This document shows positions 1 through 64,000 of a DNA stretch of 64,000 nucleotides, in pieces. Both the position numbers and the translations under genes were made by a program. Position 1 is the stretch's first letter. Each line of letters begins with the position of its first letter. Source of the stretch: Heteronotia binoei. Taxonomy: Eukaryota. The notes under the pieces were generated by a model. The model searched no databases, had not been told where the DNA came from, and worked only from the letters and a program-made list of their open reading frames with translations. The stretch is taken from positions 53,444,001 to 53,508,000 of the forward strand of contig NC_083233.1 of assembly GCF_032191835.1 (NCBI RefSeq), read 5' to 3'.

Positions 1-729
1 GATTTATGCGGGGGGGGGGGGAACCGACTACAATATAGTCAGTTATATTCTGATGTCATGTATAATGTGTTAGGGTTTTTTAAATTACAACTTCATGTTA
101 TTAAACCAGTGACATTAAAAAACCCAATAACAACAATAGAGAGAAACCCCCCAAAAATGGCAGACATTGATTCATTCTGTGAGGTTGAGGGAGACACCAC
201 TGGAATGATGGGACCACATCTTGCCACAAGGTCAGGTCTGTAAATAGAGCTGTCCAAAACGTGGCTGTACAAGTTTGATGGACACTCCCCTTAATGTTCA
301 TATGACATCTCTAATGACTAGTAAAACAGATCCAAGTGGGCAGCTGTGTTGGTCTGAAGTAGTTGAACAAAGTAGGAGTCAAGTTGAACCTTTAAGACCA
401 ACCAAGTTTTATTCAGAACGTAAGCTTTCGTGTGTTCTCTAAGCACACTTCAGTAGATGAGGGGATCAGGTATTGTGGGCTTCAGTCACACAGTTCTTCA
501 CAGTGTGACTGAAATTCTGAATAAAACTTTGCTGGTCTTAAAGGTGAAACTTGACTCCTACTTCCTTAATTAACATTTAATTAATTTAATGAATCAAATC
601 CTGAAGTCATCATTTTACTTAATCTTGTAATCTGATAATTAATACAGCCCAGTGTTTGAGATGACACTTAATTGTACTTCATATTAACATTTGCATTGCA
701 ATGTATTGTCCCCATCTACCATGTAAGAG

Positions 730-1594
730 TAGAAGAAGAGATTGGATTTATACCCTGCCCTTCACTTGGGAGTCTCAGAGCAGTGTCATGGGCTGGGGCC
801 GGGTCAGGCAAAGTCCAGGGGCAGTCCAAGGTCTGTAGCCGGTGAGCAAAGAGGGTCCAAGGCGCCAAAACCAAATCACAGTCCAGGTAGCACAGGTCAG
901 AGGTTCAGAAGCCGAAGTCAGGGGGTCCAGAAGTCAAAGCCAAAGTCAGGGGGTCCAGAAGCCAGAGTCAAAAGCCGGAGTGGATGCTAGAACATCAGGT
1001 AAGTGACTAGTTGCTTCCACAAAGCCTCCTCCCAAAGCCCACAGCTATATAGCCCTCTGCTGTCTGTTGCCCATTTGGGCTAATTGCTGGCTCAGAGAGG
1101 CAGCCAGGATCCTGCTGAGACTCAAGCATCCTCACTCCTAGAAGGGCCAGAATCCTTTCAAAACTCAGGGCTCAGGGAGCGTCTTGCTCATGAGCGTGCC
1201 GCCCTCCTCCGATCCCTGAGGTCCTGATGAAGGCGGTCACGCACACGAGCCACCCGAGAGGGCGAGGCAGGGGGGCTTGGATCTTCTCCAGCAGGAGGCA
1301 GGGGCACTGGTGCAGGTGGCAGGGGCACAGTTTCTTCTGCAGGCTCAGCTTCTTCTGCAGGGTCCCCAGTACCCATGACAAGCAGTTTACAATCTCCTTT
1401 CCCTTCCCACTCACCACAACAGACACCCTGTGAGGTAGGTGGGATTGAGAGCTCTGACAGAAGCTACCCTTGAGCAGAACGGCTCTGAGAGAGTTATGAT
1501 TGACCCAAGATCACTCCAGTAGTTGCATGTGGAGTAGTGGGGAATCACACTCAGTTCTCTCAGATAAGAGTCCACACACTTAACCACTACACCA
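730..1594 (-). mobile_element. tRNA-derived SINE split by a solo LTR (pieces 730-783 and 1381-1594)
   Basis: Reverse complement of the SINE family at 13744; head tttggtgtagtggttaag near 1575-1594, tail near 730. Confidence 0.8.
784..1380 (-). mobile_element. Solo LTR (Gypsy-like), 597 bp
   Basis: TGTCATGGG...CCCATGACA termini, 5-bp TSD agcag (779-783 / 1381-1385), TATA-like ctatatag near 1045, internal short tandem repeats at 909-980. Confidence 0.85.
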
Positions 1595-2294
1595 AAAGAG
1601 TAAGAGTCCAGTAGCACCTTAAAGACTATTTAAATTTGTGGGAAGGTATGAGCTTTCAAAGGGTATCTGAAGAAGCAGGTATCTGGAGAAGTGAGCATTT
1701 AGATAGATCAACAAGGCCACACAACTTGATCTGTCCACATGTAAGAGATCTCTTGGGAAACAATGGAATGGAAGATTTGTAGCTGGCACGTTTTCCTTTC
1801 CTCCCCTTTCTTTGACCACCCCCTGGTACTCCTTATTCCATTCCCTCCACTGCCCTACTTTGTCCCCTCCCCAGTTCACTGGAGCCCCATCCTCCACTAA
1901 CCCTGTGTCCTCTCTTTTGATCACCCCCACTAGGATGGTGGAGGTAACGGGTTAGAAGACACAATGGGGGTGGTCAAAAGAGAGGAAAACAGAGATATAG
2001 CAGAGGAGGGTTAGTAGAGGAGCAGGTTCTGGTGAGCTGGGGAGGGGACGGAGTGAGAAAGTCCAGATCATTGAATCTTCGGCACATCCTTCACTGATCT
2101 TTCTGCTTCTGGCGGGTCTGAAGCAATACAAATAAAACAACAATGATAAAAACCCATTAAAAGTCACAATAAAAAACTCCATTTCGGACTGCCAGTCATT
2201 CAAAACTAAACCAGTCAAATGCAGTCTCCAATAAAGCTGTCTTCAGCTGCCTCCTACCCACCTCCTGTTTTGCCATCTCCAGCTTCCTGCCAAC

Positions 2295-2465
2295 CAGGGG
2301 TGGAATTCTAGCAGGAGCTCCTTTGCATATTAGGCCACACACCCTTGATGTAGCCAATCCTCCAAGAGTTTACAAAAAAGAGCCTTGTAAGCTCTTGGAG
2401 GATTGGCTACATCAGGGGTGTGTTGCCAAATATGAAAAGGAGCTCCTGCTAAAATTCCACCCCTG
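2295..2465. mobile_element. Palindromic hAT-type MITE, 171 bp
   Basis: CAGGGGTGGAATT...AATTCCACCCCTG, near-perfect hairpin, 8-bp TSD ctgccaac. Confidence 0.9.
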
Positions 2466-2779
2466 CTGCCAACCATCCTTCTCCCCACCAACTTTAAATT
2501 CACCATTGGCCCTCTTGATGACTTACCATTAGCCCAACAGCAGGCCTTTTTCAAGATGTGAAGAAAGATTCCGTTTGAATTTCTCAATTTACAGCTGTGA
2601 ATCCAACTGCTGAGCCTCAAGCAGTTGTCTCTGTCTCTCTGGGACACTGTGATGCTGGCTTTATGACATCAAAGTAACAGGGACCAGTCTCTGGGCAGCA
2701 TGGCAGATGGTGGAATGGGGGGCAGGAGGACAGGAATTAACTTGTGCTATCTACCCAAGACAAGAAATGATAACAAGAA

Positions 2780-3300
2780 ATGATATAGACAAGAAATGAT
2801 AACTAAGCATAAATGGTTAACATATTGTGACATATTAGATTTTTCTCAAGGAGGTTGTAAGAAATTAAGAAAAGATGTGACAGAAGAATATACTTGCCAA
2901 TTGTTTTTAATGCACAATTAGAAAGGTTTAAAGCAGATAAAAGATTGCATAGTTTTGAACAATCTAAAACTGAATTTGAAACAGTATTATGTACAAATTA
3001 GAACATGCTATTGTAAAATGTATAAACTCTTACTGAGTTGGACTAGAGTACCCTGGAGGTCCCTTCCAATCTATGATTCTATTATTGAAATCTGAGACAG
3101 AGGATGAACAAGTGAAAGAATTTATGATAAAATGGGCCAAAAATGTTGGATAATATATACAAGTGGATGAAGGGTCATAAATTTATGCTAAACTCTATTC
3201 TTAAATAGAATTTTTATAAAATGATGCTTTGATGGTACATGACATCAGAGGAAATAGCAAAAATGTATGAAATATTTTAAATGTATGGAGAGGGGGACAG
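2780..3300 (+). mobile_element. Degenerate L1 ORF2 3' fragment containing a short CR1 3'-end piece (about 3035-3085)
   Basis: A-rich decayed coding pattern typical of squamate L1; ttggactag...gaggtcccttccaatctatgattcta CR1 tail; boundaries approximate. Confidence 0.55.
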
Positions 3301-4097
3301 TCTATTAGGGACAGTGCAGGTATGTGTCATTTTGGGTGGTCCAAGTATTATTTTGAGGTGCAGCCTGGCCCCAGTGTGTCCATCTGTGTGATTGTCCTGG
3401 GGGCACCCCACTTTGGAGCAGCTGGCACAAGAACTGCATTTTGGACCAGGAAACACCTAATGTCCCCACGATGGGGAAAGCCCCCTGAATGTGGGGGTGT
3501 ATGATTTATGATGGTTCAAACCTTACTTTGGGGTTCAGAGTTTTTAAACTCTCCTCAGTGTTTTTTTGACTGAATTCATCAATAAGTCGCAAATAAAGAG
3601 CTGGGAAACAATTTCAACCTGGCCCTCTTGAGATTCAAGTCATTGACATCTCTCTATGCCCAATGGAGGTTTCAGTGTGCCCCTTCTCTTAAAAAGTATT
3701 AAGGTTATTGATGGTGGTTCAAGCTAAGAGTCAAACATGAAATGTTGGTTTGCATTCTGAATGTGCATACCAGCATTTCCAATCAAGTAATATTAACGGC
3801 AGTGTATTATGCCCTTTCCTCCTCATCTCTGAAAACGGCTCGGCAGCTGACAGATTTGATGCACAGAGTTGTGACCCAAATACACCCGTTAAATTTTCAC
3901 TTTAATGTCTCAGTGTTCAAGGAAGAAGATTGTTATAAATAATAAACAAATATAAGTTATAAGCATAAGCTATAAACAAATGAACAATTGTTTTTTGAAG
4001 AACACTACATTTGGTGCCAAAGATTCTAATTCCGGGGAAAAGTTTCCAAATGGATATTAAATTGATTAGAATAGATATTTATAACTCTGAATGCTTT

Positions 4098-4293
4098 TGT
4101 TGCCAGCAGTTTAGACATTAATGGCTGTGTGTTGTGTAATTTTGAGGGGACAGCACATTTACACTGTTATACAAGCTGTAGACTCACTACTTTACATTGT
4201 AGCCAAGTGTCATTTCTTCAGTGTTGTCGCATGAAAAGATATACTTAAATATTTACAAAATGTGAGGGGTGTACTCACTTCTGTGACATACTG
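4098..4293 (+). mobile_element. Tc1/mariner 3' terminal fragment
   Basis: Ends gtgaggggtgtactcacttctgtgacatactg|TA, the Tc1-type TIR (reverse complement of CAGTATNTCACANAAGTGAGTACACCCCTCAC) followed by a TA target. Confidence 0.8.
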
Positions 4294-5491
4294 TATGTAT
4301 CCACTTACTCAACATAATCTGTAATCAATATCATCTAGATGTGTCATACTTGAACATTTAGCTTCTGTAATGGGATTTCAAAAAAATCTAATAGGATACA
4401 TCAAAGGATGAAAAGGAAGTTATGGAGATAACAACCAATGTTTATAAAGAACCCCAAGGAACACACCTGCAAGATGAAGAAACATGAGTTGGTTGGGAAC
4501 AAACCACAAAATAAGATGACCACACTGCAAGACTGAGAAAGGCAAAGTCAGCATCTGGGATGTTAAAAGATGGATTCAGCAAAGGTGGACAGACACGAAC
4601 AAGGGTGTTAAAAGTAAGCAATGAGTGACAGAAAATTGCAGGCAGACTGGTCTCTCCCATATTCTGCTGAGACATCAACCCCTGGAAGAAGGGAGGACTG
4701 AAGGACCACATCAGAGAAAGACCAAGACTGAATCAAATTGAAGAGGTTCATCCACCTGCTCTAAACTGACACGTTGGTGTGCCACGATTCTCCCATGTAA
4801 TCTACATGATGTGGTGGCCTCCCAGAACATGGATGTGTGAGAAGATGAATGAACGAGTGTGTTTCTTATGCTGATTGATTGTTATATCTTCATTTTTAAT
4901 CAATGTTACCTGAATAGTGGAAGGGCCATATGTCACCTGTTTCCTTGCCCATTCTCACCACCTAAAACATCCTGAATTTATTTATCCTGAAGATAAATAT
5001 AATTTTTAATATAACAAGAAAGATATAACTTTCTTTCTTTCTGTGAGATTTTTCCTTTTTCAAAACATAGATGTAGGGAAGAAGAGACTAGCAAGAAGAA
5101 GTTCACCCAGACCTCCAAATTAGCAAGATGGGAGATGGAGTCTTGCAATATAATACTGAATTTCCTGGTTGTCAAATCTGAACACAACAATGACAGCATA
5201 ATATTACAGCAAACAAACATGACCTTAGATTGGTAGAAACACCAAGTCTTTCCAGTAAAATCCAAAAACTGGGAGTAAACAGCTGGAATGTAATCCTGAT
5301 TAATTTCAATGGATGGAGAAACCCACCTGTGTGTAGAGACTTCTCGCAAATTTGCCTCCCGTAAACTGATAGTTATCTATTAACTGAAAGACAGGACTTA
5401 CAAACTTCCTTGTTCCTTCTTTTTCTTACAAACCCATCCCATCCAAACTTCCAGATATGAAAATTTGGTTAAACACGTGTGTACCAGAAAC

Positions 5492-5970
5492 TGTCACAAG
5501 TGTTTAGCCCCTCCTGTAGATCAAGAGGGTGAGTTCAGAGAGGGGCCTTATAAATAGCCTCCTCTTCACCTGTATCTTGCAGGCAGAAAGAAGCTCTTCG
5601 CAACAGCTTGCTCTGTCAAGAAACGAAGGTAAGGCAAATTATGCTAAAGGGCTGTCCGGAGCCCGTCGCCTCCCCTCGCCCCGGCAACAGCCTTCGACTT
5701 AACTGCAAGAAGGGAGAGCTGGGAGTGCCACCAACCGCGAGACCACCTCGATCGCCTGGAAGCCGAACCGGCGAAGTCGGAGGACAGTGGAGGCGGGGAA
5801 GGGGCCGACGTGGGGACCTGCGGCCGAGAAGGATCCCTGGAGGAGCCGGCGAGAGAGTTGGGACTCGGGAGTCCAGCGGGGGTGGTGGGCGGCATGCAGA
5901 AGCACAGAGTGGAGTTGAAGGGCTGCTGCTGGCCTCAATAAGTGGTGGTAGAGATTCAGTTCACCACACA
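5492..5970. mobile_element. LTR-like CpG-rich element
   Basis: TGTCAC...CACACA ends, TATA (tataaata at 5549), CpG-rich body; no TSD found. Confidence 0.4.
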
Positions 5971-6381
5971 TCCCTCTTGCAGGAAGAGAAAGTTAAAAAG
6001 CTGAAATTCTGCTGGTTGCTAGATATACAGCTCTGTTTGAAAAGGTGGTCTGGCACCCCTGTTGCATCTGTCAGCTATTAGGTATTTGCCAGACAACTAG
6101 GAAGCCCAATAATGCCCATCGGGTTTCTCTCACCAGCCCTGTAGTAACAGGAAATCATCACTTGCAAATTCTTTCCTCTAGCCTGCTCAGAGCTGCTTCA
6201 CACTTGTGGTTGCAAAATATGTCCTCAAATGGTTGGGACAAAGTTCTCAAATAGGGAAATCACCGTGCCCCAGTATGCTGCACCTTTTCCCTTTCTTCAC
6301 AGTTATGCCTCCACTTCCCGGTGTTTCCTTAGACCTTTCCTTATCTGCCTGCTGCATGCCTCCACAATTGGTCATCTAGTT

Positions 6382-6747
6382 CAGGGGTGGCCACATGTGG
6401 CTCTTTCACACATATTGTATGGGTCCCAAAGCCCCCACCTCCCCATCAGTAGGCTTGAAGCAGGCATTCCTCTCTTTAAATCACTTCTCTAAGCCAAGTC
6501 AGCCAGTGGCTTGGAGACGGCATTTAAAGTTAAAGTTGCTTTCTTTCCANNNNNNNNNNNNNNNNNNNNNNNNNNNNNNNNNNNNNNNNNNNNNNNNNNN
6601 NNNNNNNNNNNNNNNNNNNNNNNNNNNNNNNNNNNNNNNNNNNNNNNNNNNNNNNNNNNNNNNNNNNNNNNNNNNNNTACAGCTCTCAAACATCTGACAT
6701 TTATTTTATGTGGCTCTTATTACATTAAGCATGTTTGGCCACCCCTA
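6382..6747. mobile_element. hAT-type MITE spanning the N gap
   Basis: caggggtggccac...tggccaccccta termini on either side of the gap. Confidence 0.7.
6550..6677. other. Assembly gap (128 N)
   Basis: Run of n. Confidence 1.
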
Positions 6748-6964
6748 GGCTAGTCTAATGTTTCATCAGGCAGCTAGAACTTTTCACTCAAGCCAAGTGC
6801 ACCCTCACTGCACTTTTGAGTAAGGATGAAATGTTAGCAAGAAGATTTTGCGGTTTCACAGATTGGGGCAATTTGCTTCAGCCTACCTTTCTCAGGGAAG
6901 AGATGTTCAGTGCTGCTATCTAAATTTGTTTCTTTCCATCCAAGAACCAAGGCTTCTCTTGAAC

Positions 6965-7025
6965 ATGATGAGGGGCCTTCATGAGTGCTTATTGCTTCTG
7001 TTGTCCCTGTGTGGAATCACCTCAG
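6965..7025 (+). CDS. Fish-egg lectin-like gene A (FEL-A), coding exon 1 (signal peptide MMRGLHECLLLLLSLCGITS)
   Basis: ATG at 6965, hydrophobic leader, donor CAG|gtaagc; 61 nt, phase 1, in frame with exon 2. Confidence 0.85.
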
Positions 7026-7224
7026 GTAAGCACAAATGTGTCCTTTACACAGAAACAGTCTGGAGCTGTATTTTTTTAATTAGTTTTGTGATGTCAGAAG
7101 TGATGACATGCCTCTAGTGGCCCCCCCCCCCGAAAATGTTCTGCCTTTAGACCTCGGGCATGCAGCATTTAAAAGCCTCAAGGGCAGACTTGCAAACATT
7201 TGCAGAGGGATTAATTTTCACAAC

Positions 7225-7355
7225 CAGGGATTTTTTTGAGCAGGAACACTCAGGAATGCAGTTCTGGCTGGCTTGGTGTCAGGGGGTGTGGCCTAATATA
7301 CAAATAAATTCCTGATGGGCTTTTTCTACCCCCCCCCCCCCAAAAAAAAGCCCTG
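7225..7355. mobile_element. hAT-type MITE in FEL-A intron 1
   Basis: CAGGGATTTTTTT...AAAAAAAGCCCTG, TSD ttcacaac/gtcacaac (7 of 8). Confidence 0.8.
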
Positions 7356-8069
7356 GTCACAACATAGTGCATACAGGGGAAAGTTATTGTACCTTTCTCC
7401 AGTTCACTCCGGAGAAAGGTATAAGGATGCCAGCCTCTGGATGGGATTTGGGGTTCTCCTGGAATTACAGCTCATCTGCAGACTACCAAGATCAGTTGTC
7501 CTGGAAAAAAATGGATGCTTTGGGGGGTGGGCTCTATGGCATTGTGCCTGACTGAAGTCCCTGTTCTCCCCAGGCTCCATCCTCAAATCTCCAGAAGTTT
7601 CCCAACCTGGCAACCCTAAGAAGAGAGAATGTTCAAATGTCAAGGAAAGCTGAACATACTCCCTTGAGAATGAGGAGCCCAAATTCCACGCTCACCTCGC
7701 CCCAGATTTAAAAGCCTGCTTGCAGGAAGGGCAGGATACAAATCTAATAAAATAAATTAATGAATTTATTTTATTAGATGTCATCAAGTCACAGCCAATT
7801 TATGGCAATCCCAGCAAAGGGTTCTTAAGGCAAGTGAGAAGCAGAGGTGGTTTGTCATTGCCTTCCTCTGCAAGGTCTTCTTTGGTGGTCTACTTTCCAA
7901 GTACTAACTAACTAACCAAGTACTAACTGCTCTGAGCTCTGTGAATTCAGGCAAGGGTAGTATATAAATCTAAATTATAAATAAATAAATAAATAAATAA
8001 CCCTGCTTCACTTCTGAGATCTGATGAGATCAGGCAATACCATGTCGCCTTTCCTTCTAAATACTGAGA

Positions 8070-8275
8070 GATAGATGGGTAGCTGTGCTGATCTGAAGTA
8101 GCAGAACTAGGTTCAAGTCCAGTGACACCTTTAAGTCCAACAAAGTTTTATTCAAAGTATAAGCTTTCATGTGCATGTATGGTTCTTCAGATGTAAGTGT
8201 GTGTATACACAAAAACTTATACTTTAAATAAAACCTTTGGTCTTAAAGGTGCCACTGGACTCAAATTTTGTTCTA
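8070..8275. mobile_element. Penelope-like terminal repeat in inverted arrangement; related copies at about 335-565, 1600-1700, 30398-30665, 41620-41820 and 43995-44205
   Basis: gagtccagtNgcacctttaagaccaac...aagctttc paired with its reverse complement, typical of reptile Penelope-like element ends; family assignment from recognition only. Confidence 0.6.
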
Positions 8276-11233
8276 TTGAGACATAGATTCATTAGTGGGG
8301 ATAGAATCTTCATGTGAATACAAATGGAGGCATCTACAAAGAATACAATTTAGAAAGCCTGATTAAAAGCTGAAGAACAACCTGAAAGGCCAAGTAAGGT
8401 TGCCAACCTCCAGTTGGGGCCTGGAGATCCTCCAGAATTACAATGACAGAGTTCATATGACAGAATTCAGTCGTCCTGGCTGCTTTGGAGGTGAATTATA
8501 TGATGTTATACCCAGCTGAGGCCACTATCATCCCCAGGCTCCACCCCCAAGTCTCCAGGAATTTCCCTACCCAGATCTGGCACCCCTAGGCTCACAAGGA
8601 ATTATGGGAAGGAGGACTGACAATCAGGAAGTAGTGCCGAGTTCTCTTGTCTAGTTCCGATTCTCATCAACCTATCATTACAGTGCAGTTCCCCTACAGC
8701 TCTGGCCTTTGTGCAAAAAGAGACTTGTATATCCTAAAACTGAAGCAGCCCAGAGAAGATGTATGTCTGTTTTAATATCTCTCTCTCTACGTAATTAGAG
8801 TTCAGTGAGGGAAACGGAGTCCAGGCAAACATCTCCCTCCCTAATGTAGCACACATATCTCCATTCCAGAGTACTTTCAGCCACAAAGGACCCTGCCTCT
8901 TCATAACTAAAGGAATCTGGGGGGAGTGGATCAATTAATTACAAATGGAAGAAGAGTTTTTCTTCTAACCCACAACCACACACTACAAGTCTGATCCAAA
9001 TAGGATCTCTACATACCTGAACATTAAATTACATCTGGAAACTCCCACTGCACATCTGCTTGATAGAACTTGGAGACAGAATAGTGTATCATATACTTAG
9101 ACCCCTAAATAAATATTTTAGGGGCTGTGGGAGGGCAGGTGGGATAGCCCAGTCTCATCAGATCTCAGAAGCTAAGCAGGGTCGGTACTTGGAAGGGAGA
9201 CCTCCAAGGAAAACTCTACAGAGAAAAGCAATGGCAAACCACCTCTGCTTAATCATTTGTCTTAAAAACCCTATGGGGGTCACCATAAGTCAGCTGTGAC
9301 TTGACGGCACTGTATGCACACACAGTCAAGCCCTGTACTATAGAATAAAGTAAGAGTCCAGTAGCACCTTTAAGACCAACAATGTTCAAGAAGCAACTGA
9401 AAACTACCGTGTTTCCACAAGGATTCTGTTCTTCCTTGACTTCCTTTCAACAGCATTGTTTTCAGTAGCAGTTACATCATGTCATCCTCTATTTATCCTT
9501 TCTATGTTTTGTTTGGTGTGATCTTTCCCAATCTTGGTCAAAGATAATCATTTTCAACTATCATAGTTAAAGCTGCTTTGGATTATGTGTGGATGGGAAG
9601 ATGCACATTTTTTTCCGGTCCAGCCCTCACTGACACTATTTTGTTTACCCCAAGTGCTTGCAATGGCCATTTCCTTCCTCCACTAGAGGACTTTCTGGGG
9701 CTTTTAAAAATATTAGTAATGGCTATATCACTATGATGTCATAACAACATAATGTCTAGTATAACAATAAACTAGTTCCTATCTTTTTTTAAAAAAATAT
9801 AAGTATCTAGCCTTTTTAGCTGCTTGGTTATAAGGGGACAGATCCTGGCTGCACATTTTGTCCTATAATTGTTCAATGGAAAGTGCTAGACACTTTTATG
9901 CAATGAAAGCTGGGGTCTAGTAGACTGCTACAACAAAATGTTATGCTATAGTATTATAGCTGATGCTTTTTACAAGCTTCAAAATAGCCCTCCAGTTGTA
10001 GGGTGGAAAATGGCAGCCACCAAGGCTGAGACAAGGAAAGTGAGGATGAAACTTACATGTGGATGTTCCATTGCTACCGTGAGTGCCTTTGCATCTTCAG
10101 GAGCAACAATATAGAGATGTTGTCTCTGTGTGGAAGCAGCCCTGCATAACAATTTAAAAACTAATGTTCATTGGCCACTATCCTTTTGATCTCAGAACTT
10201 GTTTCGTTATCATGATTAATTTCATTTAGCGATGTGCCATGATCAATACAAAGCTTATCTCATCTTGAGCTTTCTAAGCAGCCTCTGAGGTTAAACGATC
10301 AAAAGGTGGGGTATAAAATGTCAAAAAAGGTAAGAAAGGTATACCCCAGCTTTCTTCAACCATGCCACTCAATGTAACTCACAAAGGATTCCTGAGTGGT
10401 TTCCCACCCAAGTGCTGATCAGACCTAAATCTGCTTAGTTTCAGCTAAGCTTCTCTATTATGTACCTTCCACCCATACTCTAAAACGTATTTACTTCATT
10501 TAAACCTCTCCTCTGCAATGGGGACCCAAAACAACTTGCACTGTTACCCTTTCCTCCCTTTTATGATCACAACAACCATGGAGACTGAGAGTGTGTAACT
10601 GGCCCAAGGTCACCTAACGAGCTTCCATGATACCATGAGGGATTTGAACCCAGGTCTCCAAGAATCTAATCTGACACTCTGACCTCGGGATCTCTAACCT
10701 TACTGAGCCTGTGGGCATATTTGGAATTCTGAGACAGTGTGGTGGGCACAGCACAAAATGGCTGTCATGGGATGTGGATCCAGCCATAAAATGGCAGCTG
10801 CATCTTGCTTTCAGTCATACAGTGAAAATTCTTCTGCAGTGGTGGAAACTGCTGACAAAGTAATTTTTAAAAAATCTGCACAGTCAGTCAACTCTCCGAT
10901 GACTAATCAGAAGTCTTGCTGGACAAAACCCCCACCTAGCTCAACCCACTACCTGAAAACACTTGGGCACCAGGAAAGGTGTCAATGGGCACCATGACAC
11001 TCATGGGCACCACACTGGGAACCCTAACCATTTCAACAGACAATGAAGAAAAATGCAAGGAATATATAGGCCAAGACTGAGCGTACTCTAAGCAGCCAGC
11101 TGTGGTGCCCCTTTGGAATGGTGGCCTCCATATCCTTGCATCCACTCAGTTCTTTACCTCATTTCTGGAGTTTCCCTATTTGCTCATAAATCCATGCTTA
11201 TGATATTTTTCCTTCCATTCTCTCCCACCCCAG

Positions 11234-11461
11234 CTCTGCAGTGTACTGTAGTTCCAGGAGCTCTTACACAGATTGATGTCAGCAATGGACAAGTCTTTGG
11301 TGTGAACAGAGCAGGCAATATTTATACCTTGTATGGAACCACATGGACCCAGTTACCAGGGGCACTGACCCATGTCACAGTCGGTCTTGATGGCATTTGG
11401 GGTGTGAACTCAGTTAACTCCATCTATAGACTTGTGGGTGGCAACTGGAAGCAGGTTACAG
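11234..11461 (+). CDS. FEL-A exon 2 (ALQCTVVPGALTQIDVSNGQVFGVN...WKQVTG)
   Basis: cccag| acceptor, |gtattt donor, 228 nt phase 1-1; tectonin repeats (W-x-x-x-x-G-x-L-x-x-V...GVN) resembling carp fish-egg lectin. Confidence 0.95.
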
Positions 11462-12398
11462 GTATTTTAAGTCAACTCACTTTGTGGGGGTGTGAAAGGA
11501 GAATAAATAAACAGAGATATGGATATTGAAGACAGAATGTGTTTAAAACCCAAATTATATTTTCATAATGTAAGTACAGCCATCTGTATAAGTCATGCAC
11601 TGATCTCTGCTTCTGTGATAGTGAGAAATTACTTCAGAAGAACCAAAAATCCATATTTTCCTAATGAGAAAAATATATGCATGTGGGGAGAAATGGCAAA
11701 CTGGAAGAGAAATATACGACTTTCCCTGTGTTTATAATGCACTGAAAATGTTCTTCCATTATTTCTACACAATATTATTCTGTCATATGGGCTCTTGACC
11801 TGGAAGTATGCCTGGCTGAAGGGAAAAAAATACAAGAGTATTTTCTGGTTGTACAATATGCCAGTTAGTTAGTTTCTAACCCCCACTCCATCCCATGTTG
11901 ATGAAATTAGTCTATATGATTGGTTGGACACACTTATACACCAGGTTTATATTACAAGGGGATAAAATAGGGTATGTCAACCTAAACATACCCATGATTG
12001 TAATCCCTAGCTGATTTCTTCTGACATATTTTAAAATTTGATTATATCTTCATTAGAGAATTGAACAGGCAAATATTCAGTGTGCCAGAATTCAATTTCA
12101 ACCTGAAATTTCCTTGAGCCCCAAAATGAGGTGAAAGACCACATATGAATTTGGTAAATAAATCTGCATACATCAATCATCAAATACTGTGCTACACTGA
12201 AAACAATACAGGATGTTAAAGATATACTTCAATATTCAACAAACCCTCAAGCAGTCAGAGGCTTATCTGGAATACAGTCAATTATCAAACTTTATATATG
12301 GGGACAAATATATGTTGGGAGCAAACTTAATTCAGTTCTGTTCCACTAGGCTTCAAGTCTCATGTCCAGTAGACCTAGATCTTTCTGTTACTTTTCAG

Positions 12399-12738
12399 GT
12401 TTGCTGAAACAAATTGATGCAGGAGGAAGCCAGTTTATAGTTGGAGTCAACATGAATGATGACATCTATTGCCTGCCCAAGTCAGCAGCCATTGCTGCTG
12501 ATGGCAACTCAGAACTGCCTTGGGTCCACATTGAAGGAAAGCTCAAATACTACTCCTGTGGGCCACTGGGTTGCTGGGGAGTTAACTCAGCTGACGCCAT
12601 CTTCTTCCGGCATGATGTCACCCCAGATTCCTGTGCCGGATCCAGGTGGCAGAATGTGCCTGGCGGGCTTTCCATGATTGAGGTTGGGACAGAAGGAGAT
12701 GTGTATGGAGCAAACAGCGCTGGACAGATTTATCGGAG
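12399..12738 (+). CDS. FEL-A exon 3 (GLLKQIDAGGSQFIVGVNMNDDIYC...EGKLKYYSCGPLGCWGVN...GQIYR)
   Basis: ttttcag| acceptor, |gtacag donor, 340 nt phase 1-2; motifs LLKQ(I/V)DAGG, GVNMxDDIYCL, GKLKYYSCGP and LSMIEV match fish-egg lectin. Confidence 0.97.
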
Positions 12739-13743
12739 GTACAGAATGGACTACTTAGAGAATGGGAAAGGCTTTCCTCTCCATAAAGCCATGCATCTTA
12801 CACAGGAACTGTGCCCCTAATATTAATTAGATGTGATAGCGATGGGCCCATCACTTTAAATGTGGATCTATAGGGTGGCAGTTGAGTATAAGAGTTAAAA
12901 GGATGGTTGAGAGATGCTGAATCATAACTGTGTCTCATTGGTCCTGGTGCTGTTCTCCCAGCCAGGATTGCCTTCCGTATCAGAAAACAGCTGAGGGAAA
13001 AGTAGCATTAGAGGACAGCCAAGCCACAGAGAGATAACCAACTGATAGCGGAACAGTTCAGTATTGCCCACCTGAAAAATACTTCATGCTTAACATGAGA
13101 TTCCCTGCTCTCTCTCCTTCTCCTGATAGGTGCAGTTTCTTATTTAAAGAGTTAGATAAAGTTTATCCCTCACAATGTGATTTTAGAGATTAAGCCCAGA
13201 GAAATCTGAGAAAGAAGCTCCCTGCAGTAGAGTTTCCAATCCCCAGTTGGAGACAGGGAATCCCCTGATTTGGAAGCCCTCCCTCTGCTTCAGGATCATC
13301 AGAAAGGTGTGGGGAGGGAAATTGTTGCTGGGCACTCCATTATATCCTATGGAGATCAATTCCCATAAGGTATAATGGATAATTGATCTGTAGGTATTTG
13401 GGGCTCCAGAGGCTTTAGGTAGAGGCACCGTAATTTCAGCATAGTATCTGGTAGCTCTCCTCAAAACACTCCCCAAGTTACAAAAAGATTGGACCAGGGG
13501 GTTCAATTCTATGAGCCCCCAAAGAAGATGTCCCTATCCTCCATTATTTCCTATGGAAGGAAGGCATTTAAAAGGAGCATGGTCCCTTTAAATGTGATTG
13601 CTAGAATTCCTTTTGGAGTTCTATCATGCTTGTCACTCCCTTGCTCCTGGCTCCACCCCCAAAGTCTCCTAGCTCCATCCCCAAAGTCTCCTAGCTCCAT
13701 CCCCAAAGTCCCCAGATATTTCTTCCCTATGGGGTGGGGGTTG

Positions 13744-14012
13744 AGAGCCAGTTTGGTGTAGTGGTTAAGTATACAGACTCTTATCTGGGAGAACCAGGTT
13801 TGATTCCCAACTCCTCCACTTACAGCTGCTGGAATGGCCTTGGGTTAGCCATAGCTATTGCAGGAGTTGTCCTTGAAAGGGCAGCTGCTGTGGGAGCCCT
13901 CTCAGCCCCACCCACTTCACAGGGTGTCTGTTGTGGAGGGAGAAAATACAGGAGATTGTAAGACGCTCTGAGTCAGAGAGAAGGGCAGGGTATAAATCTG
14001 CAGTCTTCTTCT
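13744..14012 (+). mobile_element. tRNA-derived SINE (Squam3-like); related copies at 14303-14562 (+), 34385-34660 (+) and 39725-40187 (-)
   Basis: A box tggtgtagtgg, B box ggtttgattcc, (TCT)n tail. Confidence 0.8.
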
Positions 14013-14995
14013 TCTTGAGCAAACTTGGCAACCCTACTCTACCATTTAGGTTTTCCTCCATGAGGCAAGTAACACTTCAAAATTATATCAGGAAAGTGGC
14101 TCAGGGAGATGACTTAGCATCACCTGTCCTCTTGTCACAAACCTAACCTGAGTTGAGTGTCCTTTGGCTGCTTTTAAAAATCATGGATATCTCTGCATCC
14201 GGTCTAGTTTTTTTTTTTTTTAATGACTGAGAATGAAGTTTTAAGTGAATGAAGAAAGGCTGGAACATGGGTAGCCACACACCAGAGATGTTCACGTTAA
14301 CGAGTCTTTGGTGGTTAAGAAGAGCACAGACTCTAATCTGGGAGAAACAGGTTTGATTCCTCACTCCTCCACATGCACCTGCTGATGGAACCTTCAGTCA
14401 GTCACAAGTTCTCTCAGAACTGCTCCCTCAAGAGCAGTTCTTGAAAATGCTCTTTTAGCTCCACCTACCTCACAGCATGTCTGTTTTGGGGGGAAAAGGA
14501 TATTGTTAACCCACTCTGAGATTCCAAGTAAAGGGCAGGATATAAATCCAGTCTCCTCCTCCTTTTTTGATAGTAGATAGGGGGAAGAAGGAGGAAGACC
14601 AAATAGGGGGGACCAGGTGGGTGGCAGTTAGAGCAAGGAGCCCAGAAAGGGTGTGTAGATGCCCAGGCAATGTCATGGTTTTTCCTTCCATTCCAAATTA
14701 CTTTTAATAACCAGCTGGTCGTTTCCCTTATGCCTGGATTTCTAATGGACAATGCCAATTTTGCCAAACACCTGAAAAGTCCTGGCTACAAAAGTAAGCA
14801 ATGTATGCCCTAGCAAGGTGTTTTCTTCAGATCCTAGATTTAGTGTCTCACTTTACTCATAGAACACATAACTCTAGCAGTTTTTAAAACTTTATTGTCT
14901 GTAACACTTGTACATAGAGACGCAATTCAAAAACTTCATCCCACAACTACAAAGCAAACTAATTCTTAGGATATTCTTGTTAAATTTTCTTGCAG

Positions 14996-15140
14996 GGTTG
15001 GAATCAGTGCTGCCAATCCCATTGGAACTGCGTGGGAACATTTGAGCCTTGACCTTGGAGCGATTAAACACGTGTCGTATGACCTGGGCCACCTGTGGGT
15101 TTTGACTACAGAAGGAAAAATTTTGAACTGCAAAGGTTGA
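14996..15140 (+). CDS. FEL-A exon 4, terminal (RVGISAANPIGTAWEHLSLDLGAIKHVSYDLGHLWVLTTEGKILNCKG*)
   Basis: ttgcag| acceptor, phase 2, TGA at 15138-15140; KHVSYDLG-x-LW matches FEL KHVSFDLGVLW; joined CDS 774 nt = 257 aa; ATTAAA at 15207. Confidence 0.93.
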
Positions 15141-15281
15141 CCAGTCATTCATAATTTCTTTGCCAGCAGTGCTTGCTTTGTTTGTCATGGCCAGTGGTGT
15201 CAAGACATTAAACATTATCCAGTGATACAGGCAAATGCTTCCTGTGTGTCATCCTCTCTTTTTCAAGTTTTCAACAAACTT

Positions 15282-15787
15282 AAGTTGGGGCTGGAGTTCT
15301 TCCAGAGCTGCAACTGATCTCCAGAAGGATCAGTTCCCCCAGATGAAATAGCAGGTTCAGAGGGTATACCATAGAGTCTAGAACAAACTGAAGTGAAGAA
15401 AATCACTTGTATTTTCTGTAACACAGTCCCCCTCCTTTTCTTTTAAAGACAGTAAAATATCTGAGACAGATGTTATTTCCCAGCTCTCATCCCTTTCAGA
15501 AACTAGACCAAAATAGCTGATGCTTAATATATATTTAATTTGCAATGAAATTCATGTACTTTTAAACTGATAAAGCTTGGTCACTTACGATTCTTGAGCA
15601 AGCTAAATAGATTTATGGTTGGAATTTTTTAAAAAAATGAAAGGAAATATCTTCTAAATTTGTTTATCAAACTCAAGTTGGGGCTGGAGTTCTTCCAGAG
15701 CTGCAACTGATCTCCAGAAGGATCAGTTCCCCCAGATGAAATAGCAGGTTCAGAGGGTATACCATAGAGTCTAGAACAAACTGAAGT
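15282..15787. repeat. Exact 113-bp direct duplication (15282-15394 = 15675-15787)
   Basis: Identical base for base by inspection. Confidence 0.95.
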
Positions 15788-18276
15788 CCTAGATTAACAT
15801 CACATCCCCGCTGAGCTGCTGCCCCTCCTCAAATTCCACTATCTCCAGACTTTGGCCCCAAGTTTCTAGGAATTTCCCAAGTTGGAGTTGTCAATCTTGT
15901 TTTTAAGAAAGAGGAAAGGGAACCTGAGACTGGTTTTTGTGATATTCACAATGGAACTGCACAAAAAGCAGTATGTGTTAAGAGCACTGAGAATAACTAC
16001 TTTTTAAATACATTCTAATAATCATGGGAATTTCATCATCACTGTTCAAACAGCTCTGCATTTTGATGAACATTTTAAATAATCATCTGAAGCTCAAAGT
16101 TTGCAAGGAATGGTGGTGGTCTTCTCAGATCTTCCTAAATGGCATTACTGGATACAGTTTCTTGCACAACTGGTGCTTCCTTTTTAAAGGGAGAAGCATG
16201 CATTGTGACACACAGCCTACTTTCTGATCTTAAATTTTCTACCCACAATGTGTCCAGACAGCCTATGCCTATTCAGTGCTGAGAGGCATTATGCTTATGT
16301 ACAGATGCACATTCTTTTGTTAACATTTCATTTGTGGCAAAGCCTGGGAATTCTAAGCAGTTTCCAAGACTGACCTGATCAAACCGACATTCTTCCTGTG
16401 CTTAACTGCTGCAGGATTCCAAGGATGCAAGTGCTTTCTAAGAATTCTGCTATGGAGAGGTTAGAGTTAGAAACCAGTTGCTGACTATCTGCCAAGGCTC
16501 TTCTTGGATCATTAGCAGTTTAGGAGATTTTTCCCAGGCTCTGACTTCCCACATCCTTCAAAAAATCCTAATCTGAGGCATTGGTTCTTACCTGCTGTTT
16601 GCTATCTACATTTATAACTATGAATGGCCCTATGGCAAATGTCCTCTGCCATTGCCATCATGGCCTGCTTAAAACTAGGTTGAAAATGGCTAAACAAATA
16701 TGGCAAGAGGCATTCAGATGAACATCATGACATATTAACTTCGCTTGCAAATCCAGTCCAAAACTATACTTTGCAATGCAAATTCACACCTCAAAGTCTA
16801 TTTTCTTGCTCTAGGATTGCCAGGTCCCCCAGGCCATCAGTGGGGAATGGGGGTAGCATTGCCAGATTGGGAAACTCCTGGAGGCTTGGGATGGAGCCTG
16901 GGGAGGGCAGAGACTTCAGTGGGTTATAATGCCATAGAGTCAGTCCACCGATCAAAGCAGTCATTTTCTCCAGGGGCACTTATTTCTGTATCAGGAGATG
17001 AGGTGTAATTTGGAGGATCCCCAGGTCCTACCTAGAAGCTGGCACCATATCTTCTCACTGTCATACTGCTTAGCAGAACTCATCAGATGCATCCTTGCTG
17101 ACTGTTAAGGAGTTTGATTGCCCTGACCTCAATTCACAACAATGGCAGTCACTGATGTGGGCACAGAAACTTATTACATGATGGTGTGGAATAACATGAC
17201 ATGTTCTGATTCAAGCTGAAGTTGCAGGCCTGGAAGGAGCTGTGACTGAAATCTCCAAGGCATATTTAGATGTGGAAGACATAAAAGGTGCAGGCCAAAT
17301 CAAATTGAGATATGTTTTGTGTGATTAAAGGGTTTTCCCCACAATAATGCCTTGCAATTGTACAACTTTTCTTTGCAGCTATTTGTATTTTATCTAATCT
17401 TATGAATCAATATGAGCACCAACATTAAACTATAAACAAGTTTTTATTAGCCTTTCAGTTCTCTGTCATTTACCACAAGGAAAAGAATGAAGAAAAGCAG
17501 ATAACACAAATAGAGATCATTTTTATATGCGGCAGAACCAATCTCAAGGCAAATATATCTATATGTTGTTATGCAATATTTGACGCATGAACCAGCTGGG
17601 AAAGAGAATTGTTGGCAACAAGTATTTTGGATGATTAAGATCTGGGCTGAACTTCTGTTTCCCTTCCTGATACTTCCTGCTATTTAATCTTGGGCGTGGC
17701 CAAAGGCTTGAGCCTTTTGGTGTGAGCCAAAGAGCAAGACTGTTTATCTTTGGCTCTTAGCTCACTGTTCATAATTTGTGGTTATGAGAGAGGCAGCCCA
17801 ATGAATCTAAGAACAGTTCAGAATGAAGCATATTGTACTCCTTGGGATTTTTTTTTTTGTATATTTGTACATTGTAAACTGCTTCACACACTCCACTGCA
17901 GAGGAAAAGGGGATAGATAAATACACTGTGTCTCTGTAATGGGTAAGGCTAAATATTTAACATCCTGCAGTGTGCTACATGGTGACCCTTGAGATGCATC
18001 TTTTGACCTAGGATGACATTCAAAGATAACATTGGGGTTGGGGGGGGGAGACTAACGGAGGAATCCAGACACTCCAATTGCCTTCCTTGGAGTAAGGGAT
18101 GGAACAATAGAATGAAGGGGAATGACCCATCCATCTTCATTTCTAATGGCACTGCAAGCACAAGCAAATATGTTGTCAAAAATGTGTCAAGTGGGAGATG
18201 TGGATTTGGGGAGTGGGGTTATATGTTCTTCCCCATCTAATTCAAAACAGAATACTCAGTGCCTCTCTTAAAGACA

Positions 18277-18324
18277 ATGAGAGAGACCATTACATGCTGA
18301 TATTGCTATATAGAATCACATTCA
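18277..18324 (+). pseudogene. FEL-B paralogous exon 1, frameshifted relative to FEL-A
   Basis: Aligns by eye to FEL-A exon 1 (ctctctt-aaagacaATGag vs ttctctt-gaacatgATGag; gaatcacattca|gtaagt vs gaatcacctcag|gtaagc) but is about 10 nt shorter; ATG 18277 reaches TGA at 18298-18300; alternative in-frame ATGs at 18294 and 18198. Confidence 0.65.
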
Positions 18325-19372
18325 GTAAGTGGGAACTAGAACTTCATTCCTAAACTCTGCAGCCTGTGACTCACAGTAAGGGGGAATTCAGATTGCTGTG
18401 GTTCAAATATCCAAGCTTTGCTATGATTACATCAAGGTACCTATAGTATTTATTGATGATGAGTTCCTCTGAATGGCATGAGGGTGTTGCCGCCACGCTG
18501 TAAGCAGCAACAATACTGAGGCATGATACTTGGCGGGAGGGGGGCCACTGCAGATACCAGAATGAGGGTTGCCAGCATTGGGTTGGGGATTACCTGGAGA
18601 TTTGGGGGTGGGGGTAGAGCCTGAGAAGAGTGGGGTTTGGGGAGAGACTTCAGTGGGGTATAATTCTATAGAGTCCACCTTCCAAAGCAGCCATTTTCTC
18701 CATATGGACTGAACTCCATTGCCTGATCAACAGGAGATCTCCAGCCACCACCTGGAGGCTGGCAACTCTAACAAGATCTCTGTTAACAAGGCAAGCTCTA
18801 TAACTGAATGAGCAGGTCCTATCAGGGCAACTAGTAAAAGCGGAGGGGTTGTAAGAGCAGAAGTCAAGGCTGTGGATGTCGCTAGTAGAGAAAACCAGAG
18901 CAGCAACCAAGGAGAGGCAAAAGAACAAGGAGGGAGGAATCAGGGAAACCCATATGGAGGCCACCAAACACAATCTTAAGCCCAATACCAGGTGGGCTTT
19001 TGCTCAGGCATTATTTTTAGCTAGGCCAGATCAGGAGGAACACACCACTAGGGTGCTGGAGATATGGAACATATCTTTCATTCCATACCATAAATGGAAG
19101 ACCACCAGGAGACTTCTAATCCTTATCATACAATGTCCTTATCAAACCACAAGGCTGTTCATACCCAGATGAACAGGAGATAATTTTCTTGTTCCAGACT
19201 GAGACTTGCATGAGCGATGGTTCCTCACAGGAGCAGGGATATCTGCAGTATTCTACCCATCTCAATCCAATCTTATCCTCTTTGGGATATACCTACATTT
19301 GTGATAGACCTGCATTTATGACAGACCTACATTTGTGGATGAGCATATAAACATGACACCTTTTTGCTCTAG

Positions 19373-19600
19373 TTTCAGATTGTGAACAGGTGCCTGGAGC
19401 ATTGACCCAGATCGATGTCAGCAATGGACAGGTCTTTGGTGTGAACAGTGCAAGCAACATTTACACCTTGTATGGAAACACATGGACCCAGTTACCAGGG
19501 GGACTGACCCATGTCACAACTGGTCCTTCTGGAGTCTGGGGTGTCAACTCAAATCATAACATCTACAGGCTTGTGGGTGGCAGCTGGAGGCTGGTTACAG
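19373..19600 (+). CDS. FEL-B exon 2 (SDCEQVPGALTQIDVSNGQVFGVN...WRLVTG)
   Basis: ctag| acceptor (alternative cag| at 19378), |gtattg donor, 228 nt, same size and phase as FEL-A exon 2, open frame. Confidence 0.92.
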
Positions 19601-20485
19601 GTATTGTAAGACAGCTGATTCATGGTTGTATGGATGCATAAGAAACGGGGAGAGGGGATGCTAAAGGCATGCACAAAAAAGAATATTTATTAGCAAAATT
19701 TGGCAAAAGGTGGCTTTCTTGTGTAATCACTTTTGCCTCTGAAGTTTTGTTCTCACCCAGTGCCTACAGTCAGCCCATGTTATCTGTCATTTGCAAGCTG
19801 ATTGAGTCCTATAATGATATAAAGAAAAGGTTGTTGGGTAGGTGCAACCAAGAGAAAAAAACAGCCTTCTATCTGGAGTCTGTATTAAAGGCACTGGAGC
19901 AGAAGTTGTGAAAGGGGGATACAGAATCTGCTTTGGTTTGTGTTCCATCACTCATATAGCACAGGCTCTCAAATAGACAACAGATGCCAATTGAATTTTT
20001 ATGGAGGAACTTTACTTGATTCACAATGGAAGTTCTACACTCAGTAAACATCCAAGGACTGCTCTTTCCCTAATACTTTATTGTAAAACAATACTCATTA
20101 CAGAGTTCTTTGAATGGTGTGCACCCATAAAACTCGATGTGTGAAAGAAAGGGCTAGCTTTGCATATCCTCATACATTACCAGGCTTCTAACATGCACAT
20201 CAAATGGCAATTCCACCACTGCATGATCAAAAGCCATAGTACTTACTAAATATGCTTCAGCGTTCCTGGTTGTACAATGAATCCAGATCCCATTCATCTT
20301 ATATGCCGCCATAAACTCCAGTGGTATGGTTGCCTGGGCACATGATGAACCACCCAGGGCTTAGTTGACATCAGCTGAAACAACTGAATTTCTTTCTGCA
20401 TATCGTACCAAATGTGACCTAATCCTTAATATATACATTTTGATAGGTTGCCCTAAAATCCTAGATCTTTCTGCTATTTTTTCAG

Positions 20486-20825
20486 GTTTGCTCAAACAGA
20501 TAGATGCAGGTGGAAGCCAGTTTATAGTTGGAGTCAACATGAATGATGACATCTATTGTCTGCCCAAGTCAGCAGCCATTGCTGCTGATGGCAGCTCTGC
20601 ATTGCCCTGGATCCACATTGAAGGAAAGCTCAAATACTACTCCTGTGGGCCACTGGGTTGCTGGGGAGTTAACTCAGCTGACGCCATCTACTTCCGGCAT
20701 GATGTCACCCCAGATTCCTGTGCCGGATCCAGGTGGCAGAATGTGCCTGGCGGGCTTTCCATGATTGAGGTTGGGACGGAAGGAGATGTGTATGGAGCAA
20801 ACAGCGCTGGACAGATTTATCGCAG
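20486..20825 (+). CDS. FEL-B exon 3
   Basis: ttttcag| acceptor, |gtacta donor, 340 nt, open, about 96% identical to FEL-A exon 3. Confidence 0.95.
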
Positions 20826-21286
20826 GTACTATTAAGAAGACTCTGGCTGGAAGAGTCTCCATCTTTTGGAGGTGTACTGCCACTTACAGGAGGCTGTGGC
20901 ATGTCTTGAACCAGAGTAGCAAATACTAAAGCAAAGAGATAATTCTGGAGGGATTTCAGTTCCTTCGTGACCGAATACCTGTGACTCAAGCAGCATTTGA
21001 GTACAAACCACCCAGGGCAGGTCATTGGATTCAGTTTCAATCTCAAGCATGACCACCTCAAAGCCAATCAACACATTATACACATTCCTGATGTATTTTT
21101 AAATGGGGAAAAAAGTCTCCTGTGGCTGCAACTCTGAGAGGAGATCAGTCAGCAAAGTACGGTTGCCAATCCCCAGGTGGGGCAATACAAAGAACAAACA
21201 CTGTGATATACAAGCTACAATGTTCAGTAACTTTATGAGTCATATAAATCTGTTGCATGTATTATATTATAAATACAACTTTACAT

Positions 21287-24200
21287 GGGGGTGGGTGGGG
21301 GGTGGGCTCCCTCTGGGAATCCTACCCCCCCAGGGAAAGTGCATGCGCAATACATAGCCTCTCCTCTCCCGGTGTAGTGAACGCCGCGTGGTCACTGTCT
21401 GGCTATGCCTGGCAGATGGTCACTGCAATGGCCTCTCCTGCATTACTGCATCCGTAGCAACACCTTCTCGCTGGTCCCCCCCGTTTTCACAGAGTTTGCT
21501 ACGTCATGGTGCGACCGAATGTCCGGCGGTATAACCGGATGGGCAGGCTGGGCCCACCAACCTCGCCAGCCTAAGAGAAGGAAAACTCTAACATCAAACC
21601 CGGGCAGATAGAGCTCGTTAATGTAACATCTACCACCTGGAGGACTCGCTGCCAGCGTCCCAGCTTACTGGGCCATGGCAGATGACCCCCAGGTGAAAGG
21701 GTGGAGCCAGTACCGCGCACACTGCGCTTCACCTAAAAAATTCCTCTGCGCAGGCCTGAAGGGCATATCCACACACACAACACACAACGCATCAAGTCCT
21801 GCAGCGATGGGCAAGGGGCGAAACGGCAGGTGGAAGGTGCCACTGGAAGCCGCAGTCCCGATCCTGCATGTAGGCGGTTCAGGGTATTGGTCACCTGATG
21901 CTAACCCGGAGACGAAAGCATTTTTCGGCAGCACCCTGAACGACCAAGCAGCCTTATCTAGGGACAGCACTGCTTGCTCCACACGGAGAGGGGCCTAGAA
22001 AAGGTGGCCTAAACAAAGCTCGTCTCCCCCACCCCAGTTGGCTAGCCGCGGTCAACGGGCATCCTTACTTGCGGTCGAAAAATAACAACAAAGAAAAGGC
22101 ATGCACCTGCCTCACAAAGTGTGCAAAGACTAAAGCTTGCGTGTTGGAACATCAGAACCATGCTTGACACAGTAGGCAGTGGTCGCCCTGAACGACGCTC
22201 TGCTCTAGTTGCCCACGAACTTCTCAGGTTGAATATCGACATAGCAGCTCTCAGTGAGGTCCGTTTCCCTGAGGAAGGTAGTCTTCAAGAACACGGTGCT
22301 GGCTATACCCTCTACTGGTCGGGTAAGTCAAAGGCTGAGAGCCGCCTTTCTGGCGTTGGCTTCATGGTCAGGAACTCCATTGCCTCCAAACTCGAAAACC
22401 TGCCAACAGGTCACTCAGATCGCATCATGTCCATGCGCCTCCCACTTCAAAACAAGCAGCATGCAACACTCTTCAGTGTGTATGCCCCAACCCTTCAAGC
22501 AGATCCTGCAGAAAAGAACAAGTTCTATGCTGATCTACGCAACCTCGTACGGAAGACCCCTACAGAGGACAAGGTGATCATCCTTGGCGACTTCAATGCC
22601 AGAGTAGGTAAAGACTCGGAAGCCTGGAAAGGAGTACTTGGCAAACACGGCATTGGCAACTGCAATGACAACGGGCGCCTCCTGCTAGAATTCTGCATGG
22701 AGCACCAGCTCACCATCACCAACACTATCTTCCAGCAGAAGAACAGTCTGAAGACAACCTGGATGCACCCACGGTCCAAGCATTGGCACCTTATCGACTA
22801 CATTCTGGTGCGCCAGAGAGACCTTCGAGATGTCTTACACACCCGAGTAATGCCCAGCGCAGAATGTCATACGGATCATCGTCTTGTACGCTGCAGTCTC
22901 CGTCTTCACTTTAAACCCACACCCAGGAGAGGAGGTATCCCTCGGAGGAAGTTTCAGGTTGGCAGCCTCCAGTCAGCCGAAGTTAAAGCTGCCTTCCAGG
23001 CAAAACTCCAGTCAAGAATTGAGGACCCCAGTTGCCCCACAGACCCTTCTCCAGAAGCACTCTGGGAACACCTAAAAACTGCCGTCCTGCAGATCTCTGA
23101 AGAAGTCCTCGGGTTCTCCACAAGGAAGAACAAGGACTGGTTTGATGAGAACAATCAAGAGATCCAAGAATTACTGGCAAAAAAGAGATCTGCCTACCAA
23201 GCACATCTTGCTCAGCCCTCCTGTCCTGGGAAAAAAGCAACCTTTCGCGCTGCATGTAGCAACCTCCAGCGCAAGCTTCGAGACATTCAGAACGAGTGGT
23301 GGACCAAGCTTGCAGAGAGAACCCAGCTGTGTGCAGACACTGGTGATTTAAGAGGATTCTACGAAGCCCTGAAGGCAGTATATGGTCCATCATATCAGGC
23401 TCAGAGTCCCTTGCATAGTGCAGACGGCCAAGTGCTCCTCACAGACAAGGCATCCATACTGAACCGGTGGTCGGAGTATTTTCAGGTTCTCTTCAGTGCC
23501 AACCGCGTAGTTCAAGATTCAGCAATCCACCTCACCCCACTTCAACCGGTGAAAACAGAGTTGGATGAGATCCCCACCCTAGAAGAGACTGTTAAAGCCA
23601 TCAAGCAACTGAAAAGTGGCAAGGCAGCAGGAGTTGATGGAATTCCACCAGAGATCTGGAAGCATGGGGGCACAGTACTACATAGCTCACTTCACAAAGT
23701 ACTTGTCACCTGCTGGGAACAAGGCAAATTACCACAGGACTTTCACGATGCAATCATCATCACCCTACACAAGAACAAAGGGGAAAAGTCAGACTGCTCC
23801 AACTACCGGGGGATAACCCTGCTCTCCATCGCAGGCAAAATCCTTGCCAGAATACTCCTGAACAGACTGGTGCCCACCATTGCAGAAGAACTCCTCCCAG
23901 AGAGCCAGTGCGGCTTCAGAGCTAACAGGAGCACCACCGACATGGTATTTGTTCTCAGGCAGCTCCAAGAGAAATGCAGGGAACAGAACAAGGCTCTGTA
24001 TGTGACTTTTGTCGACCTTACCAAAGCTTTCGATACCGTTAGCAGGAAAGGCCTGTGGCAAATCTTGGAACGTTTAGGATGTCCCCCAAGGTTCCTCAGC
24101 ATGATCATCCAGCTACACGAAGACCAGCGAGGCCAAGTCAGACACTGCAACGACCTCTCGGAGCCCTTCCCAATAGGCACAGGTGTAAAGCAAGGCTGCG

Positions 24201-25391
24201 TTCTCGCGCCAACTCTCTTTACGATCTTCTTTAGCATGATGCTTCAAAGAGCCGCAGTAGATCTAGATGATGACGATGGTGTATACATCCGCTATCACAC
24301 CGATGGCAGCCTGTTCAACCTGAGGCGACTAAAGGCACACTCCAAGACAATGGAAAAACTCATCCGAGAGCTACTGTTTGCTGATGATGCTGCACTCGTC
24401 TCCCACTCGGTATCAGCTCTGCAGCATATGACGTCCTGCTTTGCAGAGGCTGCCAAGCTATTCGGCCTAGAAGTTAGTCTGAAGAAGACAGAAGTTCTCC
24501 ACCAGCCTGCACCCCAGGAAGATTATCACCCCCCCTGCATCACTGTGGGTGAATCAGTTCTGAAGACAGTCCAGCAGTTCAGCTACCTGGGGTGCATCAT
24601 CTCCTCAGATGCCAAGATCGACAAGGAGATTGACAACAGGCTGGCAAAGGCAAACCGTGCATTTGGCCGACTGCACAAAAGAGTGTGGAGCAACAAGCAT
24701 CTGAAAAAAGGCACAAAGATCAATGTTTACAAAGCGGTTGTGATGACAACCCTCATCTACGGTTCCGAATCGTGGGTTTTATACCGTCATCACCTGCGAC
24801 TCCTTGAGCGCTTTCATCAGCGCTGCCTTCGCACCATCCTCAACATCCACTGGAGTGACTTTGTGACCAACACTGAAGTCCTCAAGCGAGCGGAGGTTAC
24901 CAGCATTGAGGCACTGCTGTTGAAGACGCAGCTGCGCTGGGCAGGGCATATTTCTAGGATGGAAAACCACCGCCTTCCCAAGATTGCCCTGTATGGCGAA
25001 CTCTCCACCGGCCATCGAAATAGAGGGGCACCAAAGAAGAGGTACAAGGACTCCTTGAAGAAATCCCTTAGCACCTGTCACATCAACCATCACCAGTGGT
25101 CTGACCTAGCCTCAGATCGCAAAGCATGGAGGCACACCATCCACCAGGCTGTCTCTTCCTTTGAGAACGCACGCATAGCTGGTCTTGAGGACAAAAGGAG
25201 ATTGAGAAAGAATCGCACTGCTACGGGACCAACCCTAAATCAGACTTTTCCCTGCAGCCGCTGTGGCCAGACCTGCCTGTCCCACATTGGTCTTGTCAGC
25301 CACCAGCGAGCCTGCAGCAAACGTGGACTATTGCACCCTTCTTAAATCTTCGTTCGCGAAGCCAAGCCGAGAGAGAGAGAGAGAGAGAGAG
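21287..25391 (+). mobile_element. Full-length RTE-clade non-LTR retrotransposon in FEL-B intron 3
   Basis: 12-bp TSD acaactttacat (21275-21286 / 25392-25403), about 760-nt 5' region, single long ORF, short 3' UTR ending in a (GA)n tail. Confidence 0.96.
22121..25345 (+). CDS. RTE ORF: AP endonuclease + reverse transcriptase + C-terminal Cys/His finger
   Basis: 1074 aa with no stop; ALSE, LGDFNA, IDYILV and TDH (APE); QCGFR, FVDLTKAFD, GVKQG and LFADD (RT); C-terminal CxxC-x12-H-x3-C. Confidence 0.96.
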   Translation: MQRLKLACWNIRTMLDTVGSGRPERRSALVAHELLRLNIDIAALSEVRFPEEGSLQEHGAGYTLYWSGKSKAESRLSGVGFMVRNSIASKLENLPTGHSDRIMSMRLPLQNKQHATLFSVYAPTLQADPAEKNKFYADLRNLVRKTPTEDKVIILGDFNARVGKDSEAWKGVLGKHGIGNCNDNGRLLLEFCMEHQLTITNTIFQQKNSLKTTWMHPRSKHWHLIDYILVRQRDLRDVLHTRVMPSAECHTDHRLVRCSLRLHFKPTPRRGGIPRRKFQVGSLQSAEVKAAFQAKLQSRIEDPSCPTDPSPEALWEHLKTAVLQISEEVLGFSTRKNKDWFDENNQEIQELLAKKRSAYQAHLAQPSCPGKKATFRAACSNLQRKLRDIQNEWWTKLAERTQLCADTGDLRGFYEALKAVYGPSYQAQSPLHSADGQVLLTDKASILNRWSEYFQVLFSANRVVQDSAIHLTPLQPVKTELDEIPTLEETVKAIKQLKSGKAAGVDGIPPEIWKHGGTVLHSSLHKVLVTCWEQGKLPQDFHDAIIITLHKNKGEKSDCSNYRGITLLSIAGKILARILLNRLVPTIAEELLPESQCGFRANRSTTDMVFVLRQLQEKCREQNKALYVTFVDLTKAFDTVSRKGLWQILERLGCPPRFLSMIIQLHEDQRGQVRHCNDLSEPFPIGTGVKQGCVLAPTLFTIFFSMMLQRAAVDLDDDDGVYIRYHTDGSLFNLRRLKAHSKTMEKLIRELLFADDAALVSHSVSALQHMTSCFAEAAKLFGLEVSLKKTEVLHQPAPQEDYHPPCITVGESVLKTVQQFSYLGCIISSDAKIDKEIDNRLAKANRAFGRLHKRVWSNKHLKKGTKINVYKAVVMTTLIYGSESWVLYRHHLRLLERFHQRCLRTILNIHWSDFVTNTEVLKRAEVTSIEALLLKTQLRWAGHISRMENHRLPKIALYGELSTGHRNRGAPKKRYKDSLKKSLSTCHINHHQWSDLASDRKAWRHTIHQAVSSFENARIAGLEDKRRLRKNRTATGPTLNQTFPCSRCGQTCLSHIGLVSHQRACSKRGLLHPS

Positions 25392-26713
25392 ACAACTTTA
25401 CATACAACAGATTTATATGACTCATAAAGATACTAAACATGGTAGCTTGTATATCACAATGTTTGTTCTTTGTATTGCCTCAATAATGAACTGTAATCCC
25501 CAGGTGGGAGCAGGGCATCTCTCGGTTTGGAGGCCCTCCCCTTGCTTCAGTCATCAGAAAGTGCAGGGGGCAGGGAAATGTCTGCTGGGTATTCCATTAT
25601 TCCCTATGGAGACCGATTGCCATATGATATAATGGAGAATTGATCCGCAAGTATCTGGGACTCTTGGGGGGGGGGCGTTTCTTGAGGTAGTGGCACCAAA
25701 TTTGCAGCATAGCATCCGATGTCTCTCCTCTGAACATTCTCCAAGTTTCAAAAGGATTGGACCAGGGGGTCCAATTCTATGAGCCCCAAAAAACAATGCC
25801 CCTATCCATTATTTCTAATGGAGGGAAAGCATTTAAAAGGTGTGTGGTCCCTTAAAATGTGATGGCCAGAACTTCCTTTGGGGTTCAGTTATGCTTGTCA
25901 TAATCTTGCTCCTGGCTCCACCCGCAGTGTCTCCAGATATTTCTTTAATTGGACCTGGCAACCTTACAGCAAGGAAAAAGCCAGCATGTTATATGGGTTA
26001 GAGTGCTGGCCTAAGATCTGAACCCCTAGGCTGCCATGGAAGTTCAATGGGTGATCTTGGTCCAGTCACACACTCCTTCAGCCTCACCTAGCTCACAGGG
26101 TTGCTATTGTGAAGATAAAATGGAGGCCTGGAAAATGATGTTGTAAGACTTTTTGGGTCATAACGAGGGAAGGAAGCAGGATATTCATGAATAAGGCTGC
26201 TAGATCATTTCCCCTGAGACCATTTTCCCATCTAAAATAACAAATTGAAGAGAAAAGACATGGCAGCTGTATATATTTATATCTGAATATTCTTTGAGAG
26301 GGCAAAAGGATCTAGGAGAGATTTTGAGCAGAATAGCCAGGGTAAAGGTTACGTAGCAACCCTGGACTCATTCTCCCTCCAGTTATTTGCAGTTTTTACA
26401 AATAAATCATGGGAGGAAAGTTATCTGCAATTAAATGTAATATGTGGCTTCAATCCACTGAAAACACCTATCTGGAAGCAGGAGCCGCTTCAGACATTCA
26501 GCCTTGTTTGGGTCACTTTTGCATCAGATTGATCCATTTGGGGTGAAGATTTGCATCTCTAGCAATTTTTTCTTTTCTATTGGCTTCTGCACATGTGTCT
26601 TTAACCAATAGGTAAAGCAACAGTGAATTAGGTCCATTTATCAAATTAACCTCAAGGATGCTCATTTTCATACAGAGCTAAATGAACACCTGTCTTATTA
26701 CCTTTTCTTCCAG

Positions 26714-26858
26714 GGAAGGAATCACCAAAGGCAATCCTATTGGAACTTCTTGGTCACTAGTAGACAAAAAAAATGGGAAAGCTAAGCATGTGTCCTATGA
26801 CCTGGACCGGATGTGGGTTGTCACTTCAGAAGGGAACATATTCAAATGCAAAGTATGA
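26714..26858 (+). CDS. FEL-B exon 4, terminal (REGITKGNPIGTSWSLVDKKNGKAKHVSYDLDRMWVVTSEGNIFKCKV*)
   Basis: ttttcttccag| acceptor, 145 nt as in FEL-A, TGA at 26856-26858, KHVSYDL motif. Confidence 0.93.
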
Positions 26859-27524
26859 CTTGACCTTTACTGAGTAATAAGTATTATTGGCTACACCATC
26901 GGAAGACATGTTGAGAAGGACACCAAGAAATTTAAAGTAGTAGCAGATTGATTCAGTCAATGTTTTCTCTCACACCCTTCTCTTTTTCTATAAAACTCTC
27001 CCCTTCACTGCTTTTTAATGAGAAGTTTGAAATTAAAATTAAATTGATCAACTTGACTCTTTGGTTATGTAAGTGTACCTTCCTTCATATGAGAAAACAT
27101 GTTCCTTTTTAAGAAGCAACCCAGGTTTCTTACCTAGTACACACAACAGGAAAATGAAGCCACCTGGCACTTCTGAATGTACCTCTCTGAAAGCAGTATT
27201 TCTCATTACTGTTTTTATTCACACTTTGAATTAAGTATATATGCATATACATAGCTACAAAACATGAGGCATAAATGAGGTTTAAGGCTGTATATGTGTT
27301 TAGAAAAAATTGCGGCGCTGAAAATTGTAAGGCTCGGACAAGGAAGAAGGAATTACGGAGCATAAATGGGTCTACTTTATAAGAGTTGAAATTAGAATTA
27401 CACAGACAACAGTCAAAACACAGTAAATTAGCTTATGTAGGGTTACAGAGGTATAAAGTATCACACCATCAAAATGTATTTGTAACAAAGAGTAATAACA
27501 TTTCACAGCCTAAAAGTTAAGTTT

Positions 27525-29510
27525 AATATACTGTATGGTCAAAGACCAGCATAGATAAAATACTACAAAGTTATTGATAAAAAACAGAATTTAAAAAAGG
27601 CAATAATATAAATAGACAATAATATAGTCGTTATTTTCATCAACCCTGATAACGAAAGCAACTGACAGATTTTATAGGCTGTTGCACAAAATTTTGCAAC
27701 TGAGGCTGTAGTTGTTGGGTTTCTGTCTTCTAGAAGTAGCCTATCATACTCCAGATTCGTTCTTCCAGGTATTCTGTTAATCAAAGGGGTGATGGTTTTA
27801 GTGTAAGCATCTTGATAGAAGGGACAACACAGAAGAATGTGATTTAGTTTCAATTTCTCCTTCATTGAAGGGGCAAAACCTTTTCCCATAGGGAATTCTA
27901 TTTAATCGCCCATCTAAAACAGCGGAGGGAAGTGTAGCACACCTTGCAAGTGTAAAGGCTCTCCTGTGACTATGCATCTTCAAGAGGGACAGATAGGCAG
28001 CCAGCTTTATATATATACGGTGTTCATAGAGGACAAGAAAGTGGGGACCCTCCCTAAATCAAACTGGTGTTCAGTGTTCAATATCCTTTCTTTTATAGCC
28101 TGTTTTGCCTGGTCAAAACCTATTCTTAAAACTATGGAAGGTGAAAAGCTTAGACTCGCAAATTTACAAAGGACTGTCTTAAGCCATGCAGACTGATGTT
28201 CACCTAGAAGTAGTGGGGTCAAGCCTTAATGAAAATAGCTGATCTTAAGCCAATAATTTAGGGAGGCAAGGCACATCTTAGCTTCCACTCTGACAGTGCC
28301 AGTCTCCAGGTGTAGCAATGCATTTGGCACACAACTGGGAACTTGTAGTGCAGCTCCTAGGAACTTTGATTGAACACGTTCAAGGGTGGCAAAAGAAGAT
28401 AATGTTGCCCCTATCATAGTTCCGCATAAAAGTTAGTCCAAGGTTTTGGCTTCAAAGAGTTTTAGGGCAGCTGGAATGTCATGTCTGTCCTTAGTCTGAA
28501 GAAATCCAAGTACATTATGAGCCAACTTTTGCCCAATATCTGTTTCATGAGCAGTGTGTGTGTGTGTTTTAACCAGAGGCATGGAATGCTGTACCAAGGT
28601 ATTTCAAGGTCTGCACTTGTTCAATCAAGTGGCCATTGATGGTCCAGGTTCTAGACTTCTGTTTCTTACTGAAAACCGTTATTTTTGTTTTTTGATAGTT
28701 TATGGCAAGAAAGTTTTCTTTGCAAAGCTGTACTAAAGCCTTTAGACTCTTCTGAGCCCAACTGGGGTCCTTGACAGAATGGCTGCATCATCTGCATAGA
28801 GTAATATAGAAATCTGATGATGCTGTAGTTTTGGAGGATGGAAAGCCTGGTCTCTTGAAGATTTGACCAGGTCATTAATATAAAAGTTGAAGGCAGCCAG
28901 TGCTAAAATACAGCCATTTCACACCTCTCAAAGTGGAAACAGCATTTGAAAAATGTCCCTTTTGCTGCACCTGACCCTTAGAGAGGTATTTTCATGGATC
29001 AGAAAAAGTAGCCTGCTTTGATCGATATTGGTAGCCTCCAACTTATCTCAGAGCTGAGTTCTGGAAATAGAGTCAAATGCCACCTTTAAATCAATGAAGG
29101 CGACATATAAAGACACTGCTCTTGTTGAAGAGTATTTCTCTATGAGGTGCTGGAGGATCATACAATGATCTATAGCACATCTATCTTCTCTGAATCCCGC
29201 TTGTTCATCAGCAATCAATTTTTCCTGATCAAGCCAAATTTCAAATTTATCAAGGTGAGATGCATATAGTTTACTGATAATACAAAGCAAATTGATTGGC
29301 CTGTGATTTGCTGAATCATGCATTCTCCCTTTTTTATAGAGGGGAACAATAATTGCCAATTCCCAGTCCTCAGGAATATGACCAGTTTGGTCGATGTAAG
29401 TAAAAAGGGATACCAGCTGGGGGGCTCACCAACTGACATTACACTTTAGGAATTCAGGAGGAATAAAATCAGTTCCAGGTACTTGGCCAGCCTTCCATTG
29501 ACCAGCCTGC
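27525..29510 (-). mobile_element. Degenerate 5'-truncated non-LTR retrotransposon (probably RTE-X-like)
   Basis: RT fragments AIIVPLYKKG...EQAGFR...VAFIDLKVAFDSISR and C-terminal RRAFTLARC...RIPYGKRFCP...HILLCCPFY across frameshifts; clade tentative. Confidence 0.75.
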
Positions 29511-31381
29511 AGGGAAGGAGCTTGTAGGGGCTGTGACAAGCTACTTAGACTCCTCCTTAGCTCAGCATCAAAAAGAATGGGGTCAGGTCTGCTCTTCTCT
29601 CCGGACCAGCAGCTCAGATCAAAAGAGTGCAGTCAAATGGGAAGAAGAGGACCAGGTGAGTCTCAGCTTCCTCTCATCCCCACCTGGATGAAGGAATGAT
29701 TAACATTCTCCTCTAGAGAGGAAGAAGTGGATGTGGGTAAAAGGCCAAGTCTCTGTCCCTTTACACCTAAGTCAAAGGTGGCTGGACTTTCCTCTATGCT
29801 GCTAATGCTGGATCACCTCATAGTAATTCTTGAACAAAGCAGATATTATATAAACAAAAAAGGGCTTCTCAAAGAAGAAAAAAATCCCTCTAGGGCAGAG
29901 GGGAGAAATGAACACTGGCAGGGATTGAAATAAGAAAAACTGTATCACTATGGGTGAAAAATGCATCTTTCCACCTGCATGGCCCCCAAAGTACTTTGGC
30001 TTCAATCTTTCCCAAAAGATCATACCAAACCAAGTTTTGCAAGATTGAAGCAAAGTGGGGGACAACATGGAAACATGATGTGGACAGCATTATGTGGATG
30101 TGCCTGAAAACAACTTTCTAGTAAGGAAGTTTCTTTCTCAATGCCTACTACCTGTGATAATTTCCTTGTGTTGCCTGGATTGAATTATTTTGTAAAACTC
30201 TGCAACTTGGACTACTTATGTGCTGTAAAGATTGCAGAAATGTCTTTCTTAGAGTAGTATTTGAAAGCTGGCATGTAGCAGCAGTTACAGTGTTGGACTA
30301 GGACCTGGAACAACTGGATTCCAATCCTTGCTGTTCCATGGAAACTTGCTGGGTAACTCTAGAGCTTGTTAGTTTCTCAGCCTAATCTATTTCACACAAA
30401 GTTTGAGTCCAGTGGCACCTTTAAGACCAACAAAGTTCTTTTTCCTGGGCACGTTTCCATTTTCCATGCAGCTTAATGTAGGGCCTTCCATTAAGATATA
30501 TTCAGGTGAGTAGCTATGTTGGTCTGAAACAGCAGAACAAAGTTTGAGTCCAGCTACACCTTTAAGACCAACAAAGATCAGAATAAAACTCTGTTGGTCT
30601 TAAAGGTGCTGCTGGACTCAAACTTTGTTCTGTTGCTTCAGACCAGCACAGCTGCCCACCTGAGTCTACTTCACATGGCTGTTGCTGAGAGGAGAAGGAA
30701 GAGTTCAGAGAACTTCCTGTAGAACACATTATGTTATTTGGATTGGTTTTAATACAAGGCACTATGTGGCTTCTGTTTTCAGAGTTAAGGTTGTATCTGC
30801 TTAAGTTGCTCTGAGAATTGGGTAGCAACAACTACCTTGTAAGCTCATGTCTACTATGCAGGGATAAAACATTCACTTTGGCTAAAGAAACTACGGCATA
30901 TGAATGTGTTGTCTTTTTAAAAGTAAACCATCAATCAGACACAGTTTGAGCCAGAATTTCAGCACATGCCACATGCCAAGATACTTTTCTTCATGATCCA
31001 ATGATTTGTGGGCTGGGCTTTGATCTGTAAGACCTCAGTTCCAGTTTCCCCTTGGCCATGGCTCACCTTGAACACCATGTTCTCAAGAGTCTCTTTTTAC
31101 GAGCTCCAATAAAAATTAACAGCAGACTGCTGGGTTATGAAGACCATAAAGGCTGTAAAGCCTCCTGAACATGAAAAATTGCAAGCAAATGATTCCATTC
31201 AAGTTGCAAAACAACAACAAAAAGAAGCTTGCATTGCCTGATGGTAGTAAAGCCTTTGGTATAACTTCCATACCCTTTCTCCTAACGAGGGACACCAACA
31301 AGAAGGCATGGGAGGGATCACCATTATTTTACTCAGTGTGAGGTGGAGCCATAGCCCACTACCCTACCCTAACACAAGTAC

Positions 31382-31624
31382 TTATTTTGTCTTCAGGATG
31401 GATTTCTGTAGTTGGGCAGAAGACTTATGAGCATTCAGCAGCAATAAGCTTGTTGGAAGAACGTCCTGCATGGCTCGCTGGTCAATCTTCTCCAGCATTC
31501 TCTGGTATCGACTATACTGCTTCTTCCATCGATTCACCTTGGTCTTCTGGTCATGCAAAAACTTCTTCTTCATATGTTCACAGTAACTGCCAACTTTTTT
31601 TTTGCTGTTGTCCAAGTGCCTTAG
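31382..31624 (-). CDS. C5orf52: C5orf52 homologue, exon 3, terminal (LRHLDNSKKKVGSYCEHMKKKFLHDQKTKVNRW...ILKTK*)
   Basis: tgtttgtttttaag| acceptor, phase 0; matches human [26 protein letters not shown]; joined CDS 429 nt = 142 aa. Confidence 0.88.
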   Translation of the reverse strand, partial: LRHLDNSKKKVGSYCEHMKKKFLHDQKTKVNRWKKQYSRYQRMLEKIDQRAMQDVLPTSLLLLNAHKSSAQLQKSILKTK

Positions 31625-32115
31625 CTTAAAAACAAACAAACACAGCCACAGAGGAAATAGTAATATACAAGGTTTATATAAGGAAAAGTGGGAACTTGCA
31701 AGGACTTGAAAAGACATCTCATTTTCCTGTCCTCCACTATTTCCTGTTTCCCTTTTCTGAAAGCCCTATAGCCTCTCCTTTTCCTGCTTGCTTATCTTCT
31801 TCGAGGGTTGCCATCCTCCAGGTAGGGCCTGATGATGTCCTGGAATCACAACAATTCTCCCAACTACAGAATCACAACAATTCTCCCCCATCAGGACTCC
31901 CAGCTCTAGGCTGGGAAATTCCTGGAGATTTGGGGGGTGGAACTTTGAGATGGTTGGGTTTGGGGAGGAAACAACCTCAAGAGGGAATAATGGCATACTG
32001 CAAAACAGTCTTTTGTGCAGTATGCTGAGTTCATACTGCAAAACAGCCTTTTCTCCAGATGGAGATCTCCAGTCCCTACCTGGAGGTTGATAGCCTGGAG
32101 AAAATGCAGTTACAA

Positions 32116-32580
32116 ACTTCAATTCAATGTTATAATGCATATCAATACATATATGCCAATTGATTCCAATTAATAAAGACACATTAAAGAACAAGAAATC
32201 TATGCATGATGCTTCATAGATTAATTCACACAATCATTTGTTCCAAAAAAGGAGAGACAGAGTTCACAAAACTGAAGAGCGAAGCTCTGAGGTGTGCGAA
32301 ATGTCACTGGTCAATTTCTTCCATAGCTGATGTAAATTCTCCAAAGAAAGTTGATCGTGACACACTTCCGGTAAATATTTGTGTTTCAGACACCCTTCGT
32401 CTTACAATTATTTATCCTGGAACCTATGCTCATTGAATACTTGCGCGTGAGTCTATTCAATTTCACCAAGGCATCAACAGAAATGTGTCACGATCAACTT
32501 TCTTTGGAGAATTTACATTGCCTGTGACTTTATGAATTGGAATCAAATGGCATATATACATTATAATATTGCATTGAAGT
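32116..32580. repeat. Long asymmetric inverted-repeat element (MITE/foldback-like) in C5orf52 intron 2
   Basis: Perfect 35-bp IR (32330-32364 / 32484-32518) plus imperfect outer arms of about 60 bp. Confidence 0.8.
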
Positions 32581-33826
32581 GCAAAACTGTATTTGAGTGT
32601 TGAATTTTTGTACAGGTTATCAACCTCACTGTTTCCCATTGGTTTGCCCTACCTGGAGGTTGGCAACCACAGTCCCCTTGAGGAACAGCTGCTCTGGAGG
32701 ATGGAGTCCATGGTATTAAACTCCTCTGAGAACCCTTCCCTTCCCAAACCCCACCCTCCCCAGGCTACACTCCCTGAATCTCTAGGAATTCCCTAACCTA
32801 GACTTGGCAACCCTATCTTCTTTCTACCCAAAAGCCAACCTACCTATCTGCCCCATCCCCCCCCACCTGCAGCTTCTACCTAAGAAACTTAAGGCTCGGT
32901 TGTGTGGTGCTGGCTGTCAGCCAGGCCCACTAGATGGTAGGAATCCTCAAGGACTTGTGGGGTGGCACCTCATTTTCTGTATCCCTCTCCCCACACTCTT
33001 TACTCTTCCATGGGCAACCCCATGTCCTCTCCCCTTTCTCTGCCTTATTCTCTCCTTCTCAGCCATTTACCATCTGCCTTTCATCTGCCTCCCATCTTCA
33101 GCTATACTTATTATGTATTTACTTCATTTGTATCCAATGCAGTTCACATTATTCCCCTCTCCTCCTTTTTATCTGCACAACAACCCTATGAGGCAGATTA
33201 GGCTGAAAGTATGTGTCTGCTCCGAAATCCCCAACTCAGCTTGTGAAGCAATACAGGAATCTGGTCTCCCAGGCCCTACACTGAAGCTCTAACTGCTACA
33301 ACACAGTGGAATTCATAGGGTGGCTGCTGTTGAACCCTAGTAGTTGGGTGGTATAAAGTCATCAGAAGTTGCTTCCAGGCCAAGGGTTTCCAACCTCTAG
33401 GTGGGATCTAAAGATCTCCCAGAATTACACCTGAACTCTACATGCAGAGATTGGCTCTCCTGGAGAAAATGACTGCTTTGGAGGGAGGACTATGGCATAA
33501 TATCCAGCTGAGGCCTCTTCCCTTCCACAAATGTTGCCCTCCTCAGCCCACCACAAATCTCCAGGAAATCCCCATGTTGGAGTTGGCAATCATAGCCAGG
33601 CCAGGTCCTAATGCATCCTCCCACAAAAGCCAAAATATGCCTGGAAAGCACTCTGCCTTCTCCCCTTGCCTTTTTGTTCTCATAAACCCAGCCTGGAATA
33701 CTGTGGTTGCCTACCACCAACCACTGACGGAATCCCCTGCTTAAAGGTACAACGCTCCTTTTATCATTTTTGGCTTTCACAGCAAGGGCCAACTTGGGGT
33801 TGGGGAGGTTCAAATGCAAACCTTAC

Positions 33827-33935
33827 CTTAATTTCTTGCACTCGCTGAACACTAGTGTTGTCACGAATTATCACATTAGAAACATGGCTCTTGGGTAAAA
33901 ACCTCCGTATAACTGCCTCACTGCCCGCGAGCAAG
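33827..33935 (-). CDS. C5orf52: C5orf52 homologue, exon 2 (SLLAGSEAVIRRFLPKSHVSNVIIRDNTSVQRVQEIK)
   Basis: tttctcctatgcag| acceptor, AAG|gtaagg donor, 109 nt phase 2-0; matches human [30 protein letters not shown]. Confidence 0.9.
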
Positions 33936-34114
33936 CTGCATAGGAGAAAGCAAGCTTGTTTCAAAGTATGCCCCAATTCCCTCTACAACCAGTGTCACCA
34001 GATCTTAGCGACGTTCATCTTTATGGTGGTTTCCTACATGGGAACAGGCTTGTGTGGTTCCCGAAAAAGAGAAAAGGGGGGACACACTGTAAAATACATA
34101 AGTCCATCAGAAAA

Positions 34115-34318
34115 AACTACAGCTACCATGCAAACCATATACAAATTAATAAATCATAATCATTTCATAATACAATACATAGTCGGTAAAGTGCAAAATC
34201 ATATAGTGTAAGAAGAGACAACACGTATGATTTTGTATTTTATGGACCATGTATTGTATTATTAGTTATGATTACAAGTTATTAATTTGTATATGGTTTG
34301 CACAGTGGTTGTGTAGTT
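34115..34318. repeat. AT-rich 204-bp hairpin in C5orf52 intron 1
   Basis: Arms of about 95 bp, 11-nt loop, perfect 24-bp core (34129-34152 / 34279-34302). Confidence 0.85.
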
Positions 34319-36057
34319 CACCAGCATGGGAACAGGTTTGTGTGGCTGGCTACACATACAGCAGAGAGGCAATAGGGGGCTTCCATGCGTAGTGGTTAAG
34401 TGTGCAGACTCTTATCTGGGAGAATCGGGTTTGATTCCCCACTCCTCCACATACACCTGCTGATGTCACTTTCAGTCAGCCACAAGTTCTCTCAAGAGTG
34501 TTCTGCTCAAGAGCAGTTCTGGGAGAGCTCTCTCAGCCCCACGTACCTCACAGGGTGTCTGTTGTGGGGAGAGAAAGGGAAAGGAGATTGTAAACTGCTC
34601 TGAGACTCCTTTGGCTAGTGAAGGGCGGGGCATAAATCCAATCTCTTCTCTTCTTCTTCTGGTGGACTAGTAGCCACCATCTCCCCTAGGCTTTTCCATT
34701 TCTATTTTTAAATTGCCAATTTCATATTGTTTCATTGATATACAGTTATAGCAATAAATGTAATGAATTCTGTGAATATGTGGCCTTCTTTTTTTAATGT
34801 CTCTAGTCTCTTCCACTGCAGAAGTATGCCTTTATGTCTTTGCAACAGAAAAGTTAAAGACTTACCAATTTTTAAAAAATAAAAGCTGGGAACCCACTGC
34901 ACTTGTTGTAGCAGTATATCAATAGAAGGGTAACAAGTTTCAGATTTTAGAAAAAAACAGTGGGTGATGGGTGAGCATGTGGCCACTAGGAAATGGCCAG
35001 GAAGAATGGCTACCGTGTGGATGAGTAAACCCAAAGTTCCCCACCCACATGGCAGTCATCTAGGCATTGTTGAGATCTTTTCCAAAATATCATAGAAAAG
35101 TCAGGGAAACACTGGCAAGTGCACAAATGTACTGCAGCCCTATGGAAAAGGCTGCAGGGAAGGGGGGGGGGGAACCATACTTGCAACAGCATTGAACCTG
35201 GGGCACATAATTTGGGCAGGATTCATCAAAAGAACCAAAGGCAGGCAACTTAGAAGGGACAAGTCAATATGTCAAGAGGTATTTTGCATCCTGCACAATT
35301 CAGATCCAAACAGAGAAGTATGCCTTAAACAGTCTGTTTCAGCGGTGATTTAAGAAATGAAGATGTTTCCCACAACCAACATGCAACCCTGGAGTCAGCT
35401 TCCAGGGGGAAGAGAGGAGGTCCCTCCCTTCATCCACGTCCTGAAGCCAGTTCCTGTGTTGGAGGATACACATAGTCGTCCTACCCACACACGTGAATAC
35501 CTCAATACCTCATTCTGATCTCCTCCCTTCACCTCCCAAATGTAACTAGACTTCTGCAAGTAGGGCAATGCACTCTCAGGGCACCATCAGTACCCCACTT
35601 ATTTAAGTTAGGGTTGCCAAATTCCAGGTGAGGACTGGAGATCTCCAGACTATAGAGGAAATCAGTTCCAACAGAGGAAAATGGCAGCTTCGGAGGGCAA
35701 ACTCTACTACGGTATACCATTGAATCTAGGAGAAATGAAAGTCCTAGTAACATCACAACCCTGCTGAGTTCCCTCTCCTCTCTAAGCTCCACCCTCCCCT
35801 GAGAATGGGTTGGCAGCCTCCCGGAGATCTCCCGCTTTTACAGCTGATCTCCAGCTGACAGAGATCAGCTCCCTTGAGGCCCCTCCCTTCTCCAAAGTCC
35901 ACCCTCTCCTGGAGCCACGCCCAAGGTTTCCAGGTATTTTCCAACTCAGACCTGGCAACTCTACCCAGGATCCCACCCCCATCCCCATTCTCCAGGAATT
36001 TCCCAAGAAATAGTTGGCAACCCTTAAGTAGCTTGTTCAGCAGCAATGGAAAGGAAG

Positions 36058-38500
36058 TACATAAGAACATAAGAGAAGCCATGTTGGATCAGGCCAATGG
36101 CCCATCCAGTCCAACACTCTGTGTCACACAGTGGCAAAAAAATTATATATACACACACACAGTGGCTAATAGCCACTGATGGACCTGTGGTCCATATTTT
36201 TATCTAAACCCCTCTTGAAGGTGGCTATACTTGTGGCCGCCACCACCTCCTGTGGCAGTGAATTCCACATGTTAATCACCCTTTGGGTGAAAAAGTACTT
36301 CCTTTTATCCGTTTTAACCTGACTGCTCAGCAATTTCATCGAATGCCCACGAGTTCTTGTATTGTGAGAAAGGGAGAAAAGTACTTCTTTCTCTACTTTC
36401 TCCATCCCATGCATTATCTTGTAAACCTCTATCATGTCACCCCGCAGTCGACGTTTCTCCAAGCTAAAGAGTCCCAAGCGTTTCAACCTTTCTTCATAGG
36501 GAAAGTGCTCCAGCCCTTTAATCATTCTAGTTGCCATTTTCTGGACTTTCTCCAATGCTATAATATCCTTTTTGAGGTGCGGCGACACAGTACTCCAAAT
36601 GAGACCGCACCATCGATTTATACAGGGGCATTATGATACTGGCTGATTTGTTATCAATTCCCTTCCTAATAATTCCCAGCATGGCGTTGGCCTTTTTTAT
36701 TGCAATCGCACACTGTCTTGACATTTTCAGTGAGTTATCTACCACGACCCCAAGATCTGTCTCTTGGTCAGTCTCTGCCAGTTCACACCCCATCAACTTG
36801 TATTTGTAGCTGGGATTCTTGGACTCCAATATGCATTACTTTGCACTTGGCCACATTGAACCTCATCTGCCATGTTGACGCCCACTCACCCAGCCTCAAC
36901 AGATCCCTTTGGAGTGCCTCACAATCCTCTCTGGTTCTCAGCACCCTGAACAATTTAGTGTCATCTGTGAACTTGGCCACTTCACTGCTCACTCCCAACT
37001 CCAAATCATTTATGAACAAGTTAAAGAGCATGGGACCCAGTACTGAGCCCTGCGGCACCCCACTGCTTACCGTCCTCCACTGCGAAGACTGCCCATTTAT
37101 ACTCACTCTCTGCTTCCTATTAATCAGCCAGTTTTTGATCCACAAGAGGACCTATCCTTTTACTCCATGACTCTCGAGCTTTCTAAGGAGCTTTTGATGA
37201 GGAACTTTATCAAAAGCTTTCTGGAAAACAGGTTAGTGAGGCAAGATCTTCCCTTACAGAACCCATGCTGAGTCTTCCTCAATAACCCTTGTTCATCAAT
37301 GTGCTTACTCATTCTGTCCTTGATAATGGTTTCTACCAACTTTCCCAGTATTGAAGTCAGACTGACTGGCCTGTAATTTCCCGGCTCTCCTCTGGAACCC
37401 TTTTTAAAGATGGGGGTGACATTCGCTACCTTCCAGTCCTCAGGAATGGAGGCAGATTTCAATGAAAGATTACAGATTTTTGTCAGAAGATCCACAAGTT
37501 CAACTTTGAGTTCTTTCAGAACTCTTGGATGTATGCCATCCGGACCTGGTAACTTATTCGTTTTTAATTTGTCTATCAGTTGTAGGACCTCCTCTCTTGT
37601 CACCTCAATCTGACTCAGGCCTGTGTCAACACCCCTTCCAAAATTAGTGGTTCTGGAGCGGGCAAACACTTCTCATCTTCCACAGTGAAGACGGAGACAA
37701 AAAATGCATTCAGCTTCTCAGCCATTTCCCTATCCTCCTTCAGTAATCCTTTTACCACTTGGTCATCCAAGGACCTCACTGCCTCCCTGGCTGGTTTCCT
37801 GCTTCTAATATATTTGAAGAAATTTTTATTGTTGGTCTTTAGGTTTTTTGCAATATGCTCCCCATAGTCCCTTTTTGCCTGCCTGATCACAGTCTTGCAT
37901 TTGATTTGCCACAGCCTGTGTTCCCTTTTATTAATCTCACTTGGACTGGTTTTCCACCGCTTAAAGGAGTCCTTCTTACCTTTTACAGCTACCATTACTT
38001 AGTTTGTTAACCATGCAGGCCTTTTCTTATACCTGTTTGTGCCTTTCCTAACTTGTGGTATATATTTTATCTGAGCTTCTAGGATTGTAGTTTTAAATAG
38101 CCTCCAAGCTTCCCCAAGGGTTTTGACTGTATTTACCTTTCCTTTCAGTTTCTTCTTCACATGCCTCCTCATCTCAGAGAATTTACCCTTTTTAAAGTTA
38201 AACGTGGTTGTGCCGGTCTTTTGGGGCAACTCCCTATTTCTACAAATGGTGAAATCAATAACGTTATGGTCACTGCTCCCAAGCGGTGCGATCACTTTTA
38301 CATTTCTCATCAAGTCTTGGGCATTACTTAGGACCAAATCCAGGATCGCCCCACCCCTGGTAGGTTCTGAGACCATCTGCTCCATAGCACAGTCATTGAG
38401 AGCATCTAGAAACTCAATTTCTTTCTCTCGACCAGAACACATATTGACCCAATCAATCTGCGGGTAGTTAAAATCACATATTACGACAGTTTCTACGTTT
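36058..38500 (-). mobile_element. CR1 LINE, 5'-truncated and disrupted ORF2
   Basis: (ttcttatg)n-type 3' tail at 36058; APE end (DFNYPQIDW..LGSSDH), WKVANVTPIFKKG, GVPQGSVLGPMLFNLFIND, FTDDTK; frameshifts and an internal deletion near 37240. Confidence 0.95.
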
Positions 38501-39218
38501 AGCCGCTATCTTTAATTCTTCCATCGTAAAGCCCATGAAGAATGCCTTTCTCTCCTTTGACTAATTATAACCAACTCTCCCTTCCCCAATTTGACACTGG
38601 GTTGGATCCACCACCTTTTTGTTGCTCATTCTCATGGTTTTATGCACCTTAACTACACCCCCTATAGTTTTCTTCCATCTAGGACCAATGATTCCCACCT
38701 TAGTCGTTTTGCTGCCTCCTCCCATTTTCATCAGGAGAAAAGCAGGTTGGTTGGAGCCAACCAGTTTACAGCATTAACTTCCAAGACAGGCAAGTCATCT
38801 TCCAGGTTACTGGGCTGGGCTAGTGTGCATCAGGGTGGTTAATGGAGAATTTCAGCAAGTTCAAACTTTTTTTTTTTAAGTCAGTGATTTCTATATACGT
38901 CTAACGTTGCTTTATTGTCACTTTAATCTTGTAAACTAGCTTGGGCGTGGGGGGTGTATAATTTTTTAATATTCTCCGACTTCATTGTTGTTTTTTCCCC
39001 ATGGAAGGAATTCTGCACGTGCTCAGAGACAGGGCAGGTCAAAACAGCCGGCTATGCAGCCCGAAAGGCGGCAAACCGTACTAAATCATGGGGCGCAACT
39101 GCAGAGATACGTCTGGACCCACGAAGGCCTTCAAGTACAAAAAGTACGGGAGGGGATTTCATACAAAAGGTCACCTGCCTAGAATCCCGCTTTCTGCTGC
39201 CCCCCTCCCTCCCCTTAC

Positions 39219-39295
39219 CTGAAAAGCACCAGCTCCTGGCTTGACCGAGGCTGGAAGAAAGTGACGACGGGGCGAGGGCCGTCCTTGCCGTCCAT
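39219..39295 (-). CDS. C5orf52: C5orf52 homologue, exon 1 (MDGKDGPRPVVTFFQPRSSQELVLF)
   Basis: ATG in good Kozak context (gcaATGG) with an in-frame TGA upstream; donor AG|gtaagg, phase 2; resembles human C5orf52 QPQICFPRPRSAQQPVLFS as recalled. Confidence 0.82.
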
Positions 39296-39405
39296 TGCTC
39301 ACCCGCCAGTTCTTGAGGCGGCCCGCCCGTGTTGTGCTGTGCCGAGCCGTGGCGAGCCGCGCCAGGAGGCGGGGGAGAGGGTCACAATGGCCTCAGGCCT
39401 CCGCG

Positions 39406-39419
39406 GTTGCCCTGGAAAC
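39406..39419. promoter_or_regulatory. RFX X-box GTTGCCCTGGAAAC
   Basis: Close match to the RFX palindrome GTTGCC-AT-GGNAAC, embedded in the 20-bp near-palindrome GCGGTTGCCCTGGAAACCGC, about 110 bp upstream of the C5orf52 ATG. Confidence 0.65.
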
Positions 39420-39949
39420 CGCCGGCGGGCTGGAAAGCCGCTGGCTTTTTCTTGCTGCTGCTGCTGCTGCCGCGGTGTGGAGAAGGGAGCAAGACCGGAG
39501 CAGGAAGCTTCAGGGACGGGTGGGGGTAAGAAGATTGGCCCCCCGCCCCGGGGCAGAAAGGTGCCAAAGCTGGGAATGTGGGGGGCGGGGTCATAAGATG
39601 CATGACACACGTTAAGATCTCTTCCCCAGACTTCTTTCCCCGGAGGTGACTTTGGCTGGGTGGGGTAAGGAAGGGGGGAGGTATTGGCAAAGAGGGGGAA
39701 ATAGATCATCCATGTTTAGAGGCAGTCTAAGAAGACGACGACTGCAGATTTATACCCCGCCCTTCTCTCTGAATCAGAGCGGCTTACAATCTCCTATATC
39801 TTCTCCCCCCACAACAGACACTCTGTGAGGTGGGTGGGGCTGAGAGGGCTCTCACGGCAGCTGCCCTTTTAAGGACAACTCCTACGAGAGCTATGGCTGA
39901 CCCAAGGCCATTCCAGCAGATGCAAGTGGAGGAGTGGGGAATCAAATCC

Positions 39950-40132
39950 CAGGGCCGGATCTGGGGTGGGGGAGAGGTGGGTGCTTGCCCCAGGAGCTGA
40001 TGGGGGGGGGGGGCGTGCGCCAAATTGGGTACGGAGTTCATTGTGTTTTATGGGACCATAAGACAGAATGGCCATAAGGAGGTGCCATTTTTAATTTTGC
40101 CCCCCCTCAAAAAACATGTAGATCCGGTCCAG
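39950..40132. mobile_element. hAT-type MITE nested in a SINE
   Basis: CAGGGCCGGATCT...AGATCCGGTCCAG, 8-bp TSD tcaaatcc. Confidence 0.85.
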
Positions 40133-40899
40133 TCAAATCCACTTCTCCCAGATAAGATTCCGCACACTTAACCACTACACCAAACCACTACCACCTCTGA
40201 ATATCAGATATATAAGAGGGGGAAAGCAAGAGGGAAAGGGCTCTTCGCCTTTGTGCTCTGCTCGTATTTAGCTAGTTACTGGCTATACATCCGATCCAGG
40301 AAGACAGTGCTTGTGGAATCGCAGCCCAGCCTCCAGATGATTTATAGCATATGTGGCTTTAAAGGTCAGGGACTGTAATATACACACAGAGCTATAATAA
40401 GCTGTGAGAAATGGAATCTACATCTATATATGCTGGGGGAGCAACACCAGGAGGGTGCTGTTGTCTTTGTGCCCTGCATTCAGATTCCAGGAGTCATCTG
40501 GCTGGTCGATAATGGAGACTGGATACTGGAACAGATGCGCCTTTGACCTGATCACAGGTCCTCCCCCTCTTCTTTTAGTGCATATTAATTCAGGACCACT
40601 GAGTGCTTTGTTCCTTTTCCCACATCTGGAGTATAACCACAGAACTAAACCCAGTCATCTCCTGTTTTACCTCCTGATTGCTCAAACATTCATATGTGCA
40701 CACAAGTAGTGTACATTGAGAAGGGCTCAACAGAATTTTTAGTGTCGTGATGTGTGGAAAAGCCACAGCTGTGTCTGGACAAAACCACCTGTTAGTCCAA
40801 CATAGGCTGTTTGGTAGTGTAGCTTTGGGACTCAGAGTGCTATACTGAAAGCACTTTTCTGAGAATCAATCTTGTGGAGTATTGTTGTTGTTTGCCTCA

Positions 40900-41330
40900 T
40901 CCCAGCCAATGCCGGGTTCTAGGTGATGTACAACAAGAAATACACATAAAATCAGTAAAACCAGTAATTTAAAACAGTTGCAACCCAATGAACATACTTT
41001 ATGTGCTGTAATTCTGCTTTCTAGGCATTGGGAGCAGTCCCCCCCTTAAGAGGAGGGGGGAAGGGGGGTGTCAGCCCAGCAGACGTTGCTGTCCTCAAGC
41101 AAAAGCCTGGTGGAACATATCTGCTTTACAATTGTAAAAGATCTCGCAGGGCCCTGGTGTCTTCCGGCAGAGAGTTGCACCAGGTCGGGGCCAGGACTGA
41201 AAAAGTCCTGGCCCTCGTTGAGGACAGCCAGACCTCTTTAGGGCCAGGGATCACCAGTAGATTGACCAGTAAAGTGTAGTGCTCTTCCAGGGACATAGTG
41301 GAGGAGGCGGTCCTGTAGACACAAGTACAA
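40900..41330 (-). mobile_element. L2 3' fragment
   Basis: PGPKEVWLSSTRARTFSVLAPTWCNSLPEDTRALRDL, an L2 ORF2 C-terminal motif. Confidence 0.75.
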
Positions 41331-42642
41331 TAGGATTGCTCCCAGAGAACTGGAAGTGTGGACCAGTTCCTCTCTACTTCAGATCTCCCTTGCACTGTTG
41401 TCGGAATGAATCATTATGGTCTTTAATCCATTTTATCCTTGTTCACAGAAACATCAATAAATACAAATGCAGTCAGGAAAAGAAATCGGAAGACTACATT
41501 TTAATATACATTTCATGCAGGTTTTTTTATGAAATATATAATGTATATTAAAATATAATCTTATTTCTTTTGGAGACAGAACGTGTAGTGATTAGAGAGC
41601 ATCATCCTAGAATCTGTAAAGAAGAGCAGGAGTCCAGTAGCACCTTAAAGACTAAAATAATTGTGGCAAGGGATGACCTTTAGTAAATCACAGCTCAGCT
41701 CACTTCTGAAGAGGTATCTGAAGACTCATGAAAGCTCATCCCTTGCCACAAATTTTATTAGTCTTTAAGATGCTACTTGACTCCTGCTCCTTTCTGCTGC
41801 TACAGACAAACACAGCTACTCATCTTGATACTAAGATCTGGGAGACCCAGGTTCAGATCTGCATTGTGCCATGGAAGCCTGCTGGGTGATGTTGAGCCAG
41901 TCACATCTTACATTCAGCCAAACCTACCTCACAGGGTTGTTGTGACAATGGAATGGAGAAGAGGAGGAAGATGTAAGATGCTTTGGGTCTCCACTGGGGA
42001 GAAAGGAGAGGGTATAAGTGGAGAAGATAAATAAGATGAAGGTCATCAAAGATTTCAGGTTTTCACGGCTGGTAACATCATTAGGGTTTGTAGAATCTTT
42101 TGGGATCAAGTGCCGTGTTCTACTGGAGAACACTTCTACTTCCTGACTCACTGGAGAACACGGCACTTGATCCCAAAAGATTCTACAAACCCTAAAGATG
42201 AAGGTCCTTGGCTCTCCAATGGGACACAATTGCATTCCCCTATCTCCTGCCTATTGTCCTAACAACAACCCTATGAGGTAAGTTAGGCTGAGAGGGAGTG
42301 ACTGGCCCAAGGTTGCCCAGTAAGATTCCATGGTAAAGTGGGGACTCTTATCCCAATCTTCCATATCCTACTCTGATATTCTAACCACATCAACAATCAG
42401 CACCATAATTTTGGTACTGGCAGCAGTTTTTTCTTCACCTAGCCTCATTGACTTGGCTGCCAGCTCTGTGTAGGGTTTCCTTTGGGGATTATGTATGCTC
42501 TTGTGAGCCATCCAGTTCTCATAGTTCATGTGATTATGCACCTGCAACTTCACTGATCGCCTTCCTGTTTGAACTGTAATGGAATTGTACCAAGACTATT
42601 ATGGATTCTCTCTTCTCCATGCAATCAGAGATTGGAATGGAG

Positions 42643-42778
42643 CAGGGGTGGCCAACGGTAGCTCTCCAGATGTGTTTTGTCTACAACTCCCATCAGCCCA
42701 AGCCAGCATGGCCAATGGCTGGGGCTGATGGGAGTTGTAGGCAAAAAATGTCTGTAGAGCTACCGTTGGCCACCCCTG
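42643..42778. mobile_element. Palindromic hAT-type MITE
   Basis: CAGGGGTGGCCAACGGTAGCTCT...AGAGCTACCGTTGGCCACCCCTG; TSD not retained. Confidence 0.8.
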
Positions 42779-44475
42779 GAGTATAGGAACGTTGAGACTA
42801 GCCTCTTTCATTACATTGTACCTTCTTTTTAGGAGCACTTCTTGTGAACTTCCAGGTGGTCATCAAGCCCTGGAGGCATGCGAAGCTCTCAAGGAGACAC
42901 ACTCTAAAGGTACCATTTCTGACTCATCCACTCCCTGCTGTTTCAAAAGACTTCCTTGCAAGGGGGCTTGCCTCGTTTTTCATGCTGCTGCAAAAGTTAC
43001 AGCCACTCCCCTTTTGCACAACCTGCATCTTGTCATGGGAAAGCTCAGCTCAGCTGCAGGCATAGCCCCTTTACCCTATCTGGTTGCCAAAATAGTGGTG
43101 GCGTTTGGTGATCATAAACCCAACCTTCCCGATTTGAGAGACAGCACTTGTACATGGATCTTTGCAAGTCAGTGATGAGGAAAGAAATAGCTTTGTTGCA
43201 GAAGGAAGATTTACTGAATCTTAAAATTTGGACTAATTACAAGGGATTTCCTTTTGTGAAGTTTCAAGACTTGTTTCTTTTTTCTCTCTTTTAAGCATAT
43301 GTCTAAGACCAGCATGCACATGATGTCCACGGAAAAAGCTTCCTGACTCACTGTCCGAAGGCTACAGTAGAAGCCAGCACTATTTGGCTAGTGGTTATAC
43401 AGGTATACAGAGAGCAGCTCAAAAGATGGCAATAGAGATACTGTGTGGCAGCACAGCTGGAGAAGGATTTATATCATGAGTTTATTGTGATCATGGTTTT
43501 ATTTTCAGTTACTGTGTACAGTGTTAAGTTTTGGCAAGAGCCTTGCTGGATCAGACCAATGAGCTATGCAGTTTATTACCCTGTTTCCCCACAGTTCCAA
43601 CAGATGGCCCCAGAAAGCTTGCAAAACAGGAAATGGAGGTCAAAGCCTAGCCCCAACACTGGGTATTAGAGGTACACTGCCTCTGAACATGGAAGTTCCA
43701 TTTAGCAATCAGTAGACTTATTCTCCATTAATTTGTCTAATCCTTTTTTAAAAAACCATCTAAGTTAGTAACCATCACTATCCTCTGGCTGTGAGCTCCA
43801 TACATTAATTGTGTAAATCTACTAGGAAAGAAATTATGTACTGCTGTCTATTGTAAATCTGCTGCCCATAGTTTTATTGGGTGGCCCTGCATTCTGATTT
43901 CATCAGCTAGGAAGAAAAAGGTTATCTTTATCAACTTTCTCACCACCACACATAATTTAATAAAGTTCTATTCCCACAGCCATTTCTTATAAAATTCAGA
44001 TGCGTAGTCATGTTGGTCTGAAGCGGCAAAACAAAGTGACAGTCCAGTGGCACCTTGAAAACCAACGAAGTTTTATTCAAAGTTTTATTGAAAACCAACA
44101 AAGTTTTTGTGTGCACGAGTGCTTCCTCAGATCTGCTGGTGTGTCTGTGCACGTGAAAGCTCATACTTTGAATGAAACTTTGTAGGTCTTAAAGGTGCCA
44201 CTGTTCCATTTCTTATAAGAAAGCACATCAGTCAATGAAAAAATATTTAACTGATTGACAACTCCAAACATTTGCAAATCTGAAACTGGAAACTGAAATA
44301 TGTTTTATGTTGTTTGTGGGAGGAGGTATTTGGAGCAGAATTTAATATTAGAATTTTAAAAAACAGAAAGCTTTAGAAAAGAATTAGGTTGAAAAAAATT
44401 ATTTTAGATAAGACAGTTTCAGAGGGTAGCTGTGTCAGTCTGCAGAAGAACAGTTAGATTTGAGTCCAGTAGCTC

Positions 44476-45140
44476 ATAGAACCATAGAATCATAGAGTTG
44501 GAAGGGACCTCCAGCGTCATCCAGTCCAACCCCCTGCACAATGCCTCTGAACATGGAGGTTCCATTTAGCAATCAGTAGACTTATCCTCCATTAATTTAA
44601 TTAACTTATCCTACCCCTGCCCTTCCTCTCATGATCTGCCTAGGTTCACAGAATCAGCACTGATTTCAGATGGCCATCTAGCCTCTCTTTAAAAACCTCT
44701 ATAAAGGAGAGCCCAACACCTCCCAAGGAAGCATGTTCCACCGAGGAACCACTCTGTCAGGAAGTTCTTCCTAAATCCCACCTCCTCCTGAGGAAGTCTG
44801 TTCCACTGAGGAACCACTTTAACTGTCAGGAAGTTCTTCCTAATGTTTAGCCGAATTTAATTTCAACTCGTTGGTTCTGGTCTGACCTTCTGGAGTGACA
44901 GAGAACACCATCCTCTATATAACATCCCTTCAAGTAGTTGAAGATGGTGATAATATTTATCTCAGTCATCTCCTCTCCAAGCTAAACATACCCAGCTCCT
45001 TCAGCCTTTCCTCATAGGAGTTGGTCTCCAGACCTGTCACCATCTTTGTTGCCCTCCTCTGGACACAAAACAGTTTGTCTATATCCTTCTTAAATTGTGG
45101 TGTCCAAAACTGAACACAATACTCTAGGTGAGGTGTAACC
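44476..45140 (-). mobile_element. CR1 3' fragment inserted into a Penelope-like repeat
   Basis: catagaatcatagagttggaagggacc tail; the gagtccagtagc...ttagagaccaac repeat resumes at about 45145. Confidence 0.75.
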
Positions 45141-45443
45141 TGAGCTTCTTAGAGACCAACAAGATTTTTGGGGTATAAGCTTTCAAGAGTCAGATCTGAC
45201 TAAGGGAAGTTTGACTGTAGAAAGCTGGAAGACTTGTTGGTCTCTAAGATGCTACTGGACTGGAATCTGTTTTAGAGAACTATCTTTTGGAGCCAAGGGA
45301 AATTCACTGATGTTAGTAATGGGGCAGGAATGGAATCCTACATTTGTTTCTCTGCCCAAACTACAACAGCTTCTCTTTATACTTCTTAGCCAGCAAGCAA
45401 CCATGATGCCCTCCATTGTAGCTGAGGTCTAAAGTTTGCCTTA

Positions 45444-46010
45444 ATGAATACAGCCTTCGGACTCATCCCCCTCCTATTCAGGCATCCGTCTTCCTATGGC
45501 CTGTCCCGGATCACCAGCAGCCTGTACCTCAGCGATGGGGAGGCTGCCAACAACAAGCTCTTCCTCTATGCCAACCAGATCACCACTGTTATCAATGTTT
45601 CCGTGGAGGTGGTCAACACCTATTTCCCAGGCATTTACTACATTCACGTTCCTGTCGCCGATACTCCCTCAGCCTGCCTTTATGACTTCTTTGACCCTGT
45701 AGCCGATAAGATTCACGCAGTGGACTTAAACGAAGGCCGCACCCTGCTGCACTGCGCCGCAGGCGTCAGCCGCTCCGCTGCCCTTTGCATGGCCTACCTG
45801 ATGAAGTACCGTTCGATGTCTCTGGCCAGCGCACACTCTTGGGTCAAGACCTGCCGTCCCATCATCCGGCCCAACGTCGGCTTCTGGCAACAGCTCATTC
45901 AGTACGAGGATAAACTCTTTGGGAAGACCACTGTCAGGATGATTCATTCTCCACTAGGGATGATTCCTGATCTCTACCAAAACGAAATCAGGGAAATGAT
46001 ATCCTTCTGA
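45444..46010 (+). CDS. DUSP18: Dual specificity phosphatase 18 (atypical DUSP, DUSP18/21 type), single coding exon, 188 aa
   Basis: Catalytic HCAAGVSRS; N-terminus FRHPSSYGLSRITSSLYLSDGEAANNKL..NQITTVINVSVEVVNT fits DUSP18 rather than DUSP14; acceptor cttcttag| at 45389. Confidence 0.93.
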   Translation: MNTAFGLIPLLFRHPSSYGLSRITSSLYLSDGEAANNKLFLYANQITTVINVSVEVVNTYFPGIYYIHVPVADTPSACLYDFFDPVADKIHAVDLNEGRTLLHCAAGVSRSAALCMAYLMKYRSMSLASAHSWVKTCRPIIRPNVGFWQQLIQYEDKLFGKTTVRMIHSPLGMIPDLYQNEIREMISF

Positions 46011-47471
46011 ACAACACTGAATGGGCGGCAGCAGGGTACAGAGCACACAGCACAACACAATGAACACTGATGCTATCTTCACTAAGTTGGGTACTTTTCA
46101 GTCCTTAGCACAGTGTACACTCAGCTGCCGTTCAAGGAAAGAGGACTGGCTGACAAGAAGACGATGCTCTGTGTGGTTTTTCTTCCACAGATAAAACAAG
46201 AAACATTGGGGGGGGGGATATGGTTAAGTCTACATTTGGCTACTTTGTGTTTCAGCAAAGCAGAGCTGTAGCTATAGTTGATGTTTGGTGGGGTGCGGGG
46301 TACGTTGGCCACTGCTAGGATGTTCAAGATCCCTTTCCTGAATGTGCATCTTTTGCTGGGAAAAGAAGCCATGGCGGCAGCCAGCCAGTGTAAGGGCGTC
46401 CTTCCTGAGGTTTAAGGAAAACTGAACAAGCAGGATTTTATCTACTTGTTCAGTGGGAAGTCAGCTTGTTCCTGACCAATTAGTGCAAAGGCTTACTTCT
46501 GTTTTATTAAATGACGTTTTGCAACCATAACATTACCAGACTACTTGTGTTTAGGTTTGTGCCTTGACCAACAACACTCCTTTCCCCACAGTGTGCTCCT
46601 AGGCGCCTTATCACCACCACTACATTTCCTGCAACAAAGCAAGATCCTGGGCCACTTCTCACCCAGGCCTGCCACAGTTTGCTGCCAGCCTACAGCACTC
46701 TCCCCACCCCCTCCGAGTTTTCTCATGTCTTCATTTTCTGTTTGCTGTTAGTCCACAGCTTCTTTACTGTTTCTCCATGCTTTCTCAAATTGGATTAAAG
46801 GTAGTTTCAGAATGCATAAAGAAACAATGAGGAAAACAGAGATAACAAATAAAAAACACCATAAGAAAGCTTGGAGAAAAACTATTACAGGTCAGCACCC
46901 CAAGCCATGGGTAAATCTTTGCATGAAAAGATGGCTAAAAGACTGTTCAGAGTACTGGTTGCAATACTAGACCCTCGCTTGGTTCCTGTCAATGGTGCCT
47001 GCACAAGAGTGCTGCCATGGATGTAGACTGGGCTCTCAGGCGTAAGGTCTGTTCATCAGTCACCCTTAGGAGCATCCCGGATGTGCCATTTGAAATGGAT
47101 TCTTCCCCTTGCCTTCTGGTAGGGCTGTCTCTGCATATGCATGTTTTTGCAAATAAATTCTGACGGCAGATAGGAATGCTTTCTCTGGATTAAAAATATG
47201 CTTTATTAGGTACATTTTAAAGTTCCCTGTACAAAAAAGCAAGATTATCTTACTAAACAAAAAGAAGTGAAATGGGTTTCCTCTGTTCACAAAGTCTTTG
47301 AGTCCCCAGAGGGACCTTTCTCAGCCATTACAAAGCCTCTGTCCACCAACCAAGGATTCTGTGATTCTTCTTCCTCATAAGCTCCACACCATAAGAGAAT
47401 CTACACACACAGTCTAGCTCTTAAAAAAAGGGGGGGAGGATGATTGCTGTAGCATGGGAAAGGTCAAAGGA

Positions 47472-47582
47472 TCATTTCTCTCTTGGCAAGGTGGAATCCA
47501 CACAGTTCAACCAGAAATTAGCACAGCTGGCATGATAACAGCTACCCTGGTATATAACCGGGTCAGAGTTTCCAATCTGCAC
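47472..47582 (-). CDS. Synergin-gamma-like paralogue, last exon (VQIGNSDPVIYQGSCYHASCANFWLNCVDSTLPREK*)
   Basis: ttgttttggcag| acceptor, phase 0, TGA; YHASCANFW(L/I)NCV matches the SYNRG C-terminus; AATAAA on - at 47202-47207. Confidence 0.9.
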   Translation of the reverse strand: MQIGNSDPVIYQGSCYHASCANFWLNCVDSTLPREK

Positions 47583-47744
47583 CTGCCAAAACAAATTAAG
47601 AATTAATTCCAGGACATTTTCTCAGCACCGACTGATGGCAAGCTTAGTTTACAACAAATGCTGCCTAAAAAGAATAGCCAACTTTCCTCCCCTTCTCCAA
47701 AAAGGACAACAATTTTAGCAACAGGCAGCCTTTATTTAGAGTAG

Positions 47745-48010
47745 GAAGGAAAGGTCCTCTGTGCAAGCACCAGTTGTTTCCAACTCTGGGGTGACTTTGC
47801 TTTCACAACATTTTCACAGCAGACTTTACGGGGTGGTTTGCCATTGCCTTCCCCAGTCATCTACACTTCCCCCCCAGCAAGCTGGGTACTCATTTTACCG
47901 ACCTTGGAAGGATGGGAGGCTGAGTCAACCTCAACCCAAAACCCCAGCTTCCACTGGGGATCGAACTCAGGTCGTGAGCAGAGCTTAGGACTGCAGTACT
48001 GCAGCTTTAA
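47745..48010 (-). mobile_element. Sauria SINE
   Basis: Head aaagctgcagtactgcagtcc on -, body gggtactcattttaccgacc...ggctgagtcaacc. Confidence 0.85.
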
Positions 48011-48249
48011 CATTTTATTTAGAGTAGTGATAAATGCAATCTCCCAGTTTCACTCTGGACAAAGCTTGGTAAGCCTGTCTTAATAGTTGCCTAATTATTT
48101 TGGGTTATGGAAGCTCTGGTTGTGGCAGCGAATACATTGGAAAGGTTTAGTGGTTCTGGAAGTGTCACCAGTACAGCTGATCTCTGCACATGTGCAACAG
48201 AAAAACATTACACCTCGTTAGTGTCTCCATAACATCAGCTTTAGACACA

Positions 48250-48445
48250 GAAACGTGAAGCTGCCTTCTACTGAGTCTGACCCTTGGTCTATCAAAGTCA
48301 GCATTGTCAATTCTGACTGGCAGCAGCATTCCAGGGTCTCAGGTCTTTCACATCACCAAGTACCTGATCCTTTTAAGCGGAGATGCTGGGAACTGAACTT
48401 GGACTTTCTGCATGCAAAGCAGATGCTTTACCACTGAGCTACATC
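48250..48445 (-). mobile_element. tRNA-headed SINE (second family); + copy at about 59065-59270
   Basis: Head ggggatgtagctcagtggtaaagcatctgctttgcatgcagaaagtccaagttca followed by a non-tRNA body. Confidence 0.75.
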
Positions 48446-48688
48446 CCCTTTTTGAGCTGTCCAAACCTGTCTCGTGGACCATCACGTATCAACCAGTCCC
48501 CAGCAGTTCTAGTACCATTTTGGCACAAATGGAATTGCAACTGTACTGTGGAATTATGTCAAAAACATAAGTAAGAATGATCTCTTAAGGACAGCATCAA
48601 TCCAAACAATACCACATGCATGAGACCTCTTCAGGCAGTATCTTGATGGGTCCATAGGAAAGCAATATGCTGTGTTTTTGTCAGTTAC

Positions 48689-48793
48689 CTCTGACTGCTG
48701 CTTCACCTCCGTTAAGCAAACCCCGCAGACATGACCTGGTGCCAGGTTAGGACCAGAGAGACGAGTATCACTTTCTGCTGATGGCTCCAGAAG
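48689..48793 (-). CDS. SYNRG-like exon (LLEPSAESDTRLSGPNLAPGHVCGVCLTEVKQQSE)
   Basis: First AG after a long pyrimidine tract (aag|), GAG|gtaact donor, 105 nt phase 0-0; CGVCL as in SYNRG ACGVCLLNV; exact acceptor less certain. Confidence 0.8.
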
Positions 48794-48975
48794 CTTCAAG
48801 TTCCATTGGTAAGGGCAAAAAGGGGGCAAGGAGGAAATAGATATTTTAGACTTTGACTTTCCTCCTACAAAACCAGTTTTAGTGACATTGTTACCAAGGT
48901 TTCAGCTCCAGCACTTCATGTCTCTCCCCCACCACCCAGATCTACTGTTTACACTCACCGACTGGAATGCCTTAC

Positions 48976-49136
48976 CAGAGTTTGGAACATGGGATGACCA
49001 AAGACAAGAAAGGACAATAAATTATTCCAGGCTAAGTCCACCTCTCGCAAAGCGTGTTGCAGCAGTTCGCTTGGTAGCTGCCGAGTCTTCACCCCACCTT
49101 CCATACGCTTAGACACCCGGTACACCTCAGACAAGC
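48976..49136 (-). CDS. SYNRG-like exon (GLSEVYRVSKRMEGGVKTRQLPSELLQHALREVDLAWNNLLSFLVFGHPMFQTL)
   Basis: ctcacctgcag| acceptor, CTG|gtaagg donor, 161 nt phase 1-0; matches SYNRG GVVEVYRVTKRVELG...WNNLIGFM. Confidence 0.92.
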
Positions 49137-49657
49137 CTGCAGGTGAGAACAAACAGCAAAGAGTAATGCATCCTGGCAAACATACATAGTAGAGTGGAGT
49201 ACAGAGGATTCTGGCACTTCAGGCTGCAGGTAGATTGCTCCACTTTGTAGAAATGGGACAATCCACTTTGCCATCTCAAGCGCTTGTGCATTTCTTTATT
49301 AGATTGGTCCATGGAGAAGTTTATGACATTTTAAACTACAATTTGTACTGTTTCTCACCCTTCCCCACTCATTCCCTCCCCAGCATCATGTAACTTATTC
49401 CCACCACACACCATTTCTGCAACACTTTAAAGACAATCCCCAACAGCAGCAAAGCACAGTCCGCCAAAACAGTTGCATGCCCCCCTTACATCTCACCCTT
49501 TGGCATCTGCCTGAAGGCTACTGTTGCCCAGGACTAAAGAGCTTTTAATATCCCAAAAGAAGCCACTGCAGGGAGTGATCACGTTCTATTCTGCTTCAGG
49601 TGTGATTCCATTGGTAGGTTTTGAATGGCAGTTTCCTGGATGGTGCATTCTCTACTC

Positions 49658-50157
49658 CAGGGGTGTCAAACACATTTTTTATGAGGGCTGAATCTGACAT
49701 AAATGAGACCTTGTCGGGCTGGGCCATGTCAGGCCAGACCATCCGTGTACCTATTTAAGGATAGGTAGCAGATATAAACTTTCTGAAGGATGCAGACAAA
49801 CACAATTAAAGATTTTTTTTTTTAAAAGCCCCCTTAAAATAAAGGGTTAAGTTAAAATAAAATTAACTTAACGGTACTTTCTTTGTATTTCTCCCATGGC
49901 ATCCAGGGAACTGGGCAAAGGAAGCTCTTTCCTTCCTTCCCCATGGGGCCAGGAAGGGGGGGGCTTAATCACTTGAGAAAATAGAAGCTTTGCTCTGTAG
50001 CTCCTGTGCAATTGCGCAAGCCTTGCAAAGCAAGCTGTGATGCAGAAGGCAGCAAGATATAGGGAGAAGGAAGCAGATGACAGCCAGTTGCTCGGGGACT
50101 TATAGGAGCCCTCCAGGGGCCTGATTTGGCCCCTGGGACACATGTTTGACACCACTG
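49658..50157. mobile_element. hAT-type non-autonomous element, 500 bp
   Basis: CAGGGGTGTCAAAC...GTTTGACACCACTG, perfect 8-bp TSD ctctactc. Confidence 0.9.
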
Positions 50158-50962
50158 CTCTACTCCTTTCTTCCTAGGTCTAGAGACTTTTTAAGGAGCC
50201 AAAGTAGACAACAGCCAGGTCTTCTTCTGCATGCTATTGAAGTTTGATTCTCTACAGTCTGCACATGGGAGTGCTTCGTGTATATTATCCTCAGGGCTTT
50301 TTTTGAATAGGAATGCAGTTCTGGCTGGCTTGGTATCAGGTTGTGTGGCCTAATATACAAATGAGCTCCTGCTGGGCTTTTTCTACAAAAAGCCATGTGT
50401 GAAACAATGGTGACATCAGGGGGTGTGGCCTAGTATACAAATAAGTTTCTGCTGGGAAGCCCTGATTATCCTTATAACCTGTTCACAAATTCCATACAGA
50501 ATGGGCAAAGAACTCAGTATCCTGGAATTCCCAAGTTTGGGTTTGCTTTGTTAAAGGTCTAGCCTTCGTGAATGCATAGATGACCGTGAAAGCATCTAGA
50601 CAGGACTTGGTGACTTCTTCCCTAACTCCCATTCAATTTTCTGGTGGTTTGGGCCCAACAAGTTAGGTCCGCCCATTGCTTGCACTGCTACCCTTAATGG
50701 TATACAAAAACCAGCAGTTGAAAAATTCATGTCATCTCAATGGGGTTGCTTCTGCCACCGCTATGAATACCCAGAATGTCACAGCCTTGTACTTGAATAA
50801 GAATTTAGACTGTTGCAACAGACCTGCTCAGACGCTGAGCATGAGGATAAATTCCAGATGGTAGATGTCAGAGAACACATTCCAGAGCAAAGAAACTGCT
50901 AGAGAGACCATTATACCCAGGCTTTAGCATAAATCATATGCATAAATCCTTTGATTCCATAC

Positions 50963-51059
50963 CCAAGATATATGCAGTCCCTGGTTTGGATAGCAGCACC
51001 TCGCTGCACACAGATGGATGGCTTATGCCTGCAAGGATTTCATTGGCCTTGCCAATTAC
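50963..51059 (-). CDS. SYNRG-like exon (VIGKANEILAGISHPSVCSEVLLSKPGTAYIL)
   Basis: cctctgcag| acceptor, G|gtatgg donor, 97 nt phase 0-1; matches SYNRG VIKKANDTLNGISSSSVCTEVIQSAQGMEYLL. Confidence 0.92.
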
Positions 51060-51950
51060 CTGCAGAGGATATAGGAGAGAGACATGTGAGCAGAGTGCTG
51101 GGGATGGTCACCTCTGCAAATCAGAGTTATTTCCCCCAGTAACCCTTCAGGATATGTGCCGCCAGCAACATAAATACACATTACAAAGCCATACAGTGAA
51201 CACGAGGCTTTTGCGATGTACCGTTAAATCTTGCATCACAACTGGCCATTTTACTGCTGAATTACAATCTACATTCCATTGCTTTACGATAGGTCTGGTA
51301 CGTCACTGACCAGCTAGCTTTGACTTTTAAAAAGAGCAGCTCTTTAAATATTTTTAGACAAAGGTCTGGTGAAAAAAGCTGCATCTCTGGGAGAATCATC
51401 AATGAAATAGAGCTTTGAGGAGGGCTTCTGGAGGCTCTCCTGAATGGTTTCAGTGCTCTGCACAGACGCTAAGCATAGTCCAGGAAGAGCACTATCACAC
51501 TCTCCTCTGACTCTGTTCTCACACTGGCAAAACAAACATCCTACCCCTTACATTCTTTGGAAACCTGAATCTGAGAAATCAGAACAAGTTATGCAACACG
51601 CAAACAACTGTCTTTTAAAGAATTAGGAATCCAGGAGAAGGGAGAGGAAACGACAAGAGGTTGACCCAGAAATAAATCAGTGTAATTACTAGGCCCAACC
51701 AGCAGAGGGGGATAGGATTACACACATGTATCACTGGGAAACTTTTTTTTTTAAATTCACTGCCAGCCAGGCAAAGTACTTATAATTCAATAAACAAAGG
51801 ACCGTAGGTGTAAAATACATATTGAACAATTGATTTCCAAGTTAGCTTAAATATCATTTTTAAATGCAGCAATTTATAATTCTCATTAACTTTTTCAAGG
51901 TGTTATTTATGTCTTTTAAAGCCCTACATGGCTTGGGACCACAGTATTTG

Positions 51951-52578
51951 TTTGTTTGTTTATTTATTTATTTCATTTATATCCCGCCCTCCCCCGCCTT
52001 GGCAGGCTCAGGGCGGCTAACAACATTCTATAAAACATACAATAGTAAATAAAACCTTTAGATTTACAATATAAAACATTAAACTTAAAATTAAAACCAG
52101 TCCAATAAATGCAGTTATACAGCGGTATAGATCTTTAGACCGCATTGCCGGATCCTTAATTACCGACCTTCTTAGCAGTCCAAGTGTACGAGTTTAAAAA
52201 GGGTGGTCTTGCAGGCCCTGCGGAACTGATCGAGGTTCCGCAGGGCCCGCACCTCCTCGGGGAGTCGGTTTCACAGGGTAGGGGCCGCGATCGAAAAGGC
52301 CCGTGCTCTGGTATTCTGATATTTAATCTCCTTCAGCCCAGGGATAGTCATTAGGTTTTTCCCAGTTGACCTCAGTGCTCTCTGGGGTTCATATGGGGAA
52401 AGACGGTCCCTCAGGTAGGCAGGTCCTCGGCGGCCAGGCTGTTGTTGGGACTCCCGAAACGGGAACATATACGGCCAGGGCTACGTGAACTGCACTGGCT
52501 GCCGATTATATACCGGGTCCAGTACAAAGTGTTGGTCATTACCTTTAAAGCCTTTTATGGCCGAGGTATATGGCCGAG
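51951..52578 (-). mobile_element. Young L2 3' end with an inverted 5' segment, inserted into an older L2 (about 51870-52980, +)
   Basis: (TTTG/TTTA)n tail at the left, TSD gtatttg (51944-51950 / 52579-52585), inversion junction at about 52430. Confidence 0.8.
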
Positions 52579-53299
52579 GTATTTGAAAGAGGTGTTTCTC
52601 CCATATGTTACTGCCTGGGAATTAAGATCACAGGGAGATGTTCTCCTAACTGGCCCACCAATCAAAGATGCTTGTCTGGTAGGTACATGCAAGAGGGCCT
52701 TCTCTGTGGTAGCCTCACAGTTAATGGAACAACTTCTCTGGGCAAGTGCACATGGCCCTCCCATTGTCAATCTTCAAGAGGCAGCTGAAGTTTTATTTGG
52801 GACTGGATTCTGGTCGATTTAGCTTTTGTTATCGGCAGTCCAATGTAGAATTTTCAAAACATTTTTATGGATTTTATAATTGCTTTTTAATAGTTGTTAT
52901 AATGTTTTATTTATATCGTAAGCCATCTTGAGTCCAGTGAGGCAGAAAGGGCAGCTAATAAGTGTTGTAAATAAATAAAGCCCACTCAGACATTTGAGGA
53001 GCTGGGAAGCAAGTCTTGCAAACTGTCTTAAAGGCCTTTATAGCCAAGAAGTAAAATCCAAGTGAAACATTAATCAAGAACGGCAAAAAGGGCATGAGGG
53101 AGGGAAATCAAGTGGAAAAGTGGGTGTTGAGGGCAGGGGTAATCTTAATGATTCTGGGGCAGTGGGCAAAATTCCCCAAGATAGTGTAAAAGAATCATAA
53201 GGCAAAGTTGGAATGGAAGGAGACTGAGACACAGAAGGGCTCACTCCCCTTCCAGCCTGCGTCCTATCGCAAGGATAGCAGGTAGGGGGCCAAGTGGAA

Positions 53300-55140
53300 A
53301 TACTCACCTCTGTCCCTGGTATTGTGCAATGCCAGGGCCATAAATAATAAAACCTCAGTCCTGCAGGATTTCCTAATTAGGTAGGACATGGACCTGGCTT
53401 GTATGACAGAGACCTGGGTGCGGGATGGGGAGATGGTAGCTCTCTCCCAAGTAGCCCCGCCCGGGTTCTCCGTTCTTCACCAGGCACAGACCAGCGGGCG
53501 GGGGGGAGGGGTGGTGTTTTTCATGCGGGAGGATTGCTCCTTCAGGATGCTTCCGCCTCCAAAGATCATGGGCATAGAGTGTGCTGGCCTGATGTGGGAT
53601 GCTGGGGAGAGTTTGGCAATCTGGCTGGTGTACCGTCAGCCTAACGCATCGGCCAGTGCCTTACCATCTCTGATGGAGGTAATAGCAGGCTGGCCATTGG
53701 AGCATCGTCGGCTTATAGTACTGGGTGACTTCAATGTCCATGCCGAGGACGCGGCTTCCACTCGGGCAACGAACCTAGTATCTTCCATGGCAGCACTGGG
53801 ACTCTCCCAATATATAACAACACCCTCGCATCGGGCTGGGCACATGTTGGACCTGATCTTTGCAGCTGGAGTATTAGTGGATCAGATTTCTGCCGAGGCA
53901 GTTCCATGGTCTGACCACTATGACCTGAAGGCCTGTATGGATACTCCACTCTTACCCCGTTTAGGCGGTGAGCAAGTTTTGGCTCACCCACGAAGCCAGA
54001 TGGACCCTTTGTGGCTTCAAATGGCTTTACAGGATCCCTGGCCCTCTGGTGACTCATTGGATGAGCTGGTGGAGATCTGGAATAGCCAGCTCTCTACAGC
54101 CATCAATGAGATCACTCCTCGACGTCCTCTTCATCCTCGTTCACAATATGATCCATTGTATACCCCGGAGCTGCAATCAATGAAATGGCAATTAAGATGA
54201 CTAGAGAGACAATGACGATGCATTCGTGACGGAGCTACGAGAACATTTTATAGATCATTTATGCGGACCTATGAGATGGCAGTCCAGGCCACAAAGAAGA
54301 CTTACTTTGCGTCCCAGATTGCGTCTGTGACCTCGCACCCAGCACAACTATTTAGTATAATTCGGTCACTAACAATCTTACCGCAAGGTAAACCAAACAT
54401 TAGAGAATTGGAAATCAGCTGTGAGGCTTTTTCGAGTTTTTTCGCAGATAAGGTCTTGTTGCTTCGACACGACCTTCCCGCCATAATTGATACAGTGAAA
54501 GAACTCGAGGCACCGAGCACGTCTTCTGTTCCATTTCTAGATTCCTGCACTCCACTCAGCCTGGAGGAAGTTGACAGGACCCTTTTGCTGTACGCCCTAC
54601 AACCTGTAGGTTGGACCCATGCCCGTCCTGGCTTATAAAAGCTAGCCAGGCATCGCTACGTGAGCCACTACAGGGTATTGTCAACAGATCCCTCATAGAA
54701 GGGATCTTTCCCACACCTCTTAAAGAGGCTGTGGTCCGTCCCCTCTTGAAAAAACCATCTGCAGATCCGGTCATATTGGCAAATTATCAGCCGGTATCAA
54801 ATCTTCTCTTTCTGGGCATGCGGTGGCAACTCAGCTACAGGGATTCCTGGATGACACTTCTGCACTGGATCCATTCCAGTTCAGCTTTTGACCAGGTAAC
54901 GGGATTGAATAGGTTCTGGTCACCCTCATAGATGACCTCATGCGACATCTGGATCGGGGCTGCTCAGTGGTGCTGTTATTATTAGATCTGTCAGCTGCAT
55001 TAGATACGGTTGACCATCAGCTACTGACTAGTCGTCTTGCCAACGTGGGGATTCAGGGGTCCGTCTTACAGTGGTTCGCCTCCTTTCTCCAAGGTTGGGT
55101 ACAAAGGGTGGTGATAGGGGAGGAATCATCCCAAAGGCGG
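53300..55140 (+). mobile_element. L2 LINE ORF2 (APE + partial RT), disrupted
   Basis: LACMTETW, GRGGGV, LGDFN, HMLDLIF, WSDH; DPCPSWLIK, EAVVRPLLKK, LLDLSAALDTVDH; stops and frameshifts. Confidence 0.92.
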
Positions 55141-55149
55141 TGTGCCACA

Positions 55150-56217
55150 GGGTGCGGTTCTGTCCCCGATGTGTGGGCTCTGCGGAGTCTTGACCAATTC
55201 CGCAGGGCCTGAAAGACCATCCTTTTTAGGCTGGCCTTCGCAGATTGCTGACTAAGGATGGCCGAATTGATGGACCTGCCAAAGTGACTCTGTTCAGTGA
55301 TCTTCGCCATTATGCAAACAGACAGAATAGTGCCAGGAACACCACTGTTACTGTTAAATTATGTAAATTGGAATGGTTTTTAAGATAATGCTGATTTTAA
55401 AATTACTGTATAACTTTTTAATGCTGATTTAAAATTACTGTATAACTTTTTATTTGAATATGTTGTTAGCTGGCGGGTGTGGTAGTTGGCCCCTTTCTTG
55501 GAGCATGACGACTTAGCAAGCTATGGTCACCTCAAGAATAGATCACTGTAATATTCTCTACATGGGGCTATCCTTGACCCTGACTCGGAAACTACAGCTA
55601 GTGCAGAACGCTGCAGCACGGCTGTTAATGGGGCTCCCTCGATGGGAGCACATTCAGCCAGTGCTGAAAGAGCTGCACTGGCTACCTGTTGTGTTCTGAG
55701 TCCATTTCAAGATGTTGTTATTGACCTTTAAGCCCTTTATGCTCAGGGGCCTGACTATCTACGGGACCGCCTTTCCCCATACGTTCCCCAGAGAGTACTG
55801 CGTTCAGGGACACAAAATCTACTGTCCGTCCCTGGACCAAAGGAGGCTAAGCTATGCTCCACACGGGCTAGGGCCTTCTCAGAGGCAGCACCAGAAATGT
55901 GTAATGCTCTCCCGGAGGCCATAAGGGCCCTGTGGGATCTCTCTACTTTCTGTAGGGCCTGCAAAACTGAACTGTTCCAACAGGCCTTTAATATCTAACT
56001 GGGAGAGGACTGCCGCCCCACATCATTACGATACTACATGATCACCATCAGAAAATAAGAACTTGCTTATATTGACGTGGTACAGCACCACATAATGGTT
56101 TTAAAATTGTAACTGCATTTTATTGGTTTTTAAATTGTAAATATAAATGCTGTTAGCCACCCTGAGTCCGCTTGCGGAGAGGGCAGGATAGAAATTTAAG
56201 GTAAATAAATAAATAAA
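55150..56217 (+). mobile_element. Two L2 3'-end fragments (about 55150-55490 and 55500-56217)
   Basis: LQLVQNAAARLL-type coding remnants, L2 3' UTR and (TAAA)n tail at 56205. Confidence 0.8.
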
Positions 56218-56419
56218 ATCCCAGAATCATAGTCCCAGAATCACTGTCACACCACTGCTGTCCCCCCACCAGAGCCAAGGAAAGGATCATGCCTTGCCTT
56301 GTGTCAAGTGAGCAGGAGCTGCCACCGGAAGATGCCAACTGCCCAAGTCTCAAATGGGGTGGGTAGAGTTGTCAACTCTAGCTGCAGAATACCTGGTGGC
56401 CTGGGGAGGAGATGGACTG

Positions 56420-57200
56420 TAAGCCAAAATGCCCTCAAAAGAGGTAGGGGAATTGATAGGTGGGCACCTTTGGCTTAAAAAGGATCTAGAATCTATGTAT
56501 ACAGGATTTCACTTCCAGAAATTATTGCTAAATATACCAAGGACACAAATTAAGTAAAACAATTAAAAATTTATTACAGAAATTATAGAACATACATACA
56601 AGGTAATGGATACATACAACACACATACAGTCCTAATAAAAATAGAGAGAAATGCATAGAGGTAACATAAGGATGGACAAACAGGGTGATAATTACTGAT
56701 TGTAGTTTTCAAGGAAGGCTCCAATGGCGACAAATGAGGACTAGGGGGAAGGGACCCTCAACTGGCCAAGAATTGGGGATGTATCTAAACAGCAGGAATG
56801 GGGTACTGCTAGATGCACAATTGTGGGGAGCTGAGTCACGGGTTATAAGGACTACCTTGAGCCCTTAGGGAATGGGAGGTACAGGGGCGGATGACAAGTG
56901 GTCAGCTGGTATATGACCTCAGAAAAAGGGGAGGCTCCGCAATGACCATAAGGGCTGGCCTTATGCGGTAGCCAATAGCCAGTTTATTGGGGGCACCTGA
57001 TTGGATGCCCATACCTGGCCAATGAGCAGACTTGGCCCTGGTTACCTGATTGGACTTTCAGGTAACAATGGGCCAAAGGGAGAGGCTCCAGGATGACCAT
57101 TAAGGGAAAGAATGGGAGAAATTATTGGGGTGGAGGTGATTAAAGCTATCAAAACTTATCTAAAAGGTGACAATAGATGGCCCAATTGCTACCTAAGGTA
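56420..57200 (-). mobile_element. Probable ERV-type solo LTR
   Basis: Clustered CCAAT/ATTGG boxes (56960-57055) and AATAAA on - near 56570; ends and TSD not resolved. Confidence 0.4.
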
Positions 57201-59426
57201 ACACCCAATCTATATGAAGAAACTTGCTCTGGGTGAAGGTGTTCTTCCTCTTCTTCATTCCTCTACTGGCACCATCCTTTGTCTTGAGTTCCGTTGGACA
57301 AAGGCTTTAGGCAGTCTGACAGGATCCACGCCTAAGATAAGCTTGATTGCCTTATGCATAGGTGACATCTGTTGAGTACGTGAGCCTCCCGCTTCGCTGT
57401 CATGGAGTCTGGCACTGCAGGAAGATAGTTGCTGGTGATGTTAGCCTACCAATATGGATTCTATGGTCAAGGCTGGAATCCACTTGCCCGGACAGTTCCT
57501 GGTGGCGCAACTTCTTCTGCTGCAACGGCCGAGATGGTACATGCACGGAGCCGCTGGAAACCCACCTGTTCTCCTGGTTAGCACTCTTCCAGAGACACGG
57601 AGTGCTGCTGCAATGTTGTGGCTGTTAGTACTCACATAAGTCCCTTACAATCTGGTAGACAAAACCCATGTTCTCCTGGCAGATGTGTGTGAGTTGAGTC
57701 TCCAGGCACCCTGGCAACCAAACGGGTGACTACGATGTTCTGAAATTAGGGGTCTTTTTCTCACAGGACCTCAGCAAATTATAATGCCCTGGAGTCCACC
57801 CTCCAAAGCAGCCATTTTCGCCAGGAAAACTGATCTCTGTCATCTGGAGATCTCCAACCTCCACTTGGAGGCTGGCAACCCTACTAGGGTGTCAGGTGCT
57901 GCAAATGCCAGGGACCTGAGTCTGAGGCAAGGTGGGTGTGAGTAGTTATCATTGGAAGCCAGATGCCTGAGCTGCAGTGGGGCATGGGTAGTGGCCAAAA
58001 CTTGGTCTTTTTCTTTTCCTCTCTCAGGACAGGGTCTGTGATAGCTGCCCCTGTCACCCATTGACGAAGACCAACCCTGGCCAAGAACTTACAAGTTTTT
58101 CAAAATACATCACAGGGCAGCAGGTTTCCACCCCACAACTTCATCTGAGAAGTAGGATAGAAATATTTTTAAAAACCCAACCTAAATAACTGACAACGAG
58201 GATATGAATTAATAAAACTAGAGATGTCACTTCAAAAAGATCCCAAGTGGCCCTGAGAGAGGATGCTGCAGCAGGCTCTCTGTACGTCTAGCAGCCAGAG
58301 GGCACCCTCCTGCCTCCTTCTTTTCAGATTTGTGATAAGTGAAGAAAGAGAACAAGAAGGGCAAGTCGGTGGCAGTTTAAGAAAGGAAAGCCAAAGACAG
58401 ACCAGAGGGAGAAAAGGGAATAGGCTTGCCAACTGCCTGGAGGAAAAAAATGGCTGATTCTTTTAACAGAGGCTTCATGTAATGCTTATGTACTAGGTGA
58501 TGTTATTTACCTCTGTTCCATATCTCTGTTTATCTCCAGCTGCCCATCTCCACATATTAGGGTTCTAATAAAAAGACAGGACATTTCCCCTCAGGGTGTT
58601 GGCAATCCTAAAAAGCAGGCATTTTAAAGAAGAGAAAACTACACTATGTACTTCAAGGCAAGATTAGCCCCCCGCCCCCAAAATATGCCATTAAAACAGC
58701 AATAAAAAAGGGAGTCATTTTGCACCTACTTATTTATTTAGTATTTATTTAGTAAATTTATATTCCACCCTTTCCCATGATGGGCTCAGGGCAGATTACA
58801 GACAAAATAAAATGGTTAATAAAATAATAAAAGTCAAAGCTCTACACCTTTGCATACAAGTTACAGTTATGTTCAATTAAAAATAAAACTTGAGAGACTT
58901 TTTTTAGAAATGTGATGCTGGAAGAGAAAGCCATACACAGGGATACCCTCATCCTTTCCCTTTATGCCATTTTCCCACTGAAAACTACCACCCACAAGTT
59001 GTGTTCACCTCCCCAGGTTGAAAAAAGTTATAGATATCCACCTTTTTTCACCAGCAGGGATAGAAGGAGGAGGGAGAGGGACCGTGGTTTAATGGCAGAG
59101 AATCTGTTTTGTACACATAAGGTCCCAGGTTCAATTTCCAACATCTCCACTTGAAAAGATCAGGTAGTAGGGGATGAAACCCTGAAGAGCCACTGCCAGT
59201 CTGAGTAGGCAATACTGATCCTGATGGGCCAAGGGTCCAATTCAGTATTTGGCAGCTTCATGTGTTCATGTAATCAAGAAGCCTGGGGAAACCTGGGTGA
59301 GAGTCAGGGCCAGTTTAAGTGCTTTGTCACCCCAACAAAGTACCTCCAGAATTTCCTTTCATGTAACCATTGGTCAGATCCATCCCCTCTTACACTGACC
59401 AGGAGCTAACCAAGGAGGATCCTTAC

Positions 59427-59497
59427 CTTATGAATCTGCTGTAGACATTTTATCAGATGGGCTGTCTCAGAGGTCATCAGCCTTGGCAGTCTGGAAA
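59427..59497 (-). CDS. Candidate upstream SYNRG-like exon (SRLPRLMTSETAHLIKCLQQIHK)
   Basis: cccttttttgtag| acceptor, AAG|gtaagg donor in phase 0; CL plus 5 residues to the exon end parallels SYNRG RCLGSALN|VIKKAN, but similarity is weak. Confidence 0.45.
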
Positions 59498-60589
59498 CTA
59501 CAAAAAAGGGTAACACAAGGTACACAATGTCACTCACCTAGCATTGCAGTCCTGGGGGAGAGGCTGATTCAATTCCTTTAGGACAGCATACAGATGAAAC
59601 ATTTTCAGTATTTTAACTCCATGCCAAGAGACAAGTGCATCAAGCACCTGCTAAAAGGACAGAGCTAAGTCAAAGTGAGAGTGGGTGGGGAGATCTTTCT
59701 GTACATCTGGATGCCTGTTAAAAAGGGGCTTACCCTTCCCACACTATCCCTTGGCACAGCTGTGCACAGAAGACCCTATAATTATTAGTTCATCAGCCAT
59801 CTGGCTAAGTAAACCAGAAGACTTCTTCACCTTCTGCAGGTGGGTAGTTTCAGGCAGGCCTTGAATTCAGCAGGAGCTCACAGGAGTGCAGCTGCTGAAT
59901 CTTTCTGAGAGTTCCCCCTCCACCTATCTTGTCCATTGAACAGTAGGTGCAGCTGCATAACAATCCCTGGATTAGAAGAGCAGCCAGCCAGCCACCAGGG
60001 ATTTTGCCACACCCCCAGCAGCCCTCATTAATCCCTGGAGGAGCTCATGCCACCCTTTCTCCACTCCTTATGTGATTTTGGGCGGCAGGTAGCTTGCTGG
60101 CCTTTTGACGGGGTGGTGGGGTGTGGCCAAGGAGAGCCCCAGGTGAGTGAGGCCTGCTTGGGCTGGCTGGCTCTCTAACCAGCCCCGGCAGGCCTCGCTC
60201 GTCCAGGGCTCTCCTTTCTTGCATCAGGTTGCTTTTGGTGGGGGGATATGCTAATGAGTTATGCTAATGAGCTCTGGCACCTATTTTTCTACACACCGAC
60301 CACTGGTTTCAGGTGCATCCTTTTTTATCCTATTATCCACAGCTGCACATGTCCAAAATTCCCTCTTCTGCAATAATAGAATTGTCAGCTGTTCTGATGG
60401 GGCAAAAACATTCTGTTTAAAACAATTTATTATAATGTAATATATTGTTGTAGCATATTATCATTTGTTATTAAAAATTAATACACATATATAACATTTT
60501 CTCCACCCCACCCCCCTTTTGGTGACCCCCGGCAGTGCCAACTCCCTTAACAAACAACTCCCTATTACTATTTTATTTAATTTGTTATA

Positions 60590-61015
60590 AGGTAATAAAC
60601 TCTATCTATTAAAGAATCTTTCTTCATAAAAAAGCAAGAAAAAATACCAAAGGCTATAATTGTAGTCCATCCTCATGATAGTCCTTCTTATTCATTCACA
60701 AAGAAATGAAAAAGTTATAATCCAATATCCTGTTTTTTTAAACTGTAATCCATATGTAGTTTCTTTAAAAATTAACCATTGTCAAAGATCACCAAATGTC
60801 CTTTAACGTTCCATTGCTTTTCAATATACTTTTGAAACTTTCCCCACTCATTTTTAAACTTCTCTAGATCTTGTTCTTTTAAGATTCTTGTAAGTTTGTC
60901 CATTTCACTCCAATGCATAACTTTCAAAGTCCATTCCCACATTTCTGGTATTTTGTCTTGTTTCCACATTTGCTCATATAATGCCCATGCAGCTGAAAGG
61001 ATATACCAAATTATC
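60590..61015 (-). mobile_element. L1 ORF2 C-terminus and 3' end
   Basis: WYILSAAWALYEQMWKQDKIP...WSEMDKLT...EWGKFQKYI, a Trp-rich L1 C-terminal pattern, followed by a T-rich 3' UTR. Confidence 0.8.
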
Positions 61016-61786
61016 ATTCTATCTTGCTTTTGAAATGTTTAATGTATGGAAATGGGCAGGTGAAGCATTTCACGACATAAAGGTAAATGGTAAATAGAAG
61101 CCTATTAAAGGAATGGGACATTTTTTCCAGGTCATTGGCAGCACTGAGCATAGGCAGGAACATTTAGTCAGTCAACCCACTAGTGTTCCCAGTTACTCAG
61201 GCAGCAGTTTTGAAAAATGTTTTAATGTCCTTGTAAGTCTCCAGGTGGGGGGGCACAACACCTCCTTAGAAGCAACATTCCTCCCCTTTCCCTTCCGCAC
61301 CCAGGAGCAAATCCCTTTTTTGAGGTCATGCTAACTGTGACATGTGAATACATTGTCTGCAACATTCTTCCTTCCAAATTATTGTTGTTGACACATGTAA
61401 ATATATGCAATTACACTCATATAATTAATCTGCTAAGGGGTTTTTTTTTAAACCAAATGACAGCTTTTCACGGGAGCCCTGCTGACCTCCTTTGAAGCTG
61501 TTTGCCTCACTTCCTGCCCTCTATCTTCAAATTCCATGTGGCACTCTAGCTTCAAAGAACAAGCCACTTCCACGGCCAAGGCAGTGTGTTTCTCAGGATT
61601 TCATGAATTAAGAATTGTGTAGAATAAATATGGATGACAAACATAGAGGGGTATTGCTGCAGAAAACAACTAGAAGAGATTCCAAAAACTCTGTGACTGA
61701 ACCTCCAGAATTTATTGTATTGTTAAACAGCAGTGTGGGGAAAGGGAGCTCTGGTTTTTTTGGTGGACCTTTGGTAGGGAGCATGG

Positions 61787-62075
61787 CCCCATAGCGCAGA
61801 ATGTTAAAGCTGCAGTACTGCAGTCCTAAGCTCTGCTCACGACCTGAGTTGGATCCCCGGTGGAAGCTGGGTTTTCAGGTAGCCAGCTCCAGGTTGACTC
61901 AGCCTTCCATCTTTCTGAGGTCGGTAAAATGAGTACCCAGCTTGCTGGGGGGAAAGCGTAGGTGACTGGGGAAGGCAATGGTAGACCACCCCGTAAAAAG
62001 TCTGCCATGAAAACGTGAAAGCAACGTCACCCCAGAGTCGGAAATGACTGCTGCTTGCACAGGGGACCTTTCCTT
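61787..62075 (+). mobile_element. Sauria SINE
   Basis: Head ...aaagctgcagtactgcagtcctaagctctgctcacgacctgagttggatccc; tail ggggacctttcctttt. Confidence 0.85.
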
Positions 62076-64000
62076 TTCTTCCTTGGTAGGGAGATCTCTC
62101 CTAAGCAGTTATCCAGATTTCAGGGCCCCATCACCACCTGTTGTCTGTCCTGTTTGGTGAAATACACAGGCAAATAATAGCTGGCGGGGTGGATTTGAAG
62201 ACAGAACAACAGTGTGATGGGGGAAGTTAAATCCTTTTCTTCCAGTGTGCAGCCTCAAGCTGTACAGAGATACCCCCCATGGACCATTTGCTACCTATCA
62301 AGAAAAAAAAATGCCCTGAAAATCTATTTACAGTTCATCCAGTCTAATGAGAGAAAGCAGGTTGCTTCCAAAATATCTTCTAAGGTTCAGCTCCAGCCCT
62401 GGGACGAGGAATTGCCAGATTTTCAAGCATGCCCTTGAACAAAGCTTGATTTGTAAGAATTAGCAGCTGGAGAACTGCTCAAACCCCTTTGCGCCCCTGA
62501 TGATAGATTGAGCCACTATTAAAGGCACAGCTAGCCCTGACCTGCAAAGCCCAGGCAAGCCTGATATTGTCAGATCTTGGAGGAAGCTAAGCTTTCACTA
62601 CTATTTGGAAGGGATGACCTCCAAGGAATACCAGGATTGTGATGCAGAGCTAGGCAATGGCAAACTACCTATGAAATGTCTTTTACCTTAAAAGCAAGTC
62701 TAACTTGCCACTTAGTGATGCATAACTCTAAAATAGATAGAACTTATGACTGCCAGGATCTGGCTATTCTATACACAATGCCATGATAATTAATTAAAGG
62801 CACAGAGGCAGGAACTGCCTTATCTCTGAGAAACTTTCAGTATAGCACTTTTTCCTCAGCATGAAGCCATACGAACAGCTTTATATAAGTGTGTTGAACA
62901 GACAAAGCTGCCTAATCTCAAGTATGCCTTAGCACCTCTCCCTCGTTTTAGAACTGTTGCTCTGTATGTAGCTGTACCTACATAGAACACCTGACCATCT
63001 GCAATACCTTTCGTTTTACTTGCAAACAACACCACACACCCTGGTTAGTTCACCCCTCAGACTGATACCAGAAGAAAAGTTTCAGTTTGCAGGAAAAACT
63101 TTTTGCCTACCCTGAGATCCAGACAATCCCCAGCAGGTGGAATGCAAAAGTGACCACTTGGTAAATGTGTCTTTGTGCTGAGTCTCTCTCCAAGGGAACT
63201 GATCCAGATGAGTACCTGGCAAATTTTTTACTTTCTCCAGGAAGCGTGCTGAGTGCCAGTGTAGAGTCACATGATGAAAACTGAGTTCTGTGCTGGACAG
63301 GTCCCTTCCCCCTTCCAGCATTATTGACACAACTGCAGGAGATATGGTTTGCAGATTCCAAAGAGTTTAGTCATTCAATGGGACAGAAAGAATCTCAGCT
63401 CTGTAACCTAACATGTAAAAATTTAACAGGTGAAACATTTATTGCGTGGGAGAAAATGTCTGGAAAAACTTCATCAGAATTTCTGTTTGTCATACAGCTG
63501 TTAAAACATAGGAGCCACACCAGAGCGGAAAGTTGGCAGCTCCATTTTCTTTTTAGAAATGAGAAAGACAATCCCAAACAAATTGACTTGGATGGGAATC
63601 TCACTGAAACCAGTAAAGTAAACCTAGTTAGGAGTGGGATGTAAATTGGGTAGAGTAATTCTGGAGATATGTGTTGCAGGCCTTTCTTTCAAAGGTAACA
63701 TATGAAGCGACTTTATAAAGACTCAGACCATTTTGTTTAATATTGGCTGCTCTGACCAGGGTTTGTAATAGACCTGGAGGAACAAAAGACCTGTCACTTT
63801 AATAGACTCTTAATGGGATGATACTTAACAGGTGCCCTGACCTGAATAGCCCTCAGGAACCTCTCATCTTGTCAGATCTGAAAGCTAGACTATAAATGAA
63901 AAAATGTCAGGGTGAAACTATGTTATCAAAACATATATGTAATAGGGAAAACCCTTTTGGCCTCTACTTCTGAATAGACTCTGCTCCTAAATAATCTAAG

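Follow-up and report, generated by a model that had tools for sequence, protein, structure and literature searches.

Two tandem fish-egg lectin copies in the gecko Heteronotia binoei probably form one transcription unit with an optional second propeller

The stretch of Heteronotia binoei DNA analyzed here (the window, 64,000 nucleotides) is letter-identical to CM063335.1 and carries two tandem copies, A and B, of a fish-egg lectin (FEL, tectonin) gene. Copy A spans 6965-15140 and is complete, with a leader; copy B spans 19373-26858 and consists of exons 2 to 4 alone. The coding exons are the following.

6965-7025, plus strand: exon 1 of copy A, 61 nt, MMRGLHECLLLLLSLCGITS, with the ATG and a signal-peptide-like leader, phase 1 donor CAG|GTAAGC
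11234-11461, plus strand: exon 2 of copy A, 228 nt, Tectonin profile positions 2-66
12399-12738, plus strand: exon 3 of copy A, 340 nt, Tectonin profile positions 70-178
14996-15140, plus strand: exon 4 of copy A, 145 nt including TGA, ends GGT TGA, terminal in the one-propeller form
19373-19600, plus strand: exon 2 of copy B, 228 nt, acceptor of the fusion splice, Tectonin profile positions 2-65 (or 2-66)
20486-20825, plus strand: exon 3 of copy B, 340 nt
26714-26858, plus strand: exon 4 of copy B, 145 nt including TGA, last coding exon of the long form

Exon phases are 1, 1 and 2 in A as in B, and the split codons encode Ala, Gly and Arg (G|CT, G|GT and AG|G in copy A, of which copy B matches the latter two). 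The initial annotation described two 4-exon FEL genes with exons 2 to 4 of 228, 340 and 145 nt and the same phases in both. We found these exons at the positions it gave and both copies are real, but copy B has no first coding exon of its own. In a scan of the window, exon 1 of copy A is the sole working leader exon at the locus; the leader it encodes is hydrophobic and forms a low-pLDDT N-terminal helix (residues 3-14) in the predicted structure.

NCBI places a single gene, LOC132579492, over exactly 6965-26858 (gene range 8001-27894 in the public record), with 7 coding exons and a 493-aa "uncharacterized protein" (P0275). All seven exon translations are consecutive in this protein, from exon 1 of A (residues 1-20) to exon 4 of B (residues 447-493), and the public model includes the junction between 15135 and 19373. 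The gene model is therefore already public, as an uncharacterized protein, and the locus opens no long-standing question. Nor is the FEL family new here, since "fish-egg lectin-like" genes are annotated widely in reptiles and amphibians. A literature search for reptile FEL returned nothing relevant, in line with the earlier remark that the family is little studied in amniotes; the two-propeller form is annotated, but we came across no published description of it. Likewise, among short public protein fragments, our search turned up none that spans the A-B junction.

The FEL/tectonin lectins known from fish eggs are innate-immune proteins with a single propeller. The Pfam family Tectonin (PF19193) matches collinearly across exons 2 to 4 of each copy (profile positions 2-66, 70-178 and 181-216), with 83.8 and 81.7 bits for the two exons 2 and 148.5 and 148.1 bits for the two exons 3 (cut-off, 30); exon 4 alone scores 25 bits, below the cut-off of 30, yet is collinear in A and in B. 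The 493-aa protein has two PF19193 matches, and exon 3 matches carp FEL (4RUQ) with E=1.9e-43. In the AlphaFold model of P0275 the mean pLDDT is 90 and either half is confident, whereas the geometry between the domains is uncertain (pTM 0.66). The model aligns with carp fishelectin (4RUQ_B) at a TM score of 0.96 (rmsd 1.2 Å, 47% identity, 236 columns) and with Laccaria tectonin 2 (5FSB) at 0.84; the listed fold match covers one half of P0275, the other half being all-beta and modeled with equal confidence. The predicted fold is a six-bladed β-propeller like that of the solved FEL. Profile, E-value and fold bear out the first assignment of the copies as FEL/tectonin paralogues.

We searched 15141-19372 for a signal-peptide exon (ATG to GT) of copy B and found nothing convincing. 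What this interval does hold is a candidate remnant.

18261-18329, plus strand: probable relic of exon 1 of copy B, from alignment to exon 1 of copy A

Local alignment of A exon 1 with the intergenic region scores 26 in the window, against 22.8±2.5 for shuffles, and 35 in G. kuhli, against 22.9±2.9, where the best-matching site is orthologous to the relic position. Because the pairwise score is borderline, we call the relic probable and not certain. In it, 12 nt of the hydrophobic core are missing, and a 2-nt insertion leads to a stop 7 codons past the ancestral ATG (18277). RNA depth is 0 over 18150-18349, the bin of the relic, whereas B exon 2 is covered. The comparison suggests that exon 1 of copy B probably decayed to this relic. 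The window also has a 31-nt open reading frame from an ATG at 18294 to a phase 1 donor at 18325 (GTAAGT), which reads MLILLYRITF and might, in principle, serve as the start of a leaderless B transcript. The B first exons annotated in G. japonicus, G. kuhli and S. townsendi encode 4-8 residues, are mutually non-homologous and have no signal peptide; we rejected them as candidates, because their ATG or donor is absent where the homologous site can be aligned. A Leu-rich in-frame stretch 5' of B exon 2 in Hemicordylus was also discarded, because it is a (CTG)n repeat that contains no ATG.

How, then, is copy B reached? RNA contigs place a splice donor within the last exon of copy A, upstream of the polyadenylation signal of the short form.

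15133-15141, plus strand: alternative 5' splice site AAG|GTTGAC, cut between 15135 and 15136, phase 1, from RNA contigs
15207-15212, plus strand: polyadenylation-signal hexamer of the short form, from sequence

The cut separates the first base of the final sense codon from the other two, just 5' of the stop at 15138-15140. In contigs from runs X1 and X2, 15135 is joined to 19373 with GT..AG ends, skipping 4237 nt, at a depth of 8.4 in X1 and 12.1 in X2; this support consists of assembled contigs of low depth (8-12) from two small metatranscriptomes of one study. The X2 contig runs from the end of A exon 3 through A exon 4 into B exon 2. The X1 contig holds the end of A exon 4, the whole of B exon 2 and 59 nt of B exon 3; these 59 nt have zero mismatches at B-specific positions, so that the joint from 19600 to 20486 (B exon 2 to 3) is seen with B-specific letters. 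Since donor and acceptor are both in phase 1, the frame is kept (...ILNCK-V-SDCEQ...). Canonical cis-splicing thus joins exons of A and B, as in a conjoined gene. X1 also contains RNA that terminates in A, passing from exon 3 into exon 4 and past the stop into the 3' UTR at a depth of about 38, and its RNA depth drops beyond about 15350-15550. In X1 the fusion is the less abundant form (about 8 versus 38-57); in X2 the fusion contig is the sole form assembled. Read mapping covered 14950-20940, and the splice from B exon 3 to exon 4 is taken from annotation and sequence. Two deep raw-read RNA-seq runs (X5 and X6) yielded almost no FEL reads.

Copies A and B are 80% identical in exon 2 (78% at the amino acid level) and 65% in exon 4 (53%), and exon 3 is 95-96% identical (96.5%). 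The similarity of exon 3 extends into the intron upstream, 25 nt of which are 95% identical together with the exon, and a conversion tract at 12374-12742 in A pairs with 20460-20829 in B, each holding exon 3; the alignments indicate that exon 3 is homogenized by gene conversion. G. kuhli and Sphaerodactylus townsendi also carry orthologues of A and B in tandem, G. japonicus has both on a single scaffold, and in trees of the four species the copies cluster by type, which points to A and B being old tandem duplicates. The near-identity of exon 3 and its 25 nt of intron is what one would expect if the duplication were an assembly artifact of collapsed or duplicated haplotypes. However, exons 2 and 4 are too divergent for this, the introns of A and B are unlike in length and content, orthologues sort by copy across four species and RNA splices one copy to the other. 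We regard an artifact as having practically no chance of being correct and reject it on the A-B join in RNA and the orthologous copies in other geckos; the initial annotation, which had judged haplotypes improbable from exons 2 and 4, was right on this point. Its suggestion of a diversifying cluster fits poorly, because ω is 0.26-0.44 (about 0.3) in the four geckos, with B equal to A, and exon 3 is homogenized. Both halves are, on these estimates, under purifying selection.

The same estimates bear on whether copy B is a decaying partial pseudogene and its fusion splicing noise with no role in protein. Copy B has lost its leader exon and the fusion is minor in X1, but exons 2 to 4 are open in all four geckos (4/4), which span the split between Sphaerodactylidae and Gekkonidae, their ω matches that of A, the fusion is in frame and its stop falls in the terminal exon, the donor is kept as far as a cordylid and X2 assembled nothing but the fusion; we therefore hold a pseudogene to be very improbable. 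Somewhat better placed, and still unlikely, are two independent genes, in which B would be transcribed from a promoter of its own and begin with a short exon, such as the one from ATG 18294 to donor 18325, and the A-B splice would be minor read-through. The 31-nt reading frame has a GTAAGT donor in phase with B exon 2, annotators modeled A and B separately in G. japonicus, G. kuhli and S. townsendi, the fusion donor is absent from G. japonicus, and a leaderless leukolectin transcript has been reported in zebrafish (bioRxiv 10.1101/2022.07.29.502062). Against this, RNA is silent over 18150-18349 while B exon 2 is covered, and the sole upstream partner observed for B exon 2, in both runs, is A exon 4. 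Moreover, a 10-residue leader is below normal signal-peptide length, the candidate first exon lacks conservation, its GT being absent from G. kuhli, the first exons annotated in the three other geckos are not homologous to one another, and the NCBI model of the H. binoei genome is the fusion. No independent start of a B transcript is seen in the X1 and X2 RNA; RNA of A alone is seen in X1. As B has neither an independent start nor a working exon 1, the locus is best described as one gene with an optional second module.

We consider it quite likely that 6965-26858 is one transcription unit derived from an old FEL tandem duplication, in which the leaderless copy B is spliced onto copy A to give a one- or a two-propeller product. 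Copy A would have retained promoter, signal-peptide exon and exons 2 to 4, and copy B exons 2 to 4, its leader having decayed. The RNA would then have two fates. Ending at the stop and polyadenylation signal of A, it would encode 257 aa and one six-bladed propeller; through the weak donor AAG|GTTGAC in the last exon of A, it would continue in frame into B exon 2 and encode 493 aa with one predicted signal peptide and two complete FEL propellers without a linker. By analogy with carp FEL, the protein may be secreted and bind sugars or microbes, and a second propeller could raise valency and cross-linking (agglutination); a part in the defence of egg, oviduct or skin, as the initial annotation proposed, would be conjectural.

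Three geckos (H. binoei, G. kuhli and S. townsendi) and the cordylid Hemicordylus capensis share the G|GT of the donor, and the NCBI model of H. capensis (...RCK-D-VSCEQ...) splices at the same position. In G. japonicus the donor is lost, as the site reads GAT and has no GT. Copy B is intact there despite the GAT, which implies either another route of expression in this species or a B copy that is newly unconstrained. In whole-length trees the cordylid halves group together, and cordylid B is linked to gecko B by exon 4 only (support 89/81), which makes a single ancient origin tentative. Tentatively, and with considerable doubt, we hypothesize that the donor overlapping the stop is an ancient, conserved switch that predates the split between geckos and the cordylid/skink-type lineage, that one promoter doses monovalent versus bivalent lectin, and that conversion of exon 3 maintains the similarity of the sugar-binding cores as exons 2 and 4 drift apart.

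The locus illustrates how a tandem duplicate may become an optional second domain, losing its leader and being reached via a donor that overlaps a stop. The route from a gene pair to a tandem-repeat lectin would here be caught at an intermediate, still switchable stage. A leaderless copy B also accounts for the odd first exons that gene predictors gave it in other gecko genomes, and the one- and two-propeller forms can be compared for sugar binding and agglutination.

Carp fishelectin (PDB 4RUQ, apo; 4RUS, holo), a secreted six-bladed tectonin propeller, has family and fold in common with the gecko proteins, but it is a single propeller of 238 aa, whereas the gecko chain can carry two and its host is an amniote. 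The leukolectin gene of salmon and zebrafish likewise has a short leader exon and Ala, Gly and Arg split codons at matching junctions. It has 5 exons of 55, 234, 218, 119 and 139 nt (bioRxiv 10.1101/2022.07.29.502062), compared with 61, 228, 340 and 145 nt in the gecko, whose exon 3 corresponds to fish exons 3 and 4, and the report on it describes no second copy reached by alternative splicing.

Conjoined genes, or transcription-induced chimeras between adjacent same-strand genes (Prakash et al. 2010, PMC2953495), resemble the gecko locus in that the upstream gene is cis-spliced in frame to exon 2 of its downstream neighbor, so that the stop of the former and exon 1 of the latter are left out. 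In the gecko, however, the two parent genes are paralogues of each other, the donor is located within the last exon, where it overlaps the final codon, and the arrangement is not sporadic but conserved across lizard families. The downstream parent also lacks a working first exon, so that the chimera appears to be the only route of copy B to protein.

Frog models (Mixophyes fleayi LOC142107719 and LOC142106910; Dendropsophus ebraccatus) have one signal peptide, two complete FEL domains and no internal leader, as predicted for the gecko protein, but their domains are joined by a short linker (TNDN or TAFTEVESNDL) where the gecko protein has none. The tree places the frog halves together, which makes an independent fusion probable. 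Two further "doubles", a 549-aa frog protein (P0121) and a 526-aa grouper protein (P0126), contain a second, internal signal peptide and were set aside as merged neighboring genes. Tandem-repeat lectins, finally, gain multivalency from several copies of a carbohydrate-recognition unit within a single chain, as the gecko protein would; their review (PMC11186620) makes no mention of tectonin or FEL double propellers, and, unlike in tandem-repeat lectins in general, the gecko repeat is optional through splicing.

We found two tectonin exon sets in the window, copies A and B of a tandem fish-egg lectin (FEL) locus, both on the same strand and with the same exon phases; no third FEL copy is present within the 64-kb window. 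The exon sizes (228/340/145 nt in A and B) and equal phases given in the initial annotation were correct. Its description of two 4-exon genes holds for copy A but not for copy B, which consists of exons 2 to 4 without a working exon 1. The exons are as follows.

Exons of copies A and B (window positions)
6965-7025, + strand: copy A exon 1, 61 nt, MMRGLHECLLLLLSLCGITS, donor CAG|GTAAGC
11234-11461, + strand: copy A exon 2, 228 nt
12399-12738, + strand: copy A exon 3, 340 nt
14996-15140, + strand: copy A exon 4, 145 nt, last codons GGT TGA
19373-19600, + strand: copy B exon 2, 228 nt
20486-20825, + strand: copy B exon 3, 340 nt
26714-26858, + strand: copy B exon 4, 145 nt, last codons GTA TGA

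In each copy, exons 2, 3, and 4 cover the Pfam Tectonin profile (PF19193) collinearly. An assembly gap lies at 6550-6677. Most of the excess length of copy B intron 3 is due to an intact 1074-aa LINE ORF at 22121-25345 (+), in the gene's orientation, that contains apurinic-type endonuclease (PF03372, PF14529) and reverse transcriptase (PF00078) domains.

How is copy B expressed? RNA from two public contig sets (X1 and X2) and two raw-read runs was placed on 14950-20940; the support comes from low-depth contigs, all from one study. Each contig set has a joint with GT..AG ends across 15136-19372. Its donor, AAG|GTTGAC, cuts one base into A's last sense codon, and the acceptor is that of B exon 2. 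As both are in phase 1, the frame is kept, and the 57-nt junction context translates as ...ILNCK-V-SDCEQVPG.... The X2 contig runs from the end of A exon 3 through A exon 4 into B exon 2, and the X1 contig from the end of A exon 4 through the whole of B exon 2 into B exon 3, of which 59 nt are covered and carry the B-specific letters. X2 differs from the window at 5 listed sites in A exon 4 (4 synonymous), so the junction was seen in two slightly different animals. Unspliced X1 RNA passes A's stop codon into the 3' UTR at a depth of ~38, versus ~8 for the fusion, and has faded out by ~15550, 3' of a polyadenylation hexamer at 15207. FEL reads were nearly absent from both deep raw-read runs. 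A's 3' flank also contains a 120-bp direct repeat (15275-15394 and 15668-15787; 99% identity), at which one X1 contig skips 15263-15402. A short element at 18668-18771 was covered at very high RNA depth (up to thousands) in each of the four runs and is flanked on either side by many loose ends; it is probably a piece of a widespread transcribed repeat outside the lectin gene.

Scanning 15141-19372 revealed no hydrophobic ATG-to-GT exon for copy B. The closest trace of A exon 1 lies at 18261-18329 and is matched at the orthologous site in Gekko kuhli. The hydrophobic core is 12 nt short in both; in the window sequence, 2 added bases close the frame of the ancestral ATG (18277) after 7 codons, and the donor GT is gone in G. 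kuhli. Because the pairwise score against A exon 1 is borderline, we regard this trace as a probable relic of copy B exon 1. Neither the contig sets nor the raw-read runs covered it. The annotated B first exons of G. japonicus, S. townsendi, and G. kuhli are three different, mutually non-homologous stretches of 4 to 8 residues, none encoding a signal peptide.

B exons 2 to 4 are nevertheless open in four geckos (H. binoei, G. kuhli, G. japonicus, and S. townsendi), with pairwise dN/dS values of 0.26 to 0.44, the same as for copy A. Selection on a copy that lacks its own start fits expression through copy A. Exons 2 and 4 cluster by type across species, and within the window A and B share 80% identity in exon 2 and 65% in exon 4. 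Across exon 3 and the 25 nt of intron preceding it, the copies reach 95% identity (12374-12742 versus 20460-20829). The A-B identity of exon 3 (96% within H. binoei and likewise within G. kuhli) exceeds that of orthologues (~91%), which indicates recurrent gene conversion, confined to exon 3 and independent in the two species.

Querying with a long frog two-domain FEL model retrieved P0275 from Heteronotia binoei, a 493-aa entry named "uncharacterized protein LOC132579492". The range of this gene in CM063335.1 matches 6965-26858 letter for letter, and the protein contains all seven exon translations consecutively; hence, NCBI already models one gene with precisely the junction seen in RNA. The short form seems to lack public annotation, since no 257-aa H. 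binoei protein was among the FEL-like proteins returned. B's final codons, AAA GTA TGA (26850-26858), form a possible donor, AAA|GTATGA, from which the models of G. japonicus and G. kuhli continue into differing, non-homologous extra 3' exons; these splices may be real or artefacts.

In geckos, the tandem has an OSBP-like gene on one side and C5orf52 on the other; the cordylid Hemicordylus capensis has the same neighbors, and in the skink Lerista, the OSBP-like gene is likewise upstream. The donor formed by a terminal GGT plus stop has been conserved in H. binoei, G. kuhli, S. townsendi, and Hemicordylus, whose 535-aa NCBI model is cut at the same position (...RCK-D-VSCEQ...). G. japonicus has GAT there, and the donor is absent from Paroedura picta and Lerista copy 1 (ending ATT TGA). 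In trees of the whole length and of exons 2 and 3, the cordylid halves pair together, but in the exon 4 tree, cordylid B joins gecko B (support 89/81). A single ancient origin, blurred by conversion, is plausible rather than established. The two-domain FELs of frogs, which have short linkers, look independent in origin. The "doubles" of a frog (P0121) and a grouper (P0126) were rejected as true fusions, as an internal leader identifies them as merged neighboring genes.

P. picta has a single intact FEL gene plus fragments, suggesting the loss of one copy; upstream of the intact gene, exon-3-like and partial exon-4-like pieces lie out of order (L005:3874-4530). Lerista edwardsae has a second open, uncalled copy (exons 2 to 4; L006:18414-21637) 5 kb downstream of the annotated gene. 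In G. japonicus KQ747144.1, the end of A exon 4 with its 3' flank is present in two places, ~35 kb apart on the scaffold (L001:1-133 and L003:15340-15480), both with GAT in place of GGT; this reflects a partial third copy or else a duplication in the assembly.

The short form is a classical FEL. The long form probably acts as a secreted lectin whose binding surface is doubled, and we hypothesize that it would therefore cross-link glycans or microbes more effectively. Annotation had already revealed the family and its occurrence in reptiles, as "Fish-egg lectin-like" genes are listed for geckos, skinks, turtles, and alligator, as well as amphibians, lungfish, and coelacanth, and the two-propeller form was annotated as an uncharacterized protein; our literature search found no published paper on FEL in reptiles. 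New here are the RNA support for both forms, the donor overlapping the stop codon together with its conservation, the probable relic of B's leader exon, the selection on copy B, and an explanation for the odd B gene models in other geckos.

Exon 3 matches carp fishelectin (4RUQ/4RUS; E=1.9e-43). The AlphaFold model of P0275 is all-beta and confident in both halves (mean pLDDT 90) and superimposes on 4RUQ with a TM score of 0.96 and an rmsd of 1.2 Å; its pTM of 0.66 leaves the mutual orientation of the halves open. In gecko FEL, the split codons are Ala, Gly, and Arg, as in the salmon leukolectin gene; gecko exon 3 corresponds to fish exons 3 and 4 combined. The mechanism of the A-to-B splice resembles that of conjoined genes (PMC2953495), with the difference that the start once belonging to the downstream partner, copy B, has been lost.

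What the first reader, a model, noticed from the sequence alone, without database searches (positions are those of the whole stretch)
12399..20825. Exon-3-restricted homogenisation between FEL-A and FEL-B (gene conversion)
Hand counts: exon 3 differs at 14 of 340 nt, versus about 47 of 228 (exon 2) and about 49 of 145 (exon 4). The last 214 nt (12525-12738 / 20612-20825) have only 3 differences, including third codon positions. The introns diverge immediately after GTAC, with only about 30 nt of similarity upstream of the acceptor. Purifying selection alone does not preserve synonymous sites this way. Inference: a recent or recurrent conversion tract keeps the central propeller blades identical while the terminal blades diverge.
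Basis: partly seen in the sequence, partly recalled or inferred. Interest (0 to 1): 0.75.

Follow-up and report, generated by a model that had tools for sequence, protein, structure and literature searches.

The report
Exon-3 gene conversion between gecko lectin paralogues
Two neighbouring fish-egg-lectin genes of a gecko, duplicated before the gekkonid-Sphaerodactylus split, keep their third exon almost identical because that exon alone is repeatedly copied from one gene to the other; this is a clear but ordinary case of gene conversion.

Summary
Exon 3 (12399-12738 vs 20486-20825) differs at 14 of 340 nt, exon 2 at 47 of 228, exon 4 at 49 of 145. The last 214 nt of exon 3 differ at 3 sites.

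Synonymous divergence (dS) is 0.04 in the 3' 210 nt of exon 3. It is 0.35 in its 5' 126 nt, 0.43 in exon 2 and 0.74 in exon 4.

I fetched both paralogues from Gekko kuhli, G. japonicus and Sphaerodactylus townsendi.
- Exons 2 and 4 group by paralogue (17 and 22 diagnostic sites among the three gekkonids).
- Exon 3 has no paralogue-diagnostic site and 12 sites where both copies of one species share a state.
- The introns on either side of exon 3 are paralogue-specific and conserved across species.
- dS of the tract against Sphaerodactylus (0.47-0.60) and a turtle (about 1.2) is normal, so synonymous constraint is excluded.

Conversion is therefore recurrent in gekkonids. It is confined to exon 3 plus about 25 nt of intron 2, and it is patchy within the exon.

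No DNA reads were available. RNA contigs confirm FEL-A's exon 3 only.

A side finding: RNA contigs splice FEL-A exon 4 in frame into FEL-B exon 2, and FEL-B's own first exon is degenerate.

This is a known kind of event in a family where I found no report of it. The scan's only other notes on these genes are on this same stretch.

The parts
6965..7025 (+). FEL-A exon 1 (start codon and signal peptide; ends in phase 1 before GTAAG)
   Evidence: Read directly from the sequence. Conserved in G. kuhli, G. japonicus, S. townsendi and P. picta.
11234..11461 (+). FEL-A exon 2 (228 nt, first two propeller repeats)
   Evidence: Splice sites. Tectonin profile positions 2-70. Present in FEL-A mRNA contigs (loose end at 19408).
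12374..12398 (+). Last ~25 nt of FEL-A intron 2, similar to FEL-B 20460-20485; part of the converted island
   Evidence: BLAST match. In the cross-species comparison FEL-A of the window has the B-type 'cctag', and both G. kuhli copies share 'tttccag'.
12399..12738 (+). FEL-A exon 3 (340 nt), homogenised with FEL-B exon 3
   Evidence: 14 of 340 differences. No paralogue-diagnostic sites against 12 species-shared sites. The sequence is confirmed by RNA contigs physically joined to A exon 2 and A exon 4.
12525..12738 (+). Youngest conversion tract, FEL-A side (3 differences in 214 nt; dS 0.04)
   Evidence: Win_A+Win_B clade with support 94/98.
14996..15140 (+). FEL-A exon 4 coding part (stop at 15138-15140). 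An internal GT donor at 15136-15137 is used for read-through splicing. Poly(A) tails start after about 15235.
   Evidence: joint 15135|19373; poly(A) loose end at 15235. Frame check.
18277..18324 (+). FEL-B exon-1 relic: the first ATG is out of frame because of a 2-nt insertion. No RNA contig depth here.
   Evidence: Depth is 0 in the bin 18158-18355 in all four runs.
19373..19600 (+). FEL-B exon 2 (228 nt from the RNA-supported acceptor at 19372|19373; a second AG lies at 19378)
20460..20485 (+). Last ~25 nt of FEL-B intron 2, similar to FEL-A 12374-12398
20486..20825 (+). FEL-B exon 3 (340 nt), homogenised with FEL-A exon 3; the youngest tract is 20612-20825
   Evidence: Its flanking introns are B-type and conserved in Gekko and Sphaerodactylus.
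26714..26858 (+). FEL-B exon 4 (145 nt including the stop), strongly paralogue-specific
   Evidence: The A|B split has 100/100 support.

Best explanation
FEL-A and FEL-B are tandem fish-egg-lectin (tectonin propeller) paralogues whose duplication predates the split of Gekkonidae and Sphaerodactylidae. Their introns and their exons 2 and 4 have diverged along the paralogue tree. Exon 3 plus the last ~25 nt of intron 2 forms an island of retained homology. This island is repeatedly overwritten by non-allelic (interlocus) gene conversion, so both copies of a species come to share that species' own substitutions, synonymous ones included. In this genome the youngest tract covers at least 12525-12738 / 20612-20825.

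Shown: the homogenisation itself, its recurrence in three gekkonid lineages, and its boundaries.

Inferred: why it is confined to exon 3. Heteroduplex formation needs a few hundred bases of high identity. Only exon 3, the longest and most protein-constrained exon, still offers this. The flanking introns are unalignable between paralogues, and exons 2 and 4 are shorter and 17-34% diverged. Each conversion restores identity and so keeps the island convertible.
For: 1. Within-species A-B dS in the 3' 210 nt of exon 3 is 0.04 (window), 0.04 (G. kuhli), 0.18 (G. japonicus) and 0.67 (S. townsendi). In exons 2 and 4 it is 0.43-0.74 in all four species.
2. Window-G. kuhli orthologue dS in the tract (0.09 for A, 0.13 for B) exceeds the within-species A-B value of 0.04.
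3. Site patterns among the six gekkonid sequences: paralogue-diagnostic sites number 17 in exon 2, 0 in exon 3 and 22 in exon 4. Sites shared by both copies of one species or genus number 2, 12 and 1. Fisher p = 1.3e-9.
4. About five of the shared states are derived in the window's lineage (12485, 12615, 12666, 12711, 12727) and are present in both copies.
5. The per-exon trees and AU tests agree.
6. The introns flanking exon 3 are paralogue-specific and conserved across species. A-type intron 3 begins gtacagaatggactact; B-type begins gtaccact.
7. Each copy carries a private change inside the tract (12736 in A, 20778 in B, with the other geckos keeping the alternative state). This fits real post-conversion divergence.
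8. RNA contigs from three runs reproduce FEL-A exon 3 at the sites that differ between A and B. The Phe/Tyr site 12603 is polymorphic in FEL-A transcripts.
Against: No genomic reads of this animal could be laid, so FEL-B exon 3 of this assembly has no independent read support.

Orthologue dS between the window and Gekko in the tract (0.09-0.13) is about half that of exons 2+4 (0.20-0.29). The Poisson probability of so few differences is 0.009-0.07. A mild local reduction of the synonymous rate therefore cannot be excluded.

Support for the species pairs in the two Gekko species is moderate (50/84 and 72/87), because the tract is short.

GC3 is not raised in the tract, so there is no sign of GC-biased conversion.

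The reason for the restriction to exon 3 is an inference, not a test.
Confidence: 0.85

Rival explanations
1. Selection, not conversion. The 3' part of exon 3 carries a constraint on synonymous sites (splicing enhancers, RNA structure or an overlapping element) that keeps both copies alike.
For: Window-Gekko orthologue dS in the tract is somewhat low: 0.09-0.13 against 0.20-0.29 in exons 2+4. The protein sequence of this part is strongly conserved as far as turtles and carp.
Against: dS in the tract is 0.47-0.60 against Sphaerodactylus orthologues and about 1.2 against a turtle, no lower than in other exons. S. townsendi A and B differ at dS 0.67 in the same tract. Constraint cannot produce derived states shared only by the two copies of one species. 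There is no Rfam match, and the fold z-score is 0.19.
Confidence: 0.03
2. Assembly artefact. One copy's exon 3 was collapsed onto, or polished from, the other in this assembly.
For: No DNA reads were available to exclude it. All four runs found behave as transcript contigs. FEL-B exon 3 has no independent read support.
Against: The same exon-3 homogenisation appears in two independent assemblies, G. kuhli and G. japonicus. The window's two copies keep 14 differences, including private derived states on each side, and sit in correct paralogue-specific introns. FEL-A exon 3 is confirmed by RNA contigs linked to A exons 2 and 4.
Confidence: 0.04
3. A single old conversion in the gekkonid ancestor, with no later events. 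Today's similarity is then simply the age of that event.
For: All six gekkonid exon-3 sequences are close to each other (dS 0.04-0.26). Sphaerodactylus is not homogenised in the 3' part.
Against: Within-species A-B dS (0.04) is below orthologue dS (0.09-0.13). Eight sites separate both window copies from all four Gekko copies, and about five of these are derived in the window's lineage. Two sites each are private to both copies of G. kuhli and to both copies of G. japonicus. The patchy pattern at 12406-12415 shows separate tracts: A-type is kept in the window and in G. japonicus but overwritten in G. kuhli.
Confidence: 0.06
4. Conversion templated by a spliced transcript (cDNA-mediated), which would explain why the tract stops at the exon border.
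For: The 3' end of the tract lies within 4 nt of the donor site.
Against: About 25 nt of intron 2 are homogenised together with the exon, including species-specific intronic states. The neighbouring exons 2 and 4, which a spliced template would carry, are not converted.
Confidence: 0.02

Closest known systems
Interlocus (non-allelic) gene conversion giving partial concerted evolution of tandem paralogues, as described for globin, class I ADH, GOT1 and MHC genes (for example PMC3924837, PMC3409193, PMC3728101 and PMC4379404, listed)
   Same: Paralogues are more alike within a species than orthologues are between species. Synonymous sites are homogenised. There are discrete tracts with divergent 'islands' next to them, and the flanks follow the orthology tree.
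   Different: Here the convertible unit is a single 340-nt exon plus ~25 nt of intron, inside genes whose introns are otherwise unalignable. The process has persisted in several gekkonid lineages. A full-text search found no report of it for this lectin family.
Fish-egg lectin of carp (PDB 4RUQ / 4RUS), a tectonin-type beta-propeller lectin
   Same: Exon 3 aligns to residues 77-188 of the 238-residue carp protein at E = 2e-43. The Pfam Tectonin domain is present. FEL-A has the signal peptide and four-exon layout also seen in the other gecko FEL-A genes.
   Different: These are lizard paralogues of unknown ligand and tissue. FEL-B has no usable first exon of its own.
Read-through (conjoined) genes and annotated double fish-egg-lectin proteins of frogs (P0124, 446 aa, Dendropsophus)
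   Same: RNA contigs join FEL-A exon 4 to FEL-B exon 2 by a GT..AG splice that keeps the frame. The predicted product has two lectin modules in a row.
   Different: The evidence is one contig in each of two runs of one study. The share of such transcripts and the existence of the protein are unknown. G. japonicus lacks the GT donor.

Membership tests
Interlocus gene conversion / concerted evolution | In the tract, paralogues within a species are closer than orthologues between species | tested here: met
   dS is 0.04 within the window and within G. kuhli, against 0.09-0.13 between them. Win_A+Win_B clade has support 94/98.
Interlocus gene conversion / concerted evolution | Flanking sequence follows the paralogue (orthology) tree | tested here: met
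   Exon 2 and exon 4 trees split A from B (89-100 support), and a window A+B clade is rejected. The flanking introns are paralogue-specific across species.
Interlocus gene conversion / concerted evolution | Derived substitutions are shared by both copies of one lineage | tested here: met
   12 species-shared sites in exon 3 against 0 paralogue-diagnostic sites. Polarised with outgroups. Fisher p = 1.3e-9 against exons 2+4.
Interlocus gene conversion / concerted evolution | Homogenisation includes synonymous sites and is not explained by a low local synonymous rate | tested here: met
   dS of the tract is 0.47-0.60 against Sphaerodactylus and about 1.2 against a turtle. A mild reduction against Gekko is noted.
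Interlocus gene conversion / concerted evolution | Both copies are real in the genome (not a collapse or polishing artefact) | tested here: inconclusive
   No DNA run was found. RNA contigs confirm the FEL-A copy only. Two other assemblies show the same pattern.
Fish-egg lectin / Tectonin family (PF19193) | Tectonin domain above the curated threshold | tested here: met
   Exon 3 of A and B scores 148 bits and exon 2 scores 83-88 bits; the cut-off is 30.
Fish-egg lectin / Tectonin family (PF19193) | Sequence match to the solved carp fish-egg lectin | tested here: met
   4RUQ residues 77-188, E = 2e-43.
Fish-egg lectin / Tectonin family (PF19193) | Own signal-peptide exon (secreted lectin) | tested here: inconclusive
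   FEL-A meets this. FEL-B does not: its exon-1 relic is frameshifted in the window and has lost its GT donor in both Gekko species.
Read-through / conjoined gene | Canonical splice joint between the two genes in RNA that keeps the reading frame | tested here: met
   Joint 15135|19373 with GT..AG ends, in runs X1 and X2. In frame.
Read-through / conjoined gene | The full-length fused transcript and protein exist | not testable with these tools
   Only short contigs were available, and no contig was shown to cover FEL-B exons 3-4 with B states.

The most novel reading that the evidence does not exclude
FEL-A and FEL-B work as one conjoined unit. FEL-B has lost its own start exon and is made mainly by splicing FEL-A exon 4 into FEL-B exon 2, giving a secreted two-propeller lectin. 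Conversion of exon 3 is then favoured by selection, not merely tolerated, because it keeps the central sugar-binding blades of the two halves identical while the outer blades diverge.
Probability: 0.12. Interest if true: 0.55.

Novelty: new member of a known kind. Interest (0 to 1): 0.35.

Why it matters
This is a well-bounded natural example of how short and how similar a stretch must be to keep undergoing conversion between old duplicates. One 340-nt exon is converted, while a 228-nt exon at 79% identity and a 145-nt exon at 66% identity in the same genes are not.

It also has a practical consequence. Trees or dating of this lectin family built on whole coding sequences will be misled by exon 3.

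The side finding explains how FEL-B stays under purifying selection without a working first exon, and it suggests a two-module lectin that could be tested.

Tried and rejected
- **Word search with exon 3 alone.** It gave only four hits because of the length window. I rescued it by re-querying with a turtle exon ORF (P0001) and then with the G. kuhli protein. No further gecko species turned up.
- **Run search.** It found no DNA run of this animal. The two runs labelled 'DNA?' carry spliced joints and poly(A), so the assembly check by genomic reads failed.
- **GC-biased conversion.** GC3 of the tract is not raised.
- **Direction of the last conversion.** Four strict diagnostic sites are B-type in both window copies, and matches to Sphaerodactylus B outnumber matches to A by 24 to 13. 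The A branch is long, however, so I do not claim a direction.
- **Overlapping RNA element.** There is no Rfam match in 6000-28000 and no unusual fold.
- **Third FEL copy in the window as donor.** None was found.
- **Literature.** Full-text searches found no paper on gene conversion in fish-egg lectins or on reptile FELs.
- **Joined models.** Exons were searched one at a time by reference. Pieces were placed side by side only inside scripts, for the frame check, the permutation test and the dN/dS of exons 2+4.
- **N run.** The N run at 6550-6677 was left untouched.
Full report
**Gene models**

The window holds two tandem fish-egg-lectin genes on the + strand.

| Gene | Exon 1 | Exon 2 | Exon 3 | Exon 4 |
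|---|---|---|---|---|
| FEL-A | 6965-7025 | 11234-11461 | 12399-12738 | 14996-15140 |
| FEL-B | relic at 18277-18324 | 19373-19600 | 20486-20825 | 26714-26858 |

- Exons 2 and 3 of both genes match the Pfam Tectonin domain; exon 3 covers profile positions 70-178 of 216.
- Exon 3 aligns to residues 77-188 of the solved carp fish-egg lectin 4RUQ.
- There is no third copy in the window.

**The observation**

| Region | Length (nt) | A/B differences | dS |
|---|---|---|---|
| Exon 2 | 228 | 47 | 0.43 |
| Exon 3, whole | 340 | 14 | - |
| Exon 3, 5' 126 nt | 126 | 11 | 0.35 |
| Exon 3, 3' 210 nt | 210 | 3 | 0.04 |
| Exon 4 | 145 | 49 | 0.74 |

The counts are, and the Nei-Gojobori dS values. The dS values use whole codons only (219, 126, 210 and 141 nt).
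- The three differences in the last 214 nt are at 12603, 12691 and 12736.
- Permutation of the differences gives p about 5e-5, both for the 87-nt identical run and for the run of 56 identical third positions.
- Third-position differences are 2 of 70 in the tract against 48 of 162 elsewhere, p = 6e-7.
- Outside coding sequence, the two genes align only over the last ~25 nt of intron 2 and the GTAC after the exon-3 donor.

**Relatives**

A word search with exon 3 alone found little. Its best hit was an exon-3 reading frame on a turtle contig. Re-querying with that hit and then with the Gekko kuhli protein found both paralogue types in other geckos.
- A type: G. kuhli, G. japonicus, Sphaerodactylus townsendi, Paroedura picta.
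- B type: G. kuhli, G. japonicus, S. townsendi.

I fetched the genomic loci L004-L009 and extracted the exons.

The duplication therefore predates the Gekkonidae/Sphaerodactylidae split. From general knowledge this is on the order of 100 million years; I did not test that here.

**The decisive comparison**

Within-species A-B dS in the 3' 210 nt of exon 3 is:

| Species | A-B dS, 3' part of exon 3 |
|---|---|
| Window | 0.04 |
| G. kuhli | 0.04 |
| G. japonicus | 0.18 |
| S. townsendi | 0.67 |

In exons 2 and 4 the same measure is 0.43-0.74 in all four species. Orthologue dS between the window and G. kuhli in the tract (0.09 and 0.13) is larger than the within-species A-B value.

Site patterns among the six gekkonid sequences:

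| Pattern | Exon 2 | Exon 3 | Exon 4 |
|---|---|---|---|
| Separates all A from all B | 17 | 0 | 22 |
| Both copies of one species or genus share a state | 2 | 12 | 1 |

Fisher's test on this table gives p = 1.3e-9.
- With Sphaerodactylus, Paroedura and the turtle as outgroups, about five of the shared states (12485, 12615, 12666, 12711, 12727) are derived in the window's lineage and present in both copies.
- Two sites each are private to both copies of G. kuhli and to both copies of G. japonicus.

Maximum-likelihood trees agree.
- Exon 4 splits A from B at 100/100.
- Exon 2 splits them at 89-97.
- The 3' part of exon 3 pairs the two copies of each gekkonid: 94/98 for the window, 72/87 for G. 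kuhli and 50/84 for G. japonicus.
- AU tests reject a window A+B clade in exons 2 and 4 (4e-7 and 8e-44).
- AU tests also reject a clade of the gekkonid A copies in the tract (0.0014).

**Boundaries**

The introns next to exon 3 are conserved between species within each paralogue type and are unrelated between types. The island of homology is therefore exon 3 plus ~25 nt of intron 2.

That intronic piece is converted too.
- FEL-A of the window carries the B-type 'cctag'.
- Both G. kuhli copies share 'tttccag'.

Inside the exon the pattern is patchy.
- Sites 12406, 12412 and 12415 keep an A-type state in the window and in G. japonicus, but were overwritten in G. kuhli.
- The loop-coding cluster at 12507-12524 stays divergent.
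- Site 12603 keeps an A-type T in the window and in G. japonicus.

**Rivals**

- *Synonymous constraint* fails. The tract has normal dS against Sphaerodactylus (0.47-0.60) and the turtle (about 1.2). S. townsendi A and B differ at 0.67. No RNA family or unusual fold overlaps the tract. There is one caveat. Window-Gekko orthologue dS in the tract is about half that of exons 2+4, and the Poisson probability of so few differences is 0.009-0.07. A mild local effect cannot be excluded.
- *A single ancestral conversion* fails on the lineage-specific shared sites.
- *A spliced-RNA template* fails because intronic bases are co-converted and neighbouring exons are not.

**Assembly check**

The run search returned only five small-share runs, all held as contigs. 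Laid on 14990-20900, the two runs labelled 'DNA?' show spliced joints and a poly(A) tail. They are therefore transcript-derived, and no DNA-level check was possible.

FEL-A mRNA contigs (for example a 957-nt contig in X3) link A exon 2, exon 3, exon 4 and a poly(A) tail starting after 15235. At the listed sites where A and B differ they read the A states, which confirms FEL-A exon 3 independently.

At 12603 the FEL-A contigs of X1 and X2 read the B-like A, and X4 holds both letters. That site is therefore polymorphic.

FEL-B exon 3 has no independent read support. Three things argue against an artefact:
- the same pattern appears in two other assemblies;
- each copy carries its own private state inside the tract;
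- the FEL-B exon sits between correct B-type introns.

**Mechanism**

The homogenisation, its recurrence and its limits are shown. The cause of the restriction is inferred.

Conversion needs a stretch of high identity, and only exon 3 provides one. It is the longest exon and the most constrained at the protein level, with dN of 0.006-0.03 against 0.16 and 0.40 in exons 2 and 4. Each event renews the identity that allows the next.

Selection against converting the functionally diverged exons 2 and 4 is an alternative or additional cause that I cannot separate from this.

**Side finding**

FEL-B's first exon is degenerate.
- In the window, a 2-nt insertion puts the first ATG out of frame.
- In both Gekko species, the GT donor is lost.
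- No RNA contig covers the relic.

Yet FEL-B exons 2+4 evolve under purifying selection, with omega 0.3-0.5, the same as FEL-A.

RNA contigs in runs X1 and X2 join 15135 to 19373 with GT..AG ends.
- The donor lies 5 nt before the FEL-A stop codon.
- The acceptor is the one that gives FEL-B a 228-nt exon 2.
- The reading frame is kept.
- Only 2 nt are shared at the joint, so this is not a de Bruijn graph chimera.

The donor is present in G. kuhli and S. townsendi but not in G. japonicus. Frogs have annotated double fish-egg lectins of about 446 aa.

This suggests, but does not prove, that FEL-B is expressed as a read-through fusion with FEL-A.

**Verdict**

This is a clean, recurrent, exon-bounded interlocus gene conversion: a known kind of event in a family where full-text searches found no report of it. 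Interest is moderate to low.

Noticed in passing
window 15135|19373 (FEL-A exon 4 to FEL-B exon 2): RNA contigs in two runs splice FEL-A exon 4, from a GT donor 5 nt before its stop codon, into FEL-B exon 2, and the frame is kept. This would make a two-module lectin. It would also explain why FEL-B stays under purifying selection without a working first exon.
   Followed up: partly
window 18277-18324; L008:22693-22806; L004:28692-28788: The FEL-B exon-1 relic is broken in different ways. The window has a 2-nt insertion after the ATG, while its GT donor is intact. G. kuhli and G. japonicus have lost the GT donor. No RNA contig depth lies on it in the window.
   Followed up: partly
window 12603 (FEL-A exon 3, Phe/Tyr codon): FEL-A transcript contigs read T in X3, the B-like A in X1 and X2, and both in X4. 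One of the three remaining A/B differences in the young tract is therefore polymorphic in FEL-A.
   Followed up: partly
L009:4198-4533 (Paroedura picta): An intact, open B-type exon 3 with B-type intron flanks lies about 5.5 kb upstream of the P. picta FEL-A gene. No B-type exon 2 or 4 was found nearby. It shares species-specific residues with the P. picta FEL-A exon 3, so it may also take part in conversion.
   Followed up: partly
L004 / L005 (Gekko japonicus scaffold KQ747144.1): In G. japonicus, FEL-A and FEL-B are about 45 kb apart, against about 3 kb in the window. The FEL-B exon-1 relic lies about 37 kb from FEL-B exon 2. Exon 3 is still partly homogenised there (dS 0.18).
   Followed up: no
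window 14992-15133 in run X2: The FEL-A exon 4 part of the read-through contig in X2 differs from the window at 6 of 142 nt. Its FEL-B exon 2 part differs at 0 of 127. This could be a divergent allele of a fast-evolving exon or an unseen further copy.
   Followed up: no
window 16772-17167 and 18554-18949: Very high summed contig depth with many loose ends and irregular joints in all runs. This is the signature of a dispersed repeat (SINE-like) between the two genes, not of a transcript of this locus.
   Followed up: no

Follow-up and report, generated by a model that had tools for sequence, protein, structure and literature searches.

The gecko Heteronotia binoei carries, next to DUSP18, a stand-alone gene for the C-terminal domain of synergin gamma (SYNRG_C). 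It spans positions 47472-63321 of the window, by which we mean the whole 64,000-nucleotide stretch of DNA analysed here. The gene is complete and transcribed, and is an orthologue of the proteins that databases call 'synergin gamma-like'. We infer that it originated in an ancient duplication of a block holding a DUSP gene and a SYNRG gene, and we put the probability of this reading as a whole at about three in four. The evidence supports two of its parts: that the synergin-gamma C-terminal domain is here encoded by a gene of its own and not by the last (3') exons of a full-length SYNRG, and that this gene is a paralogue of SYNRG. Its status as a 2R ohnologue is plausible.

Synergin gamma (SYNRG, or AP1GBP1) is an AP-1 gamma-ear partner of about 1300 amino acids that acts in a complex with aftiphilin and HEATR5B (p200). 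In human, SYNRG presumably lies tail to tail with DUSP14, and we take its canonical neighbours to be DUSP14 and DDX52. A neighbourhood of DUSP18 and a C5orf52-like gene is, we assume, the mark of a 22q12-type block. The original prediction for this DNA described the protein as unstudied. We indeed found no paper on the family, but NCBI, UniProt and Pfam already label it. The family is known through automatic annotation, and our search turned up no experimental study or published evolutionary analysis of it.

The locus comprises the following features, in order of position:

45444..46010, plus strand: DUSP18 coding sequence, single exon, 188 amino acids and stop (open reading frame; Pfam DSPc, E 4.7e-34; called in the genome's own annotation)
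46011..46650, plus strand: DUSP18 3' UTR, end approximate (RNA-seq depth in runs X3 and X5 continues from the coding sequence and is about 1 past roughly 46650)
47202..47207, minus strand: candidate AATAAA for polyadenylation of the SYNRG-like transcript, about 265 nt past the stop (pattern scan)
47472..47582, minus strand: coding exon 5, the last, 36 codons and TGA at 47474-47472 (tblastn, 92-95% identity to Gekko japonicus and Paroedura picta proteins)
48689..48793, minus strand: coding exon 4, 105 nt (Gekko japonicus protein alignment and GT-AG sites)
48976..49136, minus strand: coding exon 3, 161 nt (tblastn, E 5.6e-29, and splice sites)
50963..51059, minus strand: coding exon 2, 97 nt (tblastn, 94% identity to the Gekko japonicus protein)
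53388..55700, plus strand: decayed LINE with APE endonuclease and reverse-transcriptase fragments (Pfam Exo_endo_phos 6.5e-08, Exo_endo_phos_2 2e-07, weak RVT_1)
59427..59497, minus strand: coding exon 1, with acceptor at 59497, conserved ATG at 59477-59475 and donor after 59427 (coding part 59477..59427)
63111..63321, minus strand: upstream 5' exon, donor CAGG/GTAGGC at 63111, 5' end provisional (tblastn with the 250-aa Paroedura isoform)

The intact SYNRG-like gene occupies the minus strand and meets DUSP18 tail to tail. Its stop codon, at 47474-47472, is separated from that of DUSP18, at 46008-46010, by about 1.46 kb. The DUSP18 reading frame is 87% identical to Paroedura picta DUSP18 and its best matches are all DUSP18 or DUSP21. 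The predicted convergence of the two genes is borne out. A C5orf52-like gene (DUF5528) lies upstream of DUSP18. The SYNRG-like gene's neighbour in the window is DUSP18, not the DUSP14 of a 17q12-type block.

Five coding exons with compatible phases and introns that are all GT-AG give a full reading frame of 174 amino acids. The product of exon 1, MTSETAHLIKCLQQIHK, agrees with the orthologues' N-termini across the range from sharks to geckos, over which the protein's own start codon is also conserved. Exon 2 is bounded by the acceptor CTCTGCAG and the donor GTATGG. Helices 2-3 of the predicted bundle, including the invariant WNNL motif, are encoded in exon 3 and the CGVC pair of a putative zinc site in exon 4; exon 5, whose acceptor reads TTTTGGCAG/GTG, encodes VQIGNSDPVIYQGSCYHASCANFWLNCVDSTLPREK. 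The four minus-strand exons originally predicted are real and their phases fit, but the coding exons number five, and the supposed 156-aa C-terminus of a larger protein is a complete 174-aa protein with a conserved start. The outer limit given at that time, 59497, is the exact acceptor of coding exon 1.

The genome's own annotation likewise has a minus-strand gene beginning at 47472; its model is 251 aa long. The exon at 63111..63321 gives the 77-residue N-terminal extension of this isoform. By tblastn, the 250-aa Paroedura isoform matches 63321-63184 and 63190-63113, in two different frames. Because the reading frame is not conserved, the extension is probably 5' UTR.

Transcription is seen in RNA-seq run X4, where three reads, each starting at a different position, link 48793 with 48976 across the exact predicted intron; these three, in the roughly 6% of one run that was read, make up the junction evidence. 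The joint skips 182 nt, and its plus-strand ends, CT..AC, are GT..AG on the minus strand. The spliced transcripts on which the original prediction hung exist, for one intron. The same run gives thin cover on the remaining SYNRG-like exons, including bins 47228-47609 near the candidate AATAAA. Two other runs from the same species show no reads on these exons in the approximately 6% of each that was read. Against Eublepharis, dN/dS is 0.25 for the SYNRG-like gene and 0.23 for the neighbouring DUSP18. The gene is under purifying selection.

What kind of protein does it encode? With Gekko japonicus 'synergin gamma-like' the window protein shares 92% identity. A precomputed Pfam match places SYNRG_C (PF25999) on the genome's own product with E at most 1e-5, and the SYNRG_C assignment rests on such precomputed matches together with database names. 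Our own Pfam-A scan of the Gekko japonicus orthologue returned zero matches, that copy of Pfam-A apparently being without the PF25999 model. The similarity to synergin gamma proposed at the outset stands on the PF25999 match and the NCBI names of the orthologues. All of the family motifs (PSVCSEVL, EVYRVSKR, WNNL, CGVCL and YHxSCANFWLNCVD..LP) occur in the 174-aa protein and vary little or not at all in alignments; among 59 sequences from sharks to geckos, conservation reaches 90% or more at about 40 residues. In the 174-aa protein, a pattern scan turned up no gamma-ear motif (DFxxF-type or psi-G-[PDE]-psi), NPF motif or clathrin box. The Pfam scan of the Gekko japonicus orthologue found no EF-hand or EH family, and scans of the exon pieces were likewise empty of an EH domain. 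The idea of a second AP-1 accessory protein finds no support here: the sequence lacks the EH domain and the gamma-ear, NPF and clathrin-box motifs.

AlphaFold2 (mean pLDDT 81, pTM 0.78) predicts a three-helix bundle (helices 3-27, 42-67 and 73-96) followed by a small knuckle with a beta-hairpin and helix at 147-166. Apart from RING matches without significance, structure searches returned only generic helical bundles, with Z up to 10.6, below the meaningful level for helices. Alignment columns show conserved Cys126, Cys129, His155 and Cys158 (and Cys165) in the knuckle. The arrangement resembles a C2HC zinc site, and we guess, with low certainty, that it may bind zinc. Constraint is confined to four or five ligand positions, and in Eublepharis Tyr replaces the first Cys of the C-Y-H motif and Glu replaces the Gly of CGVC. 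The last 50 residues, with C-x2-C ... H-x2-C, beta-hairpin and helix, also recall RING and treble-clef zinc knuckles, but the RING leads are non-significant (language-model feature score at most 0.86; Foldseek E 0.79) and the ligands suffice for one metal site, the second site of a true RING being missing. E3 ligase activity should not be assumed.

The family is wider than the original prediction, which had it retained in reptiles. We collected 88 relatives of about 100-270 aa, all but one with PF25999, from squamates, turtles, amphibians, coelacanth, sturgeon, sharks, rays and chimaera. Those from Gekko japonicus, Paroedura picta and Eublepharis macularius are 81-92% identical, with the same five coding exons in the same place beside DUSP18. 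Entries named 'synergin gamma-like' or 'Synergin gamma C-terminal domain-containing protein' in NCBI RefSeq and UniProt show essentially no difference from the window gene and are its direct orthologues. The family is single-copy; its tree matches the species tree and groups the window protein with Paroedura and Gekko. Judged by this distribution, the gene is older than the divergence between cartilaginous and bony fishes. A library-wide search with the 58-aa exon gave three marginal matches only.

Exon structure and gene order are conserved as well. Gecko, Eublepharis, sturgeon and frog share exon lengths of 51, 97, 161 and 102-105 nt; the 97-nt exon 2, for instance, recurs in Eublepharis, sturgeon and Spea. 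The order SLC35E4-like gene, SYNRG_C gene, convergent DUSP is common to sturgeon, frog and geckos. In both sturgeon and the frog Spea it reads TPT(+), SYNRG_C(+), DSPc(-), and the layout of the Eublepharis locus is that of the window.

No orthologue was found in birds, crocodilians, mammals or teleosts by word-indexed search of proteins up to 1.75 times the query length and by inspection of 10-kb flanks. Platypus retains a decayed last exon at the syntenic place. Its acceptor is kept, Cys158 has become Trp and Cys165 Arg, and it scores 23.0 bits against a maximum of 13.2 among 150 shuffles. In a marsupial and in mouse, no remnant was found within 10 kb. The platypus relic and the empty marsupial and mouse flanks support a loss of the gene in mammals, as originally suggested for the region beside mammalian DUSP18. 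The gene was probably lost in archosaurs and teleosts too.

We propose that a block with a DUSP-SYNRG pair was duplicated in ancient times, most likely in a vertebrate whole-genome duplication, and that this gave rise to the SYNRG-like gene together with DUSP18. The long N-terminal part, with its EH domain and gamma-ear motifs, would then have been lost or never kept. Loss of the gene in mammals, and probably in archosaurs and teleosts, would have come later.

A smaller event might account for the same gene. The 3' end of SYNRG could have been copied on a small scale, by a partial, local or segmental duplication, and have landed beside DUSP18, in which case it would not be an ohnologue of whole-genome duplication. 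That the gene holds the C-terminal domain only speaks for such a copy, and its retained introns fit a DNA-level copy of any size. Yet the gene sits tail to tail with a DUSP14/18-family gene, as human SYNRG presumably does with DUSP14, and such a placement is unlikely to arise by chance twice. Its age, greater than the cartilaginous-bony fish split, fits the time of the vertebrate duplications, and the order of SLC35E4-like, SYNRG_C and DUSP genes is fixed from sturgeon and frog to geckos. We consider the small-scale copy unlikely.

Might the exons instead be alternative 3' exons, or read-through, of the upstream SLC35E4? NCBI files a 191-aa SYNRG_C protein of the ray Narcine bancroftii as 'solute carrier family 35 member E4 isoform X6', in sturgeon and frog an SLC35E4-like gene precedes the SYNRG_C gene by about 5 kb on the same strand, and the window's coding exon 1 opens with an acceptor and is preceded by a further exon. 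However, the protein has a start codon to itself, which is conserved all the way from sharks to geckos, and shares no residues with SLC35E4; sturgeon, frog and three geckos have separate gene models; and the 63.1-63.3 kb exon is not TPT-like, nor is its frame conserved with Paroedura. That there is no independent gene here seems to us distinctly improbable.

Still less probable is that we are looking at the 3' end of the genome's only full-length SYNRG, fast-evolving and relocated to DUSP18. For Anolis carolinensis, Xenopus laevis, Latimeria and Varanus, some databases do list the short protein as 'synergin gamma', but NCBI uses the '-like' name in most species, which implies that another gene holds the name. 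The lengths also speak against it: 251 aa for the model in this genome and 170-270 aa for its orthologues, with a common start Met. The window contains the 5' exon, which lacks conservation at the protein level, no EH domain was found, and DUSP18 and the C5orf52-like gene are neighbours of the 22q12 type. Finally, a decaying, non-functional remnant whose frame stays open by chance in geckos would suit the very low expression in the runs examined, the lack of reads in two of three raw-read runs and the losses in several vertebrate lineages, but we dismiss it in view of the intact frame, canonical splice sites, spliced reads, DUSP18-like dN/dS and conserved residues.

If the gene descends from an ancient DUSP-SYNRG block, how far does its product still resemble synergin gamma? 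By precomputed match the two share the SYNRG_C domain at the C-terminus, and each gene has a DUSP14/18-family gene tail to tail, for SYNRG presumably DUSP14. The remaining neighbours differ, the gecko gene lying by DUSP18 and an SLC35E4-like gene and synergin gamma, we presume, by DUSP14 and DDX52. The gecko protein has 174 aa against about 1300 and lacks the EH domain and the gamma-ear, NPF and clathrin-box motifs. The gamma-adaptin-binding region of gamma-synergin is its middle, residues 518-786 (PMC2169493), which has no counterpart in the gecko protein.

With low certainty, the SYNRG-like protein may make the protein contact that synergin gamma makes through its C-terminal domain. Because that contact would likely be made without links to AP-1 or NPF proteins, the protein could be an alternative or competing subunit, by analogy with CLBA1 and aftiphilin. 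CLBA1 is a short aftiphilin paralogue predicted to compete with aftiphilin for the same HEATR5 surface (PMC10798858). The likeness is one of analogy only: each is a short protein made up of a single conserved domain from a large HEATR5B cofactor, but the sequences are unrelated, and mammals keep CLBA1 but not the SYNRG-like gene. In the same study, AlphaFold2 gave no confident contact between HEATR5A/B and gamma-synergin (PMC10798858), a point against our proposal.

Two minor features complete the locus. The decayed LINE lies antisense within the 8.4-kb first intron of the SYNRG-like gene and plays no part in its function. The DUSP18 3' UTR contains a plus-strand ATTAAA at 46506.

The minus-strand 'synergin gamma-like' gene that lies tail to tail with DUSP18 is real, intact, constrained and spliced. 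Its exons were fixed by aligning the 174-amino-acid Gekko japonicus protein (P0124) and its Paroedura picta orthologue to the window, which gave the following coding exons.

59477..59427, minus strand: coding exon 1, 51 nt coding, with the ATG at 59477 and the exon acceptor at 59497
51059..50963, minus strand: coding exon 2, 97 nt
49136..48976, minus strand: coding exon 3, 161 nt
48793..48689, minus strand: coding exon 4, 105 nt
47582..47475, minus strand: coding exon 5, 108 nt, followed by TGA

All of the introns are GT-AG with compatible phases, and the spliced frame is open, yielding a 174-residue protein that is 92% identical to P0124 and 90% identical to the Paroedura protein. The original prediction had the outer coordinate, 59497, exactly right. 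Its four exons and 156 residues become five coding exons and 174 residues in the P0124 alignment, and what it took for the tail of a large protein is a small protein in its entirety. A 176-nt exon starting at 48864, with the acceptor TTTTGTAG, was rejected: the P0124 alignment puts the true acceptor at 48793. That model also demanded an extra exon of 3n+1 nt, for which a splice-site scan offered only LINE-antisense candidates; it lacked the exons at 51059..50963 and 49136..48976 that the alignment adds. A decayed LINE (53388-55700, plus strand) does lie antisense within the 8.4-kb first coding intron, with an APE endonuclease ORF of 270 amino acids (Exo_endo_phos, 6.5e-08) followed by broken reverse-transcriptase pieces.

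The genome's own gene model is longer, at 251 amino acids, with 77 extra residues encoded by an exon further upstream (63321..63111) and by the 5' portion of coding exon 1. When this extension is compared with the 250-residue Paroedura model, its two halves fall in different frames; it is also missing in nearly all other orthologues, which begin at the same methionine. For these reasons we take it for 5' UTR, called as protein-coding on account of the longer ORF that it gives.

Constraint on the gene is comparable to that on its neighbor. All five exons of the Eublepharis macularius orthologue were recovered exactly from its locus (L002), and dN/dS between the two species is 0.25, as against 0.23 for the adjoining DUSP18. 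Among 59 members of the family, spanning sharks to geckos, about 40 positions reach 90% conservation or more.

Transcription was examined in three raw-read RNA runs labelled as the same species (X3, X4 and X5), about 6% of each being read and placed on 45700-51400. X3 and X5, which derive from a single sample, have deep cover over DUSP18 and its 3' UTR, as far as about 46650, and leave the minus-strand exons bare. X4 has no DUSP18 reads and thin cover on the synergin gamma-like exons. Three X4 reads, each with its own start, connect 48793 with 48976, skipping 182 nt with the ends CT..AC (GT..AG on the minus strand); this joint is exactly the predicted third intron. No other junction of the gene was seen in the three runs at this read depth. 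From the junction reads and the contrast among runs it follows that spliced transcripts are made, at low abundance and depending on the sample. The opposite cover, DUSP18 only in X3/X5 and its neighbor only in X4, suggests that the convergent genes are used in different tissues and to the exclusion of each other, as judged from coded samples and about 6% of each run. Very high read piles at 47750-48010 and 49520-50470, with many variants, loose ends and back-joints, appear in all RNA runs, metatranscriptomic contigs included; because of the loose ends in every run, they are expressed interspersed repeats (SINE-like) within introns and not exons. The X3/X5 reads over 45700-46650 (plus strand), most of them 95-99% alike, also share fixed differences from the assembly in every read, among them 45755 C>T, 45765 G>A, 45833 A>G, 46011 A>G and 46007 C>A, the position at which the final DUSP18 codon ends. 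These samples therefore come from another lineage or individual than the assembled genome.

How widely is the gene distributed? With P0124 as the query, a search yielded 88 proteins of about 100-270 amino acids, nearly all with the Pfam domain SYNRG_C (PF25999), from squamates, turtles (Emydura, Pelusios), frogs, a salamander, a caecilian, the coelacanth, sturgeon, sharks, rays, skates and a chimaera; Xenopus is among those that retain the short gene. In NCBI they go by 'synergin gamma-like' (for a few species by 'synergin gamma isoform X2') and in UniProt by 'Synergin gamma C-terminal domain-containing protein'. None of the 88 is from a bird, crocodilian, mammal or teleost, an absence that is only suggestive, as the search is confined to proteins sharing exact words with the query and measuring 0.55-1.75 times its length, a range far short of the roughly 1300 residues of canonical synergin gamma. 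In a maximum-likelihood tree, 42 members branch as their species do, so that the family looks like a single-copy orthologous group; the window protein stands with Paroedura and Gekko, and the geckos, squamates, turtles, frogs and chondrichthyans each form a starred clade. Retention in reptiles, as first proposed, holds for squamates and turtles but is too narrow: amphibians, the coelacanth, sturgeon and chondrichthyans keep the gene too.

The chromosomal setting is equally stable. The plus-strand ORF at 45444-46010 encodes 188 amino acids with a DSPc domain and is 87% identical to Paroedura picta DUSP18. Its relatives, among the 120 matches listed, are DUSP18 or its mammalian retrocopy DUSP21, save for a few mislabelled or unnamed entries. 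The genome annotation (GCA_032191835.1, CM063335.1) has a minus-strand DUF5528 (C5orf52-like) gene upstream of DUSP18 and, downstream, a minus-strand gene whose product carries SYNRG_C. This block is the counterpart of human 22q12.2, where the order is TCN2, SLC35E4, DUSP18. Eublepharis has the same layout of DUF5528, DUSP18 and a convergent SYNRG_C gene, here of 175 amino acids. In Acipenser ruthenus and Spea bombifrons, a TPT-family transporter (356-357 amino acids, SLC35E4-like, plus strand) is followed by a SYNRG_C gene (plus) and a DSPc gene (minus) that is 51-53% identical to gecko DUSP18, the one DUSP with which it was compared. Gecko, Eublepharis, sturgeon and frog agree in the lengths of their coding exons: 51, 97, 161 and 102-105 nt. 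In the great white shark the gene extends over 44 kb and likewise has five coding pieces; no DUSP lies within 10 kb of it.

Three smaller observations concern this block. The DUF5528 gene stands head to head with DUSP18 in the gecko (window 35444-39295), Eublepharis, platypus, a marsupial and Mus caroli (loci L003, L008 and L009), an old pairing conserved among amniotes. In Narcine bancroftii, a 191-residue SYNRG_C protein (P0178) bears the NCBI name 'SLC35E4 isoform X6'; the two genes, adjacent on the same strand, may share 5' exons there, or the models may have been merged. By tblastx, the sturgeon SLC35E4-like region gave one weak match in the window, in the C5orf52-like gene region (36214-36342, 39.5% over 43 amino acids, E 1.8e-06), probably chance or a repeat.

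The gene is older than the split between cartilaginous and bony fishes and has kept its introns. It is paired tail to tail with a gene of the DUSP14/18 family, mirroring the arrangement that we take human DUSP14 and SYNRG to have. These three features make a block duplication the simplest account of its origin, most likely in one of the two vertebrate genome duplications; a smaller, partial duplication is a less probable source. Several paralogue pairs join 17q11-q12 to 22q12 (EWSR1/TAF15, GAS2L1/GAS2L2, RASL10A/RASL10B, AP1B1/AP2B1, SEZ6L/SEZ6 and MYO18B/MYO18A), and they fit an origin by block duplication. If that origin is true, SYNRG and the short gene would add one gene pair to this type of paralogy.

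The putative link to synergin gamma itself is drawn from the Pfam name, precomputed PF25999 hits and the NCBI and UniProt names. Neither single exons nor P0124 matched anything in the local Pfam copy, which apparently lacks PF25999; a PDB sequence-profile search returned no relative, and a library-wide HMMER search with a 58-residue exon query returned three marginal, unrelated matches only. Compared with canonical synergin gamma, the short protein shares the C-terminal domain and fails every other defining feature. Its gene sits in the DUSP18 block rather than the DUSP14 block. Pfam scans of the exons and P0124 detected no EH domain, and the protein has no gamma-ear, NPF or clathrin motifs. 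The gamma-adaptin-binding region of gamma-synergin occupies residues 518-786, with the EH domain N-terminal of it (PMC2169493); neither has a counterpart here. The sequence gives no support to a role as an AP-1 accessory protein, as originally envisaged. The idea of a paralogue was right in outline, but this is no hidden second synergin, since the family is labelled automatically in dozens of genomes and has a Pfam model.

An AlphaFold2 model built from a 59-sequence alignment is confident (mean pLDDT 81, pTM 0.78). It predicts a three-helix bundle (1-105), a disordered linker (106-122) and a small C-terminal knuckle with a beta-hairpin (147-154) and a helix (156-166). Conserved residues in this part, Cys126-x2-Cys129 and His155-x2-Cys158, have the look of one C2HC zinc site, and Cys165 lies close by. 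Structure searches (Foldseek PDB, ESM Atlas by shape and VIA-align wide) found generic bundles (spectrin repeat, syntaxin Habc, GAT) with Z up to 10.6, a level that carries no weight for helical bundles, and RING matches in non-significant rows only. A language-model atlas gave RING and Rubicon-homology zinc domain leads, all below 0.9 and so beneath the level of trust. We therefore commit only to a compact, probably metal-stabilised module for protein interaction, which would take part in the same contact, whichever it is, as the C-terminus of SYNRG.

What might such a module do? Together with aftiphilin and HEATR5B, synergin gamma makes up a stable complex (PMC10690479). CLBA1, a short aftiphilin paralogue, is a predicted competitor for the same HEATR5 surface, and no confident contact is predicted between HEATR5 and gamma-synergin (PMC10798858). 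By analogy, the short protein could be to synergin gamma as CLBA1 is to aftiphilin, a short subunit without the AP-1 link. The module would anchor gamma-synergin in the aftiphilin/HEATR5 complex, and the short protein would be a free-standing copy of it. Having no links to AP-1 and no EH domain, this copy would replace or compete with the usual subunit and so switch HEATR5 complexes away from AP-1, a regulatory layer that mammals, archosaurs and teleosts would each have dropped independently. This reading is speculative; we give it roughly one chance in eight.

Loss was checked by running the family profile against the 10 kb on the downstream side of DUSP18, translated in all six frames. Platypus has one clear match on the expected strand, 6.1 kb beyond the DUSP18 stop (L003, 16920-16603, minus), scoring 23.0 bits, where the best of 150 local shuffles reached 13.2. 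It is an open stretch of 106 codons with an intact, pyrimidine-rich acceptor and reads ...HLHVTWANFWPNRVDSDLP..., in which Trp and Arg stand at two conserved cysteines. We did not find the upstream exons in platypus, and we read the match as a decayed last exon. Crocodile, marsupial and Mus caroli gave no significant match within 10 kb, and emu one at the expected place (E 0.14), too weak to count in its 10-kb flank. Given the decayed platypus exon and the lack of marsupial and Mus caroli matches in these flanks, mammals apparently lost the gene, monotremes keeping a relic, much as the original prediction held for the region beside mammalian DUSP18. In archosaurs, over the same 10-kb flanks, it was probably lost too.

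The family already carries an automatic database name and a Pfam model and is not a new kind of system; we found no paper on it. This analysis adds the true anatomy of the gecko gene, its position between SLC35E4 and DUSP18, which is conserved between sturgeon and gecko, and the wide retention outside mammals, archosaurs and teleosts, with the platypus relic. SYNRG_C probably has an autonomous role, since from sharks to geckos it survives alone as a single-copy gene under purifying selection, its place kept from sturgeon to gecko. The short protein is a simple handle for finding the partner of the SYNRG C-terminal domain, for example in Xenopus. Mammals have lost it, as apparently have archosaurs and teleosts, and these repeated losses make it well suited to asking which trafficking cofactors are dispensable. 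A GC-rich, unspliced Logan contig of 1.4 kb (L010, P0211; run SRR32623559) contains a homologue of the 161-nt exon (LSEVYQVSRRLAHGMRAQRVASDRLQQALREVDLAWNNLLSFL) with intron read-through; if its source is a bird or crocodilian, the gene was not wholly lost in archosaurs.
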